Assembly: GCA_003136575.1 (NCBI GenBank) | Contig: PLEX01000119.1 | Location: forward strand, 4,515 to 68,514 | Reading direction: 5' to 3' | Length of the DNA: 64,000 bases | Source of the DNA: Bryobacterales bacterium | Lineage (GTDB): Bacteria; Acidobacteriota; Terriglobia; Bryobacterales; Bryobacteraceae | Part shown: positions 1-64,000 of the stretch, in pieces | Layout: every line of letters starts with the position of its first letter | Position numbering within the stretch: the stretch's first letter is position 1 | Position numbers and translations under genes: made by a program | The notes under the pieces: model-generated | The model's database searches: none | What the model saw: only the letters and a program-made list of their open reading frames with translations | What the model was told of the DNA's origin: nothing

Positions 1-217
1 GACGGAGGTGGTATTACTTTTGACCAGCCGGAGGTAGGCGCGCCAGAGCGCCTTGGGCGCGGAATGAAGCGGACGCGGGAGCAATCGGCCCCGGCAAGCG
101 CGTTGGGCACAGGGCTTTCCGGGTAGCGGGGTAGCGGAACCGTTTGGGTTTGAGCGCAACCGGTGAAAAGCAGTGGGTAGCGAGCGTAGCCGACGCGCTA
201 CCCGGGGCACCTCCCTT

Positions 218-1270
218 TCACGGGGAAGGGCTTGACGGCCGGACGCCGGTGAGCGTAATGCCTGCTGCGTCCAGAGCCTTGAGCGCCATGGTCGCAAGCG
301 GAATTGCGGCCAATTCGGAGGGCGTGAACCAGGCTCCGGCGGGAAGATTCCCCGGAGCTTTCCCTTGCCAAACCGTAACCCGAAAGCGGTCGTTCACGAT
401 TTGATGAACGATTTCCCGTGTTGCGCGGCCACGCCAGCCGGGAAAAAGGTCCTTCGACGGCAATTCCCAGAATCCGGCCAGACGCCTGTCTTCCGGAACT
501 CTCCGGATCAGGAACACCTTGCCGCGATCATTCAGACGGCCGGAAAACATCGCCAGGTCCAGTTCAACCTCCCGCACGACTTTCTTTTTCAACTTCACCG
601 GAAGTTCCCGCTCCGTGCCGGCGGCGCGCGCAGCACAAAGGCGAGCCACCGGACAGCGGGCGCAATCCGGCGATCGCGGGATGCAAACCGTCGCACCGAG
701 TTCCATCATGGCCTGATTGAAATCGCCCGGACGACCGGGATCGAGCAGACGCCCCGCCTCTTCGCGGAAGCGCCGCAGTGTCGCGGGAGACGAAATTTCA
801 CCGGGGTCGTTCAACAGCCTGGCGACGACACGGATCACGTTGCCGTCAACTGCCGCCTGAGGCTCCCCGAAGGCGATGCTGGCGATGGCGGCGGCCGTGT
901 ACGGGCCTATGCCTGTCAGTTCCATCAGTTGCTCGTGGTTGCCAGGCTGCCCCAGCGCCACTACTTGCTTCGCGGCCCGATGCAGATTGCGGGCGCGGCT
1001 GTAATAACCGAGTCCGCTCCACGCGGTCAGGATGTCGGCCTCGGAAGCGCGGGCGAGCGCCTCCACGTCGGGAAAGAGCGAAACGAAGCGTTCGTAATAC
1101 GGGATGACCGCCCCGACGCGCGTCTGCTGCAGCATGATCTCGGAAATCCAGACGCGATAGAAATCCGGCGGAGCGGTTCGCCGCCGATCTGTTCGCCATG
1201 GTAGGTCGCGCTTCGACGCGTCGTACCAGGCGAGAAGCGCCCTGCGAAAAACTCCAGGGAGACGGCGCAC
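218..1270 (-). CDS. mutY: A/G-specific adenine DNA glycosylase (MutY)
   Basis: 350-aa ORF with a GTG start. HhH-GPD core motifs (LLAWYDASKRDLPWR, SEIMLQQTRV, WSGLGYYSRARNLH), 4Fe-4S loop CIPRSPDCARCPVARLC and a NUDIX-like C-terminal domain. Confidence 0.9.
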   Translation of the reverse strand: MRRLPGVFRRALLAWYDASKRDLPWRTDRRRTAPPDFYRVWISEIMLQQTRVGAVIPYYERFVSLFPDVEALARASEADILTAWSGLGYYSRARNLHRAAKQVVALGQPGNHEQLMELTGIGPYTAAAIASIAFGEPQAAVDGNVIRVVARLLNDPGEISSPATLRRFREEAGRLLDPGRPGDFNQAMMELGATVCIPRSPDCARCPVARLCAARAAGTERELPVKLKKKVVREVELDLAMFSGRLNDRGKVFLIRRVPEDRRLAGFWELPSKDLFPGWRGRATREIVHQIVNDRFRVTVWQGKAPGNLPAGAWFTPSELAAIPLATMALKALDAAGITLTGVRPSSPSP

Positions 1271-1308
1271 GGGGCGGACTGGCGTCGCAGGCTTCTTCAG
1301 GGCAGGCT

Positions 1309-2172
1309 TCAGGACGGGAGCACCTGGATGAACTCCGCGATCACCCTGAAATCGCCCGGGCCGAGTTCGAAGGCTTCAAACTCCGGGTTCAGCGGCTCGA
1401 GCCGGATGCTCTCATGCCGCCAGCCGCCATCGGGATCCGCGGTCTTGCGGCTGGTATATCGTTTGACCGTATATCGGCTGGCGGGATCCGATGCAAGGCT
1501 CCGGCCCTCCTTTCCATGCCCGCCCGTTTGCTCGATCAGCAGGCGCTTGCCCTGGCGCGTGCCGGTAACCGGACCGCGAAAAAGGCAATAGCTGCCATCG
1601 GGAATCAGAGGTTCCATGGATCGCCCGACTACCTGGGCTACGAACATGCCTTCGGTGAGGCGAACGCCGCGCGGCGCCCGCACCCAGTCGACCGGCTCGC
1701 CGACCTCCGCAGGGTCGAACTCCTCGCCAAACTTTGTGGCCGCCGCGCGCAAACCGTAAAGCGGCAAATGAGTGACGAAGGGCCGCACCTCGCCACCCAC
1801 ATGCTTTTCGAAGAGACGGTTTAGGGTCAGGCCGGGATCGCCGGAGTACTCAATCGGGGTACGATCGCCGATACGGAGGAAACCGGATAGGGAACTTTCG
1901 AGAGAGTCCAGCAACGCGTGGCCTCCGCCCGGCTCGCGCCCTTTCGCCGCAAGATCCGCCTCCAGAGCTTCGAAATAATCCGAATCCTGCTCGTCAAGGT
2001 CGTCGAAATCCCGTTCGTCGAGTAGCCTGACCGACAGATCCCCGGTTTCCTCGTCGACGAAGAGGATTCCAAGCGGCTCCGGCGAACGATCCGGGCGCGC
2101 TATTTCGAGCAAAGACCATGTCGCGCGACGCGTTGCAACGGCGGACCGAAATGGGATGACGGCTGCGGGCAT
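1309..2172 (-). CDS. S24 (LexA/UmuD-like) peptidase-domain protein with an uncharacterised acidic N-terminal domain
   Basis: 287-aa ORF. C-terminal S24 fold with Ser motif VVGRSMEP and Lys motif YTVKRY. Linker LPLYGLRAAATKFGE resembles a LexA cleavage region. The N-terminal ~150 aa (DERDFDDLDEQDSDYFEALEADL) has no recognisable HTH. Lies 38 nt upstream of mutY on the same strand. Confidence 0.7.
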   Translation of the reverse strand: MPAAVIPFRSAVATRRATWSLLEIARPDRSPEPLGILFVDEETGDLSVRLLDERDFDDLDEQDSDYFEALEADLAAKGREPGGGHALLDSLESSLSGFLRIGDRTPIEYSGDPGLTLNRLFEKHVGGEVRPFVTHLPLYGLRAAATKFGEEFDPAEVGEPVDWVRAPRGVRLTEGMFVAQVVGRSMEPLIPDGSYCLFRGPVTGTRQGKRLLIEQTGGHGKEGRSLASDPASRYTVKRYTSRKTADPDGGWRHESIRLEPLNPEFEAFELGPGDFRVIAEFIQVLPS

Positions 2173-2287
2173 GGTTTACACAAAAGAAACGCACCGCGAT
2201 GAAACGTGGTGGAGCGAGCGTTTCCCTCTGGGACTATCTTACAGGGAAGCGGGCGAAATGGAAATTGGGCCGGCGGATTTGAATGGA

Positions 2288-3430
2288 CTACGGTTGGACG
2301 GGAAACGGGTAGTAGCCGTCGCGGTAGCGAAGGGTCACGTTCGGCAAACCGACCGTCACCTTGATGTGGCGATATTTCTTGTCCATCGAAGTATCGCACT
2401 TCGGGTGATCCGGATCGCATTCCGTCTGCAGATCCGGGTGGTAGCGCACCACGTACTGCGTGGTGATTTCTCCCATCAGATTGCTGACGGCCAGAAAGAG
2501 CGATCGCTGCACTTCCGCTGTGTAGCCGCCGGTACCCACCTGAACGGCGTAATTCCCGGCGTCCTGAACCGTCGAGAGGTAGCCACTGATGTCCTTGTAC
2601 ATGTTTTCGCCGAGCGGGGCTTCGATCCTGCCGCCGGTGAGGGTTGTGAGAGCGACCAGATTATCTTCGTCGTCGTTGTGAAAGCCGAACGCAACGGTAT
2701 CCATCGCGTAAATGGTCACCAGATTGCGCTGCGCGATCTCTTCGACTTCCTCGAGCGTCTTCTTGCTGGCGGAATCGTGGCCGTCGCCGATCACGATGAT
2801 GACGCGTCTCGGCTCGTAGGGTTCGCCCTGAACTGCCTTTCTGCTGGTGCAGGCCATATAAATGGCGTCAAACAAAGCCGATCCCCCCGCCGGCTTCATC
2901 TTCGCAACCTTCGCCACCATGGCTTCGGGGTCGGAGCTGGTGTCGGTGACGAGTTCGGGCTGGTTGCCATAGGTGATGAGATAGCCGGAATATTTTTTAT
3001 CGCCCGGAAGCAGGTTGATCATCAGTTCCGAGGTGGAATCCTTGTAGCGCTCCCAGTTCACCTTCATCCGGTTGCTCATGTCGATCAGGAAGCCGATAAC
3101 CACGGGCTGCGACTGCTGGTGGCTGAAGAAGTCGATCTTTTGCTCCTTGCCTTCGTCGAAAAGGTGAAAATCGCTCTGCACCAGATCCGAGATAAACCGG
3201 CCTTTGGAGTCGGTTGCCGTGATCGGCACGATGACTTCGTTGACCGCGCTGCTGAAAAGAGTTTGTCCGGTCGCGGTGGCTTGCTGTCCCGCAGCCGTGG
3301 TGGCGGGCTTTTGCGGCGACTGGGCGACGGCAACCGATCCCGCGGTCAGGAACGACAGCAAACAGACCGCCAGCAGAGGCCCGAGGCTCGGGAACGAGTG
3401 GAATCGGCGAACCTGAGGTTGGAAACGCAT
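2288..3430 (-). CDS. VWA-domain secreted protein (TIGR03436-like, VWFA-related acidobacterial domain)
   Basis: ORF 2288..3469. Start moved to ATG 3430 (MRFQPQVRRF...), which precedes a signal peptide (LLAVCLLSFLTAGSVAVAQ). Family-typical block VIVPITATDSKGRFISDLVQSDFHLFDEGKEQKIDFF, followed by a VWA/MIDAS-like region. Confidence 0.75.
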   Translation of the reverse strand: MRFQPQVRRFHSFPSLGPLLAVCLLSFLTAGSVAVAQSPQKPATTAAGQQATATGQTLFSSAVNEVIVPITATDSKGRFISDLVQSDFHLFDEGKEQKIDFFSHQQSQPVVIGFLIDMSNRMKVNWERYKDSTSELMINLLPGDKKYSGYLITYGNQPELVTDTSSDPEAMVAKVAKMKPAGGSALFDAIYMACTSRKAVQGEPYEPRRVIIVIGDGHDSASKKTLEEVEEIAQRNLVTIYAMDTVAFGFHNDDEDNLVALTTLTGGRIEAPLGENMYKDISGYLSTVQDAGNYAVQVGTGGYTAEVQRSLFLAVSNLMGEITTQYVVRYHPDLQTECDPDHPKCDTSMDKKYRHIKVTVGLPNVTLRYRDGYYPFPVQP

Positions 3431-3897
3431 CGAACAGCCCATACGCGGCTTTGGGGCCCTTTCAGACATAAACGGAACACTCCCTGCTTCCCGGAAATTG
3501 CACGCAAACGGAACGTGGGTAGCGGCTTAACTGCCCCGCGACTGTTCGCGGGGACCCATGGCCGCGATCGGCCCTTTGCGGTTATCTGGTCAGACATCAT
3601 TGTACCCTTTTCCCCGCAGTGTCATTTCAAGACAGATGTCACTGGGGCAAGTTGACGGTTCCCAGGCTTAATCCCGCCGAACGCAAGAGCGGCCGGACGC
3701 CGCGACAGAAATCGGAGGGACCACCCGTTCAGCCGCGTTGGGCGGCGTAACTTGCGCGTGTTCTCGGGAGACGATCTTGCCTTTCGCCTCCGGGTACTGC
3801 CTGAAAGGTGCGTTGAAGGGAGTTGACAAATCAGACGGGTTTTGCAATCAATACCACTGGCGAACAGCGCCCGGTTGCGCCGACCGGCGTGTAGGGT

Positions 3898-4191
3898 TTA
3901 CAGCTTTCGATGTTTCTTTGTTTTCCTGGAAACAGGGCACCATCTCAGTTCATAGAGCGGAACTGCCTTGGCGCGCGGGGTTCCGTCGAGCCGAAAATCA
4001 TCTTCGTCATAAAGATAGTTTTCGAACTGCTCAAGCTCATCATCATAAATCACGTCGCCATCTTCGTCTATGATCTCTTCACCGTGTTCATTGACCCAAG
4101 ACTTGCCGCGAACAATGAAGCAGCCGGGTTCCGAGCACGGGTTCGGCGGCCCTGCATTCGGTCCTCGTTTCACTGGCTTTCTTGTGGCCAT
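3898..4191 (-). CDS. hypothetical small acidic protein (island)
   Basis: ORF 3898..4239; likely start is ATG 4191 (MATRKPVKRGP...). The central region is very acidic (EEIIDEDGDVIYDDELEQFENYLYDEDDF). No family recognised. Lies in the lower-G+C stretch. Confidence 0.4.
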   Translation of the reverse strand: MATRKPVKRGPNAGPPNPCSEPGCFIVRGKSWVNEHGEEIIDEDGDVIYDDELEQFENYLYDEDDFRLDGTPRAKAVPLYELRWCPVSRKTKKHRKL

Positions 4192-4246
4192 TTCAGCGCT
4201 TTTTGCCAGATACCTTCTCTGCCTCACGGATCGCGGCATTCGCCGC

Positions 4247-4387
4247 CTAAACGCCGTACAGGGCCTTCAATGCGCCCATTGCGACGCGCTTGGTGCTGAT
4301 CCTTGTGCCGATCTCCGACCAAACATAGTCGTAGCGAGCGAAGGCGTTACCGCCAGTGGCCGATGGACGGCTGAATTGTCTTGGCAT
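4247..4387 (-). CDS. possible 46-aa ORF (MPRQFSRPSATGGNAFARYDYVWSEIGTRISTKRVAMGALKALYGV)
   Basis: Translated by hand; it is below the ORF-track length cutoff. Starts 10 nt after the stop of the 4398..4814 ORF on the same strand. No obvious SD sequence. Confidence 0.2.
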   Translation of the reverse strand: MPRQFSRPSATGGNAFARYDYVWSEIGTRISTKRVAMGALKALYGV

Positions 4388-4397
4388 GGGAACAATT

Positions 4398-4814
4398 CTA
4401 CGCCGCTAGATGTGCTTCGTTTACTTCCATGAAGATGAGAAGAGAACCATTAGGAAATATGAAAACCAAACTGAAAGTGAAGAGCGGTTCCCGCCCGAAT
4501 AAGGCACCCAAGGGGCTGCCATCGCTCTTGAACGTGCGCGGGTCTGCAAATTCGCACGGCACCTTGAGCAGCGCTGGCAGTGAAGTGACAAAACCGGGAG
4601 TGTCCACAAATCCAGACGGGTCTATTGAAGGCGGCGTACCATCTCGATGCACAGTGATCGTCCCGCCTGCATCGACTTGCAGCCTTCCAGGCAAAGTGAA
4701 CGATACCCCCATCGCCGTATTGAAGAACAGCACAAGCACCTTTCGGGATTCGGTGCTCAGCTTGTGCATGAAATCCGTGACTTCCTGCGGCGATAATGGA
4801 TGTTTGGAGTTCAT
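4398..4814 (-). CDS. hypothetical protein (island)
   Basis: 138-aa ORF directly downstream of the IS1-family transposase and co-oriented with it. No family recognised. Confidence 0.4.
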   Translation of the reverse strand: MNSKHPLSPQEVTDFMHKLSTESRKVLVLFFNTAMGVSFTLPGRLQVDAGGTITVHRDGTPPSIDPSGFVDTPGFVTSLPALLKVPCEFADPRTFKSDGSPLGALFGREPLFTFSLVFIFPNGSLLIFMEVNEAHLAA

Positions 4815-4936
4815 CTTTATAGGGCTTGTCAGGAAGCGCGGACTGATTCAAGCCAAAGCCTGGGCGGACGCACTACATATTCCACACGAACGGTCATACA
4901 GGTTTCTCTCCACACTGTTATACGGTACGAATGATA

Positions 4937-5908
4937 TCAAGCCAGAATGTCTTTGATTTCCCAGATGCGATCCGTGATCCCGGCTTGCATTGCGGGCGTC
5001 ACGCGCAACGAGCGGTGAATCCGGCAGAAGTTGTAATAGGCGAAATGAAGGCAGTACGCGGCCCAGAGGTTCTCCCACTTCTTTGAAAAGGCATTCGTCA
5101 GCCGGGTCAAGCGGCGCATCTGCATTCTGATGGTGAGGTTCTGGCGCTCTACGATGCTGGTGCAAATACGGGCCGTGTCGGGGTTGCCCATGACTAGGAC
5201 CACCTCCGTATCGACCACTTCAGCCGGGCTGTACCGCTTTTCGCCGTCCTGCGGGGAGCGGTAGACCTTGATGAGTTGCGCGAAGCTCACGCGGTCGCCC
5301 AGCGTGTCACAGATGGCCGGAATATACGGCGCGAATCCGTCGGTAGTGATCTGAAAGCTCTGGTCGGCTGTTGCGGCGCGAAGCCCTTCGATGAATATTT
5401 GGGTGGTAACCGTGTCGCGGCGTCCGAGCGCGAAGTTCAGGACCAGCTTTGTGTTGCGCTCGATTGCCACGAAGCAGTACGCGTCTCCGATGCTGTTGTC
5501 GTTCGCTTCGTGGGGCATCTTGTGGCCTTCCTTCTTCCGAATGAACGCCCAAATCTCGTCTGCCTCAACGTCCTTCACCGGGACGTTGACGATCAAACGG
5601 CCCATGAGCTTTTCGCAGCGATCACCGGCCAGGACGAGGATTTTCATGATTGTGTTCTGGTCGATACCGGTAATCCGCTGAGTGGAGCGGATCGAGTTGC
5701 CGTCGATGAGTAGCTGAACGGCCAGGAGCACCTTTTCTTCGGACACGCACATTTCGCCAAGGGTGAGGCGGTGAGGCTCAGTGTACGTTTTCTTGCAGTT
5801 AGGGCAGCGGAATCTCGCAAGCCCGTTTCGGTGCTTTCCGAAGCGTTGACAAACAACGTCGCACGCCTTGCAAGTCATTGTTTTCTTGGTCTTTTGTGCT
5901 ATCACCAT
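4937..5908 (-). mobile_element. IS1-family transposase, single-ORF type (N-terminal zinc ribbon + DDE domain)
   Basis: 323-aa ORF. Zinc ribbon CKACDVVCQRFGKHRNGLARFRCPNCKKTY. IS1 InsB-like C-terminal block ERQNLTIRMQMRRLTRLTNAFSKKWENLWAAYCLHFAYYNFCRIHRSL. I could not define terminal inverted repeats by eye. Confidence 0.75.
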
Positions 5909-6163
5909 ATACCTCTATTTTACAACGAGCGCGCGCTGTTTTCAACGTACTAAACGCAGTTTGCGTAAGGTTTATTTCTTTATTTTTCAATGTCTTACAG
6001 GCGAAGCCGTGGCTGGGTAATCCCGTAGGCTACGGCTTGCAAGAGTTGGCCTTTCGGCCTATGATGGGACTTCGAGGGTGATCGTCACGTCGCCGATCTG
6101 GATTCGGATAGTGACACTCCCGCGAGTCCGCTTGATTTCCAAGGTCATAAGCGGTCCTTTCAA

Positions 6164-6199
6164 AGCCCCACCGTTAGAGCGTGGGGCTTTTTCTGTTTT
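6164..6199 (+). terminator. Rho-independent terminator-like hairpin
   Basis: Stem agccccac / gtggggct with a 9-nt loop, followed by ttttctgtttt on the + strand. An A-tract precedes it, so it could act in both directions, including for the 6266..7156 minus-strand gene. Confidence 0.5.
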
Positions 6200-6265
6200 A
6201 ACCGCTTTTGTCTGCAACACACCGGCAATGTTTTCGATCAGTTTATTTTGCTGGTTAGTTGCCGC

Positions 6266-7156
6266 TTAGTTGCCGGTTTCCAAGAACTCCCTCAGGAGCG
6301 TTTCCCGGTCTATTTTCATCGCGTTGCAAAGATCAGAAACGGAACCTTTCCGCAATTTGCCTGTCTTAAGAAAGGATCGCAACGTCCTCTCTGAAATCTT
6401 CGCTTTCTTCGCGAAATCATTCTGCTTGATACCTCTGTCATCAAGGTGTTTCGCTACCCTTCGGGCTGCGTGGAGATTCTCAATTGCCCCGGACTGTCGC
6501 ACCCGTCTAGCAGGAACCATCGACTCTGGTTCGGGAACACTTGGCGGCGGATTAGGAACGTTGGGAGTTGGCGCGACGGATATCACCGGCCTTGGTGCGG
6601 CTTCATCCAATATTTCGTATGGTAGAGGCCCAGTCGTAATTGTTATCGGCGACTGATATTCGGCGTAATATGCTGCTGGAGAGTTTGCCATGCCGTCGTA
6701 ATCCACAATAGGAGGACCAGAACCGACGTTCTGCGCCGATGCGTTAGCGTTGAGATACCTTTGGTGCCGTTCGGAAGTGAGCATCTCCGATTCCATAGCA
6801 GCGCACAGATTGATCGATGCTTCAATCGGATTACTGAGTTCAAAGCCATCAGCGGTGCGTGTCGTGGCTACACCCGTTACGTGGGTTTCACGGGCCAAAG
6901 CGCTAAGCCACGCGTGGAGTGAATCAACAAAATCATTCGGACTGAGGGCGTCGCCTCCGTCCTTTGCGAGGGCTATAAATCTCAGTCGGATTCCTGGGTT
7001 ATTTGCCCTCACTTCATAGAATTCCATCGGCGGCGTCATCGAGTGATCTGAGGTCCACGCTGCCTTGACATTGAACCCAGTAGTCCCGTATAACTCGGTC
7101 CTGAGTGCAATGAATCGCGCGCCGAGATCGCGCCAGAAAGCAGAGTTTGCCATCAC
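6266..7156 (-). CDS. hypothetical protein with C-terminal XRE-like HTH
   Basis: 296-aa ORF. Unknown N-terminal ~130-aa domain, a Pro-rich linker (PTPNVPNPPPSVPEPES), then an HTH-like tail (IKQNDFAKKAKISERTLRSFLKTGKLRKGSVSDLCNAMKIDRETL). Confidence 0.55.
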   Translation of the reverse strand: MMANSAFWRDLGARFIALRTELYGTTGFNVKAAWTSDHSMTPPMEFYEVRANNPGIRLRFIALAKDGGDALSPNDFVDSLHAWLSALARETHVTGVATTRTADGFELSNPIEASINLCAAMESEMLTSERHQRYLNANASAQNVGSGPPIVDYDGMANSPAAYYAEYQSPITITTGPLPYEILDEAAPRPVISVAPTPNVPNPPPSVPEPESMVPARRVRQSGAIENLHAARRVAKHLDDRGIKQNDFAKKAKISERTLRSFLKTGKLRKGSVSDLCNAMKIDRETLLREFLETGN

Positions 7157-7269
7157 CGTTGCAGACCGGCGCGATGGAGCGGTACGATGAGGTTGTCTAG
7201 TCCGTCATCGAACTGCCCCGGCGCAAGCCGGGCTTTTCGTTTCCAGGACCAATTGTAACGGAGATGATG

Positions 7270-7560
7270 CTATTTCTGTTTGCGTGGCCTTCCACCAGCC
7301 CGCGTCTTGCGTTTCGCGGCCAACTGGCGGAAGTACTCCGGCCCGCGTTTCGCGATGCTGGCACCGCCCTTGCGCCCCATCATGACGGCTGGTGCGAGTT
7401 TGGTCTGGCCAATCAGGTCATCGGTTAGCGCCAGCGCGGACCGCAGGAGTTCCAGTGCACGTAACCCACGGCCTTGCGGAAGTTCAGCTGTTGCAATCGT
7501 CAGTTCAGCCTCGGAGATCAGGTTTCGGAGCGCTCGTAGTTCGGTTCGGTCGGATGCCAT
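7270..7560 (-). CDS. hypothetical small helical protein with a basic KGG-like tail
   Basis: 96-aa ORF with a helical N-terminus and the tail GRKGGASIAKRGPEYFRQLAAKRKTRAGGRPRKQK. Confidence 0.45.
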   Translation of the reverse strand: MASDRTELRALRNLISEAELTIATAELPQGRGLRALELLRSALALTDDLIGQTKLAPAVMMGRKGGASIAKRGPEYFRQLAAKRKTRAGGRPRKQK

Positions 7561-7710
7561 ACTTCAAGGCTACAGCGGTCGAAACGAAATTGCCAGCGTT
7601 CGCTGTTTTTCCGTCAACGCACTTTTCAGGCACTACCCGCCTCCGCTCGTCGTCTATGAATGTAGTATCCTGATGTATTCTGGAAACCATTCCAGGCAGA
7701 GGTATTTCCC

Positions 7711-8856
7711 ATGTATTTTCGTTTCAAGCCATTCGTTCTGACAGCTTTCGCCGCAGCACTTTTCGCCGTGCCGGCTTTTTCCCAGGTTGCCTTCGTGCAG
7801 GGAGTGGTAAAGGGTCCCGACGGCGCCGCCATTCAGGGCGCTGTGGTCAGTTTTGAGGGCATCGAAATGAAGGACCACCACGATGCCAAGACCGACAAAA
7901 AGGGACACTACATTACTTCGATGAAGCCCGCCGCCTATTCGGTTACGGTTACGGTCGACGGGAAGCTTCGCGACAAGATTGGCCACTACGACGCCGTTGG
8001 AGGCACGGGCGATCCGCTCGATTTCAATCTGAAGGCCGCACCCGCGGCAGGCGCGGCGGCGCCGGCCCCGGCGCTCACGACAGCGGCTCCCGCCTCCAAG
8101 GGCGGCACATCGCAGGCGGACAAGGATAAAGACAAGGCGGCGAAGGAGCGTGAGGCTCAGCTGGCCAAGAATAAGGAACTGAACGATGCCTTCGGCGCGG
8201 GCAAGACGGCCATCGAGAATAAACAGTGGGACGAAGCCATCACCCAGCTGACGAAGGCCTCCGAGCTGGGGCCGACGCAGATTGCCGTATGGGCCGGCCT
8301 GGCCGAAGCTTATGTCGGCAGCGCGAAGGCGGCAAAAGGCGCCGATGCGGGGCCGATTTTCGACAAGGCTTTCGCTTCCTTCGACAAATTGCTGACGCTG
8401 TCTCCCGACGATGCAGGGACGTATAACAACTATGCGCTCGCGCTCGCGAACGACAAGAAACTGGACGACGCGAAGGTGAAACTGGCCAAGGCTGTCGAAC
8501 TCGATCCTCCGGGCGCCGGGAAATATCACTACAATCTGGGCGCGTTGCTGATGAACAGCGGACAGGCCGATCCGGCTCTGGAGGAGTTCCGTAAGTCCAT
8601 CGCGGCCGACCCGAATTACGCGGAGGCTTACTACTACCTCGGGTCGACTCTGGTAGGTAAAGCGACGCTCGATCAGAAAACCGGAAAGATGGTCGCTCCC
8701 GACGGTACGATCGAAGCGCTGCAGAAGTATCTTACGCTCAAGCCGGACGGACCCAACGCGGAATCGGCCAAGCAGCTGATCGCGGCGCTCGGCAGCGCCG
8801 TGAACGTCGACTATAAAGACCCGAACGCTCCCGCGCCGAAAAAGAAGGGCAAATAG
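7711..8856 (+). CDS. secreted CarboxypepD_reg-like + TPR repeat protein
   Basis: 381-aa ORF. Signal peptide (FVLTAFAAALFAVPAFSQ), a beta-sandwich-like N-terminus (VQGVVKGPDGAAIQGAVVSF...TDKKGHY), an Ala/Pro linker, then TPR-like repeats (AEAYYYLGSTLVGK). Confidence 0.7.
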   Translation: MYFRFKPFVLTAFAAALFAVPAFSQVAFVQGVVKGPDGAAIQGAVVSFEGIEMKDHHDAKTDKKGHYITSMKPAAYSVTVTVDGKLRDKIGHYDAVGGTGDPLDFNLKAAPAAGAAAPAPALTTAAPASKGGTSQADKDKDKAAKEREAQLAKNKELNDAFGAGKTAIENKQWDEAITQLTKASELGPTQIAVWAGLAEAYVGSAKAAKGADAGPIFDKAFASFDKLLTLSPDDAGTYNNYALALANDKKLDDAKVKLAKAVELDPPGAGKYHYNLGALLMNSGQADPALEEFRKSIAADPNYAEAYYYLGSTLVGKATLDQKTGKMVAPDGTIEALQKYLTLKPDGPNAESAKQLIAALGSAVNVDYKDPNAPAPKKKGK

Positions 8857-9054
8857 TTTTCGGCGTGCGGGCGGGGCCGCGCGGGCCGCGTCGCTCGGCG
8901 TTACGCAGTTCAGGAGCATCCGCTTCAACCGGGCGGCGCATCCGGTTCGTGCGCTGTTTTCGGACAGACCGGCGGATTGATTGCGTTTCCTGTTCACCGC
9001 GCGTGTCAGATCCGGGGGCGCAACGCTTTTGTCCATGGCTTGCGCCCCATTCTT

Positions 9055-9354
9055 ATGTTCGCTTTTCTCGGCCGCATACTTGAACTCCTCATGGCATTTG
9101 CCATGATTCGCGCCATCCTGCAGACGGCCTTGCGCATCTTTCGGGGCTCAGGCGAGCCGCGGGACTCCGTGCGAAGTTCACGGCCGGAACCAACGCCAGG
9201 AAATGCCGCAGACGGTTCATCGGCGACCACCCTGCTGCACCAGGATCCGGTTTGCGGGACATACGTCGCAGCCGGCAGTTCATTGCGGAAAATCTGCAAT
9301 GGCAAGGTGGTGCATTTCTGTTCGGAGAAATGCCGCGACCGGTACGTTGCCTGA
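9055..9354 (+). CDS. TRASH/YHS-type metal-binding domain protein with an N-terminal TM segment
   Basis: C-terminal motif C-x21-C-x3-C (DPVCGTYVAAGSSLRKICNGKVVHFCSEKCRDRY). Start is uncertain: ATG 9055 or 9091 within ORF 8977..9354. Confidence 0.55.
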   Translation: MFAFLGRILELLMAFAMIRAILQTALRIFRGSGEPRDSVRSSRPEPTPGNAADGSSATTLLHQDPVCGTYVAAGSSLRKICNGKVVHFCSEKCRDRYVA

Positions 9355-9464
9355 TGTTTTGGCGCCTGAGGCTTTCGACCTGAGGTTTCCGCGCCTGCTA
9401 TCCTGCGAATCGTCGCCCGGCTCGCGCCGGGACGCGATCCCCGGACCCTCCGGGATTAACTGCC

Positions 9465-12400
9465 TTGCGAAATCCACGCATTGAAGAACTGTTTTCCGGC
9501 CTGGGGCGAAGCGCAGGATTACAGGCGCTCGTGCAGCGTCTCGCGGGCGATGGCCCAGCCCGGTTGCTGCGCCTCTCGGGGCTGACGCTGACCGCGAAGG
9601 CCGCTTATTCCGCGGTACTCTACCGCGCCACCGGCCGGCAGCAGATCCTGATCGCGGATGGCAGCAAACAAGCCGAGGCGATGTTTCCCGCGATCGGCAC
9701 ATTCTGCGATCTGCTCGGCATCGCGCGACCGCCGTTGCTGTTGCCGGCGCTCGACGTGTTGCCGGGCCAGGGAATGTCGCCTCACGCCGAGATCCTCGCC
9801 GCGCGCGCCGACGTCTTCGATCGGCTATCGAAAGGCGAAGCGGGCATCGTGGTGATGCCGATCGCCGCCGCGCTGGTTCGCACGAATCCGCCCGAATATT
9901 ACAGGCAATTGACTCTTTCGCTGCGCCTGCACGACGAGATGCCGCTCGACGATCTCGCGGCGCACCTTGAAAGCATCGGCTACGAGCGGCACGATCCGGT
10001 GGAAATGGCGGGCGAGTATTCCATTCGCGGCGGCATCGTCGACGTGTTCCCGCCGGGACAGGATGAGCCGCTGCGCATCGAGTTTTTCGGCGACGAAATC
10101 GAATCCATCAGGCGGTTCGATCCGGCTACGCAGCGCTCCACAGGCAAGCTAACCGAATGCGTGCTCCAGCCGCTCACCGAGTTTCAGAAGTCGCGCGCGG
10201 TTCTGTCCGAACTGGCGGGTCACATGCGCGAAGCCGGGCTGCAAGGTCTGGAACTGCCCGCTGAGGGCGAGGCCTTTGCCGGGTGGGAAACGCTGGTGCC
10301 CGCGCTGCATCCCCGCGAATCGACCATCCTCGATTTCTTTCACAAGCCGATCGTCGTGATCGACGAGCCGGAACTGACCGTGGCCGCGGCGGAGCGCCTG
10401 TGGATACGCCTGCAGGCCGCGCCGGAGTACGCAAACGCCGAAGCGGGCATGATCGCATGGGAGCCGTTTCTCGCGAAGGCCCGCGCGCACGATGTCATCG
10501 AAACGCGGCTGATCGATACCAGACAGGGCGTAATGGGGCAGGATCCAGCGGACCCGGGCGGCGACGGCAACGACAGCTTCCACATCCCCACCCGCCCGTC
10601 TCTCGCGTTCCACGGCAATCTCCAGTTCGCCATCAAAGAAGCGAAGACGCTGATCGAAGCCGGCTCGCATATCGCATTCTTCGCGCCGACGGCGGGCGAA
10701 CTCGAGCGCATCGCCGACGTGTTTACCGAATACGAGATTCGATATCAGATCGATCTCGGCGGCATCGTGCCGGAGCATCTGCGGGAGCGCGCGCAACCCG
10801 CGTTGGCGGCAGTGGCGCTGGTTCGCGGCGACATCGCGCGCGGGACCGTGTTTACGGAAGCCGGTCTGGTGGTTTTCGGCGCGGAGGATCTTTTCGATTC
10901 ACCCGACACGGCGGCGAAACCAATCCGGCTGAGCGCGGGCGCATTTTCCGCCGATCAGTTCGATCTCAAAGCGGGCGATTACGTGGTCCACGCGGAACAT
11001 GGCGTGGGGCAGTTCCTCGGGATTCGCGAGATCGCGCAGGGCGATACCAAAGGCGACTACATGCTGCTCGAATACGCGGGCGGCAATAAGCTCTACGTGC
11101 CGCTCGCGCGCATGGATCTGGTGCAGCGCTTTCGGGGCGAGGGCGAAACGAAGCCGCAACTCGACCGCATGGGAGGAGCCACCTGGGCCCGCACCAAGAC
11201 ACGCATCAAGACAAAGATGCGCGACATGGCCGAGGAACTTCTCAAGCTGTATGCGCAGCGCAAGCTCGCGCAGGGCTTTTCCTTTTCCGCCGATAGCAAC
11301 TGGCAGCGCGAATTCGAAGACGCGTTCGAGTTTACCGAGACGCGCGATCAGAAGACGGCCATCGCCGATATCAAGCGCGACATGGAAGGCAGCCAGCCGA
11401 TGGACCGCTTGCTCTGCGGAGACGTGGGTTACGGCAAGACCGAAGTCGTGATGCGCGCGGCGTTCAAGGCGCTGGGCGACGGCAAACAGGTTGCCGTTCT
11501 CGCCCCGACCACCGTTCTTTGCTTCCAGCATTTCGAAACTTTCAAAAAGCGTTTTCAATCGTTCCCGGTGCGCATGGAGATGTTCAGCCGCTTCCGCAGC
11601 GCGAAGGAAATCAAAGCGGCGCTGGAGGATCTGGCCGAGGGCAAGATCGATATGGCCCTCGGCACGCACCGGCTGTTTTCAAAGGACGTGGTCTGGAAGG
11701 ATCTTGGCCTCGTCATCATCGACGAAGAGCAGCGCTTCGGTGTGAAGCACAAGGAACGGCTGAAGGAGATCTGCGCGAAAGTGGACGTCATTACGATGAG
11801 CGCGACGCCGATCCCGCGCACGCTGCACATGTCGCTTCTGGGGCTGCGCGATATGTCGGTGATCGAGACGCCACCGCGCGATCGCCTGGCGATCCACACC
11901 GTTGTTGCGCCGATCACGCCGGAGCTGGTGCGCTCCGCCATCGAAATGGAACTGGCGCGCGGCGGGCAGGTTTATTTCGTTCACAACCGGATCGAATCGA
12001 TCTGGCATCGCGCCGCCATGGTCCAGGAGCTGTTCCCGCAGGCGCGCATCGGCGTCGGACACGGGCAGATGGGCGAGGCGGAACTGGAGCGGGTGATGCT
12101 GGGCTTCATGCGGCACGAGTTCGACATCTTCGTCTCGACGACGATCGTGGAGAACGGCCTCGACATTCCGCTGGCCAACACCATGATCATCGAACATGCC
12201 GAACGGTACGGGCTTTCGGAGCTGTATCAGTTGCGTGGCCGTGTGGGGCGGTCGAATCGCAGGGCATACTGCTATCTGCTGATCGAGCCGCACACGGAAT
12301 TGACGGAGGTCGCGCGCAAGCGCCTCGCGGCGCTGAAAGAGTTCTCCGACCTGGGCGCGGGCTTTCGCATCGCCGCGCTCGATCTGGAACTGCGCGGCGC

Positions 12401-12956
12401 GGGCAATCTGCTGGGCGGCGAGCAGCACGGGCACATCAATGCGATCGGCTTCGACATGTATATCCGAATGCTGGAAGACACGGTGCGCGAGCTGCGCGGC
12501 GAAGAAGTCGCGCCGGAGATTCATTCCGCGCTGAACCTTGGCCTCGATCTCCGTATTCCCGCGAACTATATTTCGGACGAGAATCAGCGGCTGCGGGCTT
12601 ATAAACGAATCGCTCAATCGGCGACGCCGGAAGAGAGTACGAAGCTGGAACTGGAACTGGCGGATCGCTACGGGCCGGTGCCGGAAGATATCCGCTATCT
12701 GATGCGCTATTCGGCGATTAAGACGATGGCGGAGAAGATCGGCATCGAGGCCATCGACCGGAGGGGGCCGGTGCTGAACGTGAAGTTCCACGAGAAAACG
12801 ACGGTGGATGGCGAAAAGCTGATGGCGCTGGTCGCGGTGACGCGCAACGCGCAGTTCACTCCCGCCGGCGTGTTGCGCCTGCCGATGGAGGGTGCGGTGA
12901 CGCCCGCGGCGGTGCTCGGCTTCATTGAAACCGGGCTCGTCGGCGCGCTGGCGTAA
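9465..12956 (+). CDS. mfd: transcription-repair coupling factor Mfd
   Basis: 1163-aa ORF with a TTG start. UvrB-homology N-terminus, CarD/RNAP-interacting domain (GDYVVHAEHGVGQFLGI), SF2 helicase motifs (LLCGDVGYGKTEV, IIDEEQRFG, MSATPIPRTL, QLRGRVGRS) and a TRG region. Confidence 0.95.
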   Translation: MRNPRIEELFSGLGRSAGLQALVQRLAGDGPARLLRLSGLTLTAKAAYSAVLYRATGRQQILIADGSKQAEAMFPAIGTFCDLLGIARPPLLLPALDVLPGQGMSPHAEILAARADVFDRLSKGEAGIVVMPIAAALVRTNPPEYYRQLTLSLRLHDEMPLDDLAAHLESIGYERHDPVEMAGEYSIRGGIVDVFPPGQDEPLRIEFFGDEIESIRRFDPATQRSTGKLTECVLQPLTEFQKSRAVLSELAGHMREAGLQGLELPAEGEAFAGWETLVPALHPRESTILDFFHKPIVVIDEPELTVAAAERLWIRLQAAPEYANAEAGMIAWEPFLAKARAHDVIETRLIDTRQGVMGQDPADPGGDGNDSFHIPTRPSLAFHGNLQFAIKEAKTLIEAGSHIAFFAPTAGELERIADVFTEYEIRYQIDLGGIVPEHLRERAQPALAAVALVRGDIARGTVFTEAGLVVFGAEDLFDSPDTAAKPIRLSAGAFSADQFDLKAGDYVVHAEHGVGQFLGIREIAQGDTKGDYMLLEYAGGNKLYVPLARMDLVQRFRGEGETKPQLDRMGGATWARTKTRIKTKMRDMAEELLKLYAQRKLAQGFSFSADSNWQREFEDAFEFTETRDQKTAIADIKRDMEGSQPMDRLLCGDVGYGKTEVVMRAAFKALGDGKQVAVLAPTTVLCFQHFETFKKRFQSFPVRMEMFSRFRSAKEIKAALEDLAEGKIDMALGTHRLFSKDVVWKDLGLVIIDEEQRFGVKHKERLKEICAKVDVITMSATPIPRTLHMSLLGLRDMSVIETPPRDRLAIHTVVAPITPELVRSAIEMELARGGQVYFVHNRIESIWHRAAMVQELFPQARIGVGHGQMGEAELERVMLGFMRHEFDIFVSTTIVENGLDIPLANTMIIEHAERYGLSELYQLRGRVGRSNRRAYCYLLIEPHTELTEVARKRLAALKEFSDLGAGFRIAALDLELRGAGNLLGGEQHGHINAIGFDMYIRMLEDTVRELRGEEVAPEIHSALNLGLDLRIPANYISDENQRLRAYKRIAQSATPEESTKLELELADRYGPVPEDIRYLMRYSAIKTMAEKIGIEAIDRRGPVLNVKFHEKTTVDGEKLMALVAVTRNAQFTPAGVLRLPMEGAVTPAAVLGFIETGLVGALA

Positions 12957-13125
12957 TAGTTGCCGCGTTGCGGTCAAATCCCTATACGGCGCACATCGGT
13001 ATGAACCGCGATAAATGGGTAAGCGGTTCCGGCCTCTGGGAGATTGTGCAAGGAGTGCTTGCACGAATCGGAACGACTGGCACGACCGAGCTGGCGTTTG
13101 CGCTATGCTTTTATTTAGGTTCGTT

Positions 13126-13485
13126 ATGAGTATCCAATTGGCTCCCGATTTCGAAGCCGGGCGACGAGCGGCGGCCGCCGCTCGTGGAATGGGTATAGAT
13201 GCGTTGGTCGCCACGGCGGTCAACGCATTCCCTGGCGAGACGCCTACACGGCCGGTTGCGACGCCGCCTCCCCGTGATCGCTCCGCTGAGGTGGCGTGAG
13301 CCGCCAACCCCGATGCGCAGTTTCTCGGCAAGTGGGTCGTGCTGGAGCGCGGTCATGTCTTCGCGAGCAGCTCGAATCCGAAGCAGCTTTATGAGGACGT
13401 GCGGGAGAGAGGAATCTCCTCGCCATTCCTGATCTTTGTTTCCCCCGACGAACAAGAGCCGTTTGCCGGCGGGTCGGTCGATTGA
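13126..13485 (+). pseudogene. RHH-like / DUF5678-like ORF interrupted by an in-frame TGA at 13297-13299
   Basis: MSIQLAPDFEAGRRAAAAARGMGIDALVATAVNAF...SAEVA, then TGA, then in the same frame AANPDAQFLGKWVVLERGHVFASSSNPKQLYEDVRERGISSPFLIFVSPDEQEPFAGGSVD. The second part has no usable start codon of its own. Confidence 0.5.
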
Positions 13486-13865
13486 GTTCGCTGGACTTCG
13501 ACGTCGATTACGCGGACGCAGCCTCTGGAATACTTGTCCCGGTTCGATTGATCCGCGGTGACCGAAGCGTGGAATTAACAGCGCGGCTGGACATTGGGGC
13601 TGTAGACTGTCTTTTTGACCGCTTCGTACCCAGATGCCCTGGAGCTTCCCGAATCGGGGGTCGAGAGGCATTATCGGACCGTCACGGGTTCGTTCCGGGC
13701 CTTCGGGCCCCAGATCACAATCGAGATCCTTGGTCTCCAATGGTCGGCTCTGGCGTTTTTCCATGCTATGGAATCCCGCCCGCGTTTTTGGGCCGTCGCG
13801 GCTGGCTGGATCGTGTCCGACTCGGAATCGTGCATGACGAACGGAGATTGTTCCTCGGGCACTAA
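13482..13865 (+). pseudogene. retropepsin-like aspartic protease with two compensating frameshifts
   Basis: The N-terminus (VPVRLIRGDRSVELTARLDIGAVDCLF; DIGA in place of DTGA) and the C-terminus (PAFLGRRGWLDRVRLGIVHDERRLFLG) share one frame. The middle (YPDALELPESGVERHYRTVTGSFRAFGPQITIEILGLQWSALAFF) reads in the +1 frame from about 13620 to 13770. Its TTG start overlaps the upstream stop (TTGA). Confidence 0.5.
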
Positions 13866-13989
13866 CCGGCGACTCGGTGCCGTTGCCGAATTAGTCTGAA
13901 CAATCCTCCGAGCGTGTGCAGCCCGAACCACTTACCGGCGGTTCGGGTTCACAGAAGCCCCGCGTCGCCGAAGCATGACGGGAAATCAT

Positions 13990-16900
13990 TCACGCCGCTA
14001 CGCCCCGCTCGGTTGTGGCGATGGCGTACGTTTCGCCGGCTTCGTTCGCCAGAGGAGAAGCGATGAGAGACACCTGCAGGATTTTCCCGTCTTTCGTTAC
14101 CCTTTGCGCGATTTGCGGTTCCAGACCGCCGGACAGGCACAATTGCCGCATGGCCGCTAACGTCTGCTCCCGATTGTCTTTGGTCATCAGGTCGCGGATA
14201 TTCATCGCCAACGCCTCGGCTTCCGTCCAACCGTACATTCTCTCGGCCCCGCGATTCCAGGCCAGAATGCGGCCCGTCATGTCCTGCATCAGAATGGAGT
14301 CGCGGGAGTCGCGCACCACCGCGGCCAGGCGTTGCAGGGCTTCGGAATTCCGCAGCGCAATTTGCGCGTTTTTCAGAACAGAAATATCCGTAAAGGTGAT
14401 GACCGCGCCCTCAATCACGTTCTCGAGCGTCCGGTAGGGGCGAATCCGCAGCAGGTACCACTCGCCTGAATTGGTTTGCACTTCCAGTTCTCTCGGAACC
14501 AGAGTCTCCAACACGCCCTTCACGTCCGGCGCCAGACGATCATAGCCGACCAGGTTGTTGCGGATCTGGTCAACCGGGCGCCCCACATCGGTTTCGATCA
14601 GGTTGATCAGCGTCGCAACGGGAGGAGTGAAGCGAAGAATCCGCAGGAGATGGTCCACAAAAAGCGTGGCGATCCCCGTGCCGCTCAGCAGATTGACCAT
14701 ATCGTTGTTGGAGCGCGACAGATCGGCCACTTTGGCCTGTAGTTCGACATTGACCGTGGCAAGTTCCTCGTTGACCGATTGCAGCTCTTCTTTGGATGTC
14801 TCCAGTTCCTCGTTGGTCGATTGCATCTCCTCGTTCACCGACTGCATTTCTTCGTGGGCGGAACGGAGTTCCTCGTTGGAAGTCTCCAGTTCTTCGATAG
14901 TCGTCTGCAGATATTCGTCTTTGCCCCTCAGTTCCTGCTTCAGCCGGAGAATATAGGCATCGAGATCGGGGCCGAGTGTTGCCACGCCTTCCACGGCATC
15001 CACGGCCGCCTCTGTGGAGATCCTCGGATCCGCCACCGTTTTCTCTTCGAGAACCACCAGAAAAAGTGTGTGTGGCGCGGTGCCTTCGGTGTTCCCCGCC
15101 ACGGGAAGGACTGTGAGGTCCACGGTAGTAAAAGTTTCGTCGCTTTTCACGCGCAACCCCGCCTGGTGTGCGGAAATTCCCTGTGACATTGCCCGGTGCA
15201 GCGTGATCGTCAGATCGCCCCGCAACCCTTCGCGAGCCATACGGAAGATATTCAGGCTGGCCTCGCCCGGGGTCGGTTCCAGATAGCGGCCGGTGCGGCC
15301 GAGCAGGTACAGGATATCGCCGCGTTCGTTCACGAGCGCGCCAACCGGAGAGTAATGCGTCAGCAGAGTCCGCATGACGATCTCATGCAGGGGAAGGCTC
15401 CTGTTGTTTCCTGGACCGCTTACTGCCTGAATTGCGATTTCGTGTTCCGGCGGGCGATAAGATCTTCCGCTAACCATACGGGGGGGGGCGGATTCACCCA
15501 CATTGCGCCGAAAGATCTTGGCGTTGCGATCCACGGTCGAAAAGAGGTCCGAAAACTCTCCCACGCTTTCCGAAGAGCCCAGCACCAGGAAACCGCCGGA
15601 ATTCAACGCATAATGAAACAGGGGCATGAGCCTTTTTTGAAGTTCCGGACCCATATAGATCAGAAGATTACGGCAACTGATCAGGTCCAGTTTCGAGAAA
15701 GGGGGGTCTTTGATGAGATCGTGCTCGGAAAAAATGAGCATGTCGCGAATGGTTCTGTGGATGCGGTAGGCACTGCCGTCCGGGTTGTCCTGGTCGAAAA
15801 AGTGAGCCAGCCGCTCAGCCGAGACATCGGCGATGATACTGGACGGATAGATGCCGGCACGGGCATGGTCGATAGCCTCGCGGTCGATATCGGTGGCGAA
15901 GACCTGCACTTTGAAATTCTCTTTCATTTCTTCCATGAGTTCCCGAAGCAGTATGGCGAGGGAATAGGCTTCTTCGCCCGTGGAACAACCGGGGACCCAG
16001 ACGCGGATCACCGAACCCGCGGTCTTGCCCGCGAGAAGTTGCGGGACGACCTGTTTGCGGATCGTCTCGAAAATCTCGGTGTCGCGGAAGAAATTGGTGA
16101 CGCCGATCAGGAGGTCGCGAAAGAGCGCGTCCACTTCGTCACGGGTGAGCTGCAGATAGCGAAGATAGTCCTCCATCCGGTCGATCTGGTGGACGGCCAT
16201 GCGGCGCGCAACGCGGCGCAGGACGGTGTTCCGTTTGTACAGAGAAAAATCGTGGCCGGTTCGCGAGCGCAGGAGGAGAAAGATCCTTTCGAGTCCGTCA
16301 CCCGAAAGAGGAGCCTGCGAGGAGACCGGAACCAGGGTGTGGGTGAACGTGCGGGATGCATAGTCGAGGAGTTTGGCCGGCATCTGGTTCGGAGGCAACA
16401 CAAAATCCACCATACCTGTCGCGATGGCGCTGCGGGGCATGCCGTCGAACTCGGTCGTTTCGGGAGTCTGTGCCATCACCATGCCACCCTCGCCCTTGAC
16501 TGCGCGGACGCCCAGGGTACCGTCGCTGCCGGTGCCCGAGAGCACAATGCAGATGGCGCGATCATGCTGGTCCTGAGCCAGAGAGCGGAAGAAAAAATCG
16601 ATGGGGAGCCGGACGCCGCGGGCCAGCGTCGGTTCGAGCAACTGCAAGGCGCCGTTCATCAGGGCCATATCGCGATTGGGCGGGATGATGTAGGCGCAAT
16701 TCGGCTTGACCACCATTCCATCCTCCACCTCAAAGACCTGCATTTTCGTGTAGCGGCGGATCAATTCGGAGAGAATGCTCTTGTGGTCCCGCGCCAGATG
16801 TTGCACCAGGACAAAAGCCATGCCCGGAGAGTTATTGGAGGGTACCGTGGAGAAGAAGGCTTCGAATGCAGCCACGCCTCCGGCAGACGCGCCTATCCCG

Positions 16901-17001
16901 ACGATCGGGAACGCCTGGGTGGGCTTGTCGGGCTGCGGCTCGACTTGTGCCGGATCGGCTGGTTCGTCCGGCGTCCGCGCGTTTTGGGTTGTTTCGGCCA
17001 T
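13990..17001 (-). CDS. CheB methylesterase / CheR methyltransferase fusion with coiled coil and C-terminal PAS domains
   Basis: CheB block (IVGIGASAGGVAAFEAFF, FVLVQHLARDH), CheR SAM-MTase block (VWVPGCSTGEEAYSLAILL, VFATDID), an NEEL-type coiled coil and two PAS-like domains. Start moved to ATG 17001 (MAETTQ), because the upstream 91 codons of the ORF look non-coding. Confidence 0.85.
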   Translation of the reverse strand: MAETTQNARTPDEPADPAQVEPQPDKPTQAFPIVGIGASAGGVAAFEAFFSTVPSNNSPGMAFVLVQHLARDHKSILSELIRRYTKMQVFEVEDGMVVKPNCAYIIPPNRDMALMNGALQLLEPTLARGVRLPIDFFFRSLAQDQHDRAICIVLSGTGSDGTLGVRAVKGEGGMVMAQTPETTEFDGMPRSAIATGMVDFVLPPNQMPAKLLDYASRTFTHTLVPVSSQAPLSGDGLERIFLLLRSRTGHDFSLYKRNTVLRRVARRMAVHQIDRMEDYLRYLQLTRDEVDALFRDLLIGVTNFFRDTEIFETIRKQVVPQLLAGKTAGSVIRVWVPGCSTGEEAYSLAILLRELMEEMKENFKVQVFATDIDREAIDHARAGIYPSSIIADVSAERLAHFFDQDNPDGSAYRIHRTIRDMLIFSEHDLIKDPPFSKLDLISCRNLLIYMGPELQKRLMPLFHYALNSGGFLVLGSSESVGEFSDLFSTVDRNAKIFRRNVGESAPPRMVSGRSYRPPEHEIAIQAVSGPGNNRSLPLHEIVMRTLLTHYSPVGALVNERGDILYLLGRTGRYLEPTPGEASLNIFRMAREGLRGDLTITLHRAMSQGISAHQAGLRVKSDETFTTVDLTVLPVAGNTEGTAPHTLFLVVLEEKTVADPRISTEAAVDAVEGVATLGPDLDAYILRLKQELRGKDEYLQTTIEELETSNEELRSAHEEMQSVNEEMQSTNEELETSKEELQSVNEELATVNVELQAKVADLSRSNNDMVNLLSGTGIATLFVDHLLRILRFTPPVATLINLIETDVGRPVDQIRNNLVGYDRLAPDVKGVLETLVPRELEVQTNSGEWYLLRIRPYRTLENVIEGAVITFTDISVLKNAQIALRNSEALQRLAAVVRDSRDSILMQDMTGRILAWNRGAERMYGWTEAEALAMNIRDLMTKDNREQTLAAMRQLCLSGGLEPQIAQRVTKDGKILQVSLIASPLANEAGETYAIATTERGVAA
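14737..14910 (-). repeat. imperfect ~21-nt periodic repeats encoding the xxNEELxS coiled coil of the CheB/CheR fusion
   Basis: The protein reads IEELETSNEELRSAHEEMQSVNEEMQSTNEELETSKEELQSVNEELATVNVELQ. The DNA shows reiterated ctcctcgtt / ttcctcgtt units. Confidence 0.6.
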
Positions 17002-17258
17002 GATTTCGTCCCCGGTTTCCGTCACCAGGTTGATCGCTATATTCCCGAGTCTGGTGATCCGACAAATTGATGATAGAGCATCGGGGCAATCGCAACGCCA
17101 GACGCAATCGGCAGACGCCCGGGGTCCGATTTGTAGCGACGCGGTGTCAACGCGAGGGCCGGTGAGTAACCCGGCGAACCAATGAACGGTATTGCGCGTG
17201 CTCCGGCTAATCCCGACGCTGCATCCGAATCGATATAATGCAGCGCCACGAGGGAACC

Positions 17259-17717
17259 ATGAGGTCATATTCAACTACCACCGTTGCCGGAGCCGTCCTG
17301 ACGGCCGGTCTTTTCGCGTTTACCTCTTTCGCGCGCGATCACAACGAACTAAACGGCACCTGGACGCTTGTGCCCGCGAGCAGCGATTTTGCCGGCCAGC
17401 CGGTCGTTCAAACTGGCACCGTGACCATCGCCGATCGTGAAGGCGTGATCATCGTCTCCCGCAGCTTCGTGTATGAAGGCGCTACCGAGACGTTCTTCTA
17501 CCGCGATGTCACCGACAGCGAGCACGGCGATACGTTTCACACCGGCAAAGACCTCAAAAGCAAGACCGATTGGGATCACGACGTCCTGAAGGTGACGACC
17601 ACACGGTCCGGCGCGGTTACAGTCGAAAGCTACAGCCTTGCCGCTGACGGCACTATGCTGGTCAGCGTGGTACGGCCGGAGTATAAGCCGGTCACTCTGG
17701 TCTTCCGCCGCAATTAA
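17259..17717 (+). CDS. secreted hypothetical protein (beta-rich, lipocalin-like by composition)
   Basis: Start at ATG 17259 (MRSYSTTTVAGAVLTAGLFAFTSFA, a signal peptide). No family recognised. Confidence 0.55.
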   Translation: MRSYSTTTVAGAVLTAGLFAFTSFARDHNELNGTWTLVPASSDFAGQPVVQTGTVTIADREGVIIVSRSFVYEGATETFFYRDVTDSEHGDTFHTGKDLKSKTDWDHDVLKVTTTRSGAVTVESYSLAADGTMLVSVVRPEYKPVTLVFRRN

Positions 17718-17979
17718 ACCGGAGTTGGCTGCCTGAGCCTGGCAGCGAGGCCGTCCGTGGCGATGGGCGGTCATATGACGGGATATCGTCAAATCCCGGA
17801 GCCAGGTTGCTTCTGAATTCGCGATGTCCCCTTACGGCGAGAGTAAGATAGTCGGATCGCCGCGACTACCCTTCAGGGTCACGACGCGAAACCGGAATCC
17901 CGCGCGGCCGAAAAAACCGCATGCGGGCCTTATTCGAGAAAGATGTCCCGTCGGTCCCTCGGATGGCATGCGTGCGACT

Positions 17980-19140
17980 CTATAACCCAACTCGTTCCAT
18001 CCAGGCGGCAAGGTCCCCCAGATGCTCCCGGACTGCGGACGCATCCGACCGGAGCGCGGCCGACTCTATCATGGCGCCAAGTTCAGTGAGCCTCGGGAAA
18101 CCATAGCCGGAGCCCGTGCCTTTCATCTTGTGCGCGAGCCTCCGGATAACATCGAAATCCGCGTTTTCAAGGGCAGAACGACAGACCCGCATGTCGCCCC
18201 GACGTTTTTCGAGATAGGCGCCGACTATGGCCGCCATATCCTGATCCGCGTGAATCCGGCTGGACGCAGTTCCCGTATCCGGTCCCGGACTTCCGTAGGT
18301 TGCTACCGTTTTGAGCAATATCTCGCGGCGCAGCGGTTTGGAAAGCAGTTCCGTGAATCCCGCCTTATACGCCTTCATGGCTACTTTCGCGATGGTATGG
18401 GCCGTCAATCCCAGCACGGGACCAGGCGGGGTTCCCGTCTCTGTTTCGATACGCCGAATCTCGCGAACAGCCTCCTGGCCATCCATGACCGGCATTTCGA
18501 AATCCATGAGAACCAGATCGTAGCAACGGGTGCGAAAGAGTTCCACCGCGATCCTGCCGTTCTCGGCGGTGTCGATCACGCACCGGAGATCCTTCAAGAA
18601 CGCGACAGTCAGGAACCGGTCGGCTTCCGAATCGTCCGCCAGCAGAATACGAAAACCCGCGGTTCGACGCGGCAGATCCCCGGCTGCAACTTGCAGGATC
18701 TGCGCGTCATTCGAATCCGATGGCTCGTTCTGCACCTGAAACGCTTTTTCTCCTTTGTGGAACACTTGCACGACCCGGCCGCGCGGCGGGGCTTTGCGGG
18801 TATTCCTGAATTGCCTGCCGCCGCGCGTCGCGGCCCGCGCGCCTTTGATGAGCACGCGCACGGCCTGGGCGCGCCCCGCAGCTTTTGCCGGTGCTCCGGA
18901 ACTATTTTCGCCCACGCGCCGGGCAATCAGGTCGAGAGCCCAATTCCGCGAGCCGCCGGCCGCGCGGGAGACTTGCAAGGTTCCCCTTCCACGCGTCCGG
19001 GCATACAGGTCGCAACCATTATCCGAGTCCGCCACTAAGAAAAACCGGGAACGCCCGAAGGCCCGATGTTTCTCAAATGTCAGGAAAGGTCCATAATTCA
19101 ACTGTCCTGTCCGAGGCCTGGCCAAGCGTTGCCGGAACAA
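17980..19140 (-). CDS. response-regulator receiver + HPt phosphotransfer protein (N-terminal ~150 aa of unclear origin)
   Basis: REC domain (ILLADDSEADRF, DLVLMDFEMPVMDG, LSKPL) followed by HPt (RRLAHKMKGTGSGYGF). The N-terminal region (FFLVADSDNGCDL...AAGGSRNWALDLIARRV) looks like a degenerate HATPase_c tail. The true start is uncertain. Confidence 0.7.
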   Translation of the reverse strand: MFRQRLARPRTGQLNYGPFLTFEKHRAFGRSRFFLVADSDNGCDLYARTRGRGTLQVSRAAGGSRNWALDLIARRVGENSSGAPAKAAGRAQAVRVLIKGARAATRGGRQFRNTRKAPPRGRVVQVFHKGEKAFQVQNEPSDSNDAQILQVAAGDLPRRTAGFRILLADDSEADRFLTVAFLKDLRCVIDTAENGRIAVELFRTRCYDLVLMDFEMPVMDGQEAVREIRRIETETGTPPGPVLGLTAHTIAKVAMKAYKAGFTELLSKPLRREILLKTVATYGSPGPDTGTASSRIHADQDMAAIVGAYLEKRRGDMRVCRSALENADFDVIRRLAHKMKGTGSGYGFPRLTELGAMIESAALRSDASAVREHLGDLAAWMERVGL

Positions 19141-19689
19141 TCAGGCACCCAGGGAGTGCGTGCGTGAAGTTACATTTCGCGTACGCTGCGATAGCTCCGG
19201 TGACGCTCGCTTACGTCGCCGCAGTTGCGACGACAGCCTCTGTCACGGAAGCCGCTCTTTGAACAGCAGTACGCCTATTCGTAGCTACATACTGCTCAGC
19301 CTGCCATATCGGCCCGCGAACTGGGCAACCAGTTTGAGTGGACGCAATAGGGAGAACACGTCCGCACTCCGAAAGACCGCGTTATGTGGCGCCCAATGCC
19401 GTCGACGCGATCATGTATTGCGGTCCCGCGACGGACCCCGATCCGAAGGACGCTGTGGTGATCACGTTCGGCCGCGAGATGGCTCGGTGCGCGGGATGTG
19501 TCCTCGGCAACGTTCGCGAAGACGCTGCAGTTGATCGGGCGCCTCGGCGCCGTCGACCCGGAGGAACTGATGGGCTTTACGCCGCCACCGCCTGTGAAGT
19601 GATTGCGTTCGACGAGCAGTTGCATGCCGGACAAAAGCTGTTGCTTCCCGGCGACTTGAAGAGTTGCCTGAAACAGGTGAACGCCCGGC

Positions 19690-20901
19690 TTATTGCAACC
19701 TCTCCGCTACCTTTTCCAGATATTGCCGGGTTGTCAGCCATTTTTGCTCCTTGCCCACAAGAAGTGCTAAATCCTTAGTCATGAATCCGGCCTCCACCGC
19801 GCCGACGGTGGCTTTTTCGAGCTTCTCCGCGAAGGCCACAACATCGGGCGTATTATCGAACCGCCCGCGGTATTTAAGAGCTTGTGTCCAGGCGAAGATG
19901 GAGGCGATCGGATTGGTGGATGTTTCGCGGCCCTTCTGGTATTCGCGGTAATGGCGGGTGACGGTGCCGTGAGCGGCTTCCGTTTCCACCGTCTTACCAT
20001 CGGGCGTAATCAGTACGGATGTCATGAGTCCCAGCGAGCCAAAGCCCTGCGCCACCACGTCCGACTGCACGTCGCCGTCGTAATTCTTGCAAGCCCAGAC
20101 GAAGCCTCCTTCGGACTTGATCGCAAACGCAACCAGATCGTCGATAAGGCGATGCTCATAAGGGATGCCCGCCGCTGCGTACTTCGCCTCAAACTCATCG
20201 GTGAAGATCCGCTGGAAAATGTCCTTGAAGCGCCCGTCGTATTTCTTCAGGATGGTGTTCTTGGTCGAAAGATAGACGGGAAGCCCGAGCGAAAGCCCGT
20301 AATTCAGGCACGCGCGCGCGAAACCTTCTATGGAGCTATCGAGGTTGTACATCGCCATCGCCACACCGCCGCCATCGAATTCGAACACGTCATACGACAC
20401 GGGCGCGCCATTCGACGGCATGAAGGTCAGTGTGAGTTTGCCGGGTTCCCGGATAACAATGTCGGTCGCGCGGTACTGATCGCCGAACGCATGGCGGCCT
20501 ATGATAATCGGCTTCACCCAGCCCGGCACATAGCGCGGTATGTTTGCGCAGATGATGGGCTCGCGGAAGATAGTGCCGTCAAGAATATTGCGGATGGTGC
20601 CGTTGGGCGACTTCCACATCTTCTTCAGCCCGAACTCCTTCACCCGGGCTTCGTCCGGAGTGATGGTGGCGCATTTCACACCTACGCCGAATTCCGCGAT
20701 CGCGTTGGCCGCGTCCACCGTTATCCGATCGTCGGTGGCGTCGCGTTTTTCGATGCCCAGATCGAAGTACCTGAGGTCCACACTCAGGTGCGGCAATATC
20801 AGCATCTCCTTAATCCACGCCCAGATTACGCGCGTCATTTCATCGCCATCGATCTCAACAAGTGGGGTCCTGACCTGAATCTTTTCCATGTGTTCTTTCA
20901 T
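19690..20901 (-). CDS. icd: NADP-dependent isocitrate dehydrogenase (eukaryotic-like homodimeric type)
   Basis: Start at ATG 20901 ([10 protein letters not shown]) or 20889. Conserved blocks: [64 protein letters not shown]. The 111 upstream codons of ORF 19690..21234 look non-coding. Confidence 0.9.
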
Positions 20902-21797
20902 TATCGGTGTTGTACCACAATAATCCACGCGCACCCCGCGAGGCGCATTCGGCCGCGGCATGAAACACCCCGCTCTCTGGCGTCTGGTCAACGTGGCCGG
21001 TGCGGTACCGGCGATCGAATTGGCCTGCCGGTCCGGAATCGTAATCGGGTAACCATGATTCCGCCGTCGCAGATGGTTATCGCGCTCGTGGGCATGATCG
21101 GCAGCGCTCCTGGTTCCGTGCGGCGTCCGGGCCGTGCTCACGTGCGGCGCGCGGTTCTGGGAACATGCCAGGGCAAGTGGCGTAGCCTTCGTGTACGCCC
21201 TCGAACCAAACGGATTTCGATTGACGATCCGCACCCGGACGTCACTTCCGCGATACTCCCTTCAGTTCAGGGTATCGGGCTGAAACTTCAATCGAGCAAA
21301 GAGCCTGTAGAGACTATTGTCGTGGAGCACGCTGAGAAGCCTTCGCCCAACTGAAAAGTGCCTCGATCCGCAGACGTCGGGCTGAAGTCAGGTGACGAAA
21401 CCCGCCCGACTCTGACGCCGCCTGTTTTCGCTTCAGATTTGAGTGTCCCCGAGTTCCGGGTGCTCATACCGATTTACGGAAAGATCCGAACCGAACCCGG
21501 TCGGTGAGTTTACGCGTAAGAACCGGGACTTTCCGATTCCTTCCCGAGAATTCTCCCGACGGAAACAAGCGATGTAACCTTTCGCCCGGACATGAGTAAT
21601 GAAAACGTGGAGTCATTAAACGAGACTCGTCATCGGTGCCCGCTGGTAAAACACGCGCCCGCGCGCATCTGACTGAAACGCATCTGAACCGACCGGAACT
21701 AACACGATGAGTACTCGAACGTATTGAGGTCTGAGAAGAACAAACGCCGCATTCTGCACGGCGCATTCGAACGTATTCGCGTAGGAAGGATCAAGAA

Positions 21798-22895
21798 ATG
21801 CCGCAATCTATAACGCATTCTCTGACTGCCAGCAACAGACCTTCTACACGCGCTGGCGTCTTCAGGCGGTTTGGTGTACTCCGCTCTTTCACGAGTGGAA
21901 TCCGAATCGGCTGCGGGCTGGTTTGTCTGATGGTTTGCGCGTCTTCTCGAGCTGTCGCGCAGGACGCACCCCGACTGGCTGCCCCGAATCGCGCCTGCGT
22001 GGAATTGAACAGAACCGTGATCGCGCAGGCGTCGAATGGCCAATTGAAGGACGCTGAGTTATCTTTGTCCGGAACTCTGGCCGATATGACTAACGGCGTC
22101 TCTCAGTCGTGCGAATGGATCATCCTGCAGAACATGGCAGTGGTTGTGTCCCGGTCCGGGCACCCCGAAGTCGCGGAGAGTTATGCATATCGATCGGTCG
22201 GGATTCTCGAAAGAAACTATCCGCCGGACGATCCGATTCTGTTGCGCCCGCTTCACATGCTGGCGGCCGTTCGATTCCAGCAGGGAAAGCTGGCCGCGGC
22301 CCGCGAGGCGTTTCAGAGAATGCAAAGGATTCCAATCTCGCTGCCGTTGGATCGCGCTCTTCTTCACGGAAGTGCGGCGGCGTTATTCCATTCCGAGGGT
22401 CGACATGCGGAAGCAGAGAAGGAGTACCTTTCCGCAATTTCCGACTGGGAAGAGGCTGGTCGTGGCAAGACCGCCGATGAGGCTGCTGTGCTCAACGGGT
22501 TAACGGATCTTTACATCGTGGACGGGCGATTTGACGAAGCAAGCAAGACGCTGGACCGTGCGCTCGCCATCTTTGCAGTCGCGACGGATGTTGGTCTTGC
22601 CGACCGAATCCGAGTCCTCAACTCTCAAGCCGTGCTGCATGCCAAAGGGGGACAATGGCGGAAGGCCGAAGGCGACCTGCGTACCGCGTTGTCGCTGGCC
22701 GATCCCGGGGGCCTAAGTCCGCTTGAGTTGGAGCCACTGCTGGATAACTATGCGGTTGTCCTGGCCCGGAATCATCGGACGCGCGAAGCTCGATCCGTAG
22801 CAGCGCGCGCCGATGCAATTCGTTCCAGCGGCTTGGCGGGCGCAATTGTGGATGCCAGCCAACTGCTCGCCGAATCGAAAAGCGCAGGGAAGTAG
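21798..22895 (+). CDS. TPR-repeat protein, probably exported
   Basis: 365-aa ORF with a hydrophobic N-terminal segment (GLVCLMVCASSRAVAQ) and repeated TPR-like helices (AEKEYLSAISDWEEAGR, LNGLTDLYIVDGRFDEASKTLDRALAIF). Confidence 0.6.
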   Translation: MPQSITHSLTASNRPSTRAGVFRRFGVLRSFTSGIRIGCGLVCLMVCASSRAVAQDAPRLAAPNRACVELNRTVIAQASNGQLKDAELSLSGTLADMTNGVSQSCEWIILQNMAVVVSRSGHPEVAESYAYRSVGILERNYPPDDPILLRPLHMLAAVRFQQGKLAAAREAFQRMQRIPISLPLDRALLHGSAAALFHSEGRHAEAEKEYLSAISDWEEAGRGKTADEAAVLNGLTDLYIVDGRFDEASKTLDRALAIFAVATDVGLADRIRVLNSQAVLHAKGGQWRKAEGDLRTALSLADPGGLSPLELEPLLDNYAVVLARNHRTREARSVAARADAIRSSGLAGAIVDASQLLAESKSAGK

Positions 22896-22948
22896 GGCGC
22901 GTTTTCCCGAAGAAGACGACACGCGGAGTCCGCTGCGCGATTTTCTGG

Positions 22949-23863
22949 TTACCTCTCCCGCACCAACCCCACCACGCCCCATGCCGAAAGTGGCGTCACC
23001 CGCCCTTCGCCACTCGGAGTGGGCAGTTCTCGCACTTCGAACGACACGTCTTTGCCGGTAACCGTCGCCATTATGTAACCGAAAAACCACCCATCCTCAT
23101 ACTTACCCGACGCGCGTAAGTGCCCGCCCGCGCTCGGGGCGGAAATGTACTCGACGCCGTTGAGCGTCCCGTGCATCATCTCATGGACATGTCCGGCAAT
23201 GATGCAGCAGACGCCATATTTCTCCGCCAGTTGCTGTAGCGGGAAACTCGGGTTTCGCAGCACTACATTGATCAGCCACGACGGCCTGTGCGACACGATG
23301 AACTTCACCGGCCGCGATGCGTGCGCTTTCAAGTCCTGTTCGAGGAACGACATTTCCTCCGGCTGAAGAACGTCGTTACGGCTGTTATCGAGCACGGTGA
23401 AATGCGCCGGGCCGTTATCGAAACTGTAATCGGGCGAGTGCCCGGCGTGCTTTTCGAAGAGCTTCGCCGATGCATCCGACCAGACGTCGTGATTCCCGGC
23501 CGCGGGGAAGTACGGGATACCGCGGAACGGCTGAAGCAGATGTTCAAATTCCAGCCACTCCTTTTCCGCAGTCGTATCGTCCAGCCCCTGGATCGCATCG
23601 CCGGCGCCCACAACGAAAGCCGGTTTCGCCGCCGACACTTCCCGCCAGACGGCTTCGTAGACGCCGGGAACGGTCTCGCCCGTGCGGTCGCCCAGGATTG
23701 CGAAACGCAGCGCCGACGCGGGCGATTGCTGCGCAAACAGAAACGCGGCGGTTCCGATGAAAACCGAAACCGCCGCGATGCAGGTCAGTTGCCAGTGGCT
23801 CGCGCCGCGGCCAACTTTAGTTACGCGATTCAATGATGAACGTCGGCGCAATACCGGAAGCAT
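22949..23863 (-). CDS. metallophosphoesterase (calcineurin-like)
   Basis: Motifs FAILGDRTGE, VGAGDAIQG, AAGNHD, VSHRP and AGHVHE, with an N-terminal TM/signal segment. Start is uncertain (ATG 23863 or further downstream). With ATG 23863 it overlaps the stop of the upstream gene by 47 nt. Confidence 0.75.
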   Translation of the reverse strand: MLPVLRRRSSLNRVTKVGRGASHWQLTCIAAVSVFIGTAAFLFAQQSPASALRFAILGDRTGETVPGVYEAVWREVSAAKPAFVVGAGDAIQGLDDTTAEKEWLEFEHLLQPFRGIPYFPAAGNHDVWSDASAKLFEKHAGHSPDYSFDNGPAHFTVLDNSRNDVLQPEEMSFLEQDLKAHASRPVKFIVSHRPSWLINVVLRNPSFPLQQLAEKYGVCCIIAGHVHEMMHGTLNGVEYISAPSAGGHLRASGKYEDGWFFGYIMATVTGKDVSFEVRELPTPSGEGRVTPLSAWGVVGLVRER

Positions 23864-25166
23864 GCGAGTAGCCCAGTCCCGACGACGACACATAACTCGG
23901 GCAACCCGACACTTTGCCGAGAAACGCCTGAGGCTGCACATCCACCTGCATCTCTTTAAACTCGAGATGCCCATAGGTGAGCATCGGGAAAACGCTGCGG
24001 ACCGGTTTCACGCTCTCCTGTACCACGTACGGCGAACGCTGAGCTTCGCGCAGCGCGCGCGCCCATGCCCCGTCGTCGTGCTCGTGGCCGACGTAGCTGT
24101 GCAGATCCGAATAATCGTCGTTCGGACGCAGCACCAGAGTTTCGCGGTTATCGCGAATGAAGTCGATCAGTTCTACTTGCTTATCGCGCCACATCGTCTT
24201 GCCCGCCTTCACCACGCGCGTGAACGGAACGTGCTCTTTGATCGCCTTCCGTTCGTTGGGCGGGAATTTCGCCGTAAGCGCATCGTCGGTCAGCAGCGCA
24301 AACATGGCCTTCTTGTGAGAAAGCTCCGAGCGAAAACTGTTCACGACGCAAACTCTGTGGTCGCGGTAAGCGTGCACCAGCGGATGATCGAGCGTGAAGC
24401 GCATGAGGAATTCCTGTACGCTGACGCGCCGATAAATCAGATCGATGTCGATGCCCGCGCCGCGCAGCACGCCGTTGCGGTATTCCAGCTGTTCGGGCGA
24501 GACCAGTTCGGCCTGATAACCTTCCTCGCGGAAAAAGTCGCGGAACATCTCGTACTCGCTGCCGCCCGTGGTCGCGCGGAATTCGAGGATCGCGATGTTC
24601 GGTTTTTTTGCGGAGCCGGAAAACATCTTATACGCCTTGAGCAGCGCCTGCAAAAACGGCTTCTTGCCGCCGAGCCGCGTGAGGTTATAGCGCCGCCGGA
24701 ACTCTTTCACGGGAGGGCAATCGTAGAACACTTCGGACAGGCCCTCGGCGTATGCGCCGCCCGTCAAAGCGTCTGCGCTATATTGACGGACATGCAGCGA
24801 TCCGTTGTGGATCTGCAGATCGAGTTGCGCGGAGACTTCCGGCATCGCATAGCCGGGGTCGATCGCGGCCAGCATCTTCTCGGCTGGCAGCAACTGCATG
24901 GTAGAAAGAAGTTGCGGGGATGTCAGCGCAAGCTGCAGCATCCGGTCAACCGCCGAGATAAGCGCTTCGCCGGTTTTTACCAGATTGTCGTATTGCTTCT
25001 GGGTTACGAAATTCGGCCGCAGGAAAGGACAGAGGAGTCGGCCGCCAGCGGACAACTGGCGGGCCTCCATCTGCTCCTGTAAATTTTTTACCCACCGCAA
25101 GTCGCGGTAGGGCTCGGATTCGAGAATCCGGTGATACCGGGCGATGGCTTCGTCAAGTTGCGTCAT
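23817..25166 (-). CDS. conserved hypothetical, possibly a circularly permuted ATP-grasp-like protein
   Basis: Start at ATG 25166 (MTQLDEAIARYH). The C-terminal block LVLRPNDDYSDLHSYVGHE...SPYVVQESVKPV resembles the ATP-grasp core of CP_ATPgrasp or glutathionylspermidine-synthase-like proteins. The assignment is from memory only. Confidence 0.4.
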   Translation of the reverse strand: MTQLDEAIARYHRILESEPYRDLRWVKNLQEQMEARQLSAGGRLLCPFLRPNFVTQKQYDNLVKTGEALISAVDRMLQLALTSPQLLSTMQLLPAEKMLAAIDPGYAMPEVSAQLDLQIHNGSLHVRQYSADALTGGAYAEGLSEVFYDCPPVKEFRRRYNLTRLGGKKPFLQALLKAYKMFSGSAKKPNIAILEFRATTGGSEYEMFRDFFREEGYQAELVSPEQLEYRNGVLRGAGIDIDLIYRRVSVQEFLMRFTLDHPLVHAYRDHRVCVVNSFRSELSHKKAMFALLTDDALTAKFPPNERKAIKEHVPFTRVVKAGKTMWRDKQVELIDFIRDNRETLVLRPNDDYSDLHSYVGHEHDDGAWARALREAQRSPYVVQESVKPVRSVFPMLTYGHLEFKEMQVDVQPQAFLGKVSGCPSYVSSSGLGYSHASGIAPTFIIESRN

Positions 25167-25501
25167 ACGTGGCGCTCTTTCATGATGGACGCCGGTTAGC
25201 GTCCATTTCTTCCGTTTCTGGAAGTAAGTATTGCACAAAATAACGACGTTTGTAAGGCCCGTCCAGCCACAATTCATCCTAACTTATTGAAAATAATAGT
25301 AAATATCGGTTGGATTGACCGATCGAATTGTGTCTGTTTTGCTACAAGATTGGACGCGCGAGAACCACAATTAGTTGCAAACCGTCCGTCGGCAGACTCG
25401 TACTATCACTGTAGGATATGGGCGGTTGAGTGCGCGGGTCGGGCGGCCCGGTCGATTCGCGCGGTCGCCGGGGAGCCGTCCTGCTAGAATCAGGGTTTGC
25501 C

Positions 25502-26020
25502 ATGACGCAGCCCCCGTCCGGCGTAGTTGCCATATACCCTGGCTCGTTCGACCCGATCACAAGCGGACATCTGGATGTAATTGAGCGCGGCTCGAAGATG
25601 TTCAGCCGGGTGATCGTGGCGATTTTACAAAACGAAGCCAAGCAGCCCCTGTTCACGGTCGCGGAGCGTATGGAGATGCTGCGGGAGAGTCTTACGGGGT
25701 TTTCCGGCGTGGAGGTGGACGCGTTCCAGGGACTGCTGGCCGAGTACGCGATGGCGAAGGGTGCGCGTGTCATCCTCCGCGGCATCCGCGCTATTTCGGA
25801 CTATGAGTACGAATTGCAGATGGCCCTGATGAACCGGCGGCTGCAACCCGGCCTCGAGACCATTTTCCTGCCCGCCAGCGAAACGTTCTCCTTCATCAGT
25901 TCGAAGATGGTGAAGGAAGTGATTTCGCTCGGCGGCAACATTAACGGACTTGTTCCGCCGCTGGTGGAGGACCGGCTGAAGCGGCGCATCGCAAACTATA
26001 AGAGAACTTCGAGCACTTAA
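25502..26020 (+). CDS. coaD: phosphopantetheine adenylyltransferase
   Basis: Start at ATG 25502. Motifs YPGSFDPITSGHLDVIERG, RGIRAISDYEYELQMALMNR and ISSKMVKEV. Confidence 0.9.
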   Translation: MTQPPSGVVAIYPGSFDPITSGHLDVIERGSKMFSRVIVAILQNEAKQPLFTVAERMEMLRESLTGFSGVEVDAFQGLLAEYAMAKGARVILRGIRAISDYEYELQMALMNRRLQPGLETIFLPASETFSFISSKMVKEVISLGGNINGLVPPLVEDRLKRRIANYKRTSST

Positions 26021-27217
26021 ATGACACCAACACCCAGCAAACCAGTTATCGCCGATCGCATCTCGCTGATCAGCGTTTCTTCGACCATGAAGGTCATGGC
26101 CGATGCCGACAAGCTTCGCCGCGAGGGAGTCGACGTGGTCGATTTCAGCGCCGGCGAACCGGATTTCATCACGCCGGAGAACATCCGCAACGCGGCGATT
26201 GCCGCCATCAATGCGGGCTTCACCAAGTACACGCCGGCCGGCGGCACGGCCGAGATCAAGGCGGCCATCGTGGCGCGCCACAAAACCGAATTCGGCACCG
26301 ATTACAAGCCTTCGGAATGCATCGCCACCGTCGGCGGCAAGCATGTCCTGTTCAACTACACGCAGGCGCTGGTTAACCCTGGCGATGAAGTCGTGATCCC
26401 GGTTCCCTACTGGGTGACCTATAAGGACATCGTCAACTACGCGGGCGGCAAATGCGTTTTCGTCGAGACCGACGAGCAGGAAGGCTTCCGGCTCACCGCC
26501 GATATGGTGGAGCGTAACATCACGCCGAAAACGAAGATCGTGATCATCAATTCCCCCAGCAATCCTTCGGGCGCGCTGATGACCAACGAGGAATTCGAGA
26601 AGCTCTACTACGCGACATCGAAGCGCGGCATCTTTCTGATTACCGACGAATGTTATTCGCACTTCCTTTACGACGGGAAGCCCTGGTCGGTCGCATCGAT
26701 CGCCAACTCGAAGCCAACCGTGCTGGTTGCAGGGACAGTGTCGAAAACTTACGCGATGACCGGTTGGCGCATCGGCTACGGTTTGGCGCCTGAGCCGATC
26801 ATCGGCGCAATGATGAAGCTGCAAAGCCACTCGACATCGAACCCCACCTCGATCGCGCAGAAGGCCGCCGTTGAAGCGTTAAATGGCCCGCAGGATTCCG
26901 TGCCGCAGATGCTGGCCGAATACCGCAAGCGCCGGGATTTCGTGGTTCCGCGGCTGCGGCAGATTCCGGGCGTGACCTGTTCGATGCCGGCAGGAGCCTT
27001 TTATGCGTATCCGAATCTGCGCGGCGCGCTCGACAAGGGCGGAATCAGGACGCCGCTCGAGTTTGCCGATCGCCTGCTGAAAGAAGCCAACGTCGCGGTC
27101 GTTCCCGGCGAGGCCTTCGGAACCGATCATCATGTTCGTATCTCGTATGCGACGTCGATGGGGGAACTGGAGCGGGGACTCGATCGCATCCAGAAGTTCG
27201 TCGAAAAATTAGGCTGA
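26021..27217 (+). CDS. PLP-dependent aminotransferase class I (aspartate aminotransferase-like)
   Basis: 398-aa ORF starting immediately after the coaD stop. Motifs FSAGEPDF, NSPSNPSG and SKTYAMTGWRIGY (PLP lysine). Confidence 0.85.
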   Translation: MTPTPSKPVIADRISLISVSSTMKVMADADKLRREGVDVVDFSAGEPDFITPENIRNAAIAAINAGFTKYTPAGGTAEIKAAIVARHKTEFGTDYKPSECIATVGGKHVLFNYTQALVNPGDEVVIPVPYWVTYKDIVNYAGGKCVFVETDEQEGFRLTADMVERNITPKTKIVIINSPSNPSGALMTNEEFEKLYYATSKRGIFLITDECYSHFLYDGKPWSVASIANSKPTVLVAGTVSKTYAMTGWRIGYGLAPEPIIGAMMKLQSHSTSNPTSIAQKAAVEALNGPQDSVPQMLAEYRKRRDFVVPRLRQIPGVTCSMPAGAFYAYPNLRGALDKGGIRTPLEFADRLLKEANVAVVPGEAFGTDHHVRISYATSMGELERGLDRIQKFVEKLG

Positions 27218-27218
27218 T

Positions 27219-28034
27219 GTGGAGCAGGCGTTGTCGCCGGCGCTTTTCATGGCCATCCGCAAGCTAACTCCTGCCGTTCACGATAAGGTCTGGGGTTCCG
27301 CGCTGACGGAACCCTGGCTGGCTAATCCCGCGGGCCGCAAAATCGGAGAGATCTGGTTTTCGGCTCCGGAGGTCTTGCCTGTCCTGGTAAAATTGCTCTT
27401 CACTACGGAGAATCTGTCGGTTCAGGTGCATCCGGGCGACGATTACGCCCGGTCTCACGGCCACCTGCGGGGCAAGACCGAGATGTGGCACGTCCTCCGC
27501 GCGGCACCGGGAGCCACAATCGCGTGTGGACTAAAGAAGGCGATTACAGGCGAGCGGCTGCGCGAGTCGGCCGTGAGCGGTGAGATCGTCGACTTGCTGG
27601 ATTGGATTCCAGCCAGCGAAGGCGACACTTTCTTCCTGCCTGCGGGAACGATCCACGCGATCGGCGGCGGGCTGGCGCTGTGCGAGGTGCAGCAGTTTTC
27701 CGACGTGACGTATCGTTTGTTCGACTACCACCGGAAACCTGAACGTGAGTTGCACCTGGACGACGGGGTCGCGGTTTCCGTGCTCGTTCCAACGCCCAAT
27801 GGACGCCGCGAAATGCCGGTCGAGTGCGAGTACTTCCGAACGGAGCTGCTGATCGCGTGTGGGATTACGACGCGTCCGGCCTACTCGGGTCCGGCGATCT
27901 GTATAGCGCTCGCCGGTGAAGGGCAGATCGCCGGAGAGCCATTTCGCGCAGGAGATGCCTGGCTGGTTGAGGCCGGGACGGGATTAGCAATTGACTCGCC
28001 CGACGCTGCGTTTATCGTAGCCTCAGGCGTTTGA
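27219..28034 (+). CDS. class I mannose-6-phosphate isomerase (cupin)
   Basis: Motifs KVWGS, LVKLLFTTENLSVQVHPGDDYA, GKTEMWHVL and GTIHAIGGG. Start is GTG 27219 or ATG 27249. Confidence 0.75.
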   Translation: MEQALSPALFMAIRKLTPAVHDKVWGSALTEPWLANPAGRKIGEIWFSAPEVLPVLVKLLFTTENLSVQVHPGDDYARSHGHLRGKTEMWHVLRAAPGATIACGLKKAITGERLRESAVSGEIVDLLDWIPASEGDTFFLPAGTIHAIGGGLALCEVQQFSDVTYRLFDYHRKPERELHLDDGVAVSVLVPTPNGRREMPVECEYFRTELLIACGITTRPAYSGPAICIALAGEGQIAGEPFRAGDAWLVEAGTGLAIDSPDAAFIVASGV

Positions 28035-28047
28035 CCAAAAGTCGCGT

Positions 28048-29136
28048 TTATCGCTGGATCCGCGCCGATCCGCCCCCGGCGAACGCGCGGACCTGATCGA
28101 GTGTGGCCATGGTCGTGTCGCCGGGGAATGTGGTGATCATCGCGCCATGCGCCCAGCCCAGTTTCAACGCGTCTTCGAGCGGTTCGCCGGTCAGCAGACC
28201 GAAGAAGAAGCCCGATGCGAAGCCGTCGCCGCCGCCCACGCGGTCGATCACGTCCAGTTCGCAGGTCGGCGCCGTGTAGATCTTGCCGTTGATCCACGCA
28301 ACCGCGCTCCAGGTGTGCCGCGACGTGGAGTGCACCTCGCGCAGCGTGGTCGCCACAATGCGGACGCGCGGGTATTTCTTCACCACGTTATCCATCATGC
28401 CGGCGAAGGCGCGGGTATCGAGCTTGGACGTCGCTTCCACCTGCGGCCCTTCGATGCCCAGACCCTTTTGCAGATCCTCTTCGTTGCCGACAAGCACGTC
28501 GACGTGCTCGACGATGCGCCCCAGCATTTCCACTGCGCGGCCGCCGCCTCCCATCAGTCTCCAGAGCTTTTCACGGTAGTTCAGGTCGAGCGACGTAACC
28601 GCACCTGCGGCGCGAGCGGCCTTCATGCCTTCGATGATCAGTTCCCCGGTTGTTTCGGATAGTGCCGCGAAGATGCCGCCCGAGTGGAACCAGCGGACGC
28701 CGCTCGCGAAGATCTCGTTCCAATCGAAGTCTCCCGGCTTGAGCAGGGCGCCCGCTTCATTGGCGCGATTGTAGAACACGACCGGAGCGCGCACGCCATA
28801 GCCGCGATCGCTGTAGACCGCGGCCATGTTGGGCCCGGTGACGCCGTTGTGCTCGAAACGCTTGTAGAACGGCTTGACACCCATGGCCCGGACGCGTTCC
28901 GCGATCAGGTCGCCGATGGGGTAATTCACCATCGCGGTGGCGACGCCGGTCGACAGCTCGAAGCAATCGGCAAGGTTCGCGGCGCAGTTGAACTCGCCGC
29001 CGCTGACGTGGATTTCGCAGGTGCGGGCTTTGCGGAACGGGATAATACCCGGGTCCAGCCGATGCACCAGTGCGCCAAGCGCGAGAAAATCCAGGCCGCC
29101 CTTTGTTGCGGGAGAAATGTTTAAACCGTGACTCAT
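28048..29136 (-). CDS. PfkB-family sugar kinase (2-keto-3-deoxygluconate kinase-like)
   Basis: 362-aa ORF. N-terminal GG motif (HVSGGEFNCAANLA) and C-terminal ATP/anion-hole motif VIDRVGGGDGFASGFFFG. Confidence 0.8.
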   Translation of the reverse strand: MSHGLNISPATKGGLDFLALGALVHRLDPGIIPFRKARTCEIHVSGGEFNCAANLADCFELSTGVATAMVNYPIGDLIAERVRAMGVKPFYKRFEHNGVTGPNMAAVYSDRGYGVRAPVVFYNRANEAGALLKPGDFDWNEIFASGVRWFHSGGIFAALSETTGELIIEGMKAARAAGAVTSLDLNYREKLWRLMGGGGRAVEMLGRIVEHVDVLVGNEEDLQKGLGIEGPQVEATSKLDTRAFAGMMDNVVKKYPRVRIVATTLREVHSTSRHTWSAVAWINGKIYTAPTCELDVIDRVGGGDGFASGFFFGLLTGEPLEDALKLGWAHGAMITTFPGDTTMATLDQVRAFAGGGSARIQR

Positions 29137-29343
29137 TGATGTCCTTCTTTGACGTTAAACCGATCAGGTGACGATGACGCCGAGTTTGGCGCGTCTCGCC
29201 CGATAGAGATGGAAATGCCGGCCGCAGGTTTGTGGTACACGCCTCCGGTCCTGCATCAGGTTAACACGTGGCGGGATGCTGGCCGGCAAATCGCCTGGTC
29301 CGATTTCCTGCACGCGGGCATCTGATAAATTCTGAGAAACGAT

Positions 29344-30960
29344 ATGCTGAACCGAAGAAAATTCGGGCGAATGATCGGCGCGGCAGCGGCCGCTGGGGTA
29401 GCCGCCTCTTCCCCCGCGCCCGGCGCGCCTGCGAAGAAGCCGAATTTCCTGCTTCTGCTCGCCGACGACATGGGCTTTTCCGACGCCGGTTGCTACGGCG
29501 GGGAGATCGAGACGCCGAATCTCGACCGGCTCGCTTCGCAGGGACTTCGGTTCACTCAGATGTATTCGACGGCCCGCTGCGGGCCGTCGCGCAACTGCCT
29601 CATGACTGGCTACTACGCGCAACAGACGGCCGTCGATATCATGACTCCGGGCAACGTGCCCGATTTCGTGCAGTTCGCGCCGGAAGTCCTGAAGCCGCTC
29701 GGCTACCGCAGTTACCATTCGGGCAAGTGGCATCTGCGTTTCGTCACCGGCGAGGGCGGCGTGGGCTTCGACCACTCCTACACGCTGATGGACGAAGACC
29801 GGTACTTCACGCCCAAGTCACTGCTGCTCGACGGCGAGAAGCTGCCACAACCGAAGATCGAAGACCATTACTACACCACGTCGGCGATCGCCGACCGCGC
29901 CGTTGGTTTCCTGAAAGAGCATGCGCGCGACCATGCGGCTGATCCGTTCCTCATGTATTTCGCGCCGCATTCGCCGCATTTCCCGCTACAGGCTCCCGCC
30001 GAGGATATCGAGAAGTACAAAGACAAGTTCGCCGAGGGCTGGGATACGGCGCGCGAGGTCAAGCTGGCGCGCATGAAGCGAATGGGTCTGGTCAACTGCG
30101 AACTCGCGCCGCTCGAGCCGAATATGTGGACGCCGTGGAATACTCCGGATGCGGAGCTGCTCGCGAAAATCGGCCCCGGCGAGGTGACGCGCGCGGTGCA
30201 CTGGTCGACGCTCAATCCCGACCAGAAGGCGTTGCAGCGGACCAAGATGGCGATTCATGCGGCGATGATCACGCGCATGGATACCGAAATCGGAAAGCTG
30301 CTCGATCAATTGAAGGCGATGGATGCGGAACGCGACACGGTGGTGATTTTCCTCTCCGACAACGGGGCGAGTTCCGAGCAGCTGATCCGCGGGGATGGCC
30401 ACGACAGCAGTTCGCCGCTCGGCTCGGCGAGTTCGTTCCTCGGCCTCGGTCCGGGTTGGGCCAGCAATTCAAACGCGCCCTTCCGCCTGCATAAATCGTG
30501 GGTGAATGAGGGCGGGATTGCATCGCCGATGATCGTGCGCTGGCCTGCCGGCATTCGGGAGCAGAACAAGCTGCGCCACGATCCGTGCCACTTCGTCGAC
30601 ATTCTGCCGACGTTCCTGGATCTGGCCGGAGGAAACGCGGCGAAGGGAATCGCCGGCCGAAGTCTCGCGCCCGCGTTCCAAAAAGACGGTGCCGCACCGC
30701 ACGACTTCATTTACTTCAACCACAACGACAATCGCGCTCTTCGCGTCGGAGACCAGAAGGTGATCGCAACCGGCAAGACCGGCGATTGGGAACTTTACGA
30801 CATGGCGAAAGACCGCAGCGAGCAGCACAATCTGGCCGGCGCGAAGGCCGAGACAATGAAGACGATGGCGGCCAAATGGAAGCAGATCGACGAAGGTTTC
30901 GTGCGGCAGCGGGAGAGCGCAAAGCCGACGACTAAGCGCCGTATGCCGGTGGCGGGCTGA
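29344..30960 (+). CDS. Cys-type arylsulfatase with a Tat-like signal
   Basis: MLNRRKFGRMIGAAAAAGVAASSPA; LLLADDMGFSDAGCYGG; FGly target motif ARCGPSRNCLMTG (C-x-P-S-R). Confidence 0.9.
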   Translation: MLNRRKFGRMIGAAAAAGVAASSPAPGAPAKKPNFLLLLADDMGFSDAGCYGGEIETPNLDRLASQGLRFTQMYSTARCGPSRNCLMTGYYAQQTAVDIMTPGNVPDFVQFAPEVLKPLGYRSYHSGKWHLRFVTGEGGVGFDHSYTLMDEDRYFTPKSLLLDGEKLPQPKIEDHYYTTSAIADRAVGFLKEHARDHAADPFLMYFAPHSPHFPLQAPAEDIEKYKDKFAEGWDTAREVKLARMKRMGLVNCELAPLEPNMWTPWNTPDAELLAKIGPGEVTRAVHWSTLNPDQKALQRTKMAIHAAMITRMDTEIGKLLDQLKAMDAERDTVVIFLSDNGASSEQLIRGDGHDSSSPLGSASSFLGLGPGWASNSNAPFRLHKSWVNEGGIASPMIVRWPAGIREQNKLRHDPCHFVDILPTFLDLAGGNAAKGIAGRSLAPAFQKDGAAPHDFIYFNHNDNRALRVGDQKVIATGKTGDWELYDMAKDRSEQHNLAGAKAETMKTMAAKWKQIDEGFVRQRESAKPTTKRRMPVAG

Positions 30961-30963
30961 GAA

Positions 30964-31818
30964 ATGGCCGGTGCACCTGTCGTCGTGAACGGCGAGCCGA
31001 TTGAGGAAGGGGAGATTCGCGCGGAGGTCTCCGGGCTGCGGAAGGAACTGGAAAGCCGCGCCTGCGAATTGAGTTTTGAGCAACGGCTTCAGTTGCGCGA
31101 TCGGGCCATTTCGCTGTTGGTCGAACGGAGGCTGATCTTCCAGGAATGCCGGCGTTTGGGGATTTCGCCGACGCCGCAAGTTATCGAAGAAGCGGCGGCC
31201 GCATTGGTGCCCCGGGTTGACGGCGTCTCCGGATGCCGCGCCGGAACCGACCTCACCGAAGTGAGGCGCGAAGCCGAGCGGCGGCTGACGTTCGCAGCCA
31301 TGCTGGCTCGCTGGTGCCGCAACATAGCGCCTCCGAAATCCACGGAGGTGCGCGACTACTATCGCAGCCACCAGGATCAGTTCTGGCGGCCGGAAACCAT
31401 TCACGCCTCGCATCTCGTGCGCAATAAGGAAGGCCGCAGCATCGACGAAATTCGCCCGGAAATAGAGGCCGCGCGGCAGCGTCTGATCGAGGGTGAAGAC
31501 TTCGCCAAGCTGGCTGCGGCTTGTTCGGATTGCCCCGAAAACGGCGGCGACCTTGGTTTCTTCGCGCGCGGGGTGATGGTGGAGGAGTTCGACGCCATCG
31601 TCTTCAGCGCTCCCCTGCGCGAGGTAACGCCGGTCTTTGAAACCCGGTTCGGCGTGCACATCGCGATGGTTCACGAGCGCCGAACGGAAGGAATTATGGA
31701 ACTCACCGAGGTGGGCGGCAACATCGCGGAAGCGCTGCATCGGGTGAAGCAGGATCGGGAGGTGGGTCGGCAACTCGAAGCACTTCGGCGGAAGGCCGTG
31801 ATCCAGGTGGCGGCATGA
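30964..31818 (+). CDS. parvulin-type peptidyl-prolyl isomerase with an N-terminal chaperone-like domain and no signal peptide
   Basis: 284-aa ORF. PpiC signature DCPENGGDLGFFARGVMVEEFDAIVF...RFGVHIAMV. The N-terminus MAGAPVVVNGEPIEEGE lacks a hydrophobic leader. Its stop overlaps the next start (ATGA). Confidence 0.8.
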   Translation: MAGAPVVVNGEPIEEGEIRAEVSGLRKELESRACELSFEQRLQLRDRAISLLVERRLIFQECRRLGISPTPQVIEEAAAALVPRVDGVSGCRAGTDLTEVRREAERRLTFAAMLARWCRNIAPPKSTEVRDYYRSHQDQFWRPETIHASHLVRNKEGRSIDEIRPEIEAARQRLIEGEDFAKLAAACSDCPENGGDLGFFARGVMVEEFDAIVFSAPLREVTPVFETRFGVHIAMVHERRTEGIMELTEVGGNIAEALHRVKQDREVGRQLEALRRKAVIQVAA

Positions 31819-32783
31819 GTTCCAACCCGCTGCAATTGCTTCCCTGTTGTGCGCCGACCAAAGCCCGAGCGCAGATTCTTGAGAGCTCCCGCGCAGGATC
31901 GGCTGAACGCGTCCGGGCGACAAGCGGATCGACCGAGGGGATGATCCGGCTCGACGGCGGACGATTCGTGATGGGCGCCGAGGATTCCGACTCGATCCAG
32001 GCGGATGGCGAAGGCCCGATCCGGCCGGTCGTCGTCGATCCTTTTTATCTCGACCAATATGCGGTGACGAACGAACAATTTGCGGAGTTTATCCGGGCCA
32101 CAGGGTACAAGACGGAAGCGGAAGTTTTTGGCTGGTCGTTTGTATTTATCGGCCACCTGCGAGAGAAAGGGACGGAGTTGCTGCACCCGGAAGGTCTTCG
32201 CTGGTGGCGCAAGGTGGATGGCGCGGACTGGAACCATCCCGAGGGGCCGGATTCTTCGGTGAAGGGCCGCGAGCATTATCCCGTAGTGCAGGTTTCATGG
32301 AACGATGCGGCGGCCTGCGCGGCATGGGCGCGCAAGCGTCTGCCGACCGAAGCCGAATGGGAATTTGCGGCGCGCGGCGGACTCGAAGAGAAGCGGTTCC
32401 CCTGGGGCAACGAGTTGACGCCGGGCGGCGTTCATTTGTGCAATATCTGGCAGGGCGAGTTCCCGGACAACGACACGGCCGAGGACGGCTATTCCGCCCC
32501 CGCGCCGGTGAACACGTATCCGCCCAACGGCTATGGCGTTTATACGATCACGGGCAATACATGGGAATGGTGTTCGGACTGGTTCTCGCCTGAATACCAC
32601 CTGTATGCGACGCGCGTGAATCCGGTGGGACCGGATCGCGGCAACACGCGCGCGATGCGGGGTGGGTCGTACCTTTGCCACGCGTCGTATTGCAATCGAT
32701 ACCGAGTAGCGGCGCGCACGTCGAATACGCCCGATTCCGCGACTACGAATCTTGGTTTTCGGCTGGCGCGGGATGTGGAGTAG
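31815..32783 (+). CDS. formylglycine-generating enzyme (FGE/SUMF1 family)
   Basis: Motifs RPVVVDPFYLDQYAVTNEQF, YPVVQVSWNDAAACAAW, TEAEWEFAARGG, GNTWEWCSDW, RGGSYLCHASYCNRYRVAAR and NLGFRLA. Confidence 0.9.
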   Translation: MSSNPLQLLPCCAPTKARAQILESSRAGSAERVRATSGSTEGMIRLDGGRFVMGAEDSDSIQADGEGPIRPVVVDPFYLDQYAVTNEQFAEFIRATGYKTEAEVFGWSFVFIGHLREKGTELLHPEGLRWWRKVDGADWNHPEGPDSSVKGREHYPVVQVSWNDAAACAAWARKRLPTEAEWEFAARGGLEEKRFPWGNELTPGGVHLCNIWQGEFPDNDTAEDGYSAPAPVNTYPPNGYGVYTITGNTWEWCSDWFSPEYHLYATRVNPVGPDRGNTRAMRGGSYLCHASYCNRYRVAARTSNTPDSATTNLGFRLARDVE

Positions 32784-32936
32784 GGCGGATTCTTAGTCGG
32801 CGGCCAGGCTCCGACCGCTTGGCAGGCGGCGCGCCATGCGCCGCGCGGATTTACAAAACGAACTCAGGATGGTCGCGGGCGGGGTCGTAGCGGACGGCCT
32901 GCAAGAGCTACCGCCAGGGCAAGCGGCGGTTCGGGG

Positions 32937-33551
32937 TTAATTCGTTCGCGGTGAGCGCGGTTGTGTTGAATCAGCGAGGCTTTCGCGTCCTTCGTCGGAC
33001 CACCCCATCTCCGGCCGCTCCGACACTTCCATTGGCTGCTGCATAATGATGTCGAGCGCGGCGACGAAGCCGTAAATCACGGTAAAGAAGTCGATCGTCA
33101 ACGCCGTGATGTAGGCGGCGGCGCTGTACCGGAAGCCCGCCAGAATGCAGCCAAGCATCGCCAGTGTTACAGCGGAACCACACACAACGAAAACCGCGAA
33201 TATTGCCGGCGGTGGTCCATGGCCGACCACCTTGCGACGACGGCGCGGATAGGTGACCTGAAGGGACAGCATCGGTAGTCCGAAAAGCACACCCGAGCCT
33301 CGCCAAATCCAATCCTCCCGAATGTCGTACAGCGCGAACAGCGACGGCATCAGCGCTCCCGCCGTCAAGACGAAAATGTACGTCATGACCGTTCTGGCAA
33401 TGTATCTGTCAAGCCGTGACAACGTAGCTCCAGCGGCCTGCCGGACGCCGAACAGGAGCGCCGAGAACCCCGCGAAGGTGATCATCAGGCCAGCCAATGT
33501 GAACAAAAAGGTCGCGCCTTTGACTTCCATGTCTTGCTCCACCTTGTGCAT
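32937..33551 (-). CDS. hypothetical integral membrane protein (about 6 TM)
   Basis: 204-aa ORF with consecutive hydrophobic segments. No family recognised. Confidence 0.55.
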   Translation of the reverse strand: MHKVEQDMEVKGATFLFTLAGLMITFAGFSALLFGVRQAAGATLSRLDRYIARTVMTYIFVLTAGALMPSLFALYDIREDWIWRGSGVLFGLPMLSLQVTYPRRRRKVVGHGPPPAIFAVFVVCGSAVTLAMLGCILAGFRYSAAAYITALTIDFFTVIYGFVAALDIIMQQPMEVSERPEMGWSDEGRESLADSTQPRSPRTN

Positions 33552-33795
33552 CGTCAGACGATGTCGGACAGATGTCCAATTGGTTGCGAAGGGAGATAGC
33601 CGACTTATTCATGTTACTCACTATTGCCACAGCTTTCGGGTTTTTCCCCGGGACCACCCCGGTGCTGCAGGCATCGCGGCGATAGCTTGGAGGTGCCACA
33701 TAACGCCGGGTCGTGCGCCTTGATGCTCAGGAGCGCGGTTGCGGGTTCCGTCGGGCGAGGCCGGTCTCCCGTTTTGTATCGTCTGCTTACGCCGA

Positions 33796-34562
33796 TCAAC
33801 TCGGCCAACAAGCGCCGAGGGCTTCCGTCAAGTCATTGATGTGGCGGGATTCCGTGGATTTTGCAAGATAGCTGTTGGCGTCGTTTTCATCGGCGGACGC
33901 AATATCCCGTTCCGCGTCCGACGTGGTAAGCATAATCGCCGGAATAGTGCGCAGTTCGGGAGCTTCCTTAATGGTGCGCAACACCTCGATTCCATCGATC
34001 GCGGGCAGCCGCAGATCGAGGAGAATCATGTGGGGCCGCGGGCTCAGAGCCGGCGCAGGTCCCCCTGAGGAACACATAATCCAGCGCCGCCTCGCCGTCG
34101 GAAACGCGGTGAATCCGGATTTCGAAGCTGCTGTTCGCGATTCCCCGCGCGGTAATCTCCGGTGGTCGTCATCGTCTTCAACCATCAGAATCTGCAATAC
34201 TTCCCCCGGTATCACATTTTCTCCGCACCGGGCTCTTTTTCGGGCCGCTTGTTGTCCGCTCCTTTCAGGGGTGAACCAGAACGTCGAACCCGTTTTCGGC
34301 GACTCCACCCGGATCCGCCCTCCATGCAACTCGATAATGCTTTTGACGATAGCCGACCCCGCGCCGCTGCCCTCCGCCTTTGGGTTGAGCTTATCGAAGA
34401 CGCCGAACCGTGAGTGTCAGCAATAGGGACCTCGGCAATGAAAGGCATGACGCTGATTTTCAGGGAGCGCGGGCATTAACTGGCTGCGGCGGGGAGTGAT
34501 GCGAGGATTTGAGTTGGAACAGGCGCAACGGCCCGAATAACCACCAGGCACATTGCACGTGC
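33796..34562 (-). pseudogene. relic of a hybrid histidine kinase (HATPase_c tail + receiver domain)
   Basis: N-box-like PTQILASLPAAAS followed by an in-frame TAA. Then ISVMPFIAEVPIADT, a frameshift, and RFGVFDKLNPKAEGSGAGSAIVKSIIELHGGRIRVESPKTGSTFWF. In the receiver, ILMVEDDDDH and PHMILLDLRLPAIDGIEVL share one frame, while the intervening ITARGIANSSFEIRIHRVSDGEAALDYVFLRG is in another. There is no DHp or sensor region upstream. Confidence 0.65.
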
Positions 34563-34774
34563 GGATGGTTGACCGCCAGAGGCCACACCAGGTTTTCATT
34601 TTACCGGGAATTCGACGACGCGTTTACGCTCGTGTCCTTCCTTCCCTTCCTTCCCCGGACCACCCGGTGCGCGGGTGGCCCGCCTGGAAATGGCGGAAGA
34701 CTCCTTTCCGAAGTGCTTGCATTTGGCTCGGCGCCCATCCGGACATCGCGGCACCTGAGGGCCTTCTTCCACCG

Positions 34775-35983
34775 ATGGGTCGGGACTCCCGCAGTCCCCT
34801 CCCCGCTACAGTGGTAATAGTGGCTTCACCGAGGGAATTCAGTCCACGTTTCTGGTCATTAATCGCGGCGACATTTCTGGGATTTGTGGGAATGGGGACC
34901 GTCCTGCCCGCGCTGGCTCCGCATGTCCGTTTCACGCTTGGCGGTTCAGACCGCACCATCGGGTTCGTCATCGGCATTTTTTCCGTGGTGGCATTGTGCG
35001 GACGGTTGATCTCCGGACCGCTTGCCGACGGCAAAGGGCGCAAAGTCGCCTTCCTTTCGGGACTCGGCTGTTGCACCCTGGCCGGGGCGGTTTACCTGCT
35101 GCCTCTGGGGTTGACCGGGATCTGGATCGGGCGCTGTCTGCAGGGGCTCGGCGAGGCGTTCCTTTACACAGGCGCAGCCGCTTGGGCAGTGGAACTGGTC
35201 GGAACGCACCGGAGTGCCCAGGCATTGGGCTACCTGAGCAGCGGAATCTGGGGCGGAATCGCGGCGGGGCCAGTGGTGGGAAGCTGGCTGGGGACGTTTG
35301 GGCGCGCGGCGTTCTTCCAGATGCTCGCCGGCGGCATCGGATTTCTGCTGCTGACCCGGATACCCGAACATTTCACGCCGCACGAAGACGCGGGAACTCT
35401 GCGCTGGCCGTCGAAGTCATTGCTGCTGCCGGGCTTCGCGGTCGGGTTTGTGAACGTTCATTATCCGGTAATCGTGGGCTTTCTGGTGCTGCATCTGGCG
35501 CGCTACGGCAACTCGGGCAGGATGGCTTTTACGGCGTATGCGGGCGCGATGCTGTGTTCGCGATTCTTTTTGGGCGGGCTGCCGGATCGCGTTCCTCCGC
35601 GCGTCACCTTTTACTTCGGGTTGACGGCGATGGCCGTGGGCCTGCTGGTCCTGGCCTCGGGGCCGCGCCCCATGGTCGCCATCCCCGCCGCAGCCGGGCT
35701 CGGCCTGGGGTTCTCATTCCCGTTTTCGTCGATCGCGTCGGTAGTGATGCGGCGCGCGCCCAATCACGAGCGCGGATCCGCGGTAAGCATTCTCAGTGCG
35801 TTTTACGATCTCTTTGTTGGATCCGGTGCGTTCGCTGCGGGAGCGGTAGCCACGAAGTTCGGCTATTCCGCGACGTTCCTGATGGCGGCAGCGGCGCTGT
35901 TGGCTTCGGCGATAGCCGGCTGGTACGTGCTGCCCCCAGCGCACGAAGAGGCACCCTTAATTCAGGAGAGCAGCGCGGCATAG
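34775..35983 (+). CDS. MFS transporter
   Basis: Start at ATG 34775. The upstream part of ORF 34553..35983 is antisense to the kinase relic. About 12 hydrophobic segments and an MFS loop-like motif GPLADGKGRKV. Confidence 0.8.
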   Translation: MGRDSRSPLPATVVIVASPREFSPRFWSLIAATFLGFVGMGTVLPALAPHVRFTLGGSDRTIGFVIGIFSVVALCGRLISGPLADGKGRKVAFLSGLGCCTLAGAVYLLPLGLTGIWIGRCLQGLGEAFLYTGAAAWAVELVGTHRSAQALGYLSSGIWGGIAAGPVVGSWLGTFGRAAFFQMLAGGIGFLLLTRIPEHFTPHEDAGTLRWPSKSLLLPGFAVGFVNVHYPVIVGFLVLHLARYGNSGRMAFTAYAGAMLCSRFFLGGLPDRVPPRVTFYFGLTAMAVGLLVLASGPRPMVAIPAAAGLGLGFSFPFSSIASVVMRRAPNHERGSAVSILSAFYDLFVGSGAFAAGAVATKFGYSATFLMAAAALLASAIAGWYVLPPAHEEAPLIQESSAA

Positions 35984-37098
35984 ACGCGCTGAAAATAGCC
36001 GTCCGTCATGCCTGCGATGTAATCGCAGACGGCGCGGTGGAGCGGCTTCGCTTCCGGCTGGTCCGGCGAGTCCTCGGGCTGCGGCGGATCGCGGAAATCA
36101 GGCAGTCGCTCGGGGTGCGCCATCAGGTAACCGAATAACCGGGCCAGACGCTCCATCGATTGCCTCCGATCCTCGGCAAGCGCGTCGGACGAATACACGT
36201 GCGCGTGCAGAAAACGCTTCAGATCCCGGCTGGTCGCGGCGGCTTCGGACGCAAAACGTACGATGCGGGAAGGAAGGCGGCGAACCGCCTCAACATTGGC
36301 GGGATCGAAATCGCGCGCACACCCCACGGTGCCTTCGATCAGGCCGGAAACCAGGCCATCGATCAGGTACCGAACCGATTCCTGAAAGCGCTCCCGCGCG
36401 GTCGCGCCGGGGAAACTGGTTTCGACCGTTTCCAGAATCTCGGCGTACACGGGAACTGCCGCGGCGATCTGTTCGGGTTGAAGTAGTCCGGCTTCGTACG
36501 CGTCGTCCAGATCGGCGGCGTTGTAGGCTACTTCGTCGGCAAGATCGATCAGTTGCGCTTCGAGCGGCGGGCGCATTTCGGGCAGATACCGGTCGAGCGC
36601 CGGATTCTCTCCGGGCGTGAGGTCGCGGGAGTGTTTGACGATGCCTTCCCGGACTTCAAACGTCAGGTTCAGCCCGGGAAACCTGGGGTATCGGCGCTCC
36701 AGAGAATCGACGAGACGCAGCGACTGCACGTTATGATTGAAGCCCTCGCCGAAGCGCTGCATTTCGCGATCAAGCGCTTCTTCGCCCGCGTGCGCGAACG
36801 GCGGATGCCCTACGTCATGCGCCAGTGCGAGAGCTTCGGTGAGGTCTTCGTTCAGGCCGAGGACGTTAGCGACGGTGCGGGCGATCTGCGCGACTTCAAT
36901 GGTGTGCGTCAGGCGGTTGCGGAAATGGTCGGAGAGGCCGGGGGCGAATACCTGGGTCTTGTTTTCGAGGCGCCGGAAGGCTCGTGAGTGAATGATGCGG
37001 TCGCGGTCGCGCTGGAAGGCATTGCGATAGGCGTGTTCGGCCTCGGGATAGCGGCGACCGCGGGACTGTTCGGTCTGAAAGCGCAGATGGCTGAGCAT
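35962..37098 (-). CDS. dgt: dGTP triphosphohydrolase-like HD-domain protein
   Basis: Motifs FQRDRDRIIHSRAFRRLENKTQVF, RLTHTIEVAQIAR and LAHDVGHPPFAHAGE. Its 3' end overlaps the convergent MFS gene by 22 nt. Confidence 0.85.
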   Translation of the reverse strand: MLSHLRFQTEQSRGRRYPEAEHAYRNAFQRDRDRIIHSRAFRRLENKTQVFAPGLSDHFRNRLTHTIEVAQIARTVANVLGLNEDLTEALALAHDVGHPPFAHAGEEALDREMQRFGEGFNHNVQSLRLVDSLERRYPRFPGLNLTFEVREGIVKHSRDLTPGENPALDRYLPEMRPPLEAQLIDLADEVAYNAADLDDAYEAGLLQPEQIAAAVPVYAEILETVETSFPGATARERFQESVRYLIDGLVSGLIEGTVGCARDFDPANVEAVRRLPSRIVRFASEAAATSRDLKRFLHAHVYSSDALAEDRRQSMERLARLFGYLMAHPERLPDFRDPPQPEDSPDQPEAKPLHRAVCDYIAGMTDGYFQRVYAALLS

Positions 37099-37135
37099 TG
37101 GTCTCGCACACGGCAGCCCGGCCCGACGGAATCGC

Positions 37136-37882
37136 TTATTTCGGCTGCGGAAGTTCGCCCATCGCGGTCACAGCGGCCTGACTGATTTCATTGGCCTGAC
37201 CAGCGATCGGTACGAGGAGTTTGCGCGCCTCTTCGGGCTGTGTGGATGCGATTCCCTTAGCGAGTACGATCGACGCCTGCTCTTTCGAAACCATGGCGGT
37301 CGGGTGGGCGATCAGATCCTTCAGCACCGTCTGTGCTTCGGGTATGTTGCCAAGGGCGAAAAGCACCTGCGCCTTGGCGAGTTTTGCGAGAGAAGCGTAG
37401 TCGGCTCCCGCGGCGGATGCCACATGGTCGTACTTTTTGAGCGCGTCGGCGAGCTTGTTGTTGGTCACATCCACGCCAGCCAGATAGTATTCGGCCGCAT
37501 AGGCTTCTTCCGAGCCGCCGTCCTGGGTAATGATCGCGGTGAAGGCCTTGTGGATTGAGTCCGCCTTGGCCGCTTCGCTGGGGAAGGCCTGGCTCCCATT
37601 CGGGGATGGGGCTCCGACCGTGGCGCCTTCCATGGTCAGGGCATTGGCGAGAGCCAGTTCGCGCGCGTCACGGCGTGACGTGATGAAAAACCACGAACCG
37701 AGACCGACTACCAGAACAGCCAAAACCGCGATTCCGACCCGTATCGCCTGCTTGCGGTGTGTGACGAGAAAATGCGCCGTTTCTTCGACTTTAAGCGCAA
37801 CATTATCCTGCTTTAACTCTTTACGGGTCAGATGATCGGACACGGATACCTCGGGATGGAAACTACTACACGATATTAACAT
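37136..37882 (-). CDS. membrane-anchored TPR/YfgM-like protein
   Basis: Single TM segment (IRVGIAVLAVLVVGLGSWFFI) followed by a helical TPR-like domain. Start is uncertain (ATG 37882 or GTG 37843). Confidence 0.55.
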   Translation of the reverse strand: MLISCSSFHPEVSVSDHLTRKELKQDNVALKVEETAHFLVTHRKQAIRVGIAVLAVLVVGLGSWFFITSRRDARELALANALTMEGATVGAPSPNGSQAFPSEAAKADSIHKAFTAIITQDGGSEEAYAAEYYLAGVDVTNNKLADALKKYDHVASAAGADYASLAKLAKAQVLFALGNIPEAQTVLKDLIAHPTAMVSKEQASIVLAKGIASTQPEEARKLLVPIAGQANEISQAAVTAMGELPQPK

Positions 37883-38171
37883 GGGGTTGCGGGAGGGTTG
37901 GTTGGGCGGCCGCGGGTCCTGACGATGTCGACAGCCGACTGCATCCGCACGAGCGTTCCCATCTTCACGCTGAACGCCTTCTCGATGCGCAGCGCTATCT
38001 CCCGGACAATTCGGCCTTGCCATTCAAAAAGCAGGACAGAGCGGGGCGCGAGACGTCAAGCGAGGCGGCGCGGCTGTGACGGACAGCCCCCGTATTTCAA
38101 TGATTTCCGTTCGGATAAAAGAGCCGGGGAGCCGGGGGGTTATTCTTGGGCATGGTTTGGTGCTCCCTTGG

Positions 38172-38198
38172 GCTAGCTATAGCTATAGCTAAGCTAGG
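38172..38198. repeat. AGCT-based microrepeat / near-palindrome (gctagctatagctatagctaagctagg)
   Basis: Read directly from the sequence. Four AGCT cores separated by AT/A spacers, in an intergenic position. Confidence 0.6.
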
Positions 38199-38303
38199 CC
38201 TCAAATCCCGAATTTTCAACGGTTGCGACGCGCAGCGCACGCGATTTCGGATTGTGAGGTATCGAAACTACAGAATCCCTGGCGCGAACGGGCCGGCTTC
38301 GCT

Positions 38304-39539
38304 TTAACCCGCTCCGTTCGTCAGCGCGTTGTGTCTTGCAATTTCGCCCAGATAATGCGCACTCGGCTTCACGGTTCTCACCTGTGTCGCACGATCGACC
38401 GCAACCAGCCCGAACTTCGGCCGATATCCCATAATCCACTCGAAATTGTCCAGCAGCGACCAATGAATGTAGCCGCGGACATCGATCCCGTCGTTAATGC
38501 AATTCATCATGCCGTCCAGCGCGCGGCGGATGTATTCGATCCGGCGTTCGTCGTCGTCCGTCGCCACGCCGTTCTCTGTGACGTAGATCGGAACCTTTAC
38601 GCGTGCGTGGGCGTATCGAAGGCAGGCCTCGAGCGCTTCCGGCCAGAATTCGTATCCCATTTGCGTGGTCTCGGCACCGGGTTCCGGAGTCAGATCGCTC
38701 CTCTTCCCGACTCTGCAACGAGTGTACGCCTGGACACCGAGGAAATCGCTCTTATCCGCTGCCGCCAGCCATGGGTCGTAAACCTCGGCGCACTTTTTAT
38801 CGCGCTTGCTGTCATGTCCTGCAGGCTGTTCGTCCTGCATGGAAATATTGACGCCAACGGGATACTTCCCGGGTCCCGATTTCACGATTTCAAACGCCTT
38901 GTGGTGCGCCGCGATCATCCGGTCGCGTAACTTATCGCCATCGCCGAGGAAGAAACACCCGAAGCGGTCGGCGCCGATAGCCCGCGCCGCCACTTTCGCC
39001 ATCCGCTTTACCTTAACGATCGGGATCTCCGAGATTGGCAGCCAGCGCAGTTGCATCGGAAGATTCGGCTCGTTGAAGGTGGCCGCGATTTGAATCAGGT
39101 CGCCCAGGTGCCTCGAGACACGGCCGCAATAGCGCACGAATAAGTCGCTGGATTCGGGCTTCTCCCACCCGCCCATCGCGGCGAACCAGCGCGGGGAACT
39201 GAAGTGATAGAGGGTGACCATCGGAGTGACCCCGTTTTCATGGCAGGCGGCCAGGACGCGCCGGTAGTGCTCCATGGCGGCGATGGAAAAATGGCCGCGC
39301 TCGGGTTCGATGCGCGCCCATTCGATGGAAAAACGGTAGGTGTTGAAACCGAGCTGCGCCAGCAGTTTTATGTCTTCGGGGAAAAGCCGAAGGTGGTCGC
39401 AGGCATCAAGCGACGGTTCGGCGAACAGCGTGGGTTCGATGTGCTCGAGCACCCACAGGTCGCTGTTGATGTTGTTCCCTTCCACCTGGTGCGCGGCCGT
39501 CGCGGCGCCCCAAAGGAACCCGTTTGGAAACCGAGCCAC
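38304..39539 (-). CDS. GH1 beta-glucosidase
   Basis: N-terminal FLWGAATAAHQVEG, acid/base ATFNEPNL, nucleophile YVTENG, and C-terminal HWSLLDNFEW. Confidence 0.9.
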   Translation of the reverse strand: MARFPNGFLWGAATAAHQVEGNNINSDLWVLEHIEPTLFAEPSLDACDHLRLFPEDIKLLAQLGFNTYRFSIEWARIEPERGHFSIAAMEHYRRVLAACHENGVTPMVTLYHFSSPRWFAAMGGWEKPESSDLFVRYCGRVSRHLGDLIQIAATFNEPNLPMQLRWLPISEIPIVKVKRMAKVAARAIGADRFGCFFLGDGDKLRDRMIAAHHKAFEIVKSGPGKYPVGVNISMQDEQPAGHDSKRDKKCAEVYDPWLAAADKSDFLGVQAYTRCRVGKRSDLTPEPGAETTQMGYEFWPEALEACLRYAHARVKVPIYVTENGVATDDDERRIEYIRRALDGMMNCINDGIDVRGYIHWSLLDNFEWIMGYRPKFGLVAVDRATQVRTVKPSAHYLGEIARHNALTNGAG

Positions 39540-39555
39540 TAAGCGACATTCTCCT

Positions 39556-40059
39556 TTAAGTTTTCCCGCCCCGCCGACGATGAAGCACGAACGTCAGGAT
39601 TACATAGAATACCAGGCCGAGTGGCACGCACAGGGCGCACCAGCCGACCACGGCGTTGCGAGCCGCGCCGGCGACACTCCACAGAGTCATGCCCGGCTTC
39701 AATACGGGCGAATGTCCGGGGTTCAGACCAAAGCGGAGAATTCGCTCGCCTGCCCGACCGAGCGGGACCGCGAGCGCCAGTTGCAGAGGCGAACAGACCT
39801 GGTTGACCAGCTGGATTGCCGGAAGATTCAGACGGAACGCGACCGCGACCGCGGCGCACAAAACTGTAGGAACGCCGTAGACGGGAAATACGCCCAGCAC
39901 GAGGCCGATCGCGAATATCAACGCGATGGTCTCCGGCGACAGACCGGTCAGGGAGGCGCGGAAGCGCGTCGCCGTTGCCTGGAGACGAGTGCTTGAAAAC
40001 GAAGCGCCCGTCCTCTCCGCGTCAAGCGGCTCTGCGGGTATTACCGGCTTGTCTGGCAC
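39556..40059 (-). CDS. DUF2062-like membrane protein
   Basis: C-terminal part of ORF 39556..40587. Block SPETIALIFAIGLVLGVFPVYGVPTVLCAAVAVAFRLNLPAIQLVNQVCSPLQLAL. Proposed GTG start at 40059, 23 nt after the PHP gene stop. Confidence 0.55.
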   Translation of the reverse strand: MPDKPVIPAEPLDAERTGASFSSTRLQATATRFRASLTGLSPETIALIFAIGLVLGVFPVYGVPTVLCAAVAVAFRLNLPAIQLVNQVCSPLQLALAVPLGRAGERILRFGLNPGHSPVLKPGMTLWSVAGAARNAVVGWCALCVPLGLVFYVILTFVLHRRRGGKT

Positions 40060-40082
40060 CGCACGTCGCGCCCAGTGCGCGT

Positions 40083-41204
40083 TCAAGGAAGCATTTCTCC
40101 GCGCTGGGCGAGGAAGTGGCGCATGGCGGGCCGCAGCCCCGGGTTGGCGCACAACTGGAGGATGCCGGTAGCGGCGCTCAGCATCGTCGTCAGCGGCCAC
40201 GACGCACTCTTGCCCCAGACTTCGGTAAGCGAGCGCGCCACGCCGTCCTGCGTTCGATAGAAAACGCGATCCGTCCAGCGTTGCCTTCCCTGCGATTCCG
40301 GGTAAGTCCGAAGGATGTCCCAGGCCATTTCGAGAATGCGCTGCGCCATCGGTTCGCGATAGTGCGGCATGAAGTACGGCGCGCTTCGGCCCGCGCGAAT
40401 CTCGGCGACAAATTCGGAAAACGACGCGGCGTTCGTCAGATTGATGCACGCCGAGGGTTCGCAGGCGTGGCGGTCGCCGCCGGAGACCAGAGGGCGAAGG
40501 TACGTTTTCGCGAGGTGGACGACCTTCTCGTTTTCGTTCCAGACTCGCGTGCCATTCAGCTCGAACGCGTGGATCGAGTCGATGCATTCGCGCAGGATTC
40601 GCGGGAGTGCGCGGTCGTGATTCGCCTGCTCGATGCCTTCCTCGAGCCAGAAGGGGTGATTGAGGACGATCAGGACTTCCGGATTCGCGGCCAGATCGCG
40701 CAGCATGTCCGGCAGACGGTTCTCGTCGGGCGTCGCAGTGAACGCCGCCATCGCGGACATCGCCTCACGCGCCGAAACGGGCGGAAGGTTGTGAATGCCC
40801 AGGTGGAAAATCGAACGGTCGTACGGAACGGTCCACTCGACGGAAACCGGGACTTCGGCCGGGTCTGCGGCAACCTGTAACGAAATGCCCGCTTCGATAT
40901 TGTCATGGTCCGTGAGAGAGACCAATGGACGCAGACCCAACTTTGCGATCTGTTTTCGCTCAACATGCAAAGCGGAGGCCGGACTCAGCGGCGGAGTCCA
41001 CCAGGCGCGCGCGAAATCGACAGGACACGGCCCGCGCTCATAGCCGCTCACGATTTGGGAAACGACGGGCGCCTTATGCAGGTAACGCGGCAGGAACGAC
41101 AGGCACTCTTCGGAATGCAGCGTATGGCCGTGCAGGCAAACACCCGTTGCGAACTGCGATGCAGCTTCGGAATCCTTCCAGGCGAATTTGACGGATTTCG
41201 GCAA
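40083..41204 (-). CDS. PHP-domain-like metal-dependent phosphoesterase
   Basis: 373-aa ORF with PHP-type motifs CLHGHTLHSEE, SLTDHDNIE, HLGIHNL, LNHPFW, AFELNG and SGGDRHA. Confidence 0.55.
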   Translation of the reverse strand: MPKSVKFAWKDSEAASQFATGVCLHGHTLHSEECLSFLPRYLHKAPVVSQIVSGYERGPCPVDFARAWWTPPLSPASALHVERKQIAKLGLRPLVSLTDHDNIEAGISLQVAADPAEVPVSVEWTVPYDRSIFHLGIHNLPPVSAREAMSAMAAFTATPDENRLPDMLRDLAANPEVLIVLNHPFWLEEGIEQANHDRALPRILRECIDSIHAFELNGTRVWNENEKVVHLAKTYLRPLVSGGDRHACEPSACINLTNAASFSEFVAEIRAGRSAPYFMPHYREPMAQRILEMAWDILRTYPESQGRQRWTDRVFYRTQDGVARSLTEVWGKSASWPLTTMLSAATGILQLCANPGLRPAMRHFLAQRGEMLP

Positions 41205-41528
41205 TATATGACTCTCCCGTACCCTCAGGATGGCGGGGGAAGGTTACAATTGCTTCGCAAACGCGTGTTGGTTTGGCTAAAACACTATATAGCCCGAATG
41301 TTTTTAGGGGGTATCCCCGGGGACAAAGCGGCGACCCGCTGCGTTTCAATCACATGGCCCGCGAGTCAGTTCAAGATGAGCCTGCCCGGTGTTGATCGCG
41401 CGTTCGCCAGCGCGGTCGAAGTCAATCTGATGGGCGGATTGACCATCCTCGTCGCGCCGCCGATCGTCACGGCCCTACTGAAGATCATTGCCTGGCACCA
41501 AGAGTTCCAACCTCGAATCGGCTTCCAG

Positions 41529-42827
41529 CTACCAGAAGTAGGCAGTCTCGATCCGCGGCGGCCCGGAACTGCCTCTTACGACCTCAGTGGATATGACAGC
41601 CTGAAGATTCTTGTGCTGCCATCCGGCTGGCGCGAAGGATTCCAGTTTTTTCATGTAGGTGTCGTTCGTGACGAACTCGCCGGCCGCCAGTGTGCCGTTG
41701 GGACCGAGGCCGCCGACGGTAACGATCACTTGCTCAACGCCTGGGTCCGCCACACGGGAGACAAGGGCATAATCCCGGCCGGATTCCAATCCCGATAATC
41801 CGGAAGGTATTGACCACGATCGCGAGGGATTCCGACTATCGCGAATCGCCACCGGTCTGGAAGTGACATCAAAACTGAATCGCAACTTACCGGCGGACTT
41901 GATTGCCCAGCTATTGTTCCGCACGCCGATCAAAATGGCCGGAGAATCGCGCAGGTCGGCCAAGGTAGTGCCGTTGGGATTGAGAACCCGATAGGGCGCG
42001 TGCCGCAATCCCATGTAATCCGTGACGCGGGCGAGAGTCAGGGCATCGGTCATGGTGATCGGGCGCATGAGCGGGTCATCCGCAGGCTCGGCGGCCGCGC
42101 CGGATTGTCCAGTGTCCCGGCCGCCTTGCCCACCTTCCAGGGGACGGTTTCCCGACCCGCCGTAGCGGTTGCCCACGCAGATCAGAACCGGACGAGCCGA
42201 GGCCAACACTGGATTCCAGAACTCATCCAGGTCGCTTTGCGGACCGCCGAAGGAGGCTCGCAGAATCGCAAGAACGGCCAGCGCCGCAGCCGGCAGCACG
42301 AACATCGCCCGGCGGTAGGTATTCGCAGCTGGTTTGACTTCCACGGCGTCGGGTATTTCCCGAATTTCCGCCAGGGCGGCTACGGGAACCGCCTCGGTAA
42401 CCGGCGCGCGAAACTGCGGGATATAAGATCCCAGCGGCAGGTCAATCCGGATCTCGCCGGAATGGCTGGGGTCCACGTAGTATTGCGCCAGACGGCGACG
42501 CACTTCACCCGCGGCCGAACGGACAACGTGATCCGAGTTCGTATCGTAATCGGCGGCCCTGCCGAAGACCTCGACTCCGATGGTCCGCTCTTTCAGGCAC
42601 TCGGCATTTCCATCGAGCGTCGTCTCCACAACAAAGCGCAGAAACGCAGGGTACCGTTTGCTGGTGCCAAAGACGGAGCTGGCAAGAATACGTTCCAGTT
42701 GCCTATGGACTTCTTCCCGATCCCTGGACGTTCCGGGAAATGGCGCGGAGCTGACTGCGCCAATCTGACTTGTAGTAGACATTTGGACCCACCCGAAACG
42801 GAGGCATAACCCCACCCGGTTCGCCAT
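41529..42827 (-). CDS. single-pass membrane protein with an N-terminal wHTH-like (trans_reg_C-related) module and a periplasmic domain
   Basis: N-terminal block LERILASSVFGTSKRYPAFLRFVVETTLDGNAECLKERTIGVEVFGRAADYDTNSDHVVRSAAGEVRRRLAQYY, then a TM segment (MFVLPAAALAVLAILRASF) and a ~240-aa extracytoplasmic domain. Alternative start at ATG 42782. Confidence 0.6.
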   Translation of the reverse strand: MANRVGLCLRFGWVQMSTTSQIGAVSSAPFPGTSRDREEVHRQLERILASSVFGTSKRYPAFLRFVVETTLDGNAECLKERTIGVEVFGRAADYDTNSDHVVRSAAGEVRRRLAQYYVDPSHSGEIRIDLPLGSYIPQFRAPVTEAVPVAALAEIREIPDAVEVKPAANTYRRAMFVLPAAALAVLAILRASFGGPQSDLDEFWNPVLASARPVLICVGNRYGGSGNRPLEGGQGGRDTGQSGAAAEPADDPLMRPITMTDALTLARVTDYMGLRHAPYRVLNPNGTTLADLRDSPAILIGVRNNSWAIKSAGKLRFSFDVTSRPVAIRDSRNPSRSWSIPSGLSGLESGRDYALVSRVADPGVEQVIVTVGGLGPNGTLAAGEFVTNDTYMKKLESFAPAGWQHKNLQAVISTEVVRGSSGPPRIETAYFW

Positions 42828-42974
42828 AGGAGTATATCACGGATTTCGGGACTCAGCGGCCCGCCGAAAGCGACGTCCCGTACCGTCGTAGACGCCCTGC
42901 CTTCTGGTCGCCTATAGTATTGAAAATGTTATGGTTGAAATGGCAAGGACGGTCAAACGCTTGCGGCTGGGGTT

Positions 42975-42992
42975 GTATTGGGTCGACAATAC
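42975..42992. promoter_or_regulatory. inverted repeat GTATTG-n6-CAATAC in the divergent intergenic region (a related TAGTATTG lies at 42915-42922)
   Basis: Read directly. It lies 75 nt upstream of the 43067 start codon, between divergent genes. Confidence 0.25.
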
Positions 42993-43066
42993 TAGAAACT
43001 GCGAGACGCACCTTAACGCGTCAGAAGGACCCGCCTTGCGCTGGTCTGCACAGGAGTTTGGCAACA

Positions 43067-43501
43067 ATGAAGTTAACGAATATCCCCGGTTACTGTCTTT
43101 CTGTGTTCGTGCTCGGCGCGACGGCGGCTTATGCCCATCACTCGTTCGCGATGTTCGAGATGTCGAAGAACGTAACGTACGTGGGAACCGTTCTCGAGTA
43201 CAACTGGGAGAATCCCCATACGCACATCATCGTAAAGGTGCCCGAAGGGCGGGATAAAGCTACGGTCGGGACTTGGGATGTGGAGGGCGGCGCCGTCAAC
43301 ATCATGTCAAAACAGGGCTGGAACCGCGCGACCTTCAAGCCTGGCGACCAGATAACCGTGGTCGGGCACCCGATGAAAGACGGATCCAAAGGCGTCTCGC
43401 TATTTTATGTGATCATGCCGGACGGCAAGCGGTTGTATCACGATATTGCGCGGCCCGCTCCCGATGGAGCCGAGCCGCCACGCCAGCCGAATGCGCAGTA
43501 G
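43067..43501 (+). CDS. secreted protein with mature N-terminus HHSF (DUF6152-like)
   Basis: Start at ATG 43067, with AGGAG 11 nt upstream. Signal peptide MKLTNIPGYCLSVFVLGATAAYA, then HHSFAMFEMSKNVTYVGTVLEYNWENPHTHIIV. The DUF6152 label is recalled from memory. Confidence 0.7.
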   Translation: MKLTNIPGYCLSVFVLGATAAYAHHSFAMFEMSKNVTYVGTVLEYNWENPHTHIIVKVPEGRDKATVGTWDVEGGAVNIMSKQGWNRATFKPGDQITVVGHPMKDGSKGVSLFYVIMPDGKRLYHDIARPAPDGAEPPRQPNAQ

Positions 43502-43504
43502 CCA

Positions 43505-43993
43505 ATGTCGCCGATCAATATTCTGAACTGGCTCCAGCATACGTGGTGGGCCGTCGGGATTAAGGAGTCGGATTTTGTCTTCCCTCTGATTGAGGGGAGC
43601 CATATTCTCTCGCTTTCATTCTCGGTCGGCATGGTCATGATCCTCGATATGCGGTTGCTGCGAATCTCCTTTCGCAGCCAGCCGGTTTCACAGTTGATGG
43701 GGCAGCTCATGCCCTGGACGATGACCGGTTTCGCCGTTATGCTGCTGACCGGAATCCTGCTATTCGCCGCGCAGGCCGTCAAGGTCTATGGCAACACATT
43801 TTTCAGAATCAAAATGATTCTGATGTTGTTGGCCGGACTCAACGCCCTGTACTACCAGGTCAGATACTACCCGAAGATGGCGGAATGGGAACGCACGAAG
43901 ACGCCGCTCGGCGTGCGCATTATTGCTGTCCTTTCCCTGATCCTCTGGATCGGCGTGATCGCCTGCGGCCGCACGACGGCGTACGAACTGTAG
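43505..43993 (+). CDS. 4-TM membrane protein, paralog 1 (DUF6644-like)
   Basis: 162 aa. Motifs EGSHILSLS, ILDMRLL, MPWTMTG, FRIKMILMLLAG and LWIGVIACGRTTAY. Starts 3 nt after the upstream stop. Confidence 0.75.
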   Translation: MSPINILNWLQHTWWAVGIKESDFVFPLIEGSHILSLSFSVGMVMILDMRLLRISFRSQPVSQLMGQLMPWTMTGFAVMLLTGILLFAAQAVKVYGNTFFRIKMILMLLAGLNALYYQVRYYPKMAEWERTKTPLGVRIIAVLSLILWIGVIACGRTTAYEL

Positions 43994-44015
43994 GAATTGC
44001 CGGTCCACCTTCTCC

Positions 44016-44504
44016 ATGTTCCAGACATTCATCGATCGTTTTGTCCAATGGTGTTACTACTCGAAGGACTATGCGTTCATTCGGGATACTCCCTATGGCG
44101 TGCCCTTTGTGCAGTCCATGCATCTGACCGGAATTACGTTGTTGCTGGGAACGACGCTGGCGCTCAATCTCCGGCTCCTGGGCATCGGCTTTAAACGCAT
44201 GTCTCTTCCGTATCTGGCGGAGCAACTCTGGCTGTGGACGAAAGCGGGGATGGCGCTGACCGTCGTTTCGGGCATTATGGTCTTTCTTCCGGATCCGACC
44301 CGTTATGCGCATAACGGCCCCTTCCGGCTGAAGATGATACTGCTATGTCTTGCGCTGGCGTATCAGTTCGCGGTGTTTCGCAGGGTGGTCCGGACCGATC
44401 CGGAATCCGGATCGAAAGCGCGGAACGCCGCATTCAGTGCGTTGTCTCTGTGCCTCTGGTTCGGTGTGGCGTGGTCGGGCCGGGCGATTGCCTTCTTCCA
44501 GTAG
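44016..44504 (+). CDS. 4-TM membrane protein, paralog 2 (DUF6644-like)
   Basis: 162 aa. Motifs VQSMHLTGIT, ALNLRLL, LWLWTKAG, FRLKMILLCLA and LWFGVAWSGRAIAF. Confidence 0.75.
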   Translation: MFQTFIDRFVQWCYYSKDYAFIRDTPYGVPFVQSMHLTGITLLLGTTLALNLRLLGIGFKRMSLPYLAEQLWLWTKAGMALTVVSGIMVFLPDPTRYAHNGPFRLKMILLCLALAYQFAVFRRVVRTDPESGSKARNAAFSALSLCLWFGVAWSGRAIAFFQ

Positions 44505-44525
44505 CCCGATTGCCGGTGGGCAGGT

Positions 44526-45062
44526 TCAAACCAGATGGGCGAGCCGGCGCAACAAACCTGCAATCGCGTTCGGATCGTCGTAATAGGCGATCCACCTTCC
44601 GCAGACGACCAGACTCAGCCAGAGAATCAGGGAAGCGCCCCCCGCGATCACAGCCTTCGCCGGCAGCTTTCCTTCCTCATCCAGGCGGGTGTTGTAATAA
44701 ACGCTGCGATGAAAGATCAGTCCGTGGATGCCTGTCAGGATCAGCAGGGATAACTTGAGCTGAAAATACGGATTCGCGCAGTACTTCTCCAGATGCGAGC
44801 CGGCGAGAAGGATGCCGCACGCGATCATGACGACGAAGCCGATACGCTTCCACACGCGCAGCGATTCAATCACCACGCTGGCCGGAGTATGCTTCAGCGC
44901 CAGATTCAACAGACGGAGATTCGTCATCAGAATCATGCCGCCAAAAATGGCGATGCAGGAGAGATGAGTCGCCATCACGGTCGGATAGAACAGTTCCGAC
45001 TGGCGGACCGACGTAAAAAAGTCGGTACTCTGGATCGCGTGGCTTAGAGTCGCTAACGACAT
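44526..45062 (-). CDS. 4-TM membrane protein, paralog 3 (DUF6644-like)
   Basis: 178 aa. Motifs VMATHLSCIA, MTNLRLL, LRVWKRIG, FQLKLSLLILTG and LWLSLVVCGRWIAY. Confidence 0.75.
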   Translation of the reverse strand: MSLATLSHAIQSTDFFTSVRQSELFYPTVMATHLSCIAIFGGMILMTNLRLLNLALKHTPASVVIESLRVWKRIGFVVMIACGILLAGSHLEKYCANPYFQLKLSLLILTGIHGLIFHRSVYYNTRLDEEGKLPAKAVIAGGASLILWLSLVVCGRWIAYYDDPNAIAGLLRRLAHLV

Positions 45063-45071
45063 GGGAACTCG

Positions 45072-45545
45072 CTAATACCCGCCTGGGTTGAAAGCGAAGA
45101 ACAGGCCGGAAAACACTATCGTTACCCAGAGAATCATGGATATTGCCCCTGTGGCCTTCGCGATGAAGGGAGAGGAACCAGACAGCGCCACTCTCCGGTG
45201 GAACGTGTAGTTGAAAACGATGGCGGCCAACAGCACCCAGATCTTGAACCGGAAGGTCGGGCTGTAGTAATAGCGCAGCGGATCGGACGAAAAGATCGCC
45301 AGCCCGGCGGTAATGACGGTTGCCAGCCCGGCCACCGTCCACAACTCGGTAGCGCGCAGAATCTGCGCGGGACTGCGTCCTTTGACGCCGGCGCCAAGCA
45401 GGCTCATGTCCACCATGGCGATCGTCCCGATGGAAAGCGCGAACGATCCGATATGAACACACTCCATGGCCGCGAACAGCCATTCCACCGTGTTCATTGG
45501 ATTGGTGGAGAGGTCGTAAGGTTGTATCAACTCGATCTCCGCCAC
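45072..45545 (-). CDS. 4-TM membrane protein, paralog 4 (DUF6644-like)
   Basis: 157 aa. Motifs MECVHIGSFA, MVDMSLL, TELWTVAG, FRFKIWVLLAA and LWVTIVFSGLFFAF. Confidence 0.75.
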   Translation of the reverse strand: MAEIELIQPYDLSTNPMNTVEWLFAAMECVHIGSFALSIGTIAMVDMSLLGAGVKGRSPAQILRATELWTVAGLATVITAGLAIFSSDPLRYYYSPTFRFKIWVLLAAIVFNYTFHRRVALSGSSPFIAKATGAISMILWVTIVFSGLFFAFNPGGY

Positions 45546-45576
45546 TGGTGCGCAACATTCTTTTTCCCGGTATGCG

Positions 45577-46530
45577 TCACAGATCCAGTGCTCGTTCCAT
45601 CCAGTCTATCTGTCTGCGCGTTTCCTCGACGGCGGTGAAGCCGGGAGTCGTGTAACTCCTCTCGAGGATGAAAGCAATCGGGTAGTGCCTGTCCCTTGCC
45701 ATCCGCAGCATGTCGTAAATCCTGAGCACGCCTTCGCCCAATTCAGTGGCGGGGCCGCCGCCGACCGATTTTACGTCTTTCACATGGACATGGCTGATGC
45801 GATCATGGTGTTCCGTGAAGTACTTCAACGGATCGTTGCCGCCGTCCGCGAAGTGGCCGATGTCCAGATTCACCATGAAGTACTTCGACATCGACAGAAG
45901 CTTCGCCAGACTTTCGGGCGAGGCAACCTCGTTGGGGTCGTTCACCAGAGCATGGGTATGCCAGGCGGGCATAATCCTGTACTTCTCGGCGTAAGGAACA
46001 ATTCGGGGGCCGGCAGACACGCGGCTCTGATTGGTACAGAACCGGTCGACACCCAGAGCCTGCATCTGTTTGAAGACAGCCTCGATTTCCGGTTCGGTGA
46101 AGTCGTCGCCGATCGTCATCACCAAGGAATACAGGTTCAATCCCGCCGCGTCGAATTTCCTGCGGATTTCCCGGAAACGGTCCAGCGGCCCGTTGATTCG
46201 CCAATCGCGCAGTGCCTCCCGGGACTTCTGGTATTCGGGCGTCACTGTTGTCGGTGCCTGGCCACCGATGCCGCCGCCCGTCACGCGGGGTTCCAGTGGC
46301 GTATTGACCAATTCCACGGTGCCCGCTTTGGCATCGATGCATTGTTGGACGATCAGATCAACGACATCCTGACCCGGCGCGGCGTTGGCCTGTCCGAGCG
46401 ATCCGGTGATTGCGCCGAGCCTGACGCCTTTATAAACCGCATCGACAGCCGCGCTCTTCAGACTGGTAGCGGCCAGCGTGGGGAGCGTGGCGCCTGCGAG
46501 TATCTTCCCCCATTCGCGTCGTGAATACAT
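45577..46530 (-). CDS. xylose-isomerase-like TIM-barrel protein (sugar phosphate isomerase/epimerase family) with a Tat-like signal
   Basis: Start at ATG 46530 (MYSRREWGKILAGATLPTLAATSL). Motifs VELVN, WHTHA, NLDIGHF and ISHVHVKDV. Confidence 0.7.
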   Translation of the reverse strand: MYSRREWGKILAGATLPTLAATSLKSAAVDAVYKGVRLGAITGSLGQANAAPGQDVVDLIVQQCIDAKAGTVELVNTPLEPRVTGGGIGGQAPTTVTPEYQKSREALRDWRINGPLDRFREIRRKFDAAGLNLYSLVMTIGDDFTEPEIEAVFKQMQALGVDRFCTNQSRVSAGPRIVPYAEKYRIMPAWHTHALVNDPNEVASPESLAKLLSMSKYFMVNLDIGHFADGGNDPLKYFTEHHDRISHVHVKDVKSVGGGPATELGEGVLRIYDMLRMARDRHYPIAFILERSYTTPGFTAVEETRRQIDWMERALDL

Positions 46531-46540
46531 GGCTCGCGGT

Positions 46541-47431
46541 TTACCTTTGCACGGGTGGCACAATCGACTGGTTCCACAGCGGGTCGGTGGCGTCGCAGAA
46601 GGTTTCGAGCGCATACGATCCCGGTTCCGTCCGGTCGAAAAAATACTGAAAGGTGTGCGGCTTCTGGTAGATTTTCGGATCGATCCAGGTAAACGTGATC
46701 GTCAGGTGCTTCCCGTCGGCCGAAGGCGTGTAGCGTTGAATGGCGCGCGTCTCCGCGGTGCGATAGCCGCCCGCCGTGACCGCACCCGGGGTCATGTCGC
46801 CGGTTTCTACCACCAGCGTGCCGTCCGCTTCAAAATGCCCCACGGAATAGCCCGAACTGGTTGGCTGCCGGACGGAGGCATCGGGGATGGCAGTCCGGTT
46901 GAGATAAATCCGCCGCGAGCCATTGCGTTCCTGAACCACCAGTGCTTCCTGCCTGCTCACCACCATGTGGAAGCCTTCGGAATCGTATTCCATGCCGAGT
47001 TGCCCGCCGCCATTGAACGAGCAGGAATTCTGCCGCACGAGGTAGGGCACGCCGACCTCATGCGGACCCGTATCGGCTGTCTGACCGCCCCCTGGGCCTC
47101 CCCGGCCCCCACCTCGCCCGCCGCGTCCTCCACCCTGCGCCAGCGCGGCACCTTCCGGAGTGAGCAAGGCGGGAGTAAAGGTTCTTGTCAGCGCGTCCCA
47201 GCTTCCCGCGCCAACGGGATCGATGCGCACCCAATCGCCTTCCACACTGGGCGGAACCGGTGCGGCTTGTCCCCGCCCGCCGCCGCGTCCTTGCACGCTG
47301 CCCGGCGTCTGGGCAAGCAGCAGCGCCGAGGCCGCTATACCCATCAGGATCAGCCGGAATGGCCGGACTCCCGAACTGCTCACTTCATTTCCCATAGCCA
47401 ATTCAAACTCCCTGTTTGCCGAGCGCCTCAT
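46541..47431 (-). CDS. secreted hypothetical protein, paralog B, with Gly/Arg-rich segments
   Basis: Signal-like FRLILMGIAASALLLAQ; GRGGGRGQ and QGGGRGGRGGGRGGPGGGQ. Shared core with paralog A: SVGHFEADGTLVVET...IQRYT...ITFTWIDPKIYQKPHTFQY. Its ATG overlaps the stop of paralog A (ATGA). Confidence 0.65.
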   Translation of the reverse strand: MRRSANREFELAMGNEVSSSGVRPFRLILMGIAASALLLAQTPGSVQGRGGGRGQAAPVPPSVEGDWVRIDPVGAGSWDALTRTFTPALLTPEGAALAQGGGRGGRGGGRGGPGGGQTADTGPHEVGVPYLVRQNSCSFNGGGQLGMEYDSEGFHMVVSRQEALVVQERNGSRRIYLNRTAIPDASVRQPTSSGYSVGHFEADGTLVVETGDMTPGAVTAGGYRTAETRAIQRYTPSADGKHLTITFTWIDPKIYQKPHTFQYFFDRTEPGSYALETFCDATDPLWNQSIVPPVQR

Positions 47432-48342
47432 TTTGCCGCCGTCGCCACCGGCCGCGCCGGCGCCTTTCTGCCCGATGCACCCGCTGCCGCTCGCCCGGCG
47501 GCCGCTGCCGCCCTGGCTTCAATGGATGCCGCCTCGGCTGCGGCCCTTTGCGCCGGGGTGAATGTCCGGGTGATGAACTCGGTGCGTTCCGCGTCAAACG
47601 GGTCGCAGGGGATGCCGTTTCGGGGTTCATAATCGGCAGCCGCCTTCGTATAACGGTATTCGTAGGTGTGCGGTGTCCGAAAGACCCTGGGGTCCGTCCA
47701 CGTGAATGAAACGGAGAGGACGGTGCCGTTCTTGAGCAAGGTGTATCGTTCCACCAGATGGGAGTTTTCGGTCCGGAACCCGCCGCCCGGAATCAGCATT
47801 CTGCCGTCTTTGGGGTGGAAGCCGATCGTATCCACAATCAGCGTGTCGCCTTCCCAGTGCGCGACGGAATCGCCCATCGACGCCGGGTCGAAGATTTTGG
47901 AATCGATGTGAGGGCGGTCGAAGTAAAGGTGCCGGGGCGAAGCGTTCGCCTCCGGCGTGATCAGGACTTCCCACTTACCCTGTTGAATATCCAGCGGACG
48001 TCCGTTGTCCATCACGGCCGGCAGGCCCAGAGGTCTGCACCAACGGAGAGATACCGCGTCCTCCAGAACAACTTTATCCAGGTAAGTCTTGGTGACCGTG
48101 GGGAGCAGGTTCGCGGCCGGGATGCTCTTGTTCTCCGGACCCAGTTCCCAGTATCCCGAGATATCGTGGGGATCGAAGGAAGCGGCCATCCCGGCGCCGC
48201 GTCCACCGCCCCGGCCGGAACCGCCGGTTGCCCCAATTGCGGCACCACCCCGGCCTGCTCCACCCTGGGCGGCAATTGTCCCTAGCATTGCGGCGCCGAC
48301 CAGGGAAACCCTCAAGGCGCGGCGCGCCAACCAATTCTTCAT
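47428..48342 (-). CDS. secreted hypothetical protein, paralog A, with a Gly/Arg-rich N-terminal segment and an Ala-rich tail
   Basis: Signal MKNWLARRALRVSLVGAAMLGTIAAQ; GGAGRGGAAIGATGGSGRGGGRGAG. Core SVAHWEGDTLIVDT...VERYT...VSFTWTDPRVFRTPHTYEY. Confidence 0.65.
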   Translation of the reverse strand: MKNWLARRALRVSLVGAAMLGTIAAQGGAGRGGAAIGATGGSGRGGGRGAGMAASFDPHDISGYWELGPENKSIPAANLLPTVTKTYLDKVVLEDAVSLRWCRPLGLPAVMDNGRPLDIQQGKWEVLITPEANASPRHLYFDRPHIDSKIFDPASMGDSVAHWEGDTLIVDTIGFHPKDGRMLIPGGGFRTENSHLVERYTLLKNGTVLSVSFTWTDPRVFRTPHTYEYRYTKAAADYEPRNGIPCDPFDAERTEFITRTFTPAQRAAAEAASIEARAAAAAGRAAAGASGRKAPARPVATAAK

Positions 48343-49290
48343 GCCTTGTCCCCACCTTTTCCGATTGTTCAGGTCTTGCGATCAACGCGGCGCAATGGTG
48401 CGCGCCGCCGGGTGCTGTATCTGGTCCATTTTCGGCTCAAGCCGTGGCCAGTGCAAGCTCCTGACCGTCGCAAGTTGTATCCGGTTTTATTTCAGTAGAT
48501 TACCAGTGTATCGACGAGGTATTCCGGGGCAGTCCCGGACAGTCCTGGTCGCGGTTTCTTCCGTATGATTTCCCGGTGCCGGCGACGCGTCGAAATGGGG
48601 CCGTGCGCTTCCCCGGCCGCAAGGACTGTGTTTTCAGCAGAGTGTGGATGTACTTCATGTTGGCAAACAACTGGCGATTCGTGTCCGAGCAGCGATAGCG
48701 GCCCAGGCGGTTCAGGCCATACGCTGTCTCGGGGCAAAGACCCAACGCCAAATTTAATGCAGAAGGCTTGCCCGCAGCCACTAAACGCCGCTTTTTCGGC
48801 GACCGCGTAACCGCATCCCACTCCGCGCGGCTCGAGAAGACCGAAACGGAAAAAGCCTCGGCGTGTGACGCAACCAGTGCAGCAGAGACTCAAGCGAGTG
48901 AGACGTCAACAGCAGGAAAACTGCGCACGAGGTACCTTGCCATTCCGGTTCCACTTCGCCGAGCGTCTGCGTAATGGCGCCGTAGAAGCCCGACCGTCAA
49001 CGCGCGGAAGGCCCATTCCGCGAACATTGCCGCCACTGCCGATTTCCGCCGGCGCTCAGACTTGCAAAGAGGAATATCAACCCGCGTACTATCGAACTGG
49101 TCAGGCCGCCTTCCAGTTCCATCGGCCCACCAGAAGCGCAAGAGCCGCCGGATGCAGCGCCAAATCCTGGATGCACCACCCGTTCAGCAGTGTCCGGCGG
49201 CGTGACTTGCGCGCGCCCACCAGAAGACTGCGTGGGCTTCATACCAATTTACGAGCGCGGCACCGAGCGTGAGGCGATTCAAACGACAGG

Positions 49291-50496
49291 TTAGCGATGA
49301 ATTGTTTTGATGGCATTTAAAGCATGTGAAGGATTGAGCGGCAGCGCAGCAAGATAACCGTCGTAAACGTGGCCGAAGACTTCGTCCCACGATTCGCCAG
49401 ACGCCTGGTCGCGCGCGGCGCGTCCCATTGCGGTACGCAATTCCCCGTCGCTCAGCAGGCGCGCCACCCGTTCGACGAATTCCTCGTCCGTGTACGCCAC
49501 GAAGCCACTCAGCCCTTCGCGAACGATGAACTTCGGACCGCCGGCACTGGTTACAACCGCCGGTACTCCCGAGGCGAACGCCTCCAGCACGACGTTGCCA
49601 AACGTATCCGTGCGGGAAGGGAATGCAAAAACGTCCATATTGGCGAAGTCTTGGCTGAGGGCCGCGCCGCGCCGCACGCCCCTGAAATCGGCATTTTGCA
49701 GATTGTCCCGCAGCCAATCGAGTTCACTGCCGTCGCCGACGATGAGGAAACGAAACGGCGGCGCGCTCTGCGCTTGCAGCGCGATTTCAAGATCGCGCAG
49801 GAAGCGGACGCTTTTCTCGGGTGTGATGCGGCCGACGTACCCGATTCGTAATATGCCGTCGTTCAGGGTTCGCTTCGCCGGATCGAAAAGGTGCGTGTCG
49901 ATGCCGCGTTTCATGGGAAACACCGGCTTGCCCGTTCCGTCCCGAAGCATCGCGACCAGTTCCGCGTTGGGCTCGTACAGAACGTCGCCCTTCCGGTAGA
50001 ATGCCAGGCATATTCGCAGGCTCTGCGCTTCGGTGAACCGCCCCACAGCGTTCCGAATGCCTTCCGGCATCCATCTTAAGGAATTCATCAGGCGCATGGC
50101 CCCGAACTCGTGCAGATTCGTGTGCCAGGAGATGGCGAGCGGAACCTTGAGTTTCTTCGCCACGTAGACACCGACGGTACTGACGTCGCCGGGGCTGACC
50201 ACGCGCACGATGTCAGGCCTGAATTCCTCAACTGCCTTCGCGATTTCGATAGCCGAGCGCCAAAGCACCGTATCATAGAGCAACCCGCGGTCGAGGTGAA
50301 TGACAAACCGGCTGCGCGCGAGTTCACAGTGCACAACCGACCCATCCACACTGTTCCGCGTCGACGAACCACCGCGAACGCAGAACAACGGATAATCGTG
50401 GCGGCGCGCGAAATCCACGAATTGGCGGCTGGTCAGCGCGACACCGTTGATCTCCTCAAAAGTATCCGTGAATAGCGCGACGCGCAACGGGACCAT
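49291..50496 (-). CDS. GT4-family (GT-B) glycosyltransferase
   Basis: Start at ATG 50496 (MVPLRVALFTDTF). C-terminal motif FAFPSRTDTFGNVVLEAFASGVPAV. The upstream 64 codons of the ORF look non-coding. Confidence 0.8.
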   Translation of the reverse strand: MVPLRVALFTDTFEEINGVALTSRQFVDFARRHDYPLFCVRGGSSTRNSVDGSVVHCELARSRFVIHLDRGLLYDTVLWRSAIEIAKAVEEFRPDIVRVVSPGDVSTVGVYVAKKLKVPLAISWHTNLHEFGAMRLMNSLRWMPEGIRNAVGRFTEAQSLRICLAFYRKGDVLYEPNAELVAMLRDGTGKPVFPMKRGIDTHLFDPAKRTLNDGILRIGYVGRITPEKSVRFLRDLEIALQAQSAPPFRFLIVGDGSELDWLRDNLQNADFRGVRRGAALSQDFANMDVFAFPSRTDTFGNVVLEAFASGVPAVVTSAGGPKFIVREGLSGFVAYTDEEFVERVARLLSDGELRTAMGRAARDQASGESWDEVFGHVYDGYLAALPLNPSHALNAIKTIHR

Positions 50497-50576
50497 CGTG
50501 CCAGTACACCAGAATTGAATGAATACCGAATTACAATTTGCCGATTTAAGCGCGAACTTTGGCGATGATGCCGGGG

Positions 50577-51014
50577 CTATGCCAACATCTGCATCAGCCG
50601 CGTGCGGACGGTTTCCGCCACAACGGAATCGGGACAAACCACCAGCACGGTATCGTCCCCGGCGAGAGTACCGACCACCTCCGGCCATTCGGCGTTATCG
50701 AGAGCCACGGCGACTGAACTAGCGTGTCCCGGCGCTGTTCGCAACACGATTTGATTCTGCGCGACGCGGACATCCCGCAGGAATTCGCCGACAACCGTTG
50801 CCAGATCTCGGGGGGGCTTCTGAAGCTGTAATGCGCGATAACCCTCCGGAGTCTTGACCAGGCCCATTTCGCGGATATCGCGCGAGAGCGTCACCTGCGT
50901 GGCTTCGATGCCGCACTCTTTCAGTGCGTGGGCGAGTTCTTCCTGGGTCGAAATACTGCCGTTGCTTATCAGCTTCAGGATTTGGCCCTGCCGGTAGCTC
51001 TTGGTCATCGTCAC
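50577..51014 (-). CDS. argR: arginine repressor ArgR
   Basis: 145 aa. wHTH region RQGQILKLISNGSISTQEELAHALKECGIEATQVTLSRDIREMGLVK and C-terminal GTLAGDDTVLVV. Its ATG overlaps the argH stop (ATGA). Confidence 0.9.
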   Translation of the reverse strand: MTMTKSYRQGQILKLISNGSISTQEELAHALKECGIEATQVTLSRDIREMGLVKTPEGYRALQLQKPPRDLATVVGEFLRDVRVAQNQIVLRTAPGHASSVAVALDNAEWPEVVGTLAGDDTVLVVCPDSVVAETVRTRLMQMLA

Positions 51015-52399
51015 GCCAGCTCAGCCAGGCGCTGACGGGCCGTCGCGAGAGCCGAGGCAACCACGCCGGGCCCGGTGCCACCGGCGATTTCGCGCGTCTT
51101 CATGCCTTCGCGCGGATCGAGCAGGCGCGCGACCTCCGGCGTAAATTCCGGCGCGAACGCAGCAAGGGATTCCGCATTCCAGTCGGCCGGCTTCTTACCA
51201 TTGCGAACGCTTTCGAGCACCAGACGCCCCACCGTTTGATGCGCCTGATGAAACGCTGTGCCATTGCGCGCGAGGGCCTCGGCCAGATCCGTTGCAACCA
51301 CCCAGCTCTCTTCGGCGGCAGCGAATGGAACGCCGGGCCGCAACACCACGGATTCGGCGACGCCCCGAGCCATCTCCAGGCAGCTGTTGACCTGATCGGC
51401 GGCCTCGAACAGCGGCTCTTTGTCCTCCTGCATGTCGCGGTTGTAGGTCATCGGCAGACCTTTCATCGTGAAGAGCAGCGAGTTCAAAGCCCCGATTACG
51501 CGACCAGACTTGCCGCGGATCAATTCGAGCGAATCGGGATTTTTCTTCTGCGGCATCAGGCTGGAACCGCTGGTGACGCCATCGCCCAATTCCATCCAGG
51601 CGAACTCTTCCGACGAGTAGAGAATCCAGTCTTCGGCAAGCCGGCTCAAGTGGATCATCACCATGGAAGCAGCATAGAGGTAGTCGAGCGCAAAGTCGCG
51701 GTCCGCGGAAACGTCCATGCTGTTGGCGGTGATGGAGGCGAAACCCAAATCCCGCGCAATCGCTTCGCGGTCGTGCGGGAACCCGGAACCTGCCAGCGCG
51801 CCCGATCCGAGCGGCATTACATTCACACGCCGGCGCGCGTCGCCGAGACGCTCGTAATCGCGCGACAGCATTTCAAAATATGCCAGCAGATAGTGCGGCC
51901 AAAGTACCGGCTGCCCGCGGCGCAGATGAGTATAACCGGGAATTACCGCGTTCGGATATCTTCCGGCAAGGTCGATCAGCGCCGACATCAGCGCCTTCAC
52001 CAACTCCCGCGTGCGGTCGCATTCGTCGCGAAGCCACAAGCGCGTATCGAGAGAAACCTGTTCATTGCGGCTGCGGCCGGTGTGGATCTTGTCGGCGAGC
52101 GCGCCGACGCGCTGTTTCAGTTTCCGGATGACGAAGGAGTGAATGTCTTCGTCGTCGGCTCCGGCGAAAAAGGCCGCTCCGTTTTCACCTTCGGCGTCGG
52201 ACCGGATGGCGTCGAACGCCGCGCAGAGAGTGGCGCATTCAGCATCGGTCAGTACTCCCGCTCTGGTGAGTGAACGCGCGAAAGCCTGCGATCCGCGCAC
52301 GTCGGCTGCGAGCAGTCGGCGATCGAAGTGGAGCGAATTGGAAAACCGTTCGAAGACTTCCGACGGTCCGGTTTCAAAGCGGCCTCCCCAGAGCTTCAC
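51011..52399 (-). CDS. argH: argininosuccinate lyase
   Basis: KLWGGRFETGPSEVFERF; fumarate-lyase signature GSSLMPQKKNPD. Start is placed at GTG 52399, which overlaps the argF stop (GTGA). The longer ORF N-terminus is antisense-like and would overlap argF. Confidence 0.9.
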   Translation of the reverse strand: MKLWGGRFETGPSEVFERFSNSLHFDRRLLAADVRGSQAFARSLTRAGVLTDAECATLCAAFDAIRSDAEGENGAAFFAGADDEDIHSFVIRKLKQRVGALADKIHTGRSRNEQVSLDTRLWLRDECDRTRELVKALMSALIDLAGRYPNAVIPGYTHLRRGQPVLWPHYLLAYFEMLSRDYERLGDARRRVNVMPLGSGALAGSGFPHDREAIARDLGFASITANSMDVSADRDFALDYLYAASMVMIHLSRLAEDWILYSSEEFAWMELGDGVTSGSSLMPQKKNPDSLELIRGKSGRVIGALNSLLFTMKGLPMTYNRDMQEDKEPLFEAADQVNSCLEMARGVAESVVLRPGVPFAAAEESWVVATDLAEALARNGTAFHQAHQTVGRLVLESVRNGKKPADWNAESLAAFAPEFTPEVARLLDPREGMKTREIAGGTGPGVVASALATARQRLAELA

Positions 52400-53328
52400 A
52401 GAGACCGTTCCGTACCCAACAACGCCAGCAGCAGGGCTTTTTGCGCATGAAGGCGGTTTTCCGCCTCGGCGAAGACGACCGCGCGCGGAGATTCCATCAC
52501 GCTGTCGGTCACCTCTTCTCCCCGGTGCGCGGGCAGACAATGCATGAAGACGGCTTCGGGAGCCGCGTGGGCGAAAAGCTCGTCGTTGACCTGATAGCCC
52601 GCGAAATCGGCCAGGCGCCGGGTGGCTTCGTGCTCATCGCCCATGCTGGTCCAAACGTCCGTGTACACAACCTGGGCGCCGCGAACCGCTGTAACCGGAT
52701 CGTTTGTGATTTCCACTTCGCCTTCGGCCATGGCGACGATTTCGGCGGGCAAAGCGTAACCCGGAGGTGTGGCTATCGCGAAACGCATCCCCAGCCGCGT
52801 CGCGTTTAACAGGAGCGAACTGGCCACGTTGTTACCGTCGCCGACGAAAGCAAGCTTCAGGCCGCGCGTCTCGCCGAAGCGCTCGCGCACTGTCTGCATG
52901 TCAGCCAACGCCTGGCAGGGATGCCACATGTCGCTGAGAGCGTTGATCACGGGTACCGAGGCCCAGAGGGCAAGATCGTCCACGGTCTGCTGGGTGTAAG
53001 TTCGCGCGACGATGCCGTCAACCCAGCGATCCAGATTGCGCGCGACATCCTTTAGTGGTTCGCGGACGCCGATGCGGCCTTCATTGACGATGGCAAACCC
53101 GCCCAGTTGCTGAATAGCCAGCTCAAACGTTACGCGGGTGCGCAGAGAAGGCTTTTCGAAGAGCAATGCTAAAGCCTTTCCGTTGAGTGCTTTACTGTAG
53201 CGGCCAGGGTTTCGTTTCACCTCGGCCGCGAGGTCGATCAAAGAGTGGAGTTCATCGGTGGTTGCGTCGAGATCGCGCGTGAAGTTAGGGTGGGCGAGGC
53301 GAAGAACCTGCGGCATCGTGGCAGTCAT
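52396..53328 (-). CDS. argF: ornithine carbamoyltransferase
   Basis: Motifs FEKPSLRTRVTFE, HPCQALADMQT, GDGNNVASS and HCLPAHRGEE. Confidence 0.9.
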   Translation of the reverse strand: MTATMPQVLRLAHPNFTRDLDATTDELHSLIDLAAEVKRNPGRYSKALNGKALALLFEKPSLRTRVTFELAIQQLGGFAIVNEGRIGVREPLKDVARNLDRWVDGIVARTYTQQTVDDLALWASVPVINALSDMWHPCQALADMQTVRERFGETRGLKLAFVGDGNNVASSLLLNATRLGMRFAIATPPGYALPAEIVAMAEGEVEITNDPVTAVRGAQVVYTDVWTSMGDEHEATRRLADFAGYQVNDELFAHAAPEAVFMHCLPAHRGEEVTDSVMESPRAVVFAEAENRLHAQKALLLALLGTERSL

Positions 53329-53364
53329 TGAATTTTTATTCAGCCTTATGAATATTTAACCACT
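53327..53364. promoter_or_regulatory. tandem ARG boxes (ArgR operator) abutting the argF start codon
   Basis: Box 1 is aTTGAATTTTTATTCAGc, a perfect TGAAT-n4-ATTCA core at 53329-53342. Box 2 is taTGAATATTTAACCAct, with its core at 53349-53362, 2 nt from box 1. A putative minus-strand promoter has TTGACC (+ strand 53378-53383) and TTAAAT (+ strand 53354-53359). Confidence 0.7.
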
Positions 53365-53424
53365 CGACCCGCACTCCGGTCAAGGCGGCAAACGGGAGCT
53401 GAATGTAAAATTCAGGACGTTTCC

Positions 53425-53826
53425 TTGCATTCCCGTCGGGGGTTCCGTGATAATGGGGTAGTACGTTTGCTCAGCGTACTTTTGGAGCTAACTTTGGCCG
53501 CCGTCGCCTCCCGCTCTTCCCTGATGGGTGCTCTGATTCGCACCGCCAATGTTCATTCTTCCAATATCAATGCAATTGTCGACTTTTTAAGTGGCCTGTC
53601 CTCGGGCGAACTGGAGTGTCTTGCCGAGTTCCAGGGGGCTTGTCTGCTTGAAGTGGACGAGAAGTTCTCTCATCCTTATCGCCTGCTTCCCGAGTTTTTC
53701 GACCCCGCCATTTCCGAGCGCTGGCGGAATTGCGAGGACAGAGCGCACAAGACCTTTATAGTTTTGTCGTGGCTTGAGATTCAACAGATCCCGCAACCCC
53801 GAAACTGTTCTATTCACGCCGTCTGA
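53425..53826 (+). CDS. hypothetical protein (lower G+C)
   Basis: 133-aa ORF from TTG 53425; alternative ATG at 53524 (MGALIRTANVHSS...). No family recognised. Confidence 0.4.
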   Translation: MHSRRGFRDNGVVRLLSVLLELTLAAVASRSSLMGALIRTANVHSSNINAIVDFLSGLSSGELECLAEFQGACLLEVDEKFSHPYRLLPEFFDPAISERWRNCEDRAHKTFIVLSWLEIQQIPQPRNCSIHAV

Positions 53827-53862
53827 GCATTGCGCCCGGCCCAAAAACCCCAAAATTCTTGC

Positions 53863-53904
53863 TTGACGAGGGAATGGAAGTTGGCTAATATAGATTTAGC
53901 TAAC
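53863..53904 (+). promoter_or_regulatory. sigma-70-like promoter with an overlapping operator palindrome for the phd/vapC operon
   Basis: TTGACG (53863-53868), a 17-nt spacer, then TAATAT (53886-53891). Inverted repeat GTTGGCTAA-n7-TTAGCTAAC at 53880-53904. AAGAGG lies 7 nt upstream of ATG 53918. Confidence 0.6.
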
Positions 53905-53917
53905 CAAGAGGTATCGT

Positions 53918-54145
53918 ATGCCAACCATCCACCAAGCTAAAACCAATCTTTCCCGGCTGATCGAGAAGGCCGAGCGCGGCGAGGAAGTTGTGATCTCGCG
54001 CGGCAAAGAGCCGGTGGTGCGCCTCGTGTTGGTCTCGAAGCACTCGGGAAAGCGCCAGTTGGGTATTCTCAAGGGCAAGTACAAGATCGACCCGGTGTTT
54101 TTCGAACCACTTCCTCAGGACGAACTGGACGCTTGGTATCAATAG
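53918..54145 (+). CDS. Phd/YefM-family type II antitoxin
   Basis: 75 aa: MPTIHQAKTNLSRLIEKAERGEEVVISRGKEPVVRLV. Confidence 0.85.
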   Translation: MPTIHQAKTNLSRLIEKAERGEEVVISRGKEPVVRLVLVSKHSGKRQLGILKGKYKIDPVFFEPLPQDELDAWYQ

Positions 54146-54148
54146 CCG

Positions 54149-54535
54149 GTGCGCGTACTTCTCGACACCTGCGCCCTGATATGGTGCGCCCTCGACGAAA
54201 CACAACTTACTGGGACAGCCCAGACGGCCCTTGAATCGCTCGATACCGAAGTATTTGTCAGCGCAGCTTCGGCTTGGGAGATTGCTACCAAGGTACGTCT
54301 GGGCAAGCTTCTAGGAGCTGTGGGTCTGGCTGCGGAGATCGCGACCGTGGTCCGGCGATTGGGTTTTACCGAGTTGCCTGTCAGTCTCGACCACGCTCAG
54401 CGGGCCGGTCTCCTACCCGGCTCTCACAAAGACCCCTTCGACCGACTACTGATCGCTCAGGCGCAGGCGGAAAACCTGCCGATCGTCAGCAGCGACACTA
54501 TCTTCGACGATTACCGCGTACGCCGGATCTGGTGA
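54149..54535 (+). CDS. vapC: PIN-domain toxin VapC
   Basis: 128 aa with a GTG start 3 nt after the antitoxin stop. Motifs VLLDTCALIW, SAASAWEIATK, HKDPFDRLLIAQA and PIVSSD. Confidence 0.85.
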   Translation: MRVLLDTCALIWCALDETQLTGTAQTALESLDTEVFVSAASAWEIATKVRLGKLLGAVGLAAEIATVVRRLGFTELPVSLDHAQRAGLLPGSHKDPFDRLLIAQAQAENLPIVSSDTIFDDYRVRRIW

Positions 54536-54566
54536 GAAATGTCCTCCCGGCCGGACACTATGTCCA

Positions 54567-57110
54567 TTGCGACTACGGGAACCCCTGATTCCGATTTTCG
54601 TCTGCTTCGCCGCCGGCGTCGTGATCGAGCAGTTTCAGCCCGTTCCGCTTCGCTCGGCGCTCCTGGCTGGCTGCGTTTGCCTGGCTCTGGCCGTATTCGC
54701 GCATCGGGCCGTGCGGCACGCGGGAATTGCCGCGCGAGTTGCCGGCGGCGCGTCTCTTCTGTTCGCAGGCGCGTCGCTGGTCGCGATCCAGCCGCCGATC
54801 ATCCCACCCGTACTCTCGGTTCCCGACAACACGACCGCCATTTTCCAGGGATGCGTCGTGGACCCCGCATTGGTTGGAGCGGATCGCGAACGCTTCGGCA
54901 TTGAGCTTGCGCCGGGCGCGCGGGCGCAGGTGTCGTTATTCGCCAAACCGGGTGAGACGTTCCCGGCCCTGCCGTACGGGACAATCGTCGAGTTTCAGGG
55001 CAAGGCCCGCAGTCCGCATAAATACGCGAATCCGGGTGCGTTCGATTACGTCCACTACCTCGCCCGGCAATCGATCTTCTGGAATTTATCCGCTGCGGCG
55101 TCCACCGTTCGCATCGTGCCCGGGCATTGCGGCAACCGGTTCACGGCGTTCATTATGGGCGTTCGCAGCGCGTCGCTGGAGCGGCTGGACAAACTGTATC
55201 CGAACGACATCTACACCAACGGCATGATGCAGGCGATCCTGATTGGCGCCACGGTGAAGCTGGACAAAATGTGGACGCAGGATTACCGCTCCACCGGGAC
55301 ATTCCACACGCTGGTGATTTCGGGTACGCACGTGGCCATTCTCGCGGGCTTCCTGCTGTTCCTGTTGCGGATCTGCGCCGTGCCGCGCGGCATTGCGATC
55401 ACGATTACGATTCTGGCCGCGTGGCTCTACGCGGGAATCACGGGATGCCAGGCGCCGGTTCTGCGATCGGCGACAGGCATGACGCTCTACGGAATCGGCC
55501 GTTTCTTTTATCGGGAAGGCCGGATACTGAACATCCTGGCGGCGGTCGCGATCCTGTTCGTTGTCGTCGACCCGGAACAGGTGTTCGATGCGAGTTTCCA
55601 GCTGACCTTTCTCGCGGTGGCGCTGATTGGCGCGTTTGTCGTTCCGGCGCTGAGTGCAACGTCTGGGCCGCTGGCGCGCGGCCTTTCCGATCTCGGCGAC
55701 ATGCGTCGCGATCTGCGGCTGCCCCCGAAAACGGCGCAGTTCCGCGTGGAAATGCGCTTGTTGATCGAGACACTGGTGCTGTTGTGTGGCGCGCGGCTGC
55801 GGCGTTTGTTTCAGGTGCTGGTGGTTGGGATTGCCCGCGTGTGCATTTACGCCTGGGAAATCTCGCTGACATCGATCTTTATCCAGATTGGCCTTGCACT
55901 GCCGATGATCGCTTACTTCCACCGCTTGCCGGTCTCCGGCTTTACGGCGAATGCGCTGGTTGTGCCGGCCCTGAGCGCGTTGTTGCCGCTGGGTTTTTTC
56001 ACCATCGCCACGCAATCGCATGTTCTCGCCGCGGTGTGCGCGTGGCTGCTGGCAGAATCGCGGCGCGTCGTCGGTTTCCACGCCCGGTTCGTGCCGGACT
56101 GGCGGATACCCGCTCCGCCCTGGTGGCTCGGTGCGGTGTTCGTACTGTTTCTGGTTATAGCAGCGTGGCGAGGCAACGGCCGCCGGATCCGAACGATTGC
56201 TCTGGCGGGCGCCACCTTCGCGCTGCTTACGATAGCTGTCCATCCGTTCCCGCCCGTCGTCGATAAAGGGCATTTCGAACTCGCCGCGATTGACGTGGGG
56301 CAGGGCGATAGCTTGTTGACCGCGTTTCCTTCCGGGCAACTGATGCTGGTCGACGCGGGCGGTATTGCGGCGTTTGGCAGGACGCGCAGGCCGGGAATCG
56401 ATGTCGGTGAGGATGTTGTTTCGCCATACCTCTGGACGCGGTCGATCAAGCGCCTGGATGTGGTCGCGATGACGCACGCGCACGAAGATCACATGGGCGG
56501 GATGGTTGCGGTGATGAAGAATTTTCGCCCGCGCGAGGTTTGGATTGGCGCCGTGGGTGAAAGCCCCGAGTGGCAGGAGGTGCGGAAGTCCGCGCGCGAG
56601 CTGGGTATTCCGATTCGCGCTCTGCGGCAGGGCGCGCCGTTTTCATTCGGCGGAGCGACGATTCAGGTGCTCGCGCCGTTGCCCGACTACGAGGCGACGG
56701 AGAAGGCGCAGAATAACGACTCGCTGGTGATGCGCGTGCAGTTCGGGTCGACGGGTTTCCTGCTGACAGGCGACATGGAGAAGAAGATTGAAGAGCGGTT
56801 GTACGACGACGGCCTGCTGCGCCCGGCGGACGTGCTGAAGGTGGGGCATCATGGCAGCCGGACGTCGAGCACGGCGGATCTGCTGGATGCGGTGCACCCT
56901 GCGTTTGGGGTGATTTCCGTGGGGTTTGAGAATAGCTACGGACATCCGCATCCGCTGACGATACAGGCGCTGCGGGAACGGCATGTGACGATTTACCGGA
57001 CCGATGAGCAGGGGTTGGTGCGTGTGGTCAGCGACGGGCACAGGCTGCGGATCGAGAGCGAGAATCCGTTGACGCCGGAAGAAGCGCCGGTGCAGGCGAG
57101 ACTGCGTTAG
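54567..57110 (+). CDS. comEC: DNA internalisation competence protein ComEC/Rec2
   Basis: 847 aa with a TTG start. Polytopic competence domain (TGTFHTLVISGTHVAIL) and a C-terminal metallo-beta-lactamase domain (DVGQGDS, MTHAHEDHMGG, KVGHHGS). Confidence 0.9.
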   Translation: MRLREPLIPIFVCFAAGVVIEQFQPVPLRSALLAGCVCLALAVFAHRAVRHAGIAARVAGGASLLFAGASLVAIQPPIIPPVLSVPDNTTAIFQGCVVDPALVGADRERFGIELAPGARAQVSLFAKPGETFPALPYGTIVEFQGKARSPHKYANPGAFDYVHYLARQSIFWNLSAAASTVRIVPGHCGNRFTAFIMGVRSASLERLDKLYPNDIYTNGMMQAILIGATVKLDKMWTQDYRSTGTFHTLVISGTHVAILAGFLLFLLRICAVPRGIAITITILAAWLYAGITGCQAPVLRSATGMTLYGIGRFFYREGRILNILAAVAILFVVVDPEQVFDASFQLTFLAVALIGAFVVPALSATSGPLARGLSDLGDMRRDLRLPPKTAQFRVEMRLLIETLVLLCGARLRRLFQVLVVGIARVCIYAWEISLTSIFIQIGLALPMIAYFHRLPVSGFTANALVVPALSALLPLGFFTIATQSHVLAAVCAWLLAESRRVVGFHARFVPDWRIPAPPWWLGAVFVLFLVIAAWRGNGRRIRTIALAGATFALLTIAVHPFPPVVDKGHFELAAIDVGQGDSLLTAFPSGQLMLVDAGGIAAFGRTRRPGIDVGEDVVSPYLWTRSIKRLDVVAMTHAHEDHMGGMVAVMKNFRPREVWIGAVGESPEWQEVRKSARELGIPIRALRQGAPFSFGGATIQVLAPLPDYEATEKAQNNDSLVMRVQFGSTGFLLTGDMEKKIEERLYDDGLLRPADVLKVGHHGSRTSSTADLLDAVHPAFGVISVGFENSYGHPHPLTIQALRERHVTIYRTDEQGLVRVVSDGHRLRIESENPLTPEEAPVQARLR

Positions 57111-57342
57111 TTGTCGATGACGGGACTTCGCGTTCCTGGATCGCGGTGAAGATGGACGGACCGGCTGGAATTGTGCGAGGTGCCGTCGCACCGGCGTCGG
57201 GGGCGAATTCCAGATGGATATCGAATAATCCAGAGGCCGGTTTTGTCGATAACGGCCGACCTGCCTTGCCCAAGAGCGCGCGACCGGCGAACTCGGTCAT
57301 CGTCATGCCGCGCGCTGTCAGGCCCGAACTATTGCTCCTCAT
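57107..57342 (-). pseudogene. C-terminal relic of a TIGR03435-family (soil-associated) protein
   Basis: GMTMTEFAGRALLGKAGRP, then VIDKTGL readable only in another frame, then SGLFDIHLEFAPDAG...GPSIFTAIQE, and a terminal SPVIDN-stop in a third frame. No N-terminal half is present. Its end abuts or overlaps the comEC stop. Confidence 0.55.
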
Positions 57343-57433
57343 CGACAGGATGGCGCAGAAAGTGCGTCGACGTTCGCCAGGTGCGGTGCCTTGCGATTTG
57401 CGTCGAGCAGAGTAAAACTGCCTTCAGCTTTCT

Positions 57434-57901
57434 TTATGCCGCTGCTGTTTCCTTTTTCTGTGTCCTGTTTGGCTCGCCTTTACCGGTAGTTATCAAGCTC
57501 CGCAGACTACCGTTAACATAAAATCCCCACGCATTTGAGCAGCTGTTGAAGCACTCCACTTCGGGAACCAAACCCCTGTGGGTGAAGCGCACTTCCGTCT
57601 TATCGGCCTTCTCGGATACCTCGAAAACAACTTCCGTGCCATTCCACTCGGTTTGATCTTTGGTGAAATTCAGGTAGCTGTCCAAGACAAGCCAGACGAC
57701 CCTCTTGCCGGGAATCAGTTCAGCGATCCTCTGTTTCGAATAATGGACGTCTTTGTACCTATACGTAAACTCCTCGCCGAGTTTGTCGGTGCTTCCTTCA
57801 ATTTCTCCCGACCACCATCCGCGAACGTTATTGATGGCGGCGAATGCCTCTTCCGGAGTCTGGTCTAACAAAAAGACAACGGTGAAATTCCGATTGGACA
57901 T
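57434..57901 (-). CDS. SRPBCC/AHSA1-family protein
   Basis: 155 aa. Blocks PEEAFAAINNVRGWWSGEIEG and GTEVVFEVSEKADKTEVRFTHRG. Confidence 0.75.
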   Translation of the reverse strand: MSNRNFTVVFLLDQTPEEAFAAINNVRGWWSGEIEGSTDKLGEEFTYRYKDVHYSKQRIAELIPGKRVVWLVLDSYLNFTKDQTEWNGTEVVFEVSEKADKTEVRFTHRGLVPEVECFNSCSNAWGFYVNGSLRSLITTGKGEPNRTQKKETAAA

Positions 57902-57946
57902 CGTTTCTCTCCTTATGGGTTGTAATCGCGGACGAATCCGCCAAGT

Positions 57947-58324
57947 CTATTTGTCTCTTGACTGGCTGCGCGGGGGGTTTTCCCGCAGTTCGCGCTTCGG
58001 GACACGGTCCGCCTCCACATCTTCCTGCAAGCGGAGCAGCTTGTCCGCCCAGAACTCCTGATACCGGCTCACCCAGCGCTCGTAAATCCGGCGAATCGGA
58101 ACAGGGTTCAACGAATTCACACGCTGCCGCCCCTCTTCCCGAGTGTCGATTAAACCGGCATCGCGCAATACGTCAATGTGCTTCATCACGCCAAAGCGGC
58201 TCAAATGAGGAAACGCGTCGACGATCTCAGTAGTATGCCGCGGACCCTCGCGCAGCACATCGAGGATGGCCCGACGTGTCGGGTCCGACAGCGCTTTCCA
58301 GACCGGGTCGAGGTCGTCCGGCAT
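57947..58324 (-). CDS. ArsR/SmtB-family transcriptional regulator
   Basis: 125 aa: WKALSDPTRRAILDVLREGPRHTTEIVDAFPHLSRFGVMKHIDVLRDAGLI. Its start overlaps the upstream stop by 1 nt. Confidence 0.85.
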   Translation of the reverse strand: MPDDLDPVWKALSDPTRRAILDVLREGPRHTTEIVDAFPHLSRFGVMKHIDVLRDAGLIDTREEGRQRVNSLNPVPIRRIYERWVSRYQEFWADKLLRLQEDVEADRVPKRELRENPPRSQSRDK

Positions 58325-58776
58325 CAGGCTCGATGGCCCACCGCACTACCGGAGACCGCCTTGTTGATGCTGTCGAGATAGTGCTGCCAACCTTTGCTGA
58401 CGCCCTCGCGATGCGCCGGATCGATCATTCCGATCGCACGGTGCCTCAGCGTGACCTTTGTCCCGCCGGCGATCTGATCCAGGCGCACCTCGACATGGTT
58501 CAAGGCGGGGTAGGACATGAACAGAGGGCCGCTCAATTCAAGCAAAACCGGGGGCTTGATCACCTGGACATGGCCCCACAGGTGCCCGATCCCGTTGCCG
58601 CGATCGCGGAACCATCGTCCACCCGGCCAGTGCTCGAGAATCATCTGCATCGATTCCCCGTTCGGGTTGGTGCCGGCTTCTCCAAACTGGCGAAGAACGC
58701 CTTTGAATACGTCGCCGATATCGGCCTTCACTTCGACATGCTGATTAATGTCAATGGTCATTTCTTCGGGCTGCAT
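58324..58776 (-). CDS. SRPBCC/AHSA1-family protein
   Basis: ORF 58324..58836; likely start is ATG 58776 or 58761. Blocks DVFKGVLRQFGE, GGRWFRDRGNG and GTKVTLRHRAIG. Confidence 0.7.
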   Translation of the reverse strand: MQPEEMTIDINQHVEVKADIGDVFKGVLRQFGEAGTNPNGESMQMILEHWPGGRWFRDRGNGIGHLWGHVQVIKPPVLLELSGPLFMSYPALNHVEVRLDQIAGGTKVTLRHRAIGMIDPAHREGVSKGWQHYLDSINKAVSGSAVGHRA

Positions 58777-58897
58777 AGGTTTGTTCGTCTCTCCTTGACG
58801 TGATTCTATAGTAACGTGACCAATTGGTAACGTCAAGAGGTTTTTGGGCCACGTTCACGCCCATGTGCGCAGACTCACATTCCGATGGACGCCTGAG

Positions 58898-59744
58898 TCA
58901 GTTTTCGGAGGGACGCTCGACGTGGTCGATGACGAGGACTTCAACCGGACCCTTATCCGCGACGAACTTCAGCCCGAGTTGTTCCTGGACGGCGGTGAAG
59001 AGTGACGGGCCGTCGGCATCGGATGCGGTATTCGCCACTTTACCCGAGCCGCGGACATACTCCAGATGAATGTCGAATGACCCTGCCAGACCCGTCTTGT
59101 TGATGACTGTCCGACTGGCGGCGGCATCCCAGGACATTCGTCCGGCGAACGCGTCCATCGTCAGGCCGTACCCATCGAGGGTCTCGTTCAGCCCGTTCCT
59201 TCCCAGTACCGTCTGGCCGCAGCCCTTCGGCTGTTGTTCGCCGGGCGCCGGCGGCTTGTACTGGTCCATGGAGATGCAACTGCCCTCCTTCGACGCCTGT
59301 AGCTTGCCGCCCTTCACCATTGTAAGGAAATAGACGGGACCTTCTTTGGTCTCCCTATGAACCTTCAGTTTGCATCGGCCTTCGAGAAGCATTTGTAACA
59401 TGGGGCCGGCCATCTGTGCGAATGACGCGTTGCCCTCCGCCTTCGCGTTCAGATCGTACATTTCGGAAGTGAGCCAGGCGAGCCCGTCCAGAATGTCCCG
59501 CCTTCTGTCGTCTGGCTTCACGCCGTTCGCGAAGTACCCATAAGCGTAATAAATCAGAGTCGCGACCGACGAAACATGGCATGTTTAGTCTGCCCGTCGA
59601 TGGTGGGCCGCCGCCAGGTCTGCAACCGCTGTTCCGCTTGATGGTCGCCACTTCAAACTCAGGACGCGTGGGCGTTTGCGCAATCCCCGAAAAAGCAAAC
59701 GCCGCGAGAGTCATAAAGTTGATGAAACGTGCGCGCGAAGTCAT
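58898..59744 (-). pseudogene. TIGR03435-family protein with a single frameshift near 59575-59590
   Basis: The N-terminus (MTSRARFINFMTLAAFAFSGIAQTPTRPEFEVATIKRNSG...) is in one frame. The rest (VSSVATLIYYAYGYF...GPSLFTAVQEQLGLKFVADKGPVEVLVIDHVERPSEN) is in another. The junction is at aacatggcatgttt. Confidence 0.65.
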
Positions 59745-60030
59745 GCCTGAAATATAGCAGGCTTTCCCAGCCACGATTTTCGTTTTGATCGGGCCAGGCG
59801 GATCCGGGTGTGTCGCGGTTCGAAACGAGCCCGATCCAGTCGGCAACCCATCCACTGACGCCGCAGTATCGTGGTTAGCGGGACTCGTTTGGGTATTCGG
59901 TATTCCAAGGTCGCCATTGCTCGCGCTATCCGCGTTCCTGGTTCACGGCACGCCGCCGGGCGCAGGACGCTTATCCCGGCCTTGCTAAGGAAGACGCTGT
60001 TCTGGAACCGCCCGCAGTTCCAGTGCCAAG

Positions 60031-60500
60031 GTGGGCGATCTGTCCCTGCTCGGCGACCACCGGCCCATCTGCGGCGATTGCACGGACCCGAACGTCGTCG
60101 CGCGATTGCCGGCCGGAGCCAAACCGCATCTGATGGTCTGTGATCCGCCTTACGAAACTTCGCTCAATTCCGAAATGGTGCGACAGAGACGGATTGAACG
60201 GCTTCGGGCCCGCCGAGGCGAGCTCCATGAAGCATCGGACCGAGGGCCATACGGAGACGACGATTTCCGGTGATACGGAGTGGAGACGCAAGGCGACACA
60301 ACATCACCCGTCGGCTTGAACGCCTGGAAACACGCGCTGATATCGTACTGGCGCTGCCGCATTCGCACACGCCTCTGTTTCGTCGATGTGGATAAACGGG
60401 TGGTGAGCACGTTCGGAATGGCCGCGGGCAGGTGGACCCACCTCGATCCGCCGCGAGAACGTGCAGGCTTCGAGGCTCGCCCAGGCTCTGCCAATTACTC
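60031..60500 (+). pseudogene. relic of an N6/N4 DNA methyltransferase (DPPY type, ParB-methylase-like)
   Basis: GDLSLLGDHRPICGDCTDPNVVARLPAGAKPHLMVCDPPY (DPPY at 60142-60153). Downstream family-like pieces (DTEWRR; IRTRLCFVDVDKRVV) appear only in shifted frames. The relic is truncated by the 3' end of the PepSY gene. Confidence 0.5.
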
Positions 60501-60502
60501 TT

Positions 60503-61591
60503 TTAATGCCGTTTTCGGTGGCGGCGATGCCACCAGATAAGCGGACCCGTTACTGACAGGACCGCCAACATGAAGCTGAAGAAACCGGCAATCCATCGAG
60601 TGGGCGGGCCGAGAAAATCCCCGGTGTGAATCCCGGGCACCTGGACGCGCACAACTCTTTCCGCGAATGTGAAATTCCGTGGAACCTCTTGCTGTCGAAC
60701 TTTGCCGGTCACGGGATTCACGATAAGAAGGCCCTCCTGGTCGTTGGCGCCGCTCGGCGGCTGATAGAAAAAGTAAAGTTCACCATTGTTCATCAGACTG
60801 ACTACAGTGAAACGGGCATCCGGCCGGAGCTGCATCGCGGCTTGCATCGATTCGTCCAGATCAAGACGCCTGGCTCCCCAGGGCAACGCAATGGAAGTGG
60901 TCAGACGTGGAACGGAGGGCACCGCCGGAGTGTGGGTGACTCGCGAGAGGATGCCGATCGCGGGGCGCGAATAGATCATGATCACAGATGTGACTGAGAA
61001 AATGACGAGAATCAGCGATGAATAGAACCCGACCGCACTGTGCAGTTCGAAGTTCGTGCGTGCGGACAGGGCAGGTTCGCGAAGAACGAGAGTTTTTCGC
61101 GGCCACCAGAGGATAAGCCCCGAGAAAGCCAGCAACAATAGCATCACCCCCGCTACGACATCACGGTGCAAACGGTATGCGAGGTTCACGAGCATGTCAA
61201 GCCAGCCAGCGCGAGTCCCTGTTACTTGTACGCCGGCCTCCTCACCCGTACGCGGATCGAACCAGACCCTCATCGAAGTGATGGACGAGACCTGAAAGTC
61301 GGCGGCCCATGCGAGATCAGGTTGTTGGGAAAACCCAATGCCACGAAGACGAAGCCCGGGACGCCTGGCCTCCAGTGCGGAAGCTAACGCTTCGAGCGAA
61401 AGCCTGGTCCCGCCGGACGCGACATGATAAATCGGCGTATCACTCTGGGGTCCGGGCAGGTTGAGCAGCCGAAGAATCTCTGATCCCCACGCCAAGATGC
61501 CGCCCGTAGCCCCTTCGAAGAACAGGAAGATCGCAGCCAACAAACCTAACCAGAGGTGGAGGTTCAGAGAGAATTTCCGAAGCGGTTTCAA
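60503..61591 (-). CDS. PepSY-associated TM-helix protein (PiuB-like)
   Basis: 362 aa. N-terminal LHLWLGLLAAIFLFFEGATGGILAW, 4 TM segments, and C-terminal IHTGDFLGPPTRWIAGFFSFMLAVLSVTGPLIWW. Confidence 0.8.
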   Translation of the reverse strand: MKPLRKFSLNLHLWLGLLAAIFLFFEGATGGILAWGSEILRLLNLPGPQSDTPIYHVASGGTRLSLEALASALEARRPGLRLRGIGFSQQPDLAWAADFQVSSITSMRVWFDPRTGEEAGVQVTGTRAGWLDMLVNLAYRLHRDVVAGVMLLLLAFSGLILWWPRKTLVLREPALSARTNFELHSAVGFYSSLILVIFSVTSVIMIYSRPAIGILSRVTHTPAVPSVPRLTTSIALPWGARRLDLDESMQAAMQLRPDARFTVVSLMNNGELYFFYQPPSGANDQEGLLIVNPVTGKVRQQEVPRNFTFAERVVRVQVPGIHTGDFLGPPTRWIAGFFSFMLAVLSVTGPLIWWHRRHRKRH

Positions 61592-61630
61592 CCGTGATCC
61601 TCATCTAACGCCGACTTCCGGTACAAAAGT

Positions 61631-62535
61631 TCATGATGCGTAGTTGCCAGCGTTCACGCCCGACAGCGCCATCCGCCGCGTGGCGGCATGTCCAGCGACC
61701 AGAATAACGGCTGGCGACCGAAAACAGGTGCCGATATCACGACATAACGCCGCTTTCACGCTTTCCTCCGCGCATCCGTCCTCGTCAGCAGATTCGAGTC
61801 TCGTCGTCCCGCTTTCCGGATTGCAAGCCGCCGTCACCGTCCCGGCGAATCGTAAACCATCGCCCGATTCCCGGCCAGACCACCGCAAGTCGTGACGCTC
61901 GCGCCGACGACGACGTCACCGACACAAGATTGTCCAGAACTCGCGCTATACGCAGTATACGGCGGCGACGGAAACGGATCATACGTCGTCACCACGCCGT
62001 TGAACACGTTCGTCTTTGCGATCCGCCGCCAGTCCCCATCATAGGCGAACGTGTAGCAGCCATGACGCGCACCGATGGCACCTGGCCTCAGAGCAACTGA
62101 AGCCGATTTGACGCTGAATTCGAGCGGATGGCGGGCGTTGGCGTGAACCGTGCAGAGGATGTTGACTTCGACGTGATAGCGGCGGGGGGCTTCCCAACCT
62201 CTGACGATGTGCTCACGGATTCCGGTACCGCCCTTGTTGACGCGGTAGGTGTCGTGGAGTCGCCTGTGGCCGTCCCCGCTGAGACCTACGGGGAAGTCGT
62301 GTTCCCTGAAGAATTCGCAGCAGGAATCGTCCAGGAGGGTGGCATTGGCTTCCAGTGTGTGCCGGGACAGTCGTAAATCTTGTCAATTGACTTGAGCCAA
62401 ACCGTCCCTTGAGTCCAACTCGAATAGGCGAAGCTCGACGCCTGCCGTCCGCCTGGAGACCGGCAGTTCCCCCGCAGGACTCTTTTTAAAACTTTTTTCC
62501 CGAGTTGAGTCACAACCGGCATTCCGCCCGGACAT
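61631..62535 (-). pseudogene. unknown Cys-containing protein gene interrupted by an in-frame TGA (62383-62385) and a probable frameshift (~61845)
   Basis: MSGRNAG...LFELDSRDGLAQVN, then TGA, then in the same frame QDLRLSRHTLEANATLLDDSCCEFFREHDFPVGLSGDGHRRLHDTYR...CGGLAGNRAMVYDSPGR. It continues in another frame as TVTAACNPESGTTRLESADEDGC...NYAS. High GC3 after the TGA, and no canonical start downstream of it. Confidence 0.4.
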
Positions 62536-62590
62536 CACCGTGTGAGAGACAAAAACTCCCCGCTCCGTACGGGGCCGAAAGGAAAAGACG

Positions 62591-63562
62591 ATGTTATCGA
62601 AAATGCCAATGACCAATGTCGCCGTTTTGACGCACCCGCCGCTGTTAAGGGAAGAGTCGGTAATCGACGGCGTGTGCGAGCAATTGCGGGCCGGGCGCAT
62701 CCAAGGCAACCTGGACGAACTGGTGGAGGACCTGAACGCGCGTCGCGAAGAAGATCCTCGCGACTGGCCGGAGTATGCCCGCGCCTGCCGGAGACACCCG
62801 GTTTGCAGTCTTCTGCACCAGGATCCTTTTACGCACCGCGCGTTTGCCAAGCCACGGGGCTACGCCGGGGACGCGGTCATGATGGACTACATCTACGGAT
62901 TGGGGGAGGCCCGAGAAGCAGCGCGTAACGCCACGCCCCTGGGCCGTGCGATCTTTCAACATTTCGTAGAAACGCGCCCTTCCTCCAAAGCCGTACGGTA
63001 TCGCCGTCGCCTGATCGCCGGCCTCATCGACCGGGCGGCAAGGCGAGACGGCGCGCGAGTGCTTGCGATCGCCGCCGGCCACCTTCGCGAGGTAGAACTC
63101 TCGACCGCGATGCAGAGCGGGATGATCCGGGAGTTTACAGCGTTAGATCAGGACGAGGCCAGTCTCGCGGTGGTTCAACGCGACTACGCTTACCTGGGCG
63201 TGCGCACGATCCGCGAGTCAGTACGGCAGATCCTGTGCGGAAAGGCGAAGTTGGGGCAGTACGATTTTGTTTACGCCGCAGGCCTGTTCGACTATCTCAG
63301 CGATCCTGTAGCCAAGGCACTGACCTGCCGTATGTTCGAAATGACGCGCCCGGGCGGAATGATGCTCATCCCTAATTTCCTAACAGGCACGCCGGATGCC
63401 GCCTACATGGAAGCGTTCATGGATTGGAATCTGATCTACCGCAATCAGTCCGACATGATGGCATTGACAGCGGATCTCCCGAGGAGCGCCGTGGCTGATT
63501 GCAGGGTCTTCGACGACGAGAACGAGGCGATCACGTTCCTTCTGGTAACCAGGGCGGGGTAA
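62591..63562 (+). CDS. class I SAM-dependent methyltransferase with a ~120-aa N-terminal extension
   Basis: 323 aa, with AAAGGA 8 nt upstream of the ATG. Block HPVCSLLHQDPFTHRAFAKPRGYAGDAVMMDYIY, atypical motif I RVLAIAAGHLREVE, and later DFVYAAGLFDYL. Confidence 0.7.
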   Translation: MLSKMPMTNVAVLTHPPLLREESVIDGVCEQLRAGRIQGNLDELVEDLNARREEDPRDWPEYARACRRHPVCSLLHQDPFTHRAFAKPRGYAGDAVMMDYIYGLGEAREAARNATPLGRAIFQHFVETRPSSKAVRYRRRLIAGLIDRAARRDGARVLAIAAGHLREVELSTAMQSGMIREFTALDQDEASLAVVQRDYAYLGVRTIRESVRQILCGKAKLGQYDFVYAAGLFDYLSDPVAKALTCRMFEMTRPGGMMLIPNFLTGTPDAAYMEAFMDWNLIYRNQSDMMALTADLPRSAVADCRVFDDENEAITFLLVTRAG

Positions 63563-63694
63563 CCGGCCCTGGGTGCAAATGGATCCCTCCGCGCCTAAGC
63601 CCGAAAGGAGCAGGGCTTCCGAAGCCGGAACCGCCAATAGCGAGACGCGCATGTGGAAACTGTACTCCCTGGCGGATTCAACGAGGATGCGCAG

Positions 63695-64000
63695 TCAGGT
63701 CACTGGCCCGAACGCGACCACGAAATAGCGCGCCCTGACATCGGCGGAGGGGTTTCTGACTCCGTGTTCATCATTCGAGCCTGCAAAACCCAGGCCCCCT
63801 GGCCCGAGCCGCGTGGTCTTGCCGTTGACGGTGAAATCGAGCGTACCGTCGACGATCATCATCATTTCTTCGTGCACGTGATGGTGCGGCGGGTGCGGTT
63901 CCTGGCCAGGCCCGAGTTCTGTCTCGTGGGCCTCGATCCGAAAGCCCGAGTGCGTGAGGCCGTCAAAGATGGCGTGCGATACGTTCTGCCCGCCGGGCCG
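63695..64000 (-). CDS. cupin-domain protein (5' end runs off the window)
   Basis: GPGQEPHPPHHHVHEEMMMIVDGTLDFTVNGK...GFAGSNDEHGVRN. The reading frame stays open to the window edge. Confidence 0.65.
   Translation of the reverse strand, partial: RPGGQNVSHAIFDGLTHSGFRIEAHETELGPGQEPHPPHHHVHEEMMMIVDGTLDFTVNGKTTRLGPGGLGFAGSNDEHGVRNPSADVRARYFVVAFGPVT

Follow-up and report, generated by a model that had tools for sequence, protein, structure and literature searches.

Organisation, conservation and possible function of a convergent cluster of DUF6152, DUF6644 and partner genes encoding envelope proteins in Bryobacterales

Organisation and conservation of the cluster

The 64,000-nucleotide stretch of Bryobacterales DNA analysed here (the window) contains two compact convergent operons of genes for small exported and membrane proteins, which raises the questions of whether they form one system and what that system might do. 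The earlier note described a nine-gene cluster at 42915–48342; the cluster is real, but it contains eight genes, as does the sum of that note's own list, and its components are, as proposed, uncharacterised and envelope-located, and are also co-conserved. The plus-strand operon consists of gene A (DUF6152; 43067–43501) and the DUF6644 genes B (43505–43993) and C (44016–44504), successive genes being 3 and 22 nt apart. The minus-strand operon consists of genes H (47428–48342) and G (46541–47431), which share an ATGA overlap, followed after gaps of 10, 31 and 9 nt by gene F (a TIM barrel; 45577–46530) and the DUF6644 genes E (45072–45545) and D (44526–45062). These spacings, and the 21-nt gap on which the tightly packed operons converge (44505–44525), agree with those given previously; a terminator-like hairpin was sought in this gap and none fits. 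G and H are secreted paralogs of an unannotated family for which we use the label GH (46541–48342, minus strand in the window).

A survey of gene neighbourhoods, as the earlier note had proposed, finds sets of these components in about 80 genomes, and locus L007 retains an identical eight-gene synteny in exactly the window arrangement, with proteins 74–83% identical to those of the window; chance arrangement is thereby ruled out. The synteny is conserved across Acidobacteriota classes, and we therefore conclude that the two convergent operons belong together and that the eight genes are a widely conserved, unstudied envelope module. Literature searches found no paper mentioning DUF6152 or DUF6644.

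The components are not equally faithful to one another. DUF6152 is accompanied most faithfully by GH rather than by DUF6644: 86% of DUF6152 loci (67/78) contain a GH gene, and 75% of DUF6152 genes have one no more than 1.5 kb away, whereas DUF6644 is present in 38% of the loci and absent from 62%. DUF6152 is immediately upstream of a DUF6644 pair in the window, L002, L007, L008, L010, L012 and L014, and this is seen again in the DUF6644-seeded loci L087–L090. DUF6152 is often multi-copy, with at least two genes in 29 of 78 loci, and so are GH genes, with several GH–DUF6152 pairs in many genomes.

The exported and membrane components

Gene A encodes a 144-residue protein matching Pfam PF19649 at 100.4 bits, in accord with the earlier family guess. 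Its Sec signal peptide (43067–43135) is predicted to end in AAYA, so that the mature protein would begin at base 43136 with His24–His25 (HHSFAMF). The N-terminal His-His to which attention had been drawn proves to be a family-wide hallmark: His24, His25, Pro50 and His51 are present in all 123 aligned relatives from several phyla, His51 lies within a near-invariant Asn-Pro-His motif, and Ala precedes the cleavage site in 94% of sequences. Glu73 (97%), Asp94 (91%) and Trp47, Trp70 and Trp85 (approximately 90% each) are also conserved in the family-wide alignment. An AF2 model (pLDDT 84), built with the signal peptide still attached and so without the native mature N-terminus, has an OB-fold with the order β1-β2-β3-helix-β4-β5, and its Foldseek matches are the OB domains of LysRS and RPA. 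In the model His51 (β1–β2 turn), Glu73 (β3 end) and Trp47 (β1 end) plausibly cluster at one end of the barrel. Assignment of DUF6152 as a CopC- or YcnI-like protein was considered and rejected given the OB-fold model; comparisons with CopC, YcnI/DUF1775 and CusF reveal no sequence or fold relation.

The four-TM proteins match DUF6644 (PF20349), as had been guessed, with 56.6 (B), 43.6 (C), 63.3 (D, 178 aa) and 30.1 bits (E, 157 aa, GTG start) against a Pfam cutoff of 27 bits. Members span the membrane four times, starting from an external N-terminus, and the invariant TM1 His reported previously, which sits at the periplasmic end of that helix (His33 in gene B, which has this topology), is present in 63/63 sequences. 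Of 85 DUF6644 genes, 82 are in same-strand tandem pairs in which each position is its own orthogroup. Gene B belongs to the first position after DUF6152, and gene C, second of its pair, to an orthogroup of its own that L005, L007, L008, L010, L012 and L014 retain; the orthogroup of gene E, first of the other pair, is conserved in L005, L007, L019, L022–L025 and L039, and D-type orthologues come after E-type genes in L007, L019 and L022–L024. Sub-threshold matches are found to DUF2214 in 17/63 members and to CopD in 6/63 (best E = 1.2e-5; for gene B, 2.6e-4 and 4.6e-3 respectively), and CopD is among the precomputed domains of close homologues, which suggests that these proteins are remote relatives of CopD/DUF2214; every CopD match falls below Pfam's cutoff, and hhalign gives no match to E. 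coli YebZ. One paralog has a weak match to HemJ (TIGR00701, E = 0.01) that is not significant. The invariant residues (His33, Lys103, Trp148 and Gly155–Arg156) are all in the periplasmic leaflet, and in mid-membrane no Met, His, Cys, Asp or Glu is conserved.

Genes G and H are paralogous, as previously claimed (36% identity over 113 residues, E = 8e-22), and match no Pfam or NCBIfam model. The family is large (7,387 representatives at E ≤ 1e-3), and none of 728 close H homologues has a Pfam domain. H is composed of a signal peptide, a Gly/Arg-rich linker, a calycin/FABP-like β-barrel and an Ala-rich C-terminal helical tail; its AF2 model (pLDDT 84) has FABP/CRABP as the best Foldseek match (E ~2e-3, target TM-score ~0.5–0.63). 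Arg137 (99%), Asp217 (98%), Glu198 (93%) and Cys102 (87%) are conserved, and the H family alignment has no conserved His. G, which contains an internal Gly/Arg-rich insert, may have its true start at Met13 (47395). G-type genes follow H-type genes in L005–L007, L019, L022, L023, L025, L032, L039 and L040, with H next to G in L018 and L024 as well; because two-domain fused GH proteins exist, we propose that G and H probably form a dimer.

Gene F encodes a xylose-isomerase-like TIM barrel (AP_endonuc_2, PF01261; 43.2 bits, cutoff 31.1). The Tat signal assigned to it previously is well founded, with the motif M-x-[ST]-R-R-x-[FLW]-[GAT]-[KQR] (SRRxFGK) kept in most orthologues; this motif fixes the start at Met29 (46530), although the reading frame is open to 46614. 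The nearest solved structures (3lmz, 3p6l and 4kw2) are 'sugar isomerase/epimerase' entries resembling F over its C-terminal metal-binding half, but F carries a Tat signal and those periplasmic xylose-isomerase-like structures are themselves uncharacterised. Matches to IolE and other equivalog models are far below their cutoffs.

Possible functions of the module

What the analysis shows is which genes are present, which export signals they carry, which folds are predicted, what is conserved, and how the genes are paired and ordered; that a metal is bound, which metal it is, that heterodimers form and which way the ion is transferred are inferred. The reading that we tentatively prefer, at somewhat less than even probability, is a metal relay resembling CopC/CopD (YobA/YebZ in E. 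coli, CopCD in Pseudomonas) or the copper-acquiring YcnI/YcnJ of B. subtilis and built from non-homologous periplasmic parts, in which a metal, probably Cu(II), would most likely be captured in the periplasm and handed to small inner-membrane proteins. Signal-peptide cleavage would expose the N-terminal His-His on the OB-fold, and the amine and imidazole of His1, with His51, Glu73 and nearby Trp residues, would form a histidine-brace-type site, most likely for Cu(II). Of the ions that a His at the N-terminus could chelate, Cu(II) is expected to be preferred (PMC10952591), and YcnI uses a Glu and a conserved Trp besides its N-terminal His (PMC12362106). The four DUF6644 proteins would form two heterodimers (B+C and E+D) of 8 TM helices each, presenting two TM1 His at the periplasmic face in the manner of a split CopD and receiving the ion. 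E. coli YebZ has 8 TM helices and two His near the periplasmic side that are needed for Cu uptake, and 'truncated' 4-TM CopDs keep one of these two (PMC11923076). A calycin-like G/H heterodimer would be the obligate periplasmic partner of DUF6152, and the Tat-exported TIM-barrel enzyme could be a co-regulated client or a metabolic neighbour.

The invariance or near-invariance of the N-terminal His-His, His51 and Glu73 argues for such a relay, and some loci have copper- or redox-related contexts: in L005 a multicopper oxidase and an MbnH/MauG-like di-haem enzyme sit between modules, and in L089 thioredoxin-like redoxins and a DsbD_N protein adjoin the module. Against it, the neighbours are catabolic: when 109 proteins encoded alongside the module in non-Bryobacterales loci were assigned to Pfam families, none of these families was one of copper homeostasis, and MFS, GH3, TonB-dependent receptors, TIM barrels, PQQ dehydrogenases and cytochrome c appeared instead. 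The many DUF6152 loci without DUF6644 and the sub-cutoff CopD matches also count against a relay, multi-copy DUF6152/GH is unusual for a metal-homeostasis factor, and the invariant Lys103 and Arg156 of DUF6644 would be better placed to hold an anionic cofactor than to line a path for cations.

The CopC/CopD or YcnI/YcnJ logic invoked by the earlier note is thus a fair analogy, on account of the N-terminal His-His, the remote CopD kinship and the periplasmic-end TM1 His, but the DUF6152 fold and sequence and the catabolic neighbours are unlike those of copper systems. In CopC (YobA) cleavage after VWA exposes His, as cleavage after AYA exposes His-His in DUF6152; both kinds of system have adjoining polytopic membrane proteins with a conserved periplasmic-face His, and an accessory periplasmic protein (YebY or YcnI in the known systems, G/H here). 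However, CopC is a cupredoxin-like sandwich without detectable sequence homology to DUF6152, CopD is one 8-TM protein where here there are two distinct 4-TM proteins, the neighbouring genes are catabolic rather than copper genes, and the families are multi-copy. The Cu(I)/Ag(I) chaperones CusF and SilF share with DUF6152 a small size, Sec export to the periplasm, an OB-fold (modelled in DUF6152) and many His near the start of the mature protein, but the hhalign match to CusF is not significant (E = 0.054, probability 1%), the CusF ligands (a His, two Met and a Trp on β2–β3) are not the set conserved in DUF6152, whose N-terminal His, His and Glu would suit Cu(II) rather than Cu(I), and there are no RND efflux partner genes nearby. 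Histidine-brace proteins (LPMOs, X325/Bim1, PmoF, CopC and YcnI) are likewise secreted, with a post-cleavage N-terminal His, a further invariant His, and aromatic residues near the putative site; all described braces are on immunoglobulin-, fibronectin- or cupredoxin-like sandwiches, whereas the putative copper site of DUF6152 is on an OB-fold, and we found no paper pairing 'histidine brace' with 'OB-fold'.

A second reading, possible though unlikely, is a periplasmic redox module, in which haem b would be held between the two TM1 His of each DUF6644 heterodimer in the outer leaflet, as proposed for HemJ, and electrons would pass between the quinone pool and a DUF6152 copper centre. With the ligand-binding G/H barrel this could give an oxidase, oxygenase or electron-carrier role serving periplasmic catabolic enzymes such as PQQ dehydrogenases, cytochrome c and TIM-barrel enzymes. 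In HemJ the TM1 His is the residue that binds haem b, and HemJ, DUF2214 and 'truncated CopD' share with DUF6644 the four TM helices, a single conserved TM1 His and sub-threshold similarity, but DUF6644 is a separate Pfam family of hetero-paired genes accompanying DUF6152 and GH, and has no link to tetrapyrrole-synthesis genes. The haem-b conduit of the earlier note is mildly favoured by the conserved His/Lys/Trp/Arg pocket in the periplasmic leaflet, with no potential ligand conserved deeper, and the HemJ match points the same way but for its lack of significance; however, one haem per dimer in one leaflet cannot alone carry electrons across the membrane, and neither a quinone site nor a second haem has conserved ligands. 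The Bryobacterales operon (GH–GH–DUF6152–DUF6644–DUF6644–TIM–cytochrome c–PQQ dehydrogenase) and the GH pairs directly after PQQ dehydrogenase genes in L003, L013 and L014 are in keeping with redox function, as is multi-copy expansion if modules are substrate- or enzyme-specific, but neither cytochrome c nor PQQ dehydrogenase is encoded in the cluster of the window.

It is also conceivable, but improbable, that the module shuttles an organic ligand. The G/H calycin barrels, and perhaps the OB protein, would bind a hydrophobic or anionic molecule entering through a TonB-dependent receptor (a glycoside aglycone, fatty or aromatic acid, PQQ, tetrapyrrole or metallophore) and deliver it to periplasmic enzymes or DUF6644, the His-His binding the ligand or metallophore rather than a free ion. 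The FABP-like fold of H, with its conserved Arg, Glu and Asp and no conserved His, fits this, although the structural match is weak, and so does the GH–DUF6152 pair as the conserved core, present several times over in many genomes. Its catabolic contexts are varied (GH3, MFS, IclR and metallo-beta-lactamase genes), and genes for an MFS transporter and a beta-glucosidase of family GH1 are found upstream in the window. TonB-dependent receptors are found in 28/79 loci, but this enrichment is modest for these taxa, and an association with such receptors is also reported for copD neighbourhoods (PMC11923076). The invariant N-terminal His-His with His and Glu is a metal signature atypical of an organic-ligand site, and no ligand can be named.

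That the cluster is two unrelated abutting operons, a DUF6152/DUF6644 unit and a sugar-enzyme operon with its own membrane proteins, is very improbable: DUF6152–DUF6644–DUF6644 does stand alone in L002 and L015, and the window operons cannot share a transcript because they are transcribed convergently, but synteny largely refutes this reading, with the same families in a single co-directional operon (GH–GH–DUF6152–DUF6644–DUF6644–TIM) in L008–L010 and L014, and arranged as [E D][H G][DUF6152][pair] in L019, L022–L025 and L039, a set found again among Acidobacteriota that include the Vicinamibacterales, besides the exact arrangement in L007.

REG432 and the upstream region

Just outside the span of the earlier note lies a ninth conserved partner, REG432 (41529–42827, minus strand), a membrane-anchored protein of 432 residues whose homologues head the cluster in L003, L007–L014, L016, L026 and L029. 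Its sequence indicates a cytoplasmic N-terminal domain, a TM helix at approximately 172–192 and a periplasmic C-terminal domain; Pfam, NCBIfam and PDB sequence searches gave no match, and a role as sensor or regulator is possible. In the divergent intergenic region between REG432 and DUF6152 (42828–43066) an inverted repeat was sought and not found, and a promoter scan gave a site count no higher than in shuffled sequence. Several blocks in this region are conserved with L007, as is the Shine-Dalgarno sequence AGGAG at 43052–43056, which precedes the start codon ATG (43067) by 10 nt.

Organization and conservation of the cluster

The cluster is real, conserved and uncharacterised, and is composed of two tightly packed convergent operons, an organization proposed in the earlier note and borne out by both the ORF listing and a reading of the sequence. 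On the plus strand, gene A (43067–43501), coding for a DUF6152 protein, is followed after 3 nt by B (43505–43993) and after a further 22 nt by C (44016–44504), which encode four-transmembrane (4-TM) DUF6644 paralogues. The minus-strand operon begins with H (47428–48342) and G (46541–47431), which overlap at an ATGA and encode paralogous secreted proteins that we refer to as the GH family (not to be confused with the enzyme families GH1 and GH3). These are followed by F (45577–46530), encoding a Tat-exported TIM barrel, and by the DUF6644 paralogues E (45072–45545) and D (44526–45062), with gaps of 10, 31 and 9 nt before F, E and D respectively. C and D face each other across a 21-nt convergence gap (44505–44525). 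Nine genes had been counted in this span but there are eight; the conserved ninth partner, REG432 (41529–42827, minus strand), codes for a 432-aa membrane-anchored protein and lies just beyond it.

An AGGAG sequence 10 nt 5' of the ATG of A at 43067 is kept in the closest relative (locus L007), supporting this start. A promoter and terminator scan gave sites no more frequently than in shuffled sequence, and an operator search found no inverted repeats in either upstream region. The divergent intergenic region between REG432 and A (42828–43066) shares several blocks with L007, including a near-palindrome (GCGTCCCGTACCGTC..GACGCC, about 42872–42897) which in L007 pairs without mismatch as a 9-bp stem, together with GGACGGTCAAA and TTGGGTCGACAATAC. 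These blocks may serve as an operator or promoter; none has a recognisable Fur- or Zur-like box.

A scan for DUF6152 in 185,579 species genomes, one per species, gave at least 590 loci, of which the best 79 were examined; these span Bryobacterales, Vicinamibacterales, Acidiferrales, Steroidobacteraceae, Caulobacteraceae, Sphingomonadales and Dormibacterota, and gene contexts were counted by HMM searches on six-frame ORFs of 78–79 of them. The neighbourhood is conserved. L007 (83% identity) has an exact copy of the arrangement in the window, and in other Bryobacterales (L008–L014) a single co-directional operon encodes REG432, a TonB-type outer-membrane protein, two GH proteins, DUF6152, two DUF6644 proteins, the TIM barrel, a cytochrome c and a PQQ dehydrogenase. 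The order E–D, H–G, DUF6152, DUF6644 pair is found in Vicinamibacterales and others (L019, L022–L025, L039). By these recurrent arrangements the two operons in the window are one conserved set.

The most faithful partner of DUF6152 is not DUF6644 but the G/H family, a point overlooked in the earlier note: at least one GH gene is present in 67 of 78 loci, whereas DUF6644 is present in 30 of 78, always as two or more genes. A GH domain lies within 1.5 kb of 88 of the 117 DUF6152 genes, and 29 of 78 loci have two or more DUF6152 genes. A TonB-dependent receptor was considered as a core component and ruled out, since only 28 of the 79 loci have one.

Properties of the encoded proteins

The product of A matches PF19649 over profile positions 4–94 of 98 with 100.4 bits, well above the gathering cutoff of 27. 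Conservation was assessed with 126 distinct DUF6152 sequences from the 79 loci. Position -1 of the signal-peptide cleavage site predicted by the -3/-1 rule is Ala in 94% of these, and His24-His25 (numbered in the full precursor) are the first two predicted mature residues in all 123 sequences aligned there; the peptide AHHSFAMF was one of the two seed patterns in the locus search, which biases the focal genes toward this motif, and about 45 additional DUF6152 paralogues in the same loci that were not motif-selected have the same His-His. Asn-Pro-His51 is invariant, Glu73 (97%), Asp94 (91%) and Trp47, Trp70 and Trp85 (each about 90%) are strongly conserved, and His53, His101 and His125 are kept among close relatives only. 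The AlphaFold2 model of A (pLDDT 84, with the signal peptide left on) has the strand order b1-b2-b3-helix-b4-b5. In a Foldseek comparison the model aligned with OB domains from lysyl-tRNA synthetase and RPA, and the ComEC OB domain DUF4131 has weak matches in 15 of 44 DUF6152 members; on these grounds the model is that of an OB-fold, unlike the sandwich of CopC or YcnI. A PDB sequence search with DUF6152 gave nothing meaningful, and neither DUF6152 nor DUF6644 is mentioned in the literature searched. A CcmE-like haem chaperone, suggested by the OB-fold of DUF6152 and by its C-terminal His-Asp after the last strand, was rejected as a candidate, with His125 present in only 34 of 126 members.

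G, H and REG432 have no Pfam or NCBIfam match. G and H share 36% identity across their C-terminal 113 residues, and H-type and G-type genes occur as ordered pairs, as do the DUF6644 positions. A word-seeded search identified 728 close GH homologues, none with a Pfam domain, and an exhaustive profile search, counted in representatives at 50% identity, gave 7,387 at E ≤ 1e-3, of which 1,821 reach E ≤ 1e-10; a PDB sequence search with the GH profile gave nothing meaningful. Among the best 150 representatives, about a dozen are 450–530 aa long and have two GH domains with no further Pfam domain (including P0361, P0410, P0428, P0430, P0445, P0460, P0463–P0466 and P0468); these natural fusions suggest that H and G pair as a dimer and would fit a heterodimer. 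The family has no conserved His; Arg137 (99%), Asp217 (98%), Glu198 (93%) and Cys102 (87%) are conserved, and a second Cys near the C-terminus is seen wherever that region aligns, which suggests a disulfide.

G and H contain Gly/Arg-rich low-complexity stretches (H residues 27–52, 48187–48264; G residues about 99–116, 47084–47137) reading GGAGRGG... and GGGRGGRGGGRGG, and H has an Ala-rich C-terminal tail. RGG-like tracts are unusual among periplasmic proteins. The stretches are missing in more distant homologues such as those at L003, and are therefore lineage-specific inserts.

All four DUF6644 proteins exceed the PF20349 cutoff of 27 bits (B 56.6, C 43.6, D 63.3 and E 30.1). In an alignment of 63 sequences His33, Gly83, Lys103 and Trp148 are invariant, and conservation is 90% or more at Gly42, Arg50, Ser144 and Gly155. 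Four TM helices with an outside N-terminus are predicted from hydropathy and the positive-inside rule, which puts His33 where TM1 meets the periplasm; the periplasmic leaflet also holds Lys103, Trp148 and Gly155-Arg156, and Arg50 is the only conserved residue in the cytoplasmic half. Same-strand tandem pairs account for 82 of 85 DUF6644 genes, and each position in a pair has its own orthogroup, the order being B–C in pairs that follow DUF6152 and E–D in pairs that precede the GH genes. A DUF6644-seeded protein search and two context look-ups reach B-type relatives only.

F matches PF01261, the xylose-isomerase-like TIM barrel family (43.2 bits; cutoff 31.1), and has PDB relatives 3lmz and 3p6l. 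Its N-terminus, MYSRREWGKILAGATLPTLAATSL, has the twin-arginine motif (MYSRREWGK) and hydrophobic stretch of a Tat signal, and since most of 23 orthologues whose N-termini were inspected keep the twin arginine, we place the start of F at 46530. REG432 is predicted to cross the membrane with a single TM helix, between an N-terminal domain in the cytoplasm and a second domain in the periplasm, and a PDB sequence search with the N-terminal domain gave nothing meaningful. Its homologues head the Bryobacterales clusters, usually directly ahead of the TonB-type outer-membrane protein, and a role as a sensor or regulator specific to the cluster is possible.

A possible copper relay and the alternatives

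The reading that we favour, without rating it as more likely than not, is that the cluster encodes a CopC/CopD-like relay assembled from non-homologous periplasmic parts, in which DUF6152 would bind Cu(II), G/H would serve as its partner, and the DUF6644 pairs would take over the ion. An invariant His that becomes residue 1 once the signal peptide is removed characterises a histidine-brace-type copper site, whose ligands are the N-terminal amine and imidazole together with a second His; predicted mature DUF6152 has such a first residue. No paper combining a histidine brace with an OB-fold was found in the literature searched. Cu(II) is the ion for which a His in this position is expected to be selective (PMC10952591), and at the YcnI site such a His is used together with a Glu and a conserved Trp (PMC12362106); in the model of A, His51, Glu73 and Trp47 appear to share one end of the OB barrel. 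The Escherichia coli CopD protein YebZ has eight TM helices and two conserved near-periplasmic His residues required for copper uptake, to one of which YobA offers its N-terminal His site, and 4-TM 'truncated' CopDs retain one of the two His (PMC11923076). A tandem DUF6644 hetero-pair, to whose dimerization the pairing and orthogroups point, would total eight TM helices with two periplasm-side His and would rebuild this arrangement.

The CopC/CopD and YcnI/YcnJ analogy of the earlier note is reasonable, though supported only in part. In working, these are the systems that the cluster would most resemble, but it is not a member of either. The CopC and DUF1775 profiles have no match in 44 DUF6152 members even at E ≤ 1, and the periplasmic protein is modelled as an OB-fold in place of their cupredoxin-like sandwich. 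With hhalign, only the signal peptide and first His of YobA align with DUF6152, and the match to CusF is not significant (probability 1%), so homology to either is not detected; CusF and SilF share the predicted OB-fold but neither homology nor genomic context. B–E show sub-threshold Pfam matches to DUF2214 and CopD, but all of the CopD similarity is under the cutoff (B has 17.7 bits to PF05425, cutoff 32.1), is seen in only 6 of 63 DUF6644 members, and is not supported by hhalign with YebZ (E = 0.28). Also against a copper relay, DUF6644 is missing from 62% of DUF6152 loci, the families are often multi-copy, and the neighbours are catabolic rather than copper genes. In a Pfam census of 109 neighbour proteins in more distant loci, MFS, GH3, TonB-dependent receptors and AP_endonuc_2 (five each) and PQQ dehydrogenases, cytochrome c and metallo-beta-lactamases (four each) were found, with no copper-homeostasis families and no copper-gene enrichment.

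A further point against the copper relay is the outer-leaflet His/Lys/Trp/Arg pocket predicted for DUF6644, which seems to favour an anionic planar cofactor, for example haem b, over a route for cations. We rate as rather unlikely a redox module in which membrane b-type cytochromes feed a copper centre serving periplasmic oxidative enzymes; if correct, this reading would add a new class of oxidative machinery in the envelope. We regard as unlikely a shuttle for an organic ligand with the putative calycin barrels at its centre. The AlphaFold2 model of H (pLDDT 84) is a beta-barrel followed by Ala-rich helices, and its best Foldseek matches, all to calycins (FABP, CRBP and CRABP proteins), are weak (E 2e-3 to 4e-2, target TM-score 0.5–0.63). 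A more ambitious and quite improbable reading joins what would be the first OB-fold histidine-brace copper centre to an obligate G/H partner and haem-b DUF6644 heterodimers in a previously unknown periplasmic O2- or peroxide-activating system fuelled by the quinone pool, a functional analogue of an LPMO and the cytochrome b that supplies it with electrons. Such a system would let soil Acidobacteriota and Proteobacteria attack substrates imported via TonB-dependent receptors. That the two operons are unrelated is very improbable, being largely refuted by synteny.

The three core families, DUF6152, DUF6644 and GH, are large and functionally blank. If the copper relay is correct, the OB-fold would be a third, structurally unrelated scaffold for N-terminal-His copper binders, CopD-type permeases could be split as hetero-pairs, and there would be a clue to trace-metal handling beside periplasmic oxidative catabolism in abundant and poorly studied soil Acidobacteriota. 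The families are widespread and the proposed mechanism is directly and cheaply testable, as one small soluble protein suffices.

Other contexts and flanking genes

In L005 a segment (3263–8187) encoding a multicopper oxidase (CueO/PhsA-like), a 299-aa protein of unknown type, an MbnH/MauG-like di-haem enzyme and a CarboxypepD_reg/fn3 protein sits between a DUF6152–DUF6644 pair and a DUF6644–GH module, and is the only clearly copper-linked context seen. L089 (1–11019) has a co-directional array that starts with a TonB-type outer-membrane protein, continues with two thioredoxin-like redoxins (the first of ResA/TlpA type) on either side of an unknown 496-aa protein, and after DsbD_N and a protein of GH size ends in DUF6152 and four DUF6644 proteins, linking the module to periplasmic thiol-redox proteins. 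On annotated sphingomonad plasmids DUF6152 is beside GH-size 'hypothetical' proteins, a TonB-dependent receptor or a DUF6644 pair. Two Micropepsaceae loci (L052, 6686–8487; L069, 4802–6584) have four tandem DUF6152 genes and no GH gene nearby, an exception to the DUF6152–GH pairing.

Just upstream of REG432 are minus-strand genes for a GH1 beta-glucosidase (38304–39539) and a 373-aa protein of no family (40083–41204), and an MFS transporter (34553–35983) is encoded in the same flank; a glycoside link of the module is possible, because in Steroidobacteraceae, too, DUF6152 repeatedly has GH3 and MFS genes close by. The downstream flank includes a glycosyltransferase and arginine genes. Housekeeping genes, namely those for the transcription-repair coupling factor Mfd (9465–12956, plus strand), ComEC (54567–57110, plus strand) and ArgR, ArgH and ornithine carbamoyltransferase (50577–53328, minus strand), show that the cluster is an island with core genes around it. 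A gene unrelated to the cluster (13990–17274, minus strand) has a 1,094-aa product in which CheB methylesterase and CheR methyltransferase are fused with several PAS domains.

Follow-up and report, generated by a model that had tools for sequence, protein, structure and literature searches.

The described systems closest to the locus analysed here are those built on CopC and CopD, of which we used Escherichia coli YobA/YebZ, and Bacillus subtilis YcnI together with the CopC-CopD fusion YcnJ, for comparison. The H154A substitution in YebZ abolishes copper uptake, approximately 35% of the proteins in the CopD family possess just four helices, and CopC is encoded adjacent to CopD or fused to it (PMC11923076; PMC13344008). 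Some CopD proteins are, in addition, fused to cytochrome c domains (PMC11923076). We found no experimental work on DUF6644 or DUF6152, the two families considered below, in the literature searched, where neither is mentioned. Two further types of protein enter the comparison. CusF-type metallochaperones are small exported OB-fold proteins that carry their ligands on the β2/β3 face and act alongside a metal transporter in the membrane; in CusF, Cu(I)/Ag(I) is bound by His, Met, Met and Trp, and the protein is not known to have an N-terminal His. In HemJ, the haem ligand is a His in TM1, as Skotnicova et al. reportedly found in 2018. HemJ (PgdH2), a protoporphyrinogen dehydrogenase, is a membrane b-type haem protein that forms a stable dimer (PMC13564367).

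Two pairs of DUF6644 genes

The window, a stretch of 64,000 nucleotides from a Bryobacterales bacterium (GenBank assembly GCA_003136575.1, contig PLEX01000119.1), contains four genes that encode related membrane proteins. P1 (positions 43505-43993, 162 aa) and P2 (44016-44504, 162 aa) are on the forward strand, and on the reverse strand P4 (45072-45545, 157 aa) comes first and P3 (44526-45062, 178 aa) second, the tandem pairs P1>P2 and P4>P3 converging with their stop codons 21 nt apart. All four proteins exceed the Pfam gathering cut-off of 27 bits over most of the 155-position DUF6644 model (PF20349), which we took as defining membership: P1 scores 56.6 bits (E 4e-15), P2 43.6 (4e-11), P3 63.3 (4e-17) and P4 30.1 (6e-7). 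The model is also matched by 92/92 aligned relatives, and a search of NCBIfam returned matches at noise level only. Amongst the four proteins, every one of the six BLASTP comparisons is significant (56-90 bits, with E from 2e-11 to 6e-24 for a search of proteome size; the top score in 200 shuffles was 23.5 bits), with pairwise identities of 25-33% and the highest cross-matches between P1 and P3 (89.7 bits) and between P2 and P4 (67 bits). P1-P4 are real, anciently diverged relatives that make up two two-gene pairs of the uncharacterised family DUF6644.

The MAFFT alignment of the four proteins has His33, Gly42, Leu51, Leu52, Trp71, Gly75, Gly83, Phe100, Lys103, Ser144, Leu147, Trp148, Gly155 and Ala159 invariant (P1 numbering). 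Across 92 family members of all subtypes, His33, Gly83, Phe100, Lys103 and Trp148 are invariant, and Pro27, Arg50, Leu51, Leu107, Ser144, Gly155 and Arg156 are at least 90% conserved. In a wider set of 206 domains (156 + 50), the TM1 His, the TM2 Gly, the F..K that opens TM3 and the TM4 Trp are invariant or nearly so: His33 and Lys103 do not vary in any of the 206, nor does Gly83 in the 156 for which it was tabulated. The weakest motif is the TM2 Trp (Trp71), present in about 100 of 156 domains, and the TM4 Arg is lost in the P4 type, P4 itself having Leu there. The initial reading of the locus, made from sequence alone, had described four open reading frames of 162, 162, 178 and 157 aa as two convergent pairs, with a set of motifs shared in the same order and a DUF6644 label suggested for them. 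Its coordinates are exact, the label is right for all four proteins and the motifs are positionally equivalent in the alignment. It was also correct that the copies are not recent duplicates, given their low identity, the grouping of each subtype with relatives from other genomes and the recurrence of the same eight-gene convergent layout in a related MAG (L001), with 74-83% protein identity.

We carried out a census of 201 genomes sampled evenly across the phylum, 18 of which are DUF6644-positive. Strong matches are adjacent same-strand pairs (two copies in 13 genomes, four in four and six in one), and single matches are weak (E 7e-4 to 2e-8); the window's own genus has up to 17 copies. This unbiased census was added because the related loci had been found with a P1-ortholog profile, which skews them towards P1-type pairs, and it is with that bias that, of the 68 loci scored, 65 have a second-type gene following the P1-type gene. 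DUF6644 genes clearly do not normally occur as lone copies devoid of partner genes, the arrangement that the sequence-only reading had named as contrary to its proposal: they occur as adjacent pairs and have a recurrent partner, DUF6152, described below.

The members of a pair fall into two classes. Class A, consisting of the P1 and P3 clades, has a four-residue insertion in TM3 (AGLN in P1, TGIH in P3) and Tyr160 (C-terminal ..AY), whereas class B, consisting of the P2, P4 and divergent second-gene clades, has no insertion and Phe160 (C-terminal ..AF). P3 additionally carries a tail of about 20 aa, and the TM1 motif reads E-x-x-H in P1 and P4 and Q-x-x-H in P2. The P3 and P4 clades each have a support of 1.0. 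The window thus presents an A>B pair converging on a B>A pair, and in the 19 pairs sampled independently, the order is A>B in 15 and B>A in two, the other two being of a third heterotypic type. Duplication of a whole pair with retention of gene order, which would relate P1 to P4 and P2 to P3, was rejected since P1 groups with P3 and P2 with P4. Natural fusions link the two classes in one polypeptide. P0241 (a cluster of 61 members from many contigs) and P0242 are A-B single chains of about eight TM helices, and P0244 is a B-A-cytochrome c' chain with 19 members, including a protein from a Bryobacteraceae MAG; a DUF6152-DUF6644 chain (P0337) was seen in a single case.

These observations divide the earlier proposal of a hetero-oligomeric complex of all four proteins: hetero-association is supported by the pairs and the A-B fusions, but the quartet as the conserved unit is not. 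The four genes lie side by side in the window and in L001 and, within one operon, on contig C120 of the window's genome, and convergent A>B ... B<A layouts also occur in L018, L048 and L052. However, A>B pairs stand alone in most genomes, B>A (P4>P3) pairs are found unaccompanied in other places, such as contig C118 of the window's genome and L069, and the fusions join exactly two DUF6644 domains, one from each class, and never four, which makes an obligatory hetero-tetrameric complex of 16 TM helices very unlikely. The data support the heterotypic pair, rather than a four-protein complex, as the conserved unit and are neutral on an A2B2-type assembly of both pairs.

The AlphaFold2 model of P1 (pLDDT 91) begins with two short helices, which are followed by four long ones (residues 25-51, 61-89, 98-121 and 135-161), and the four-helix topology and the family's invariant residues are thus found together. 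Searched against the PDB with Foldseek, this model gave nothing below E 0.8, indicating that there is no solved relative. Counts of Lys and Arg favour a cytoplasmic location for loops 1-2 and 3-4, and the fusions agree with this topology, the exported domain being at the N-terminus and the CxxCH domain at the C-terminus. Gly83, Phe100, Lys103, Trp148, Gly155 and Arg156 all map to the periplasmic half of the four-helix bundle. Each subunit has a single invariant His, unaccompanied by another conserved metal ligand. DUF6644 does not conserve a Cu(I) motif rich in Met or Cys (the M-x3-M of P1 is not kept across the P1 clade), and we detected no conserved series of polar residues leading across the membrane. 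Some pairs lack the Glu of E-x-x-H in both subunits.

An exported partner and a variable neighbourhood

The gene that precedes P1 on the forward strand (43067-43501) encodes an exported OB-fold protein of the DUF6152 family (PF19649, E 1.3e-28), with its stop codon 3 nt ahead of the P1 start. Translation likely begins at the ATG at 43067, which has AGGAG in front of it; the TTG at 42920 given in the list of open reading frames is probably too far upstream to be the start. The signal peptide ends in ...AAYA and is followed by the predicted mature N-terminus HHSFAMFE. In the 41-57 homologs compared, A-H-H at the predicted cleavage site, N-P-H, Trp, Glu and Asp are invariant or at least 90% conserved, and the predicted first residue of the mature protein is a His (AxA|HH in at least 90%), as in histidine-brace proteins of the CopC/YcnI type. 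The AlphaFold2 model (pLDDT 85) shows the β1-3/helix/β4-5 topology of an OB fold, Foldseek matches it to the OB domains of LysRS and RPA at E ~1e-4, and the conserved AxA|HH, NPH, Glu and Asp lie on the face that OB folds usually use for binding. The protein has neither the CopC or DUF1775 β-sandwich fold nor a match to the HMMs of those families, DUF6152 being its sole Pfam match, and a PDB sequence search with the DUF6152 profile gave no relative. DUF6152 adjoins a DUF6644 pair in 52 of 71 related loci and is the commonest partner.

On the other side of the quartet, upstream of P4 and on the same strand, is a gene for a xylose-isomerase-like TIM barrel (AP_endonuc_2, E 4.9e-11; 45577-46614) with a twin-arginine-type leader (SRREWGK...), of which homologs are present in nine of the 71 loci. 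It is followed further upstream on the reverse strand by GR1 (46541-47431), a secreted protein of about 300 aa with a Gly/Arg tract, two conserved Cys and an HWEGDTLVVDT core, and by its paralog GR2 (47428-48342, reverse strand), the stop codon of which overlaps the GR1 start. GR1 has no match to a Pfam or NCBIfam family, and a PDB sequence search with the GR profile returned nothing; GR proteins occur in 19 related loci, always with DUF6152. Divergent from the DUF6152 gene is a gene for a 432-aa protein with no Pfam match (41529-42827, reverse strand), a candidate regulator of the cluster, whose family (cluster 11) is present at 11 of the related loci, DUF6152 accompanying it at 10. DUF6152 excepted, the neighbours vary between loci. 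The neighbourhood yielded neither genes for a copper enzyme or a copper regulator nor a metal riboswitch; an Rfam scan of positions 41000-49500 gave no match at E<=1, and a scan for promoters and terminators performed at chance level. A possible link to lanthanides through a neighbouring PQQ dehydrogenase was dropped, as the one sequence inspected reads D-W-D-A-A, which we take to be a Ca-type pattern.

Proposed metal handling and competing roles

DUF6644 appears to be a four-TM family remotely related to CopD and DUF2214, as judged from profile matches below threshold. CopD (PF05425) matches P1 at 17.7 bits, below its gathering cut-off of 32.1, and does not match P2, P3 or P4; amongst the 92 DUF6644 members, sub-threshold matches were obtained to DUF2214 in 25 (best E 1.8e-6) and to CopD in 15 (E<0.01, best 8e-6). 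The CopD profile covers residues 63-154 of P1 and 185-284 of YebZ, and His33 lies 30 residues ahead of the match in P1, as His154 lies 31 ahead in YebZ, placing the two in equivalent register. When the DUF6644 HMM is aligned to YebZ, with an insignificant score, His33 corresponds to His154 and Lys103 to Lys230, both of which enterobacterial CopD keeps without variation; for YebZ His135 we found no counterpart in DUF6644. Comparison of DUF6644 with enterobacterial CopD by hhalign gave a probability of 0.2%, a weak test given the shallow CopD alignment (62-99% identity). No CopC-family gene was adjacent or fused amongst the genes scanned against Pfam, the constant partner being DUF6152. The possibility that DUF6644 replaces CopD was rejected, since the two families co-occur: CopD is present in 12 of 18 DUF6644-positive genomes and in 26 of 183 DUF6644-negative genomes. 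The window's own genome, which is 83% complete, has no CopD match.

Our best explanation, in which we place moderate confidence, is that the locus encodes two CopC/CopD-like heterodimeric metal-handling units, each composed of a class A subunit (P1 or P3) and a class B subunit (P2 or P4). We infer that the two subunits associate physically, each A+B pair probably forming one eight-helix unit akin to the two four-helix halves of CopD, with both termini directed towards the periplasm. The TM1 His, the Phe-x-x-Lys of TM3, the TM2 Gly and the Gly-Arg of TM4 would form a conserved pocket in the periplasmic half. Modelled on the way that CopC/YobA serves CopD/YebZ, DUF6152 with its His-His start may capture a metal ion, most likely copper, and could pass it to the paired TM1 His residues, either for import or to supply enzymes of the membrane or periplasm. 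The pairing, the two classes, the fusions, the topology, the CopD register and the DUF6152 partner speak for this explanation. Against it are the failure to reach the CopD cut-off, the null hhalign result, the insignificant YebZ score and the non-CopC fold of DUF6152. To these are added the co-occurrence with CopD, the absence of a Cu(I) motif, of a polar path and of nearby copper genes, and the patchy Glu of E-x-x-H, as well as the fused or adjacent cytochrome c'-like proteins, which suit a redox role at least as well.

Such a role is the substance of the main rival, which we regard as possible but doubtful: a haem-b electron relay. The TM1 His residues of A and B would jointly coordinate one b-type haem, which would lie between the subunits close to the periplasmic face and might, in the manner of cytochrome b559 or dimeric HemJ, have its propionates bound by Lys/Arg and its ring packed by Gly, Phe and Trp. 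Electrons could conceivably pass between the quinone pool and a cytochrome c'-like protein, a DUF6152 metalloprotein, PQQ dehydrogenases or cytochrome c. A single invariant His in each subunit and the cluster of conserved residues in the periplasmic half would suit a haem, as would the cytochrome c' domain at the C-terminus of the 19-member B-A chain, the divergently encoded CxxCH lipoprotein in 18 of the 71 loci, PQQ dehydrogenase and cytochrome c in 10-11 loci, and the nature of the weakly matched HemJ. However, HemJ is the weakest of the three remote matches: the model (UPF0093; PF03653, TIGR00701) scores 15.9 bits with P2, against a cut-off of 138, and matches one of the 92 relatives (E 0.009). 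Moreover, a lone haem near one face is insufficient to span the membrane, the window's genome has no cytochrome c'-like gene, and the commonest partner, DUF6152, is not a cytochrome. As CopD proteins also sometimes carry cytochrome c fusions (PMC11923076), the cytochrome link cannot separate a haem from a metal function. A more elaborate version is improbable: the A/B heterodimer would be a new membrane cytochrome, its two unlike four-helix subunits enclosing a single bis-His haem b, and would act with the cytochrome c'-like protein to relay electrons from the quinone pool to DUF6152, itself acting as a new copper protein with an N-terminal His and an OB fold in redox reactions on substrates presented by the GR proteins. 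If true, the whole cluster would be an undescribed periplasmic redox system across soil bacteria.

The neighbours could instead point to a TonB-dependent route for the uptake or catabolism of an organic or other non-metal substrate, with the DUF6644 pair as its inner-membrane part. It is suggested by loci with TonB-dependent receptors (13), GR proteins (19), TIM barrels (9), PD40 propellers (25) and PQQ dehydrogenases (11). In such a route, which we consider unlikely, the substrate might be captured by the two-Cys GR proteins and then processed by PQQ enzymes and the Tat-exported TIM barrel, with the pair serving as its permease or as a membrane anchor. These neighbours change from locus to locus, however, and DUF6152 alone does not; a 4+4-helix unit with conserved residues near one face only is unlike a solute permease, and the invariant His-His N-terminus of DUF6152 suggests a metal.

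DUF6644 is a large family, with 8,560 cluster representatives (50% identity) at E<=1e-3, and is abundant in soil Acidobacteriota and also found in several other phyla. The explanation by metal-handling pairs replaces a bare DUF label with a model open to testing, in which a fixed A+B heterodimer would be equivalent to the halves of CopD, with one essential-looking His and Lys in each subunit at the periplasmic face and an exported His-His partner. If it holds, this would be a second, structurally distinct hand-off of copper or another metal from periplasm to membrane, in which an OB fold takes the part of CopC and the membrane unit is divided between subunits instead of forming a single chain; a haem function would make the pair a new minimal membrane cytochrome.

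Comparison with known systems

HemJ resembles DUF6644 in being a small multi-helix membrane protein that is weakly matched by DUF6644 members, but it forms homodimers from the product of one gene and has no partner of the DUF6152 type. DUF2214 (PF09980) is the commonest remote Pfam match and covers TM1, including the His, through TM3; DUF6644 scores below its cut-off, and DUF2214 is likewise uncharacterised and hence uninformative on function. DUF6152 shares with CusF-type proteins the combination of a small exported OB-fold protein, candidate ligands conserved on the β2/β3 face and a membrane partner. In contrast to CusF, its predicted mature chain starts with His-His, and amongst the top matches listed, neither sequence nor Foldseek gives a link to CusF.

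The likeness to CopC/CopD extends over more features. Both systems have four-helix bundles with eight TM helices in total, a first-helix His near the periplasmic side with a Lys two helices later (matched by register to His154 and Lys230 of YebZ), a periplasmic partner with a mature N-terminal His that is encoded adjacently or fused at the N-terminus, and occasional cytochrome c fusions. They differ in that the eight helices of DUF6644 are split over two genes of two fixed classes, and in the fold and conserved residues of the partner: CopC is a β-sandwich with His-Asp-His, DUF6152 an OB fold in which His-His, NPH, Glu and Asp are conserved.

Four DUF6644 proteins of two classes

The genes at 43505-45545 form two convergent tandem pairs, one on each strand, with stop codons 21 nt apart. 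P1 (43505-43993, 162 aa) and P2 (44016-44504, 162 aa) lie on the plus strand, P4 (45072-45545, 157 aa) and P3 (44526-45062, 178 aa) on the minus strand, as the ORF list confirms for all positions and lengths in the sequence-only reading. Each protein scores above the Pfam cut-off for DUF6644 (PF20349), so that the label suggested earlier holds for all four; weak Pfam matches were also observed to DUF2214 (P1 and P3) and, below the cut-off, to CopD (P1). All six pairwise BLASTP comparisons are significant (56-90 bits, against a maximum of 23.5 bits in 200 shuffles), identity is as low as had been remarked (25-33%), and the shared motifs occupy the same alignment columns and are therefore positionally equivalent. 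An AlphaFold2 model of P1 (pLDDT 91) contains four long helices preceded by two short ones at the N-terminus, in agreement with the expected topology; a structure search of the PDB found no solved relative of this model.

Using P1 numbering, H33, G83, F100, K103 and W148 are invariant in 92 sequences representing all subtypes; in the same set, conservation is 90% or higher at P27, R50, L51, L107, S144, G155 and R156. H33 and K103 are also constant in 156 domains analysed further and in another 50, drawn from fusion proteins and an independent sample. Of the motifs in the sequence-only reading, the TM2 Trp is conserved least. A second conserved membrane His is restricted to the P3 subtype (P3 itself and relatives at loci L001, L018, L048, L052, L063, L066 and L069 in other genomes): it lies within a TM3 insertion (TGIH) in 9/9 sequences, the same position being Asn in 68/68 P1-type proteins.

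This four-residue insertion (AGLN in P1) and Tyr160 characterise the P1 and P3 clades, which are sisters (support 0.95); the insertion is missing from P2, P4 and the divergent second genes, and these mostly carry Phe160. P1-P3 is the best cross-match (89.7 bits), followed by P2-P4 (67 bits). With P1 and P3 assigned to class A, and P2 and P4 to class B, the plus-strand pair of the window has the order A>B and the minus-strand pair the order B>A.

The A+B pair as the unit

DUF6644 was detected in 24 of 201 genomes spread evenly over the phylum and in none of 14 well-known control genomes. Strong matches are adjacent same-strand pairs (two copies in 13 genomes, four in 4 and six in 1), ordered A>B in 15 of 19 pairs taken from this sample and B>A in two, with a third heterotypic type in the remaining two; they are not the partnerless single copies that the sequence-only reading had named as evidence against its proposal. 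A profile of P1 orthologs retrieved 74 loci; in practically all complete ones, the gene immediately after the P1-type gene is of the second type. A P4>P3 pair is additionally present in a few loci and stands alone in one. Copy number reaches 17 per genome in the window's genus and is exactly two or four in other families of the order. The window's own genome carries 12 copies in clusters of 4, 4, 2 and 2, and on its contig C120 DUF6152, A, B, B and A form one operon. The final DUF6644 ORF of that cluster is long (231 aa), and directly after it, outside the window, lies a reverse-transcriptase-like ORF (C120:29-1417), apparently of group II intron type as judged from its N-terminal sequence.

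A profile searched against 1.84 billion representatives returned 8,560 relatives, with two-domain single chains among the best matches: A-B fusions P0241 (a 90% cluster of 61 members from many contigs) and P0242, a fusion of the third pair type (P0243), and P0244, in which a cytochrome c' domain containing CxxCH comes after B-A (19 members, among them a protein from a Bryobacteraceae MAG). A DUF6152-DUF6644 chain occurs as a single case (P0337), and further chains bear an N-terminal CarboxypepD_reg domain. The fusions support a physical A+B association and, in agreement with the K+R distribution, periplasmic termini, which would place H33, G83, F100, K103, G155 and R156 in the periplasmic half of the bundle. 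Of the hetero-oligomer suggested earlier, the A+B association is supported, as pair rather than quartet. One obligatory complex of all four proteins, an assembly claim compatible with any functional reading, is very improbable. It is well supported that P1-P4 constitute two A+B pairs of ancient origin, that their family is CopD-like and uncharacterised, and that an OB-fold protein with a His-His motif is tied to them.

DUF6152 and the gene neighbourhood

This exported partner, DUF6152, is encoded just upstream of P1. Its longest ORF begins at TTG 42920, but a normal signal peptide results from starting at ATG 43067, which is preceded by AGGAG, so that translation probably does not include the 49 codons before this ATG (42920-43066); our alignment numbers start one codon earlier, at 43064, and exceed those of the real precursor by one. 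The signal peptide ends in AxA, followed by His-His; N-P-H, Trp and Glu are invariant and an Asp nearly so. The structure model is an OB fold, matching generic OB domains only. DUF6152 and the pair are neighbours in 52 of 71 loci, and in the window's genome three of the four clusters have DUF6152 immediately upstream. No literature on DUF6644 or DUF6152 was found.

Two contexts recur. In one, a TonB-dependent receptor, two 'GR' proteins, DUF6152, A and B are followed by Tat-exported TIM barrels, sometimes with a PQQ-dependent dehydrogenase and a dihaem-type cytochrome c downstream (L009, L016, L017 and others; together in nine loci). In the other, a divergent CxxCH cytochrome c'-like lipoprotein precedes A, B, DUF6152 and a double PD40 propeller. 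The window belongs to the first of these contexts, here broken up by an inversion; its eight-gene layout is kept in a related MAG (L001) at 74-83% protein identity. A MAG labelled Solirubrobacteraceae (Actinomycetota) also has convergent A>B / B<A pairs with GR and DUF6152 genes (L052:5054-8810), its P3- and P4-type proteins being 49-56% identical to the window's, a pattern pointing to horizontal transfer or an error in binning.

The GR paralogs (46541-48342, minus strand), secreted proteins of ~300 aa with Gly/Arg tracts, two conserved Cys and an HWEGDTLVVDT core, have no match in Pfam, NCBIfam or the PDB sequence set; the family occurs in 19 related loci, often as a tandem pair and each time with DUF6152. 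The xylose-isomerase-like TIM barrel (45577-46614, minus strand) has a twin-arginine-type leader (SRREWGK) and is thus probably exported already folded. Its listed start is probably too far upstream, and with a start at Met29 (MYSRREW) the gene would no longer overlap its upstream neighbour; in some relatives the pair is followed by two or three TIM-barrel genes of this kind. Divergent from DUF6152 is a 432-aa protein (41529-42827, minus strand) without a Pfam match, whose family occurs in 11 related loci, 10 with DUF6152; it is a candidate dedicated regulator.

Possible functions and comparison with CopD and HemJ

What we infer about function goes beyond the supported part of the analysis, the A+B pairing and the tie to DUF6152. 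Hand-off or import of a metal, probably copper, has about an even chance of being the role of the pairs. A haem-b electron relay is considerably less likely; it is kept alive by the cytochrome c' links and by HemJ, a dimeric b-haem membrane protein (PMC13564367), which is a remote match of DUF6644, weaker than CopD/DUF2214. Another role in the envelope is less probable still.

E. coli YebZ (CopD) has eight helices, and its His135 and His154, near the periplasmic side, are required for copper uptake; a four-helix core alone is found in ~35% of the CopD family (PMC11923076; PMC13344008). The Pfam CopD profile spans YebZ 185-284 and P1 63-154, so H154 and H33 lie 31 and 30 residues, respectively, before the matched region. 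In an alignment of YebZ to the DUF6644 HMM, H154 falls opposite H33 and K230 opposite K103, and H13 in the N-terminal half of YebZ is also aligned with H33, though the score is insignificant. Profile-profile comparison of DUF6644 with CopD found nothing. CopD membership is thus not established, given this result, the sub-threshold match, the different partner fold and co-occurrence; nor does DUF6644 substitute for CopD, since both occur in the same genomes. CopC is likewise adjacent or fused to CopD (PMC11923076; PMC13344008), whereas the partner of DUF6644, the OB-fold protein DUF6152, differs from CopC in fold.
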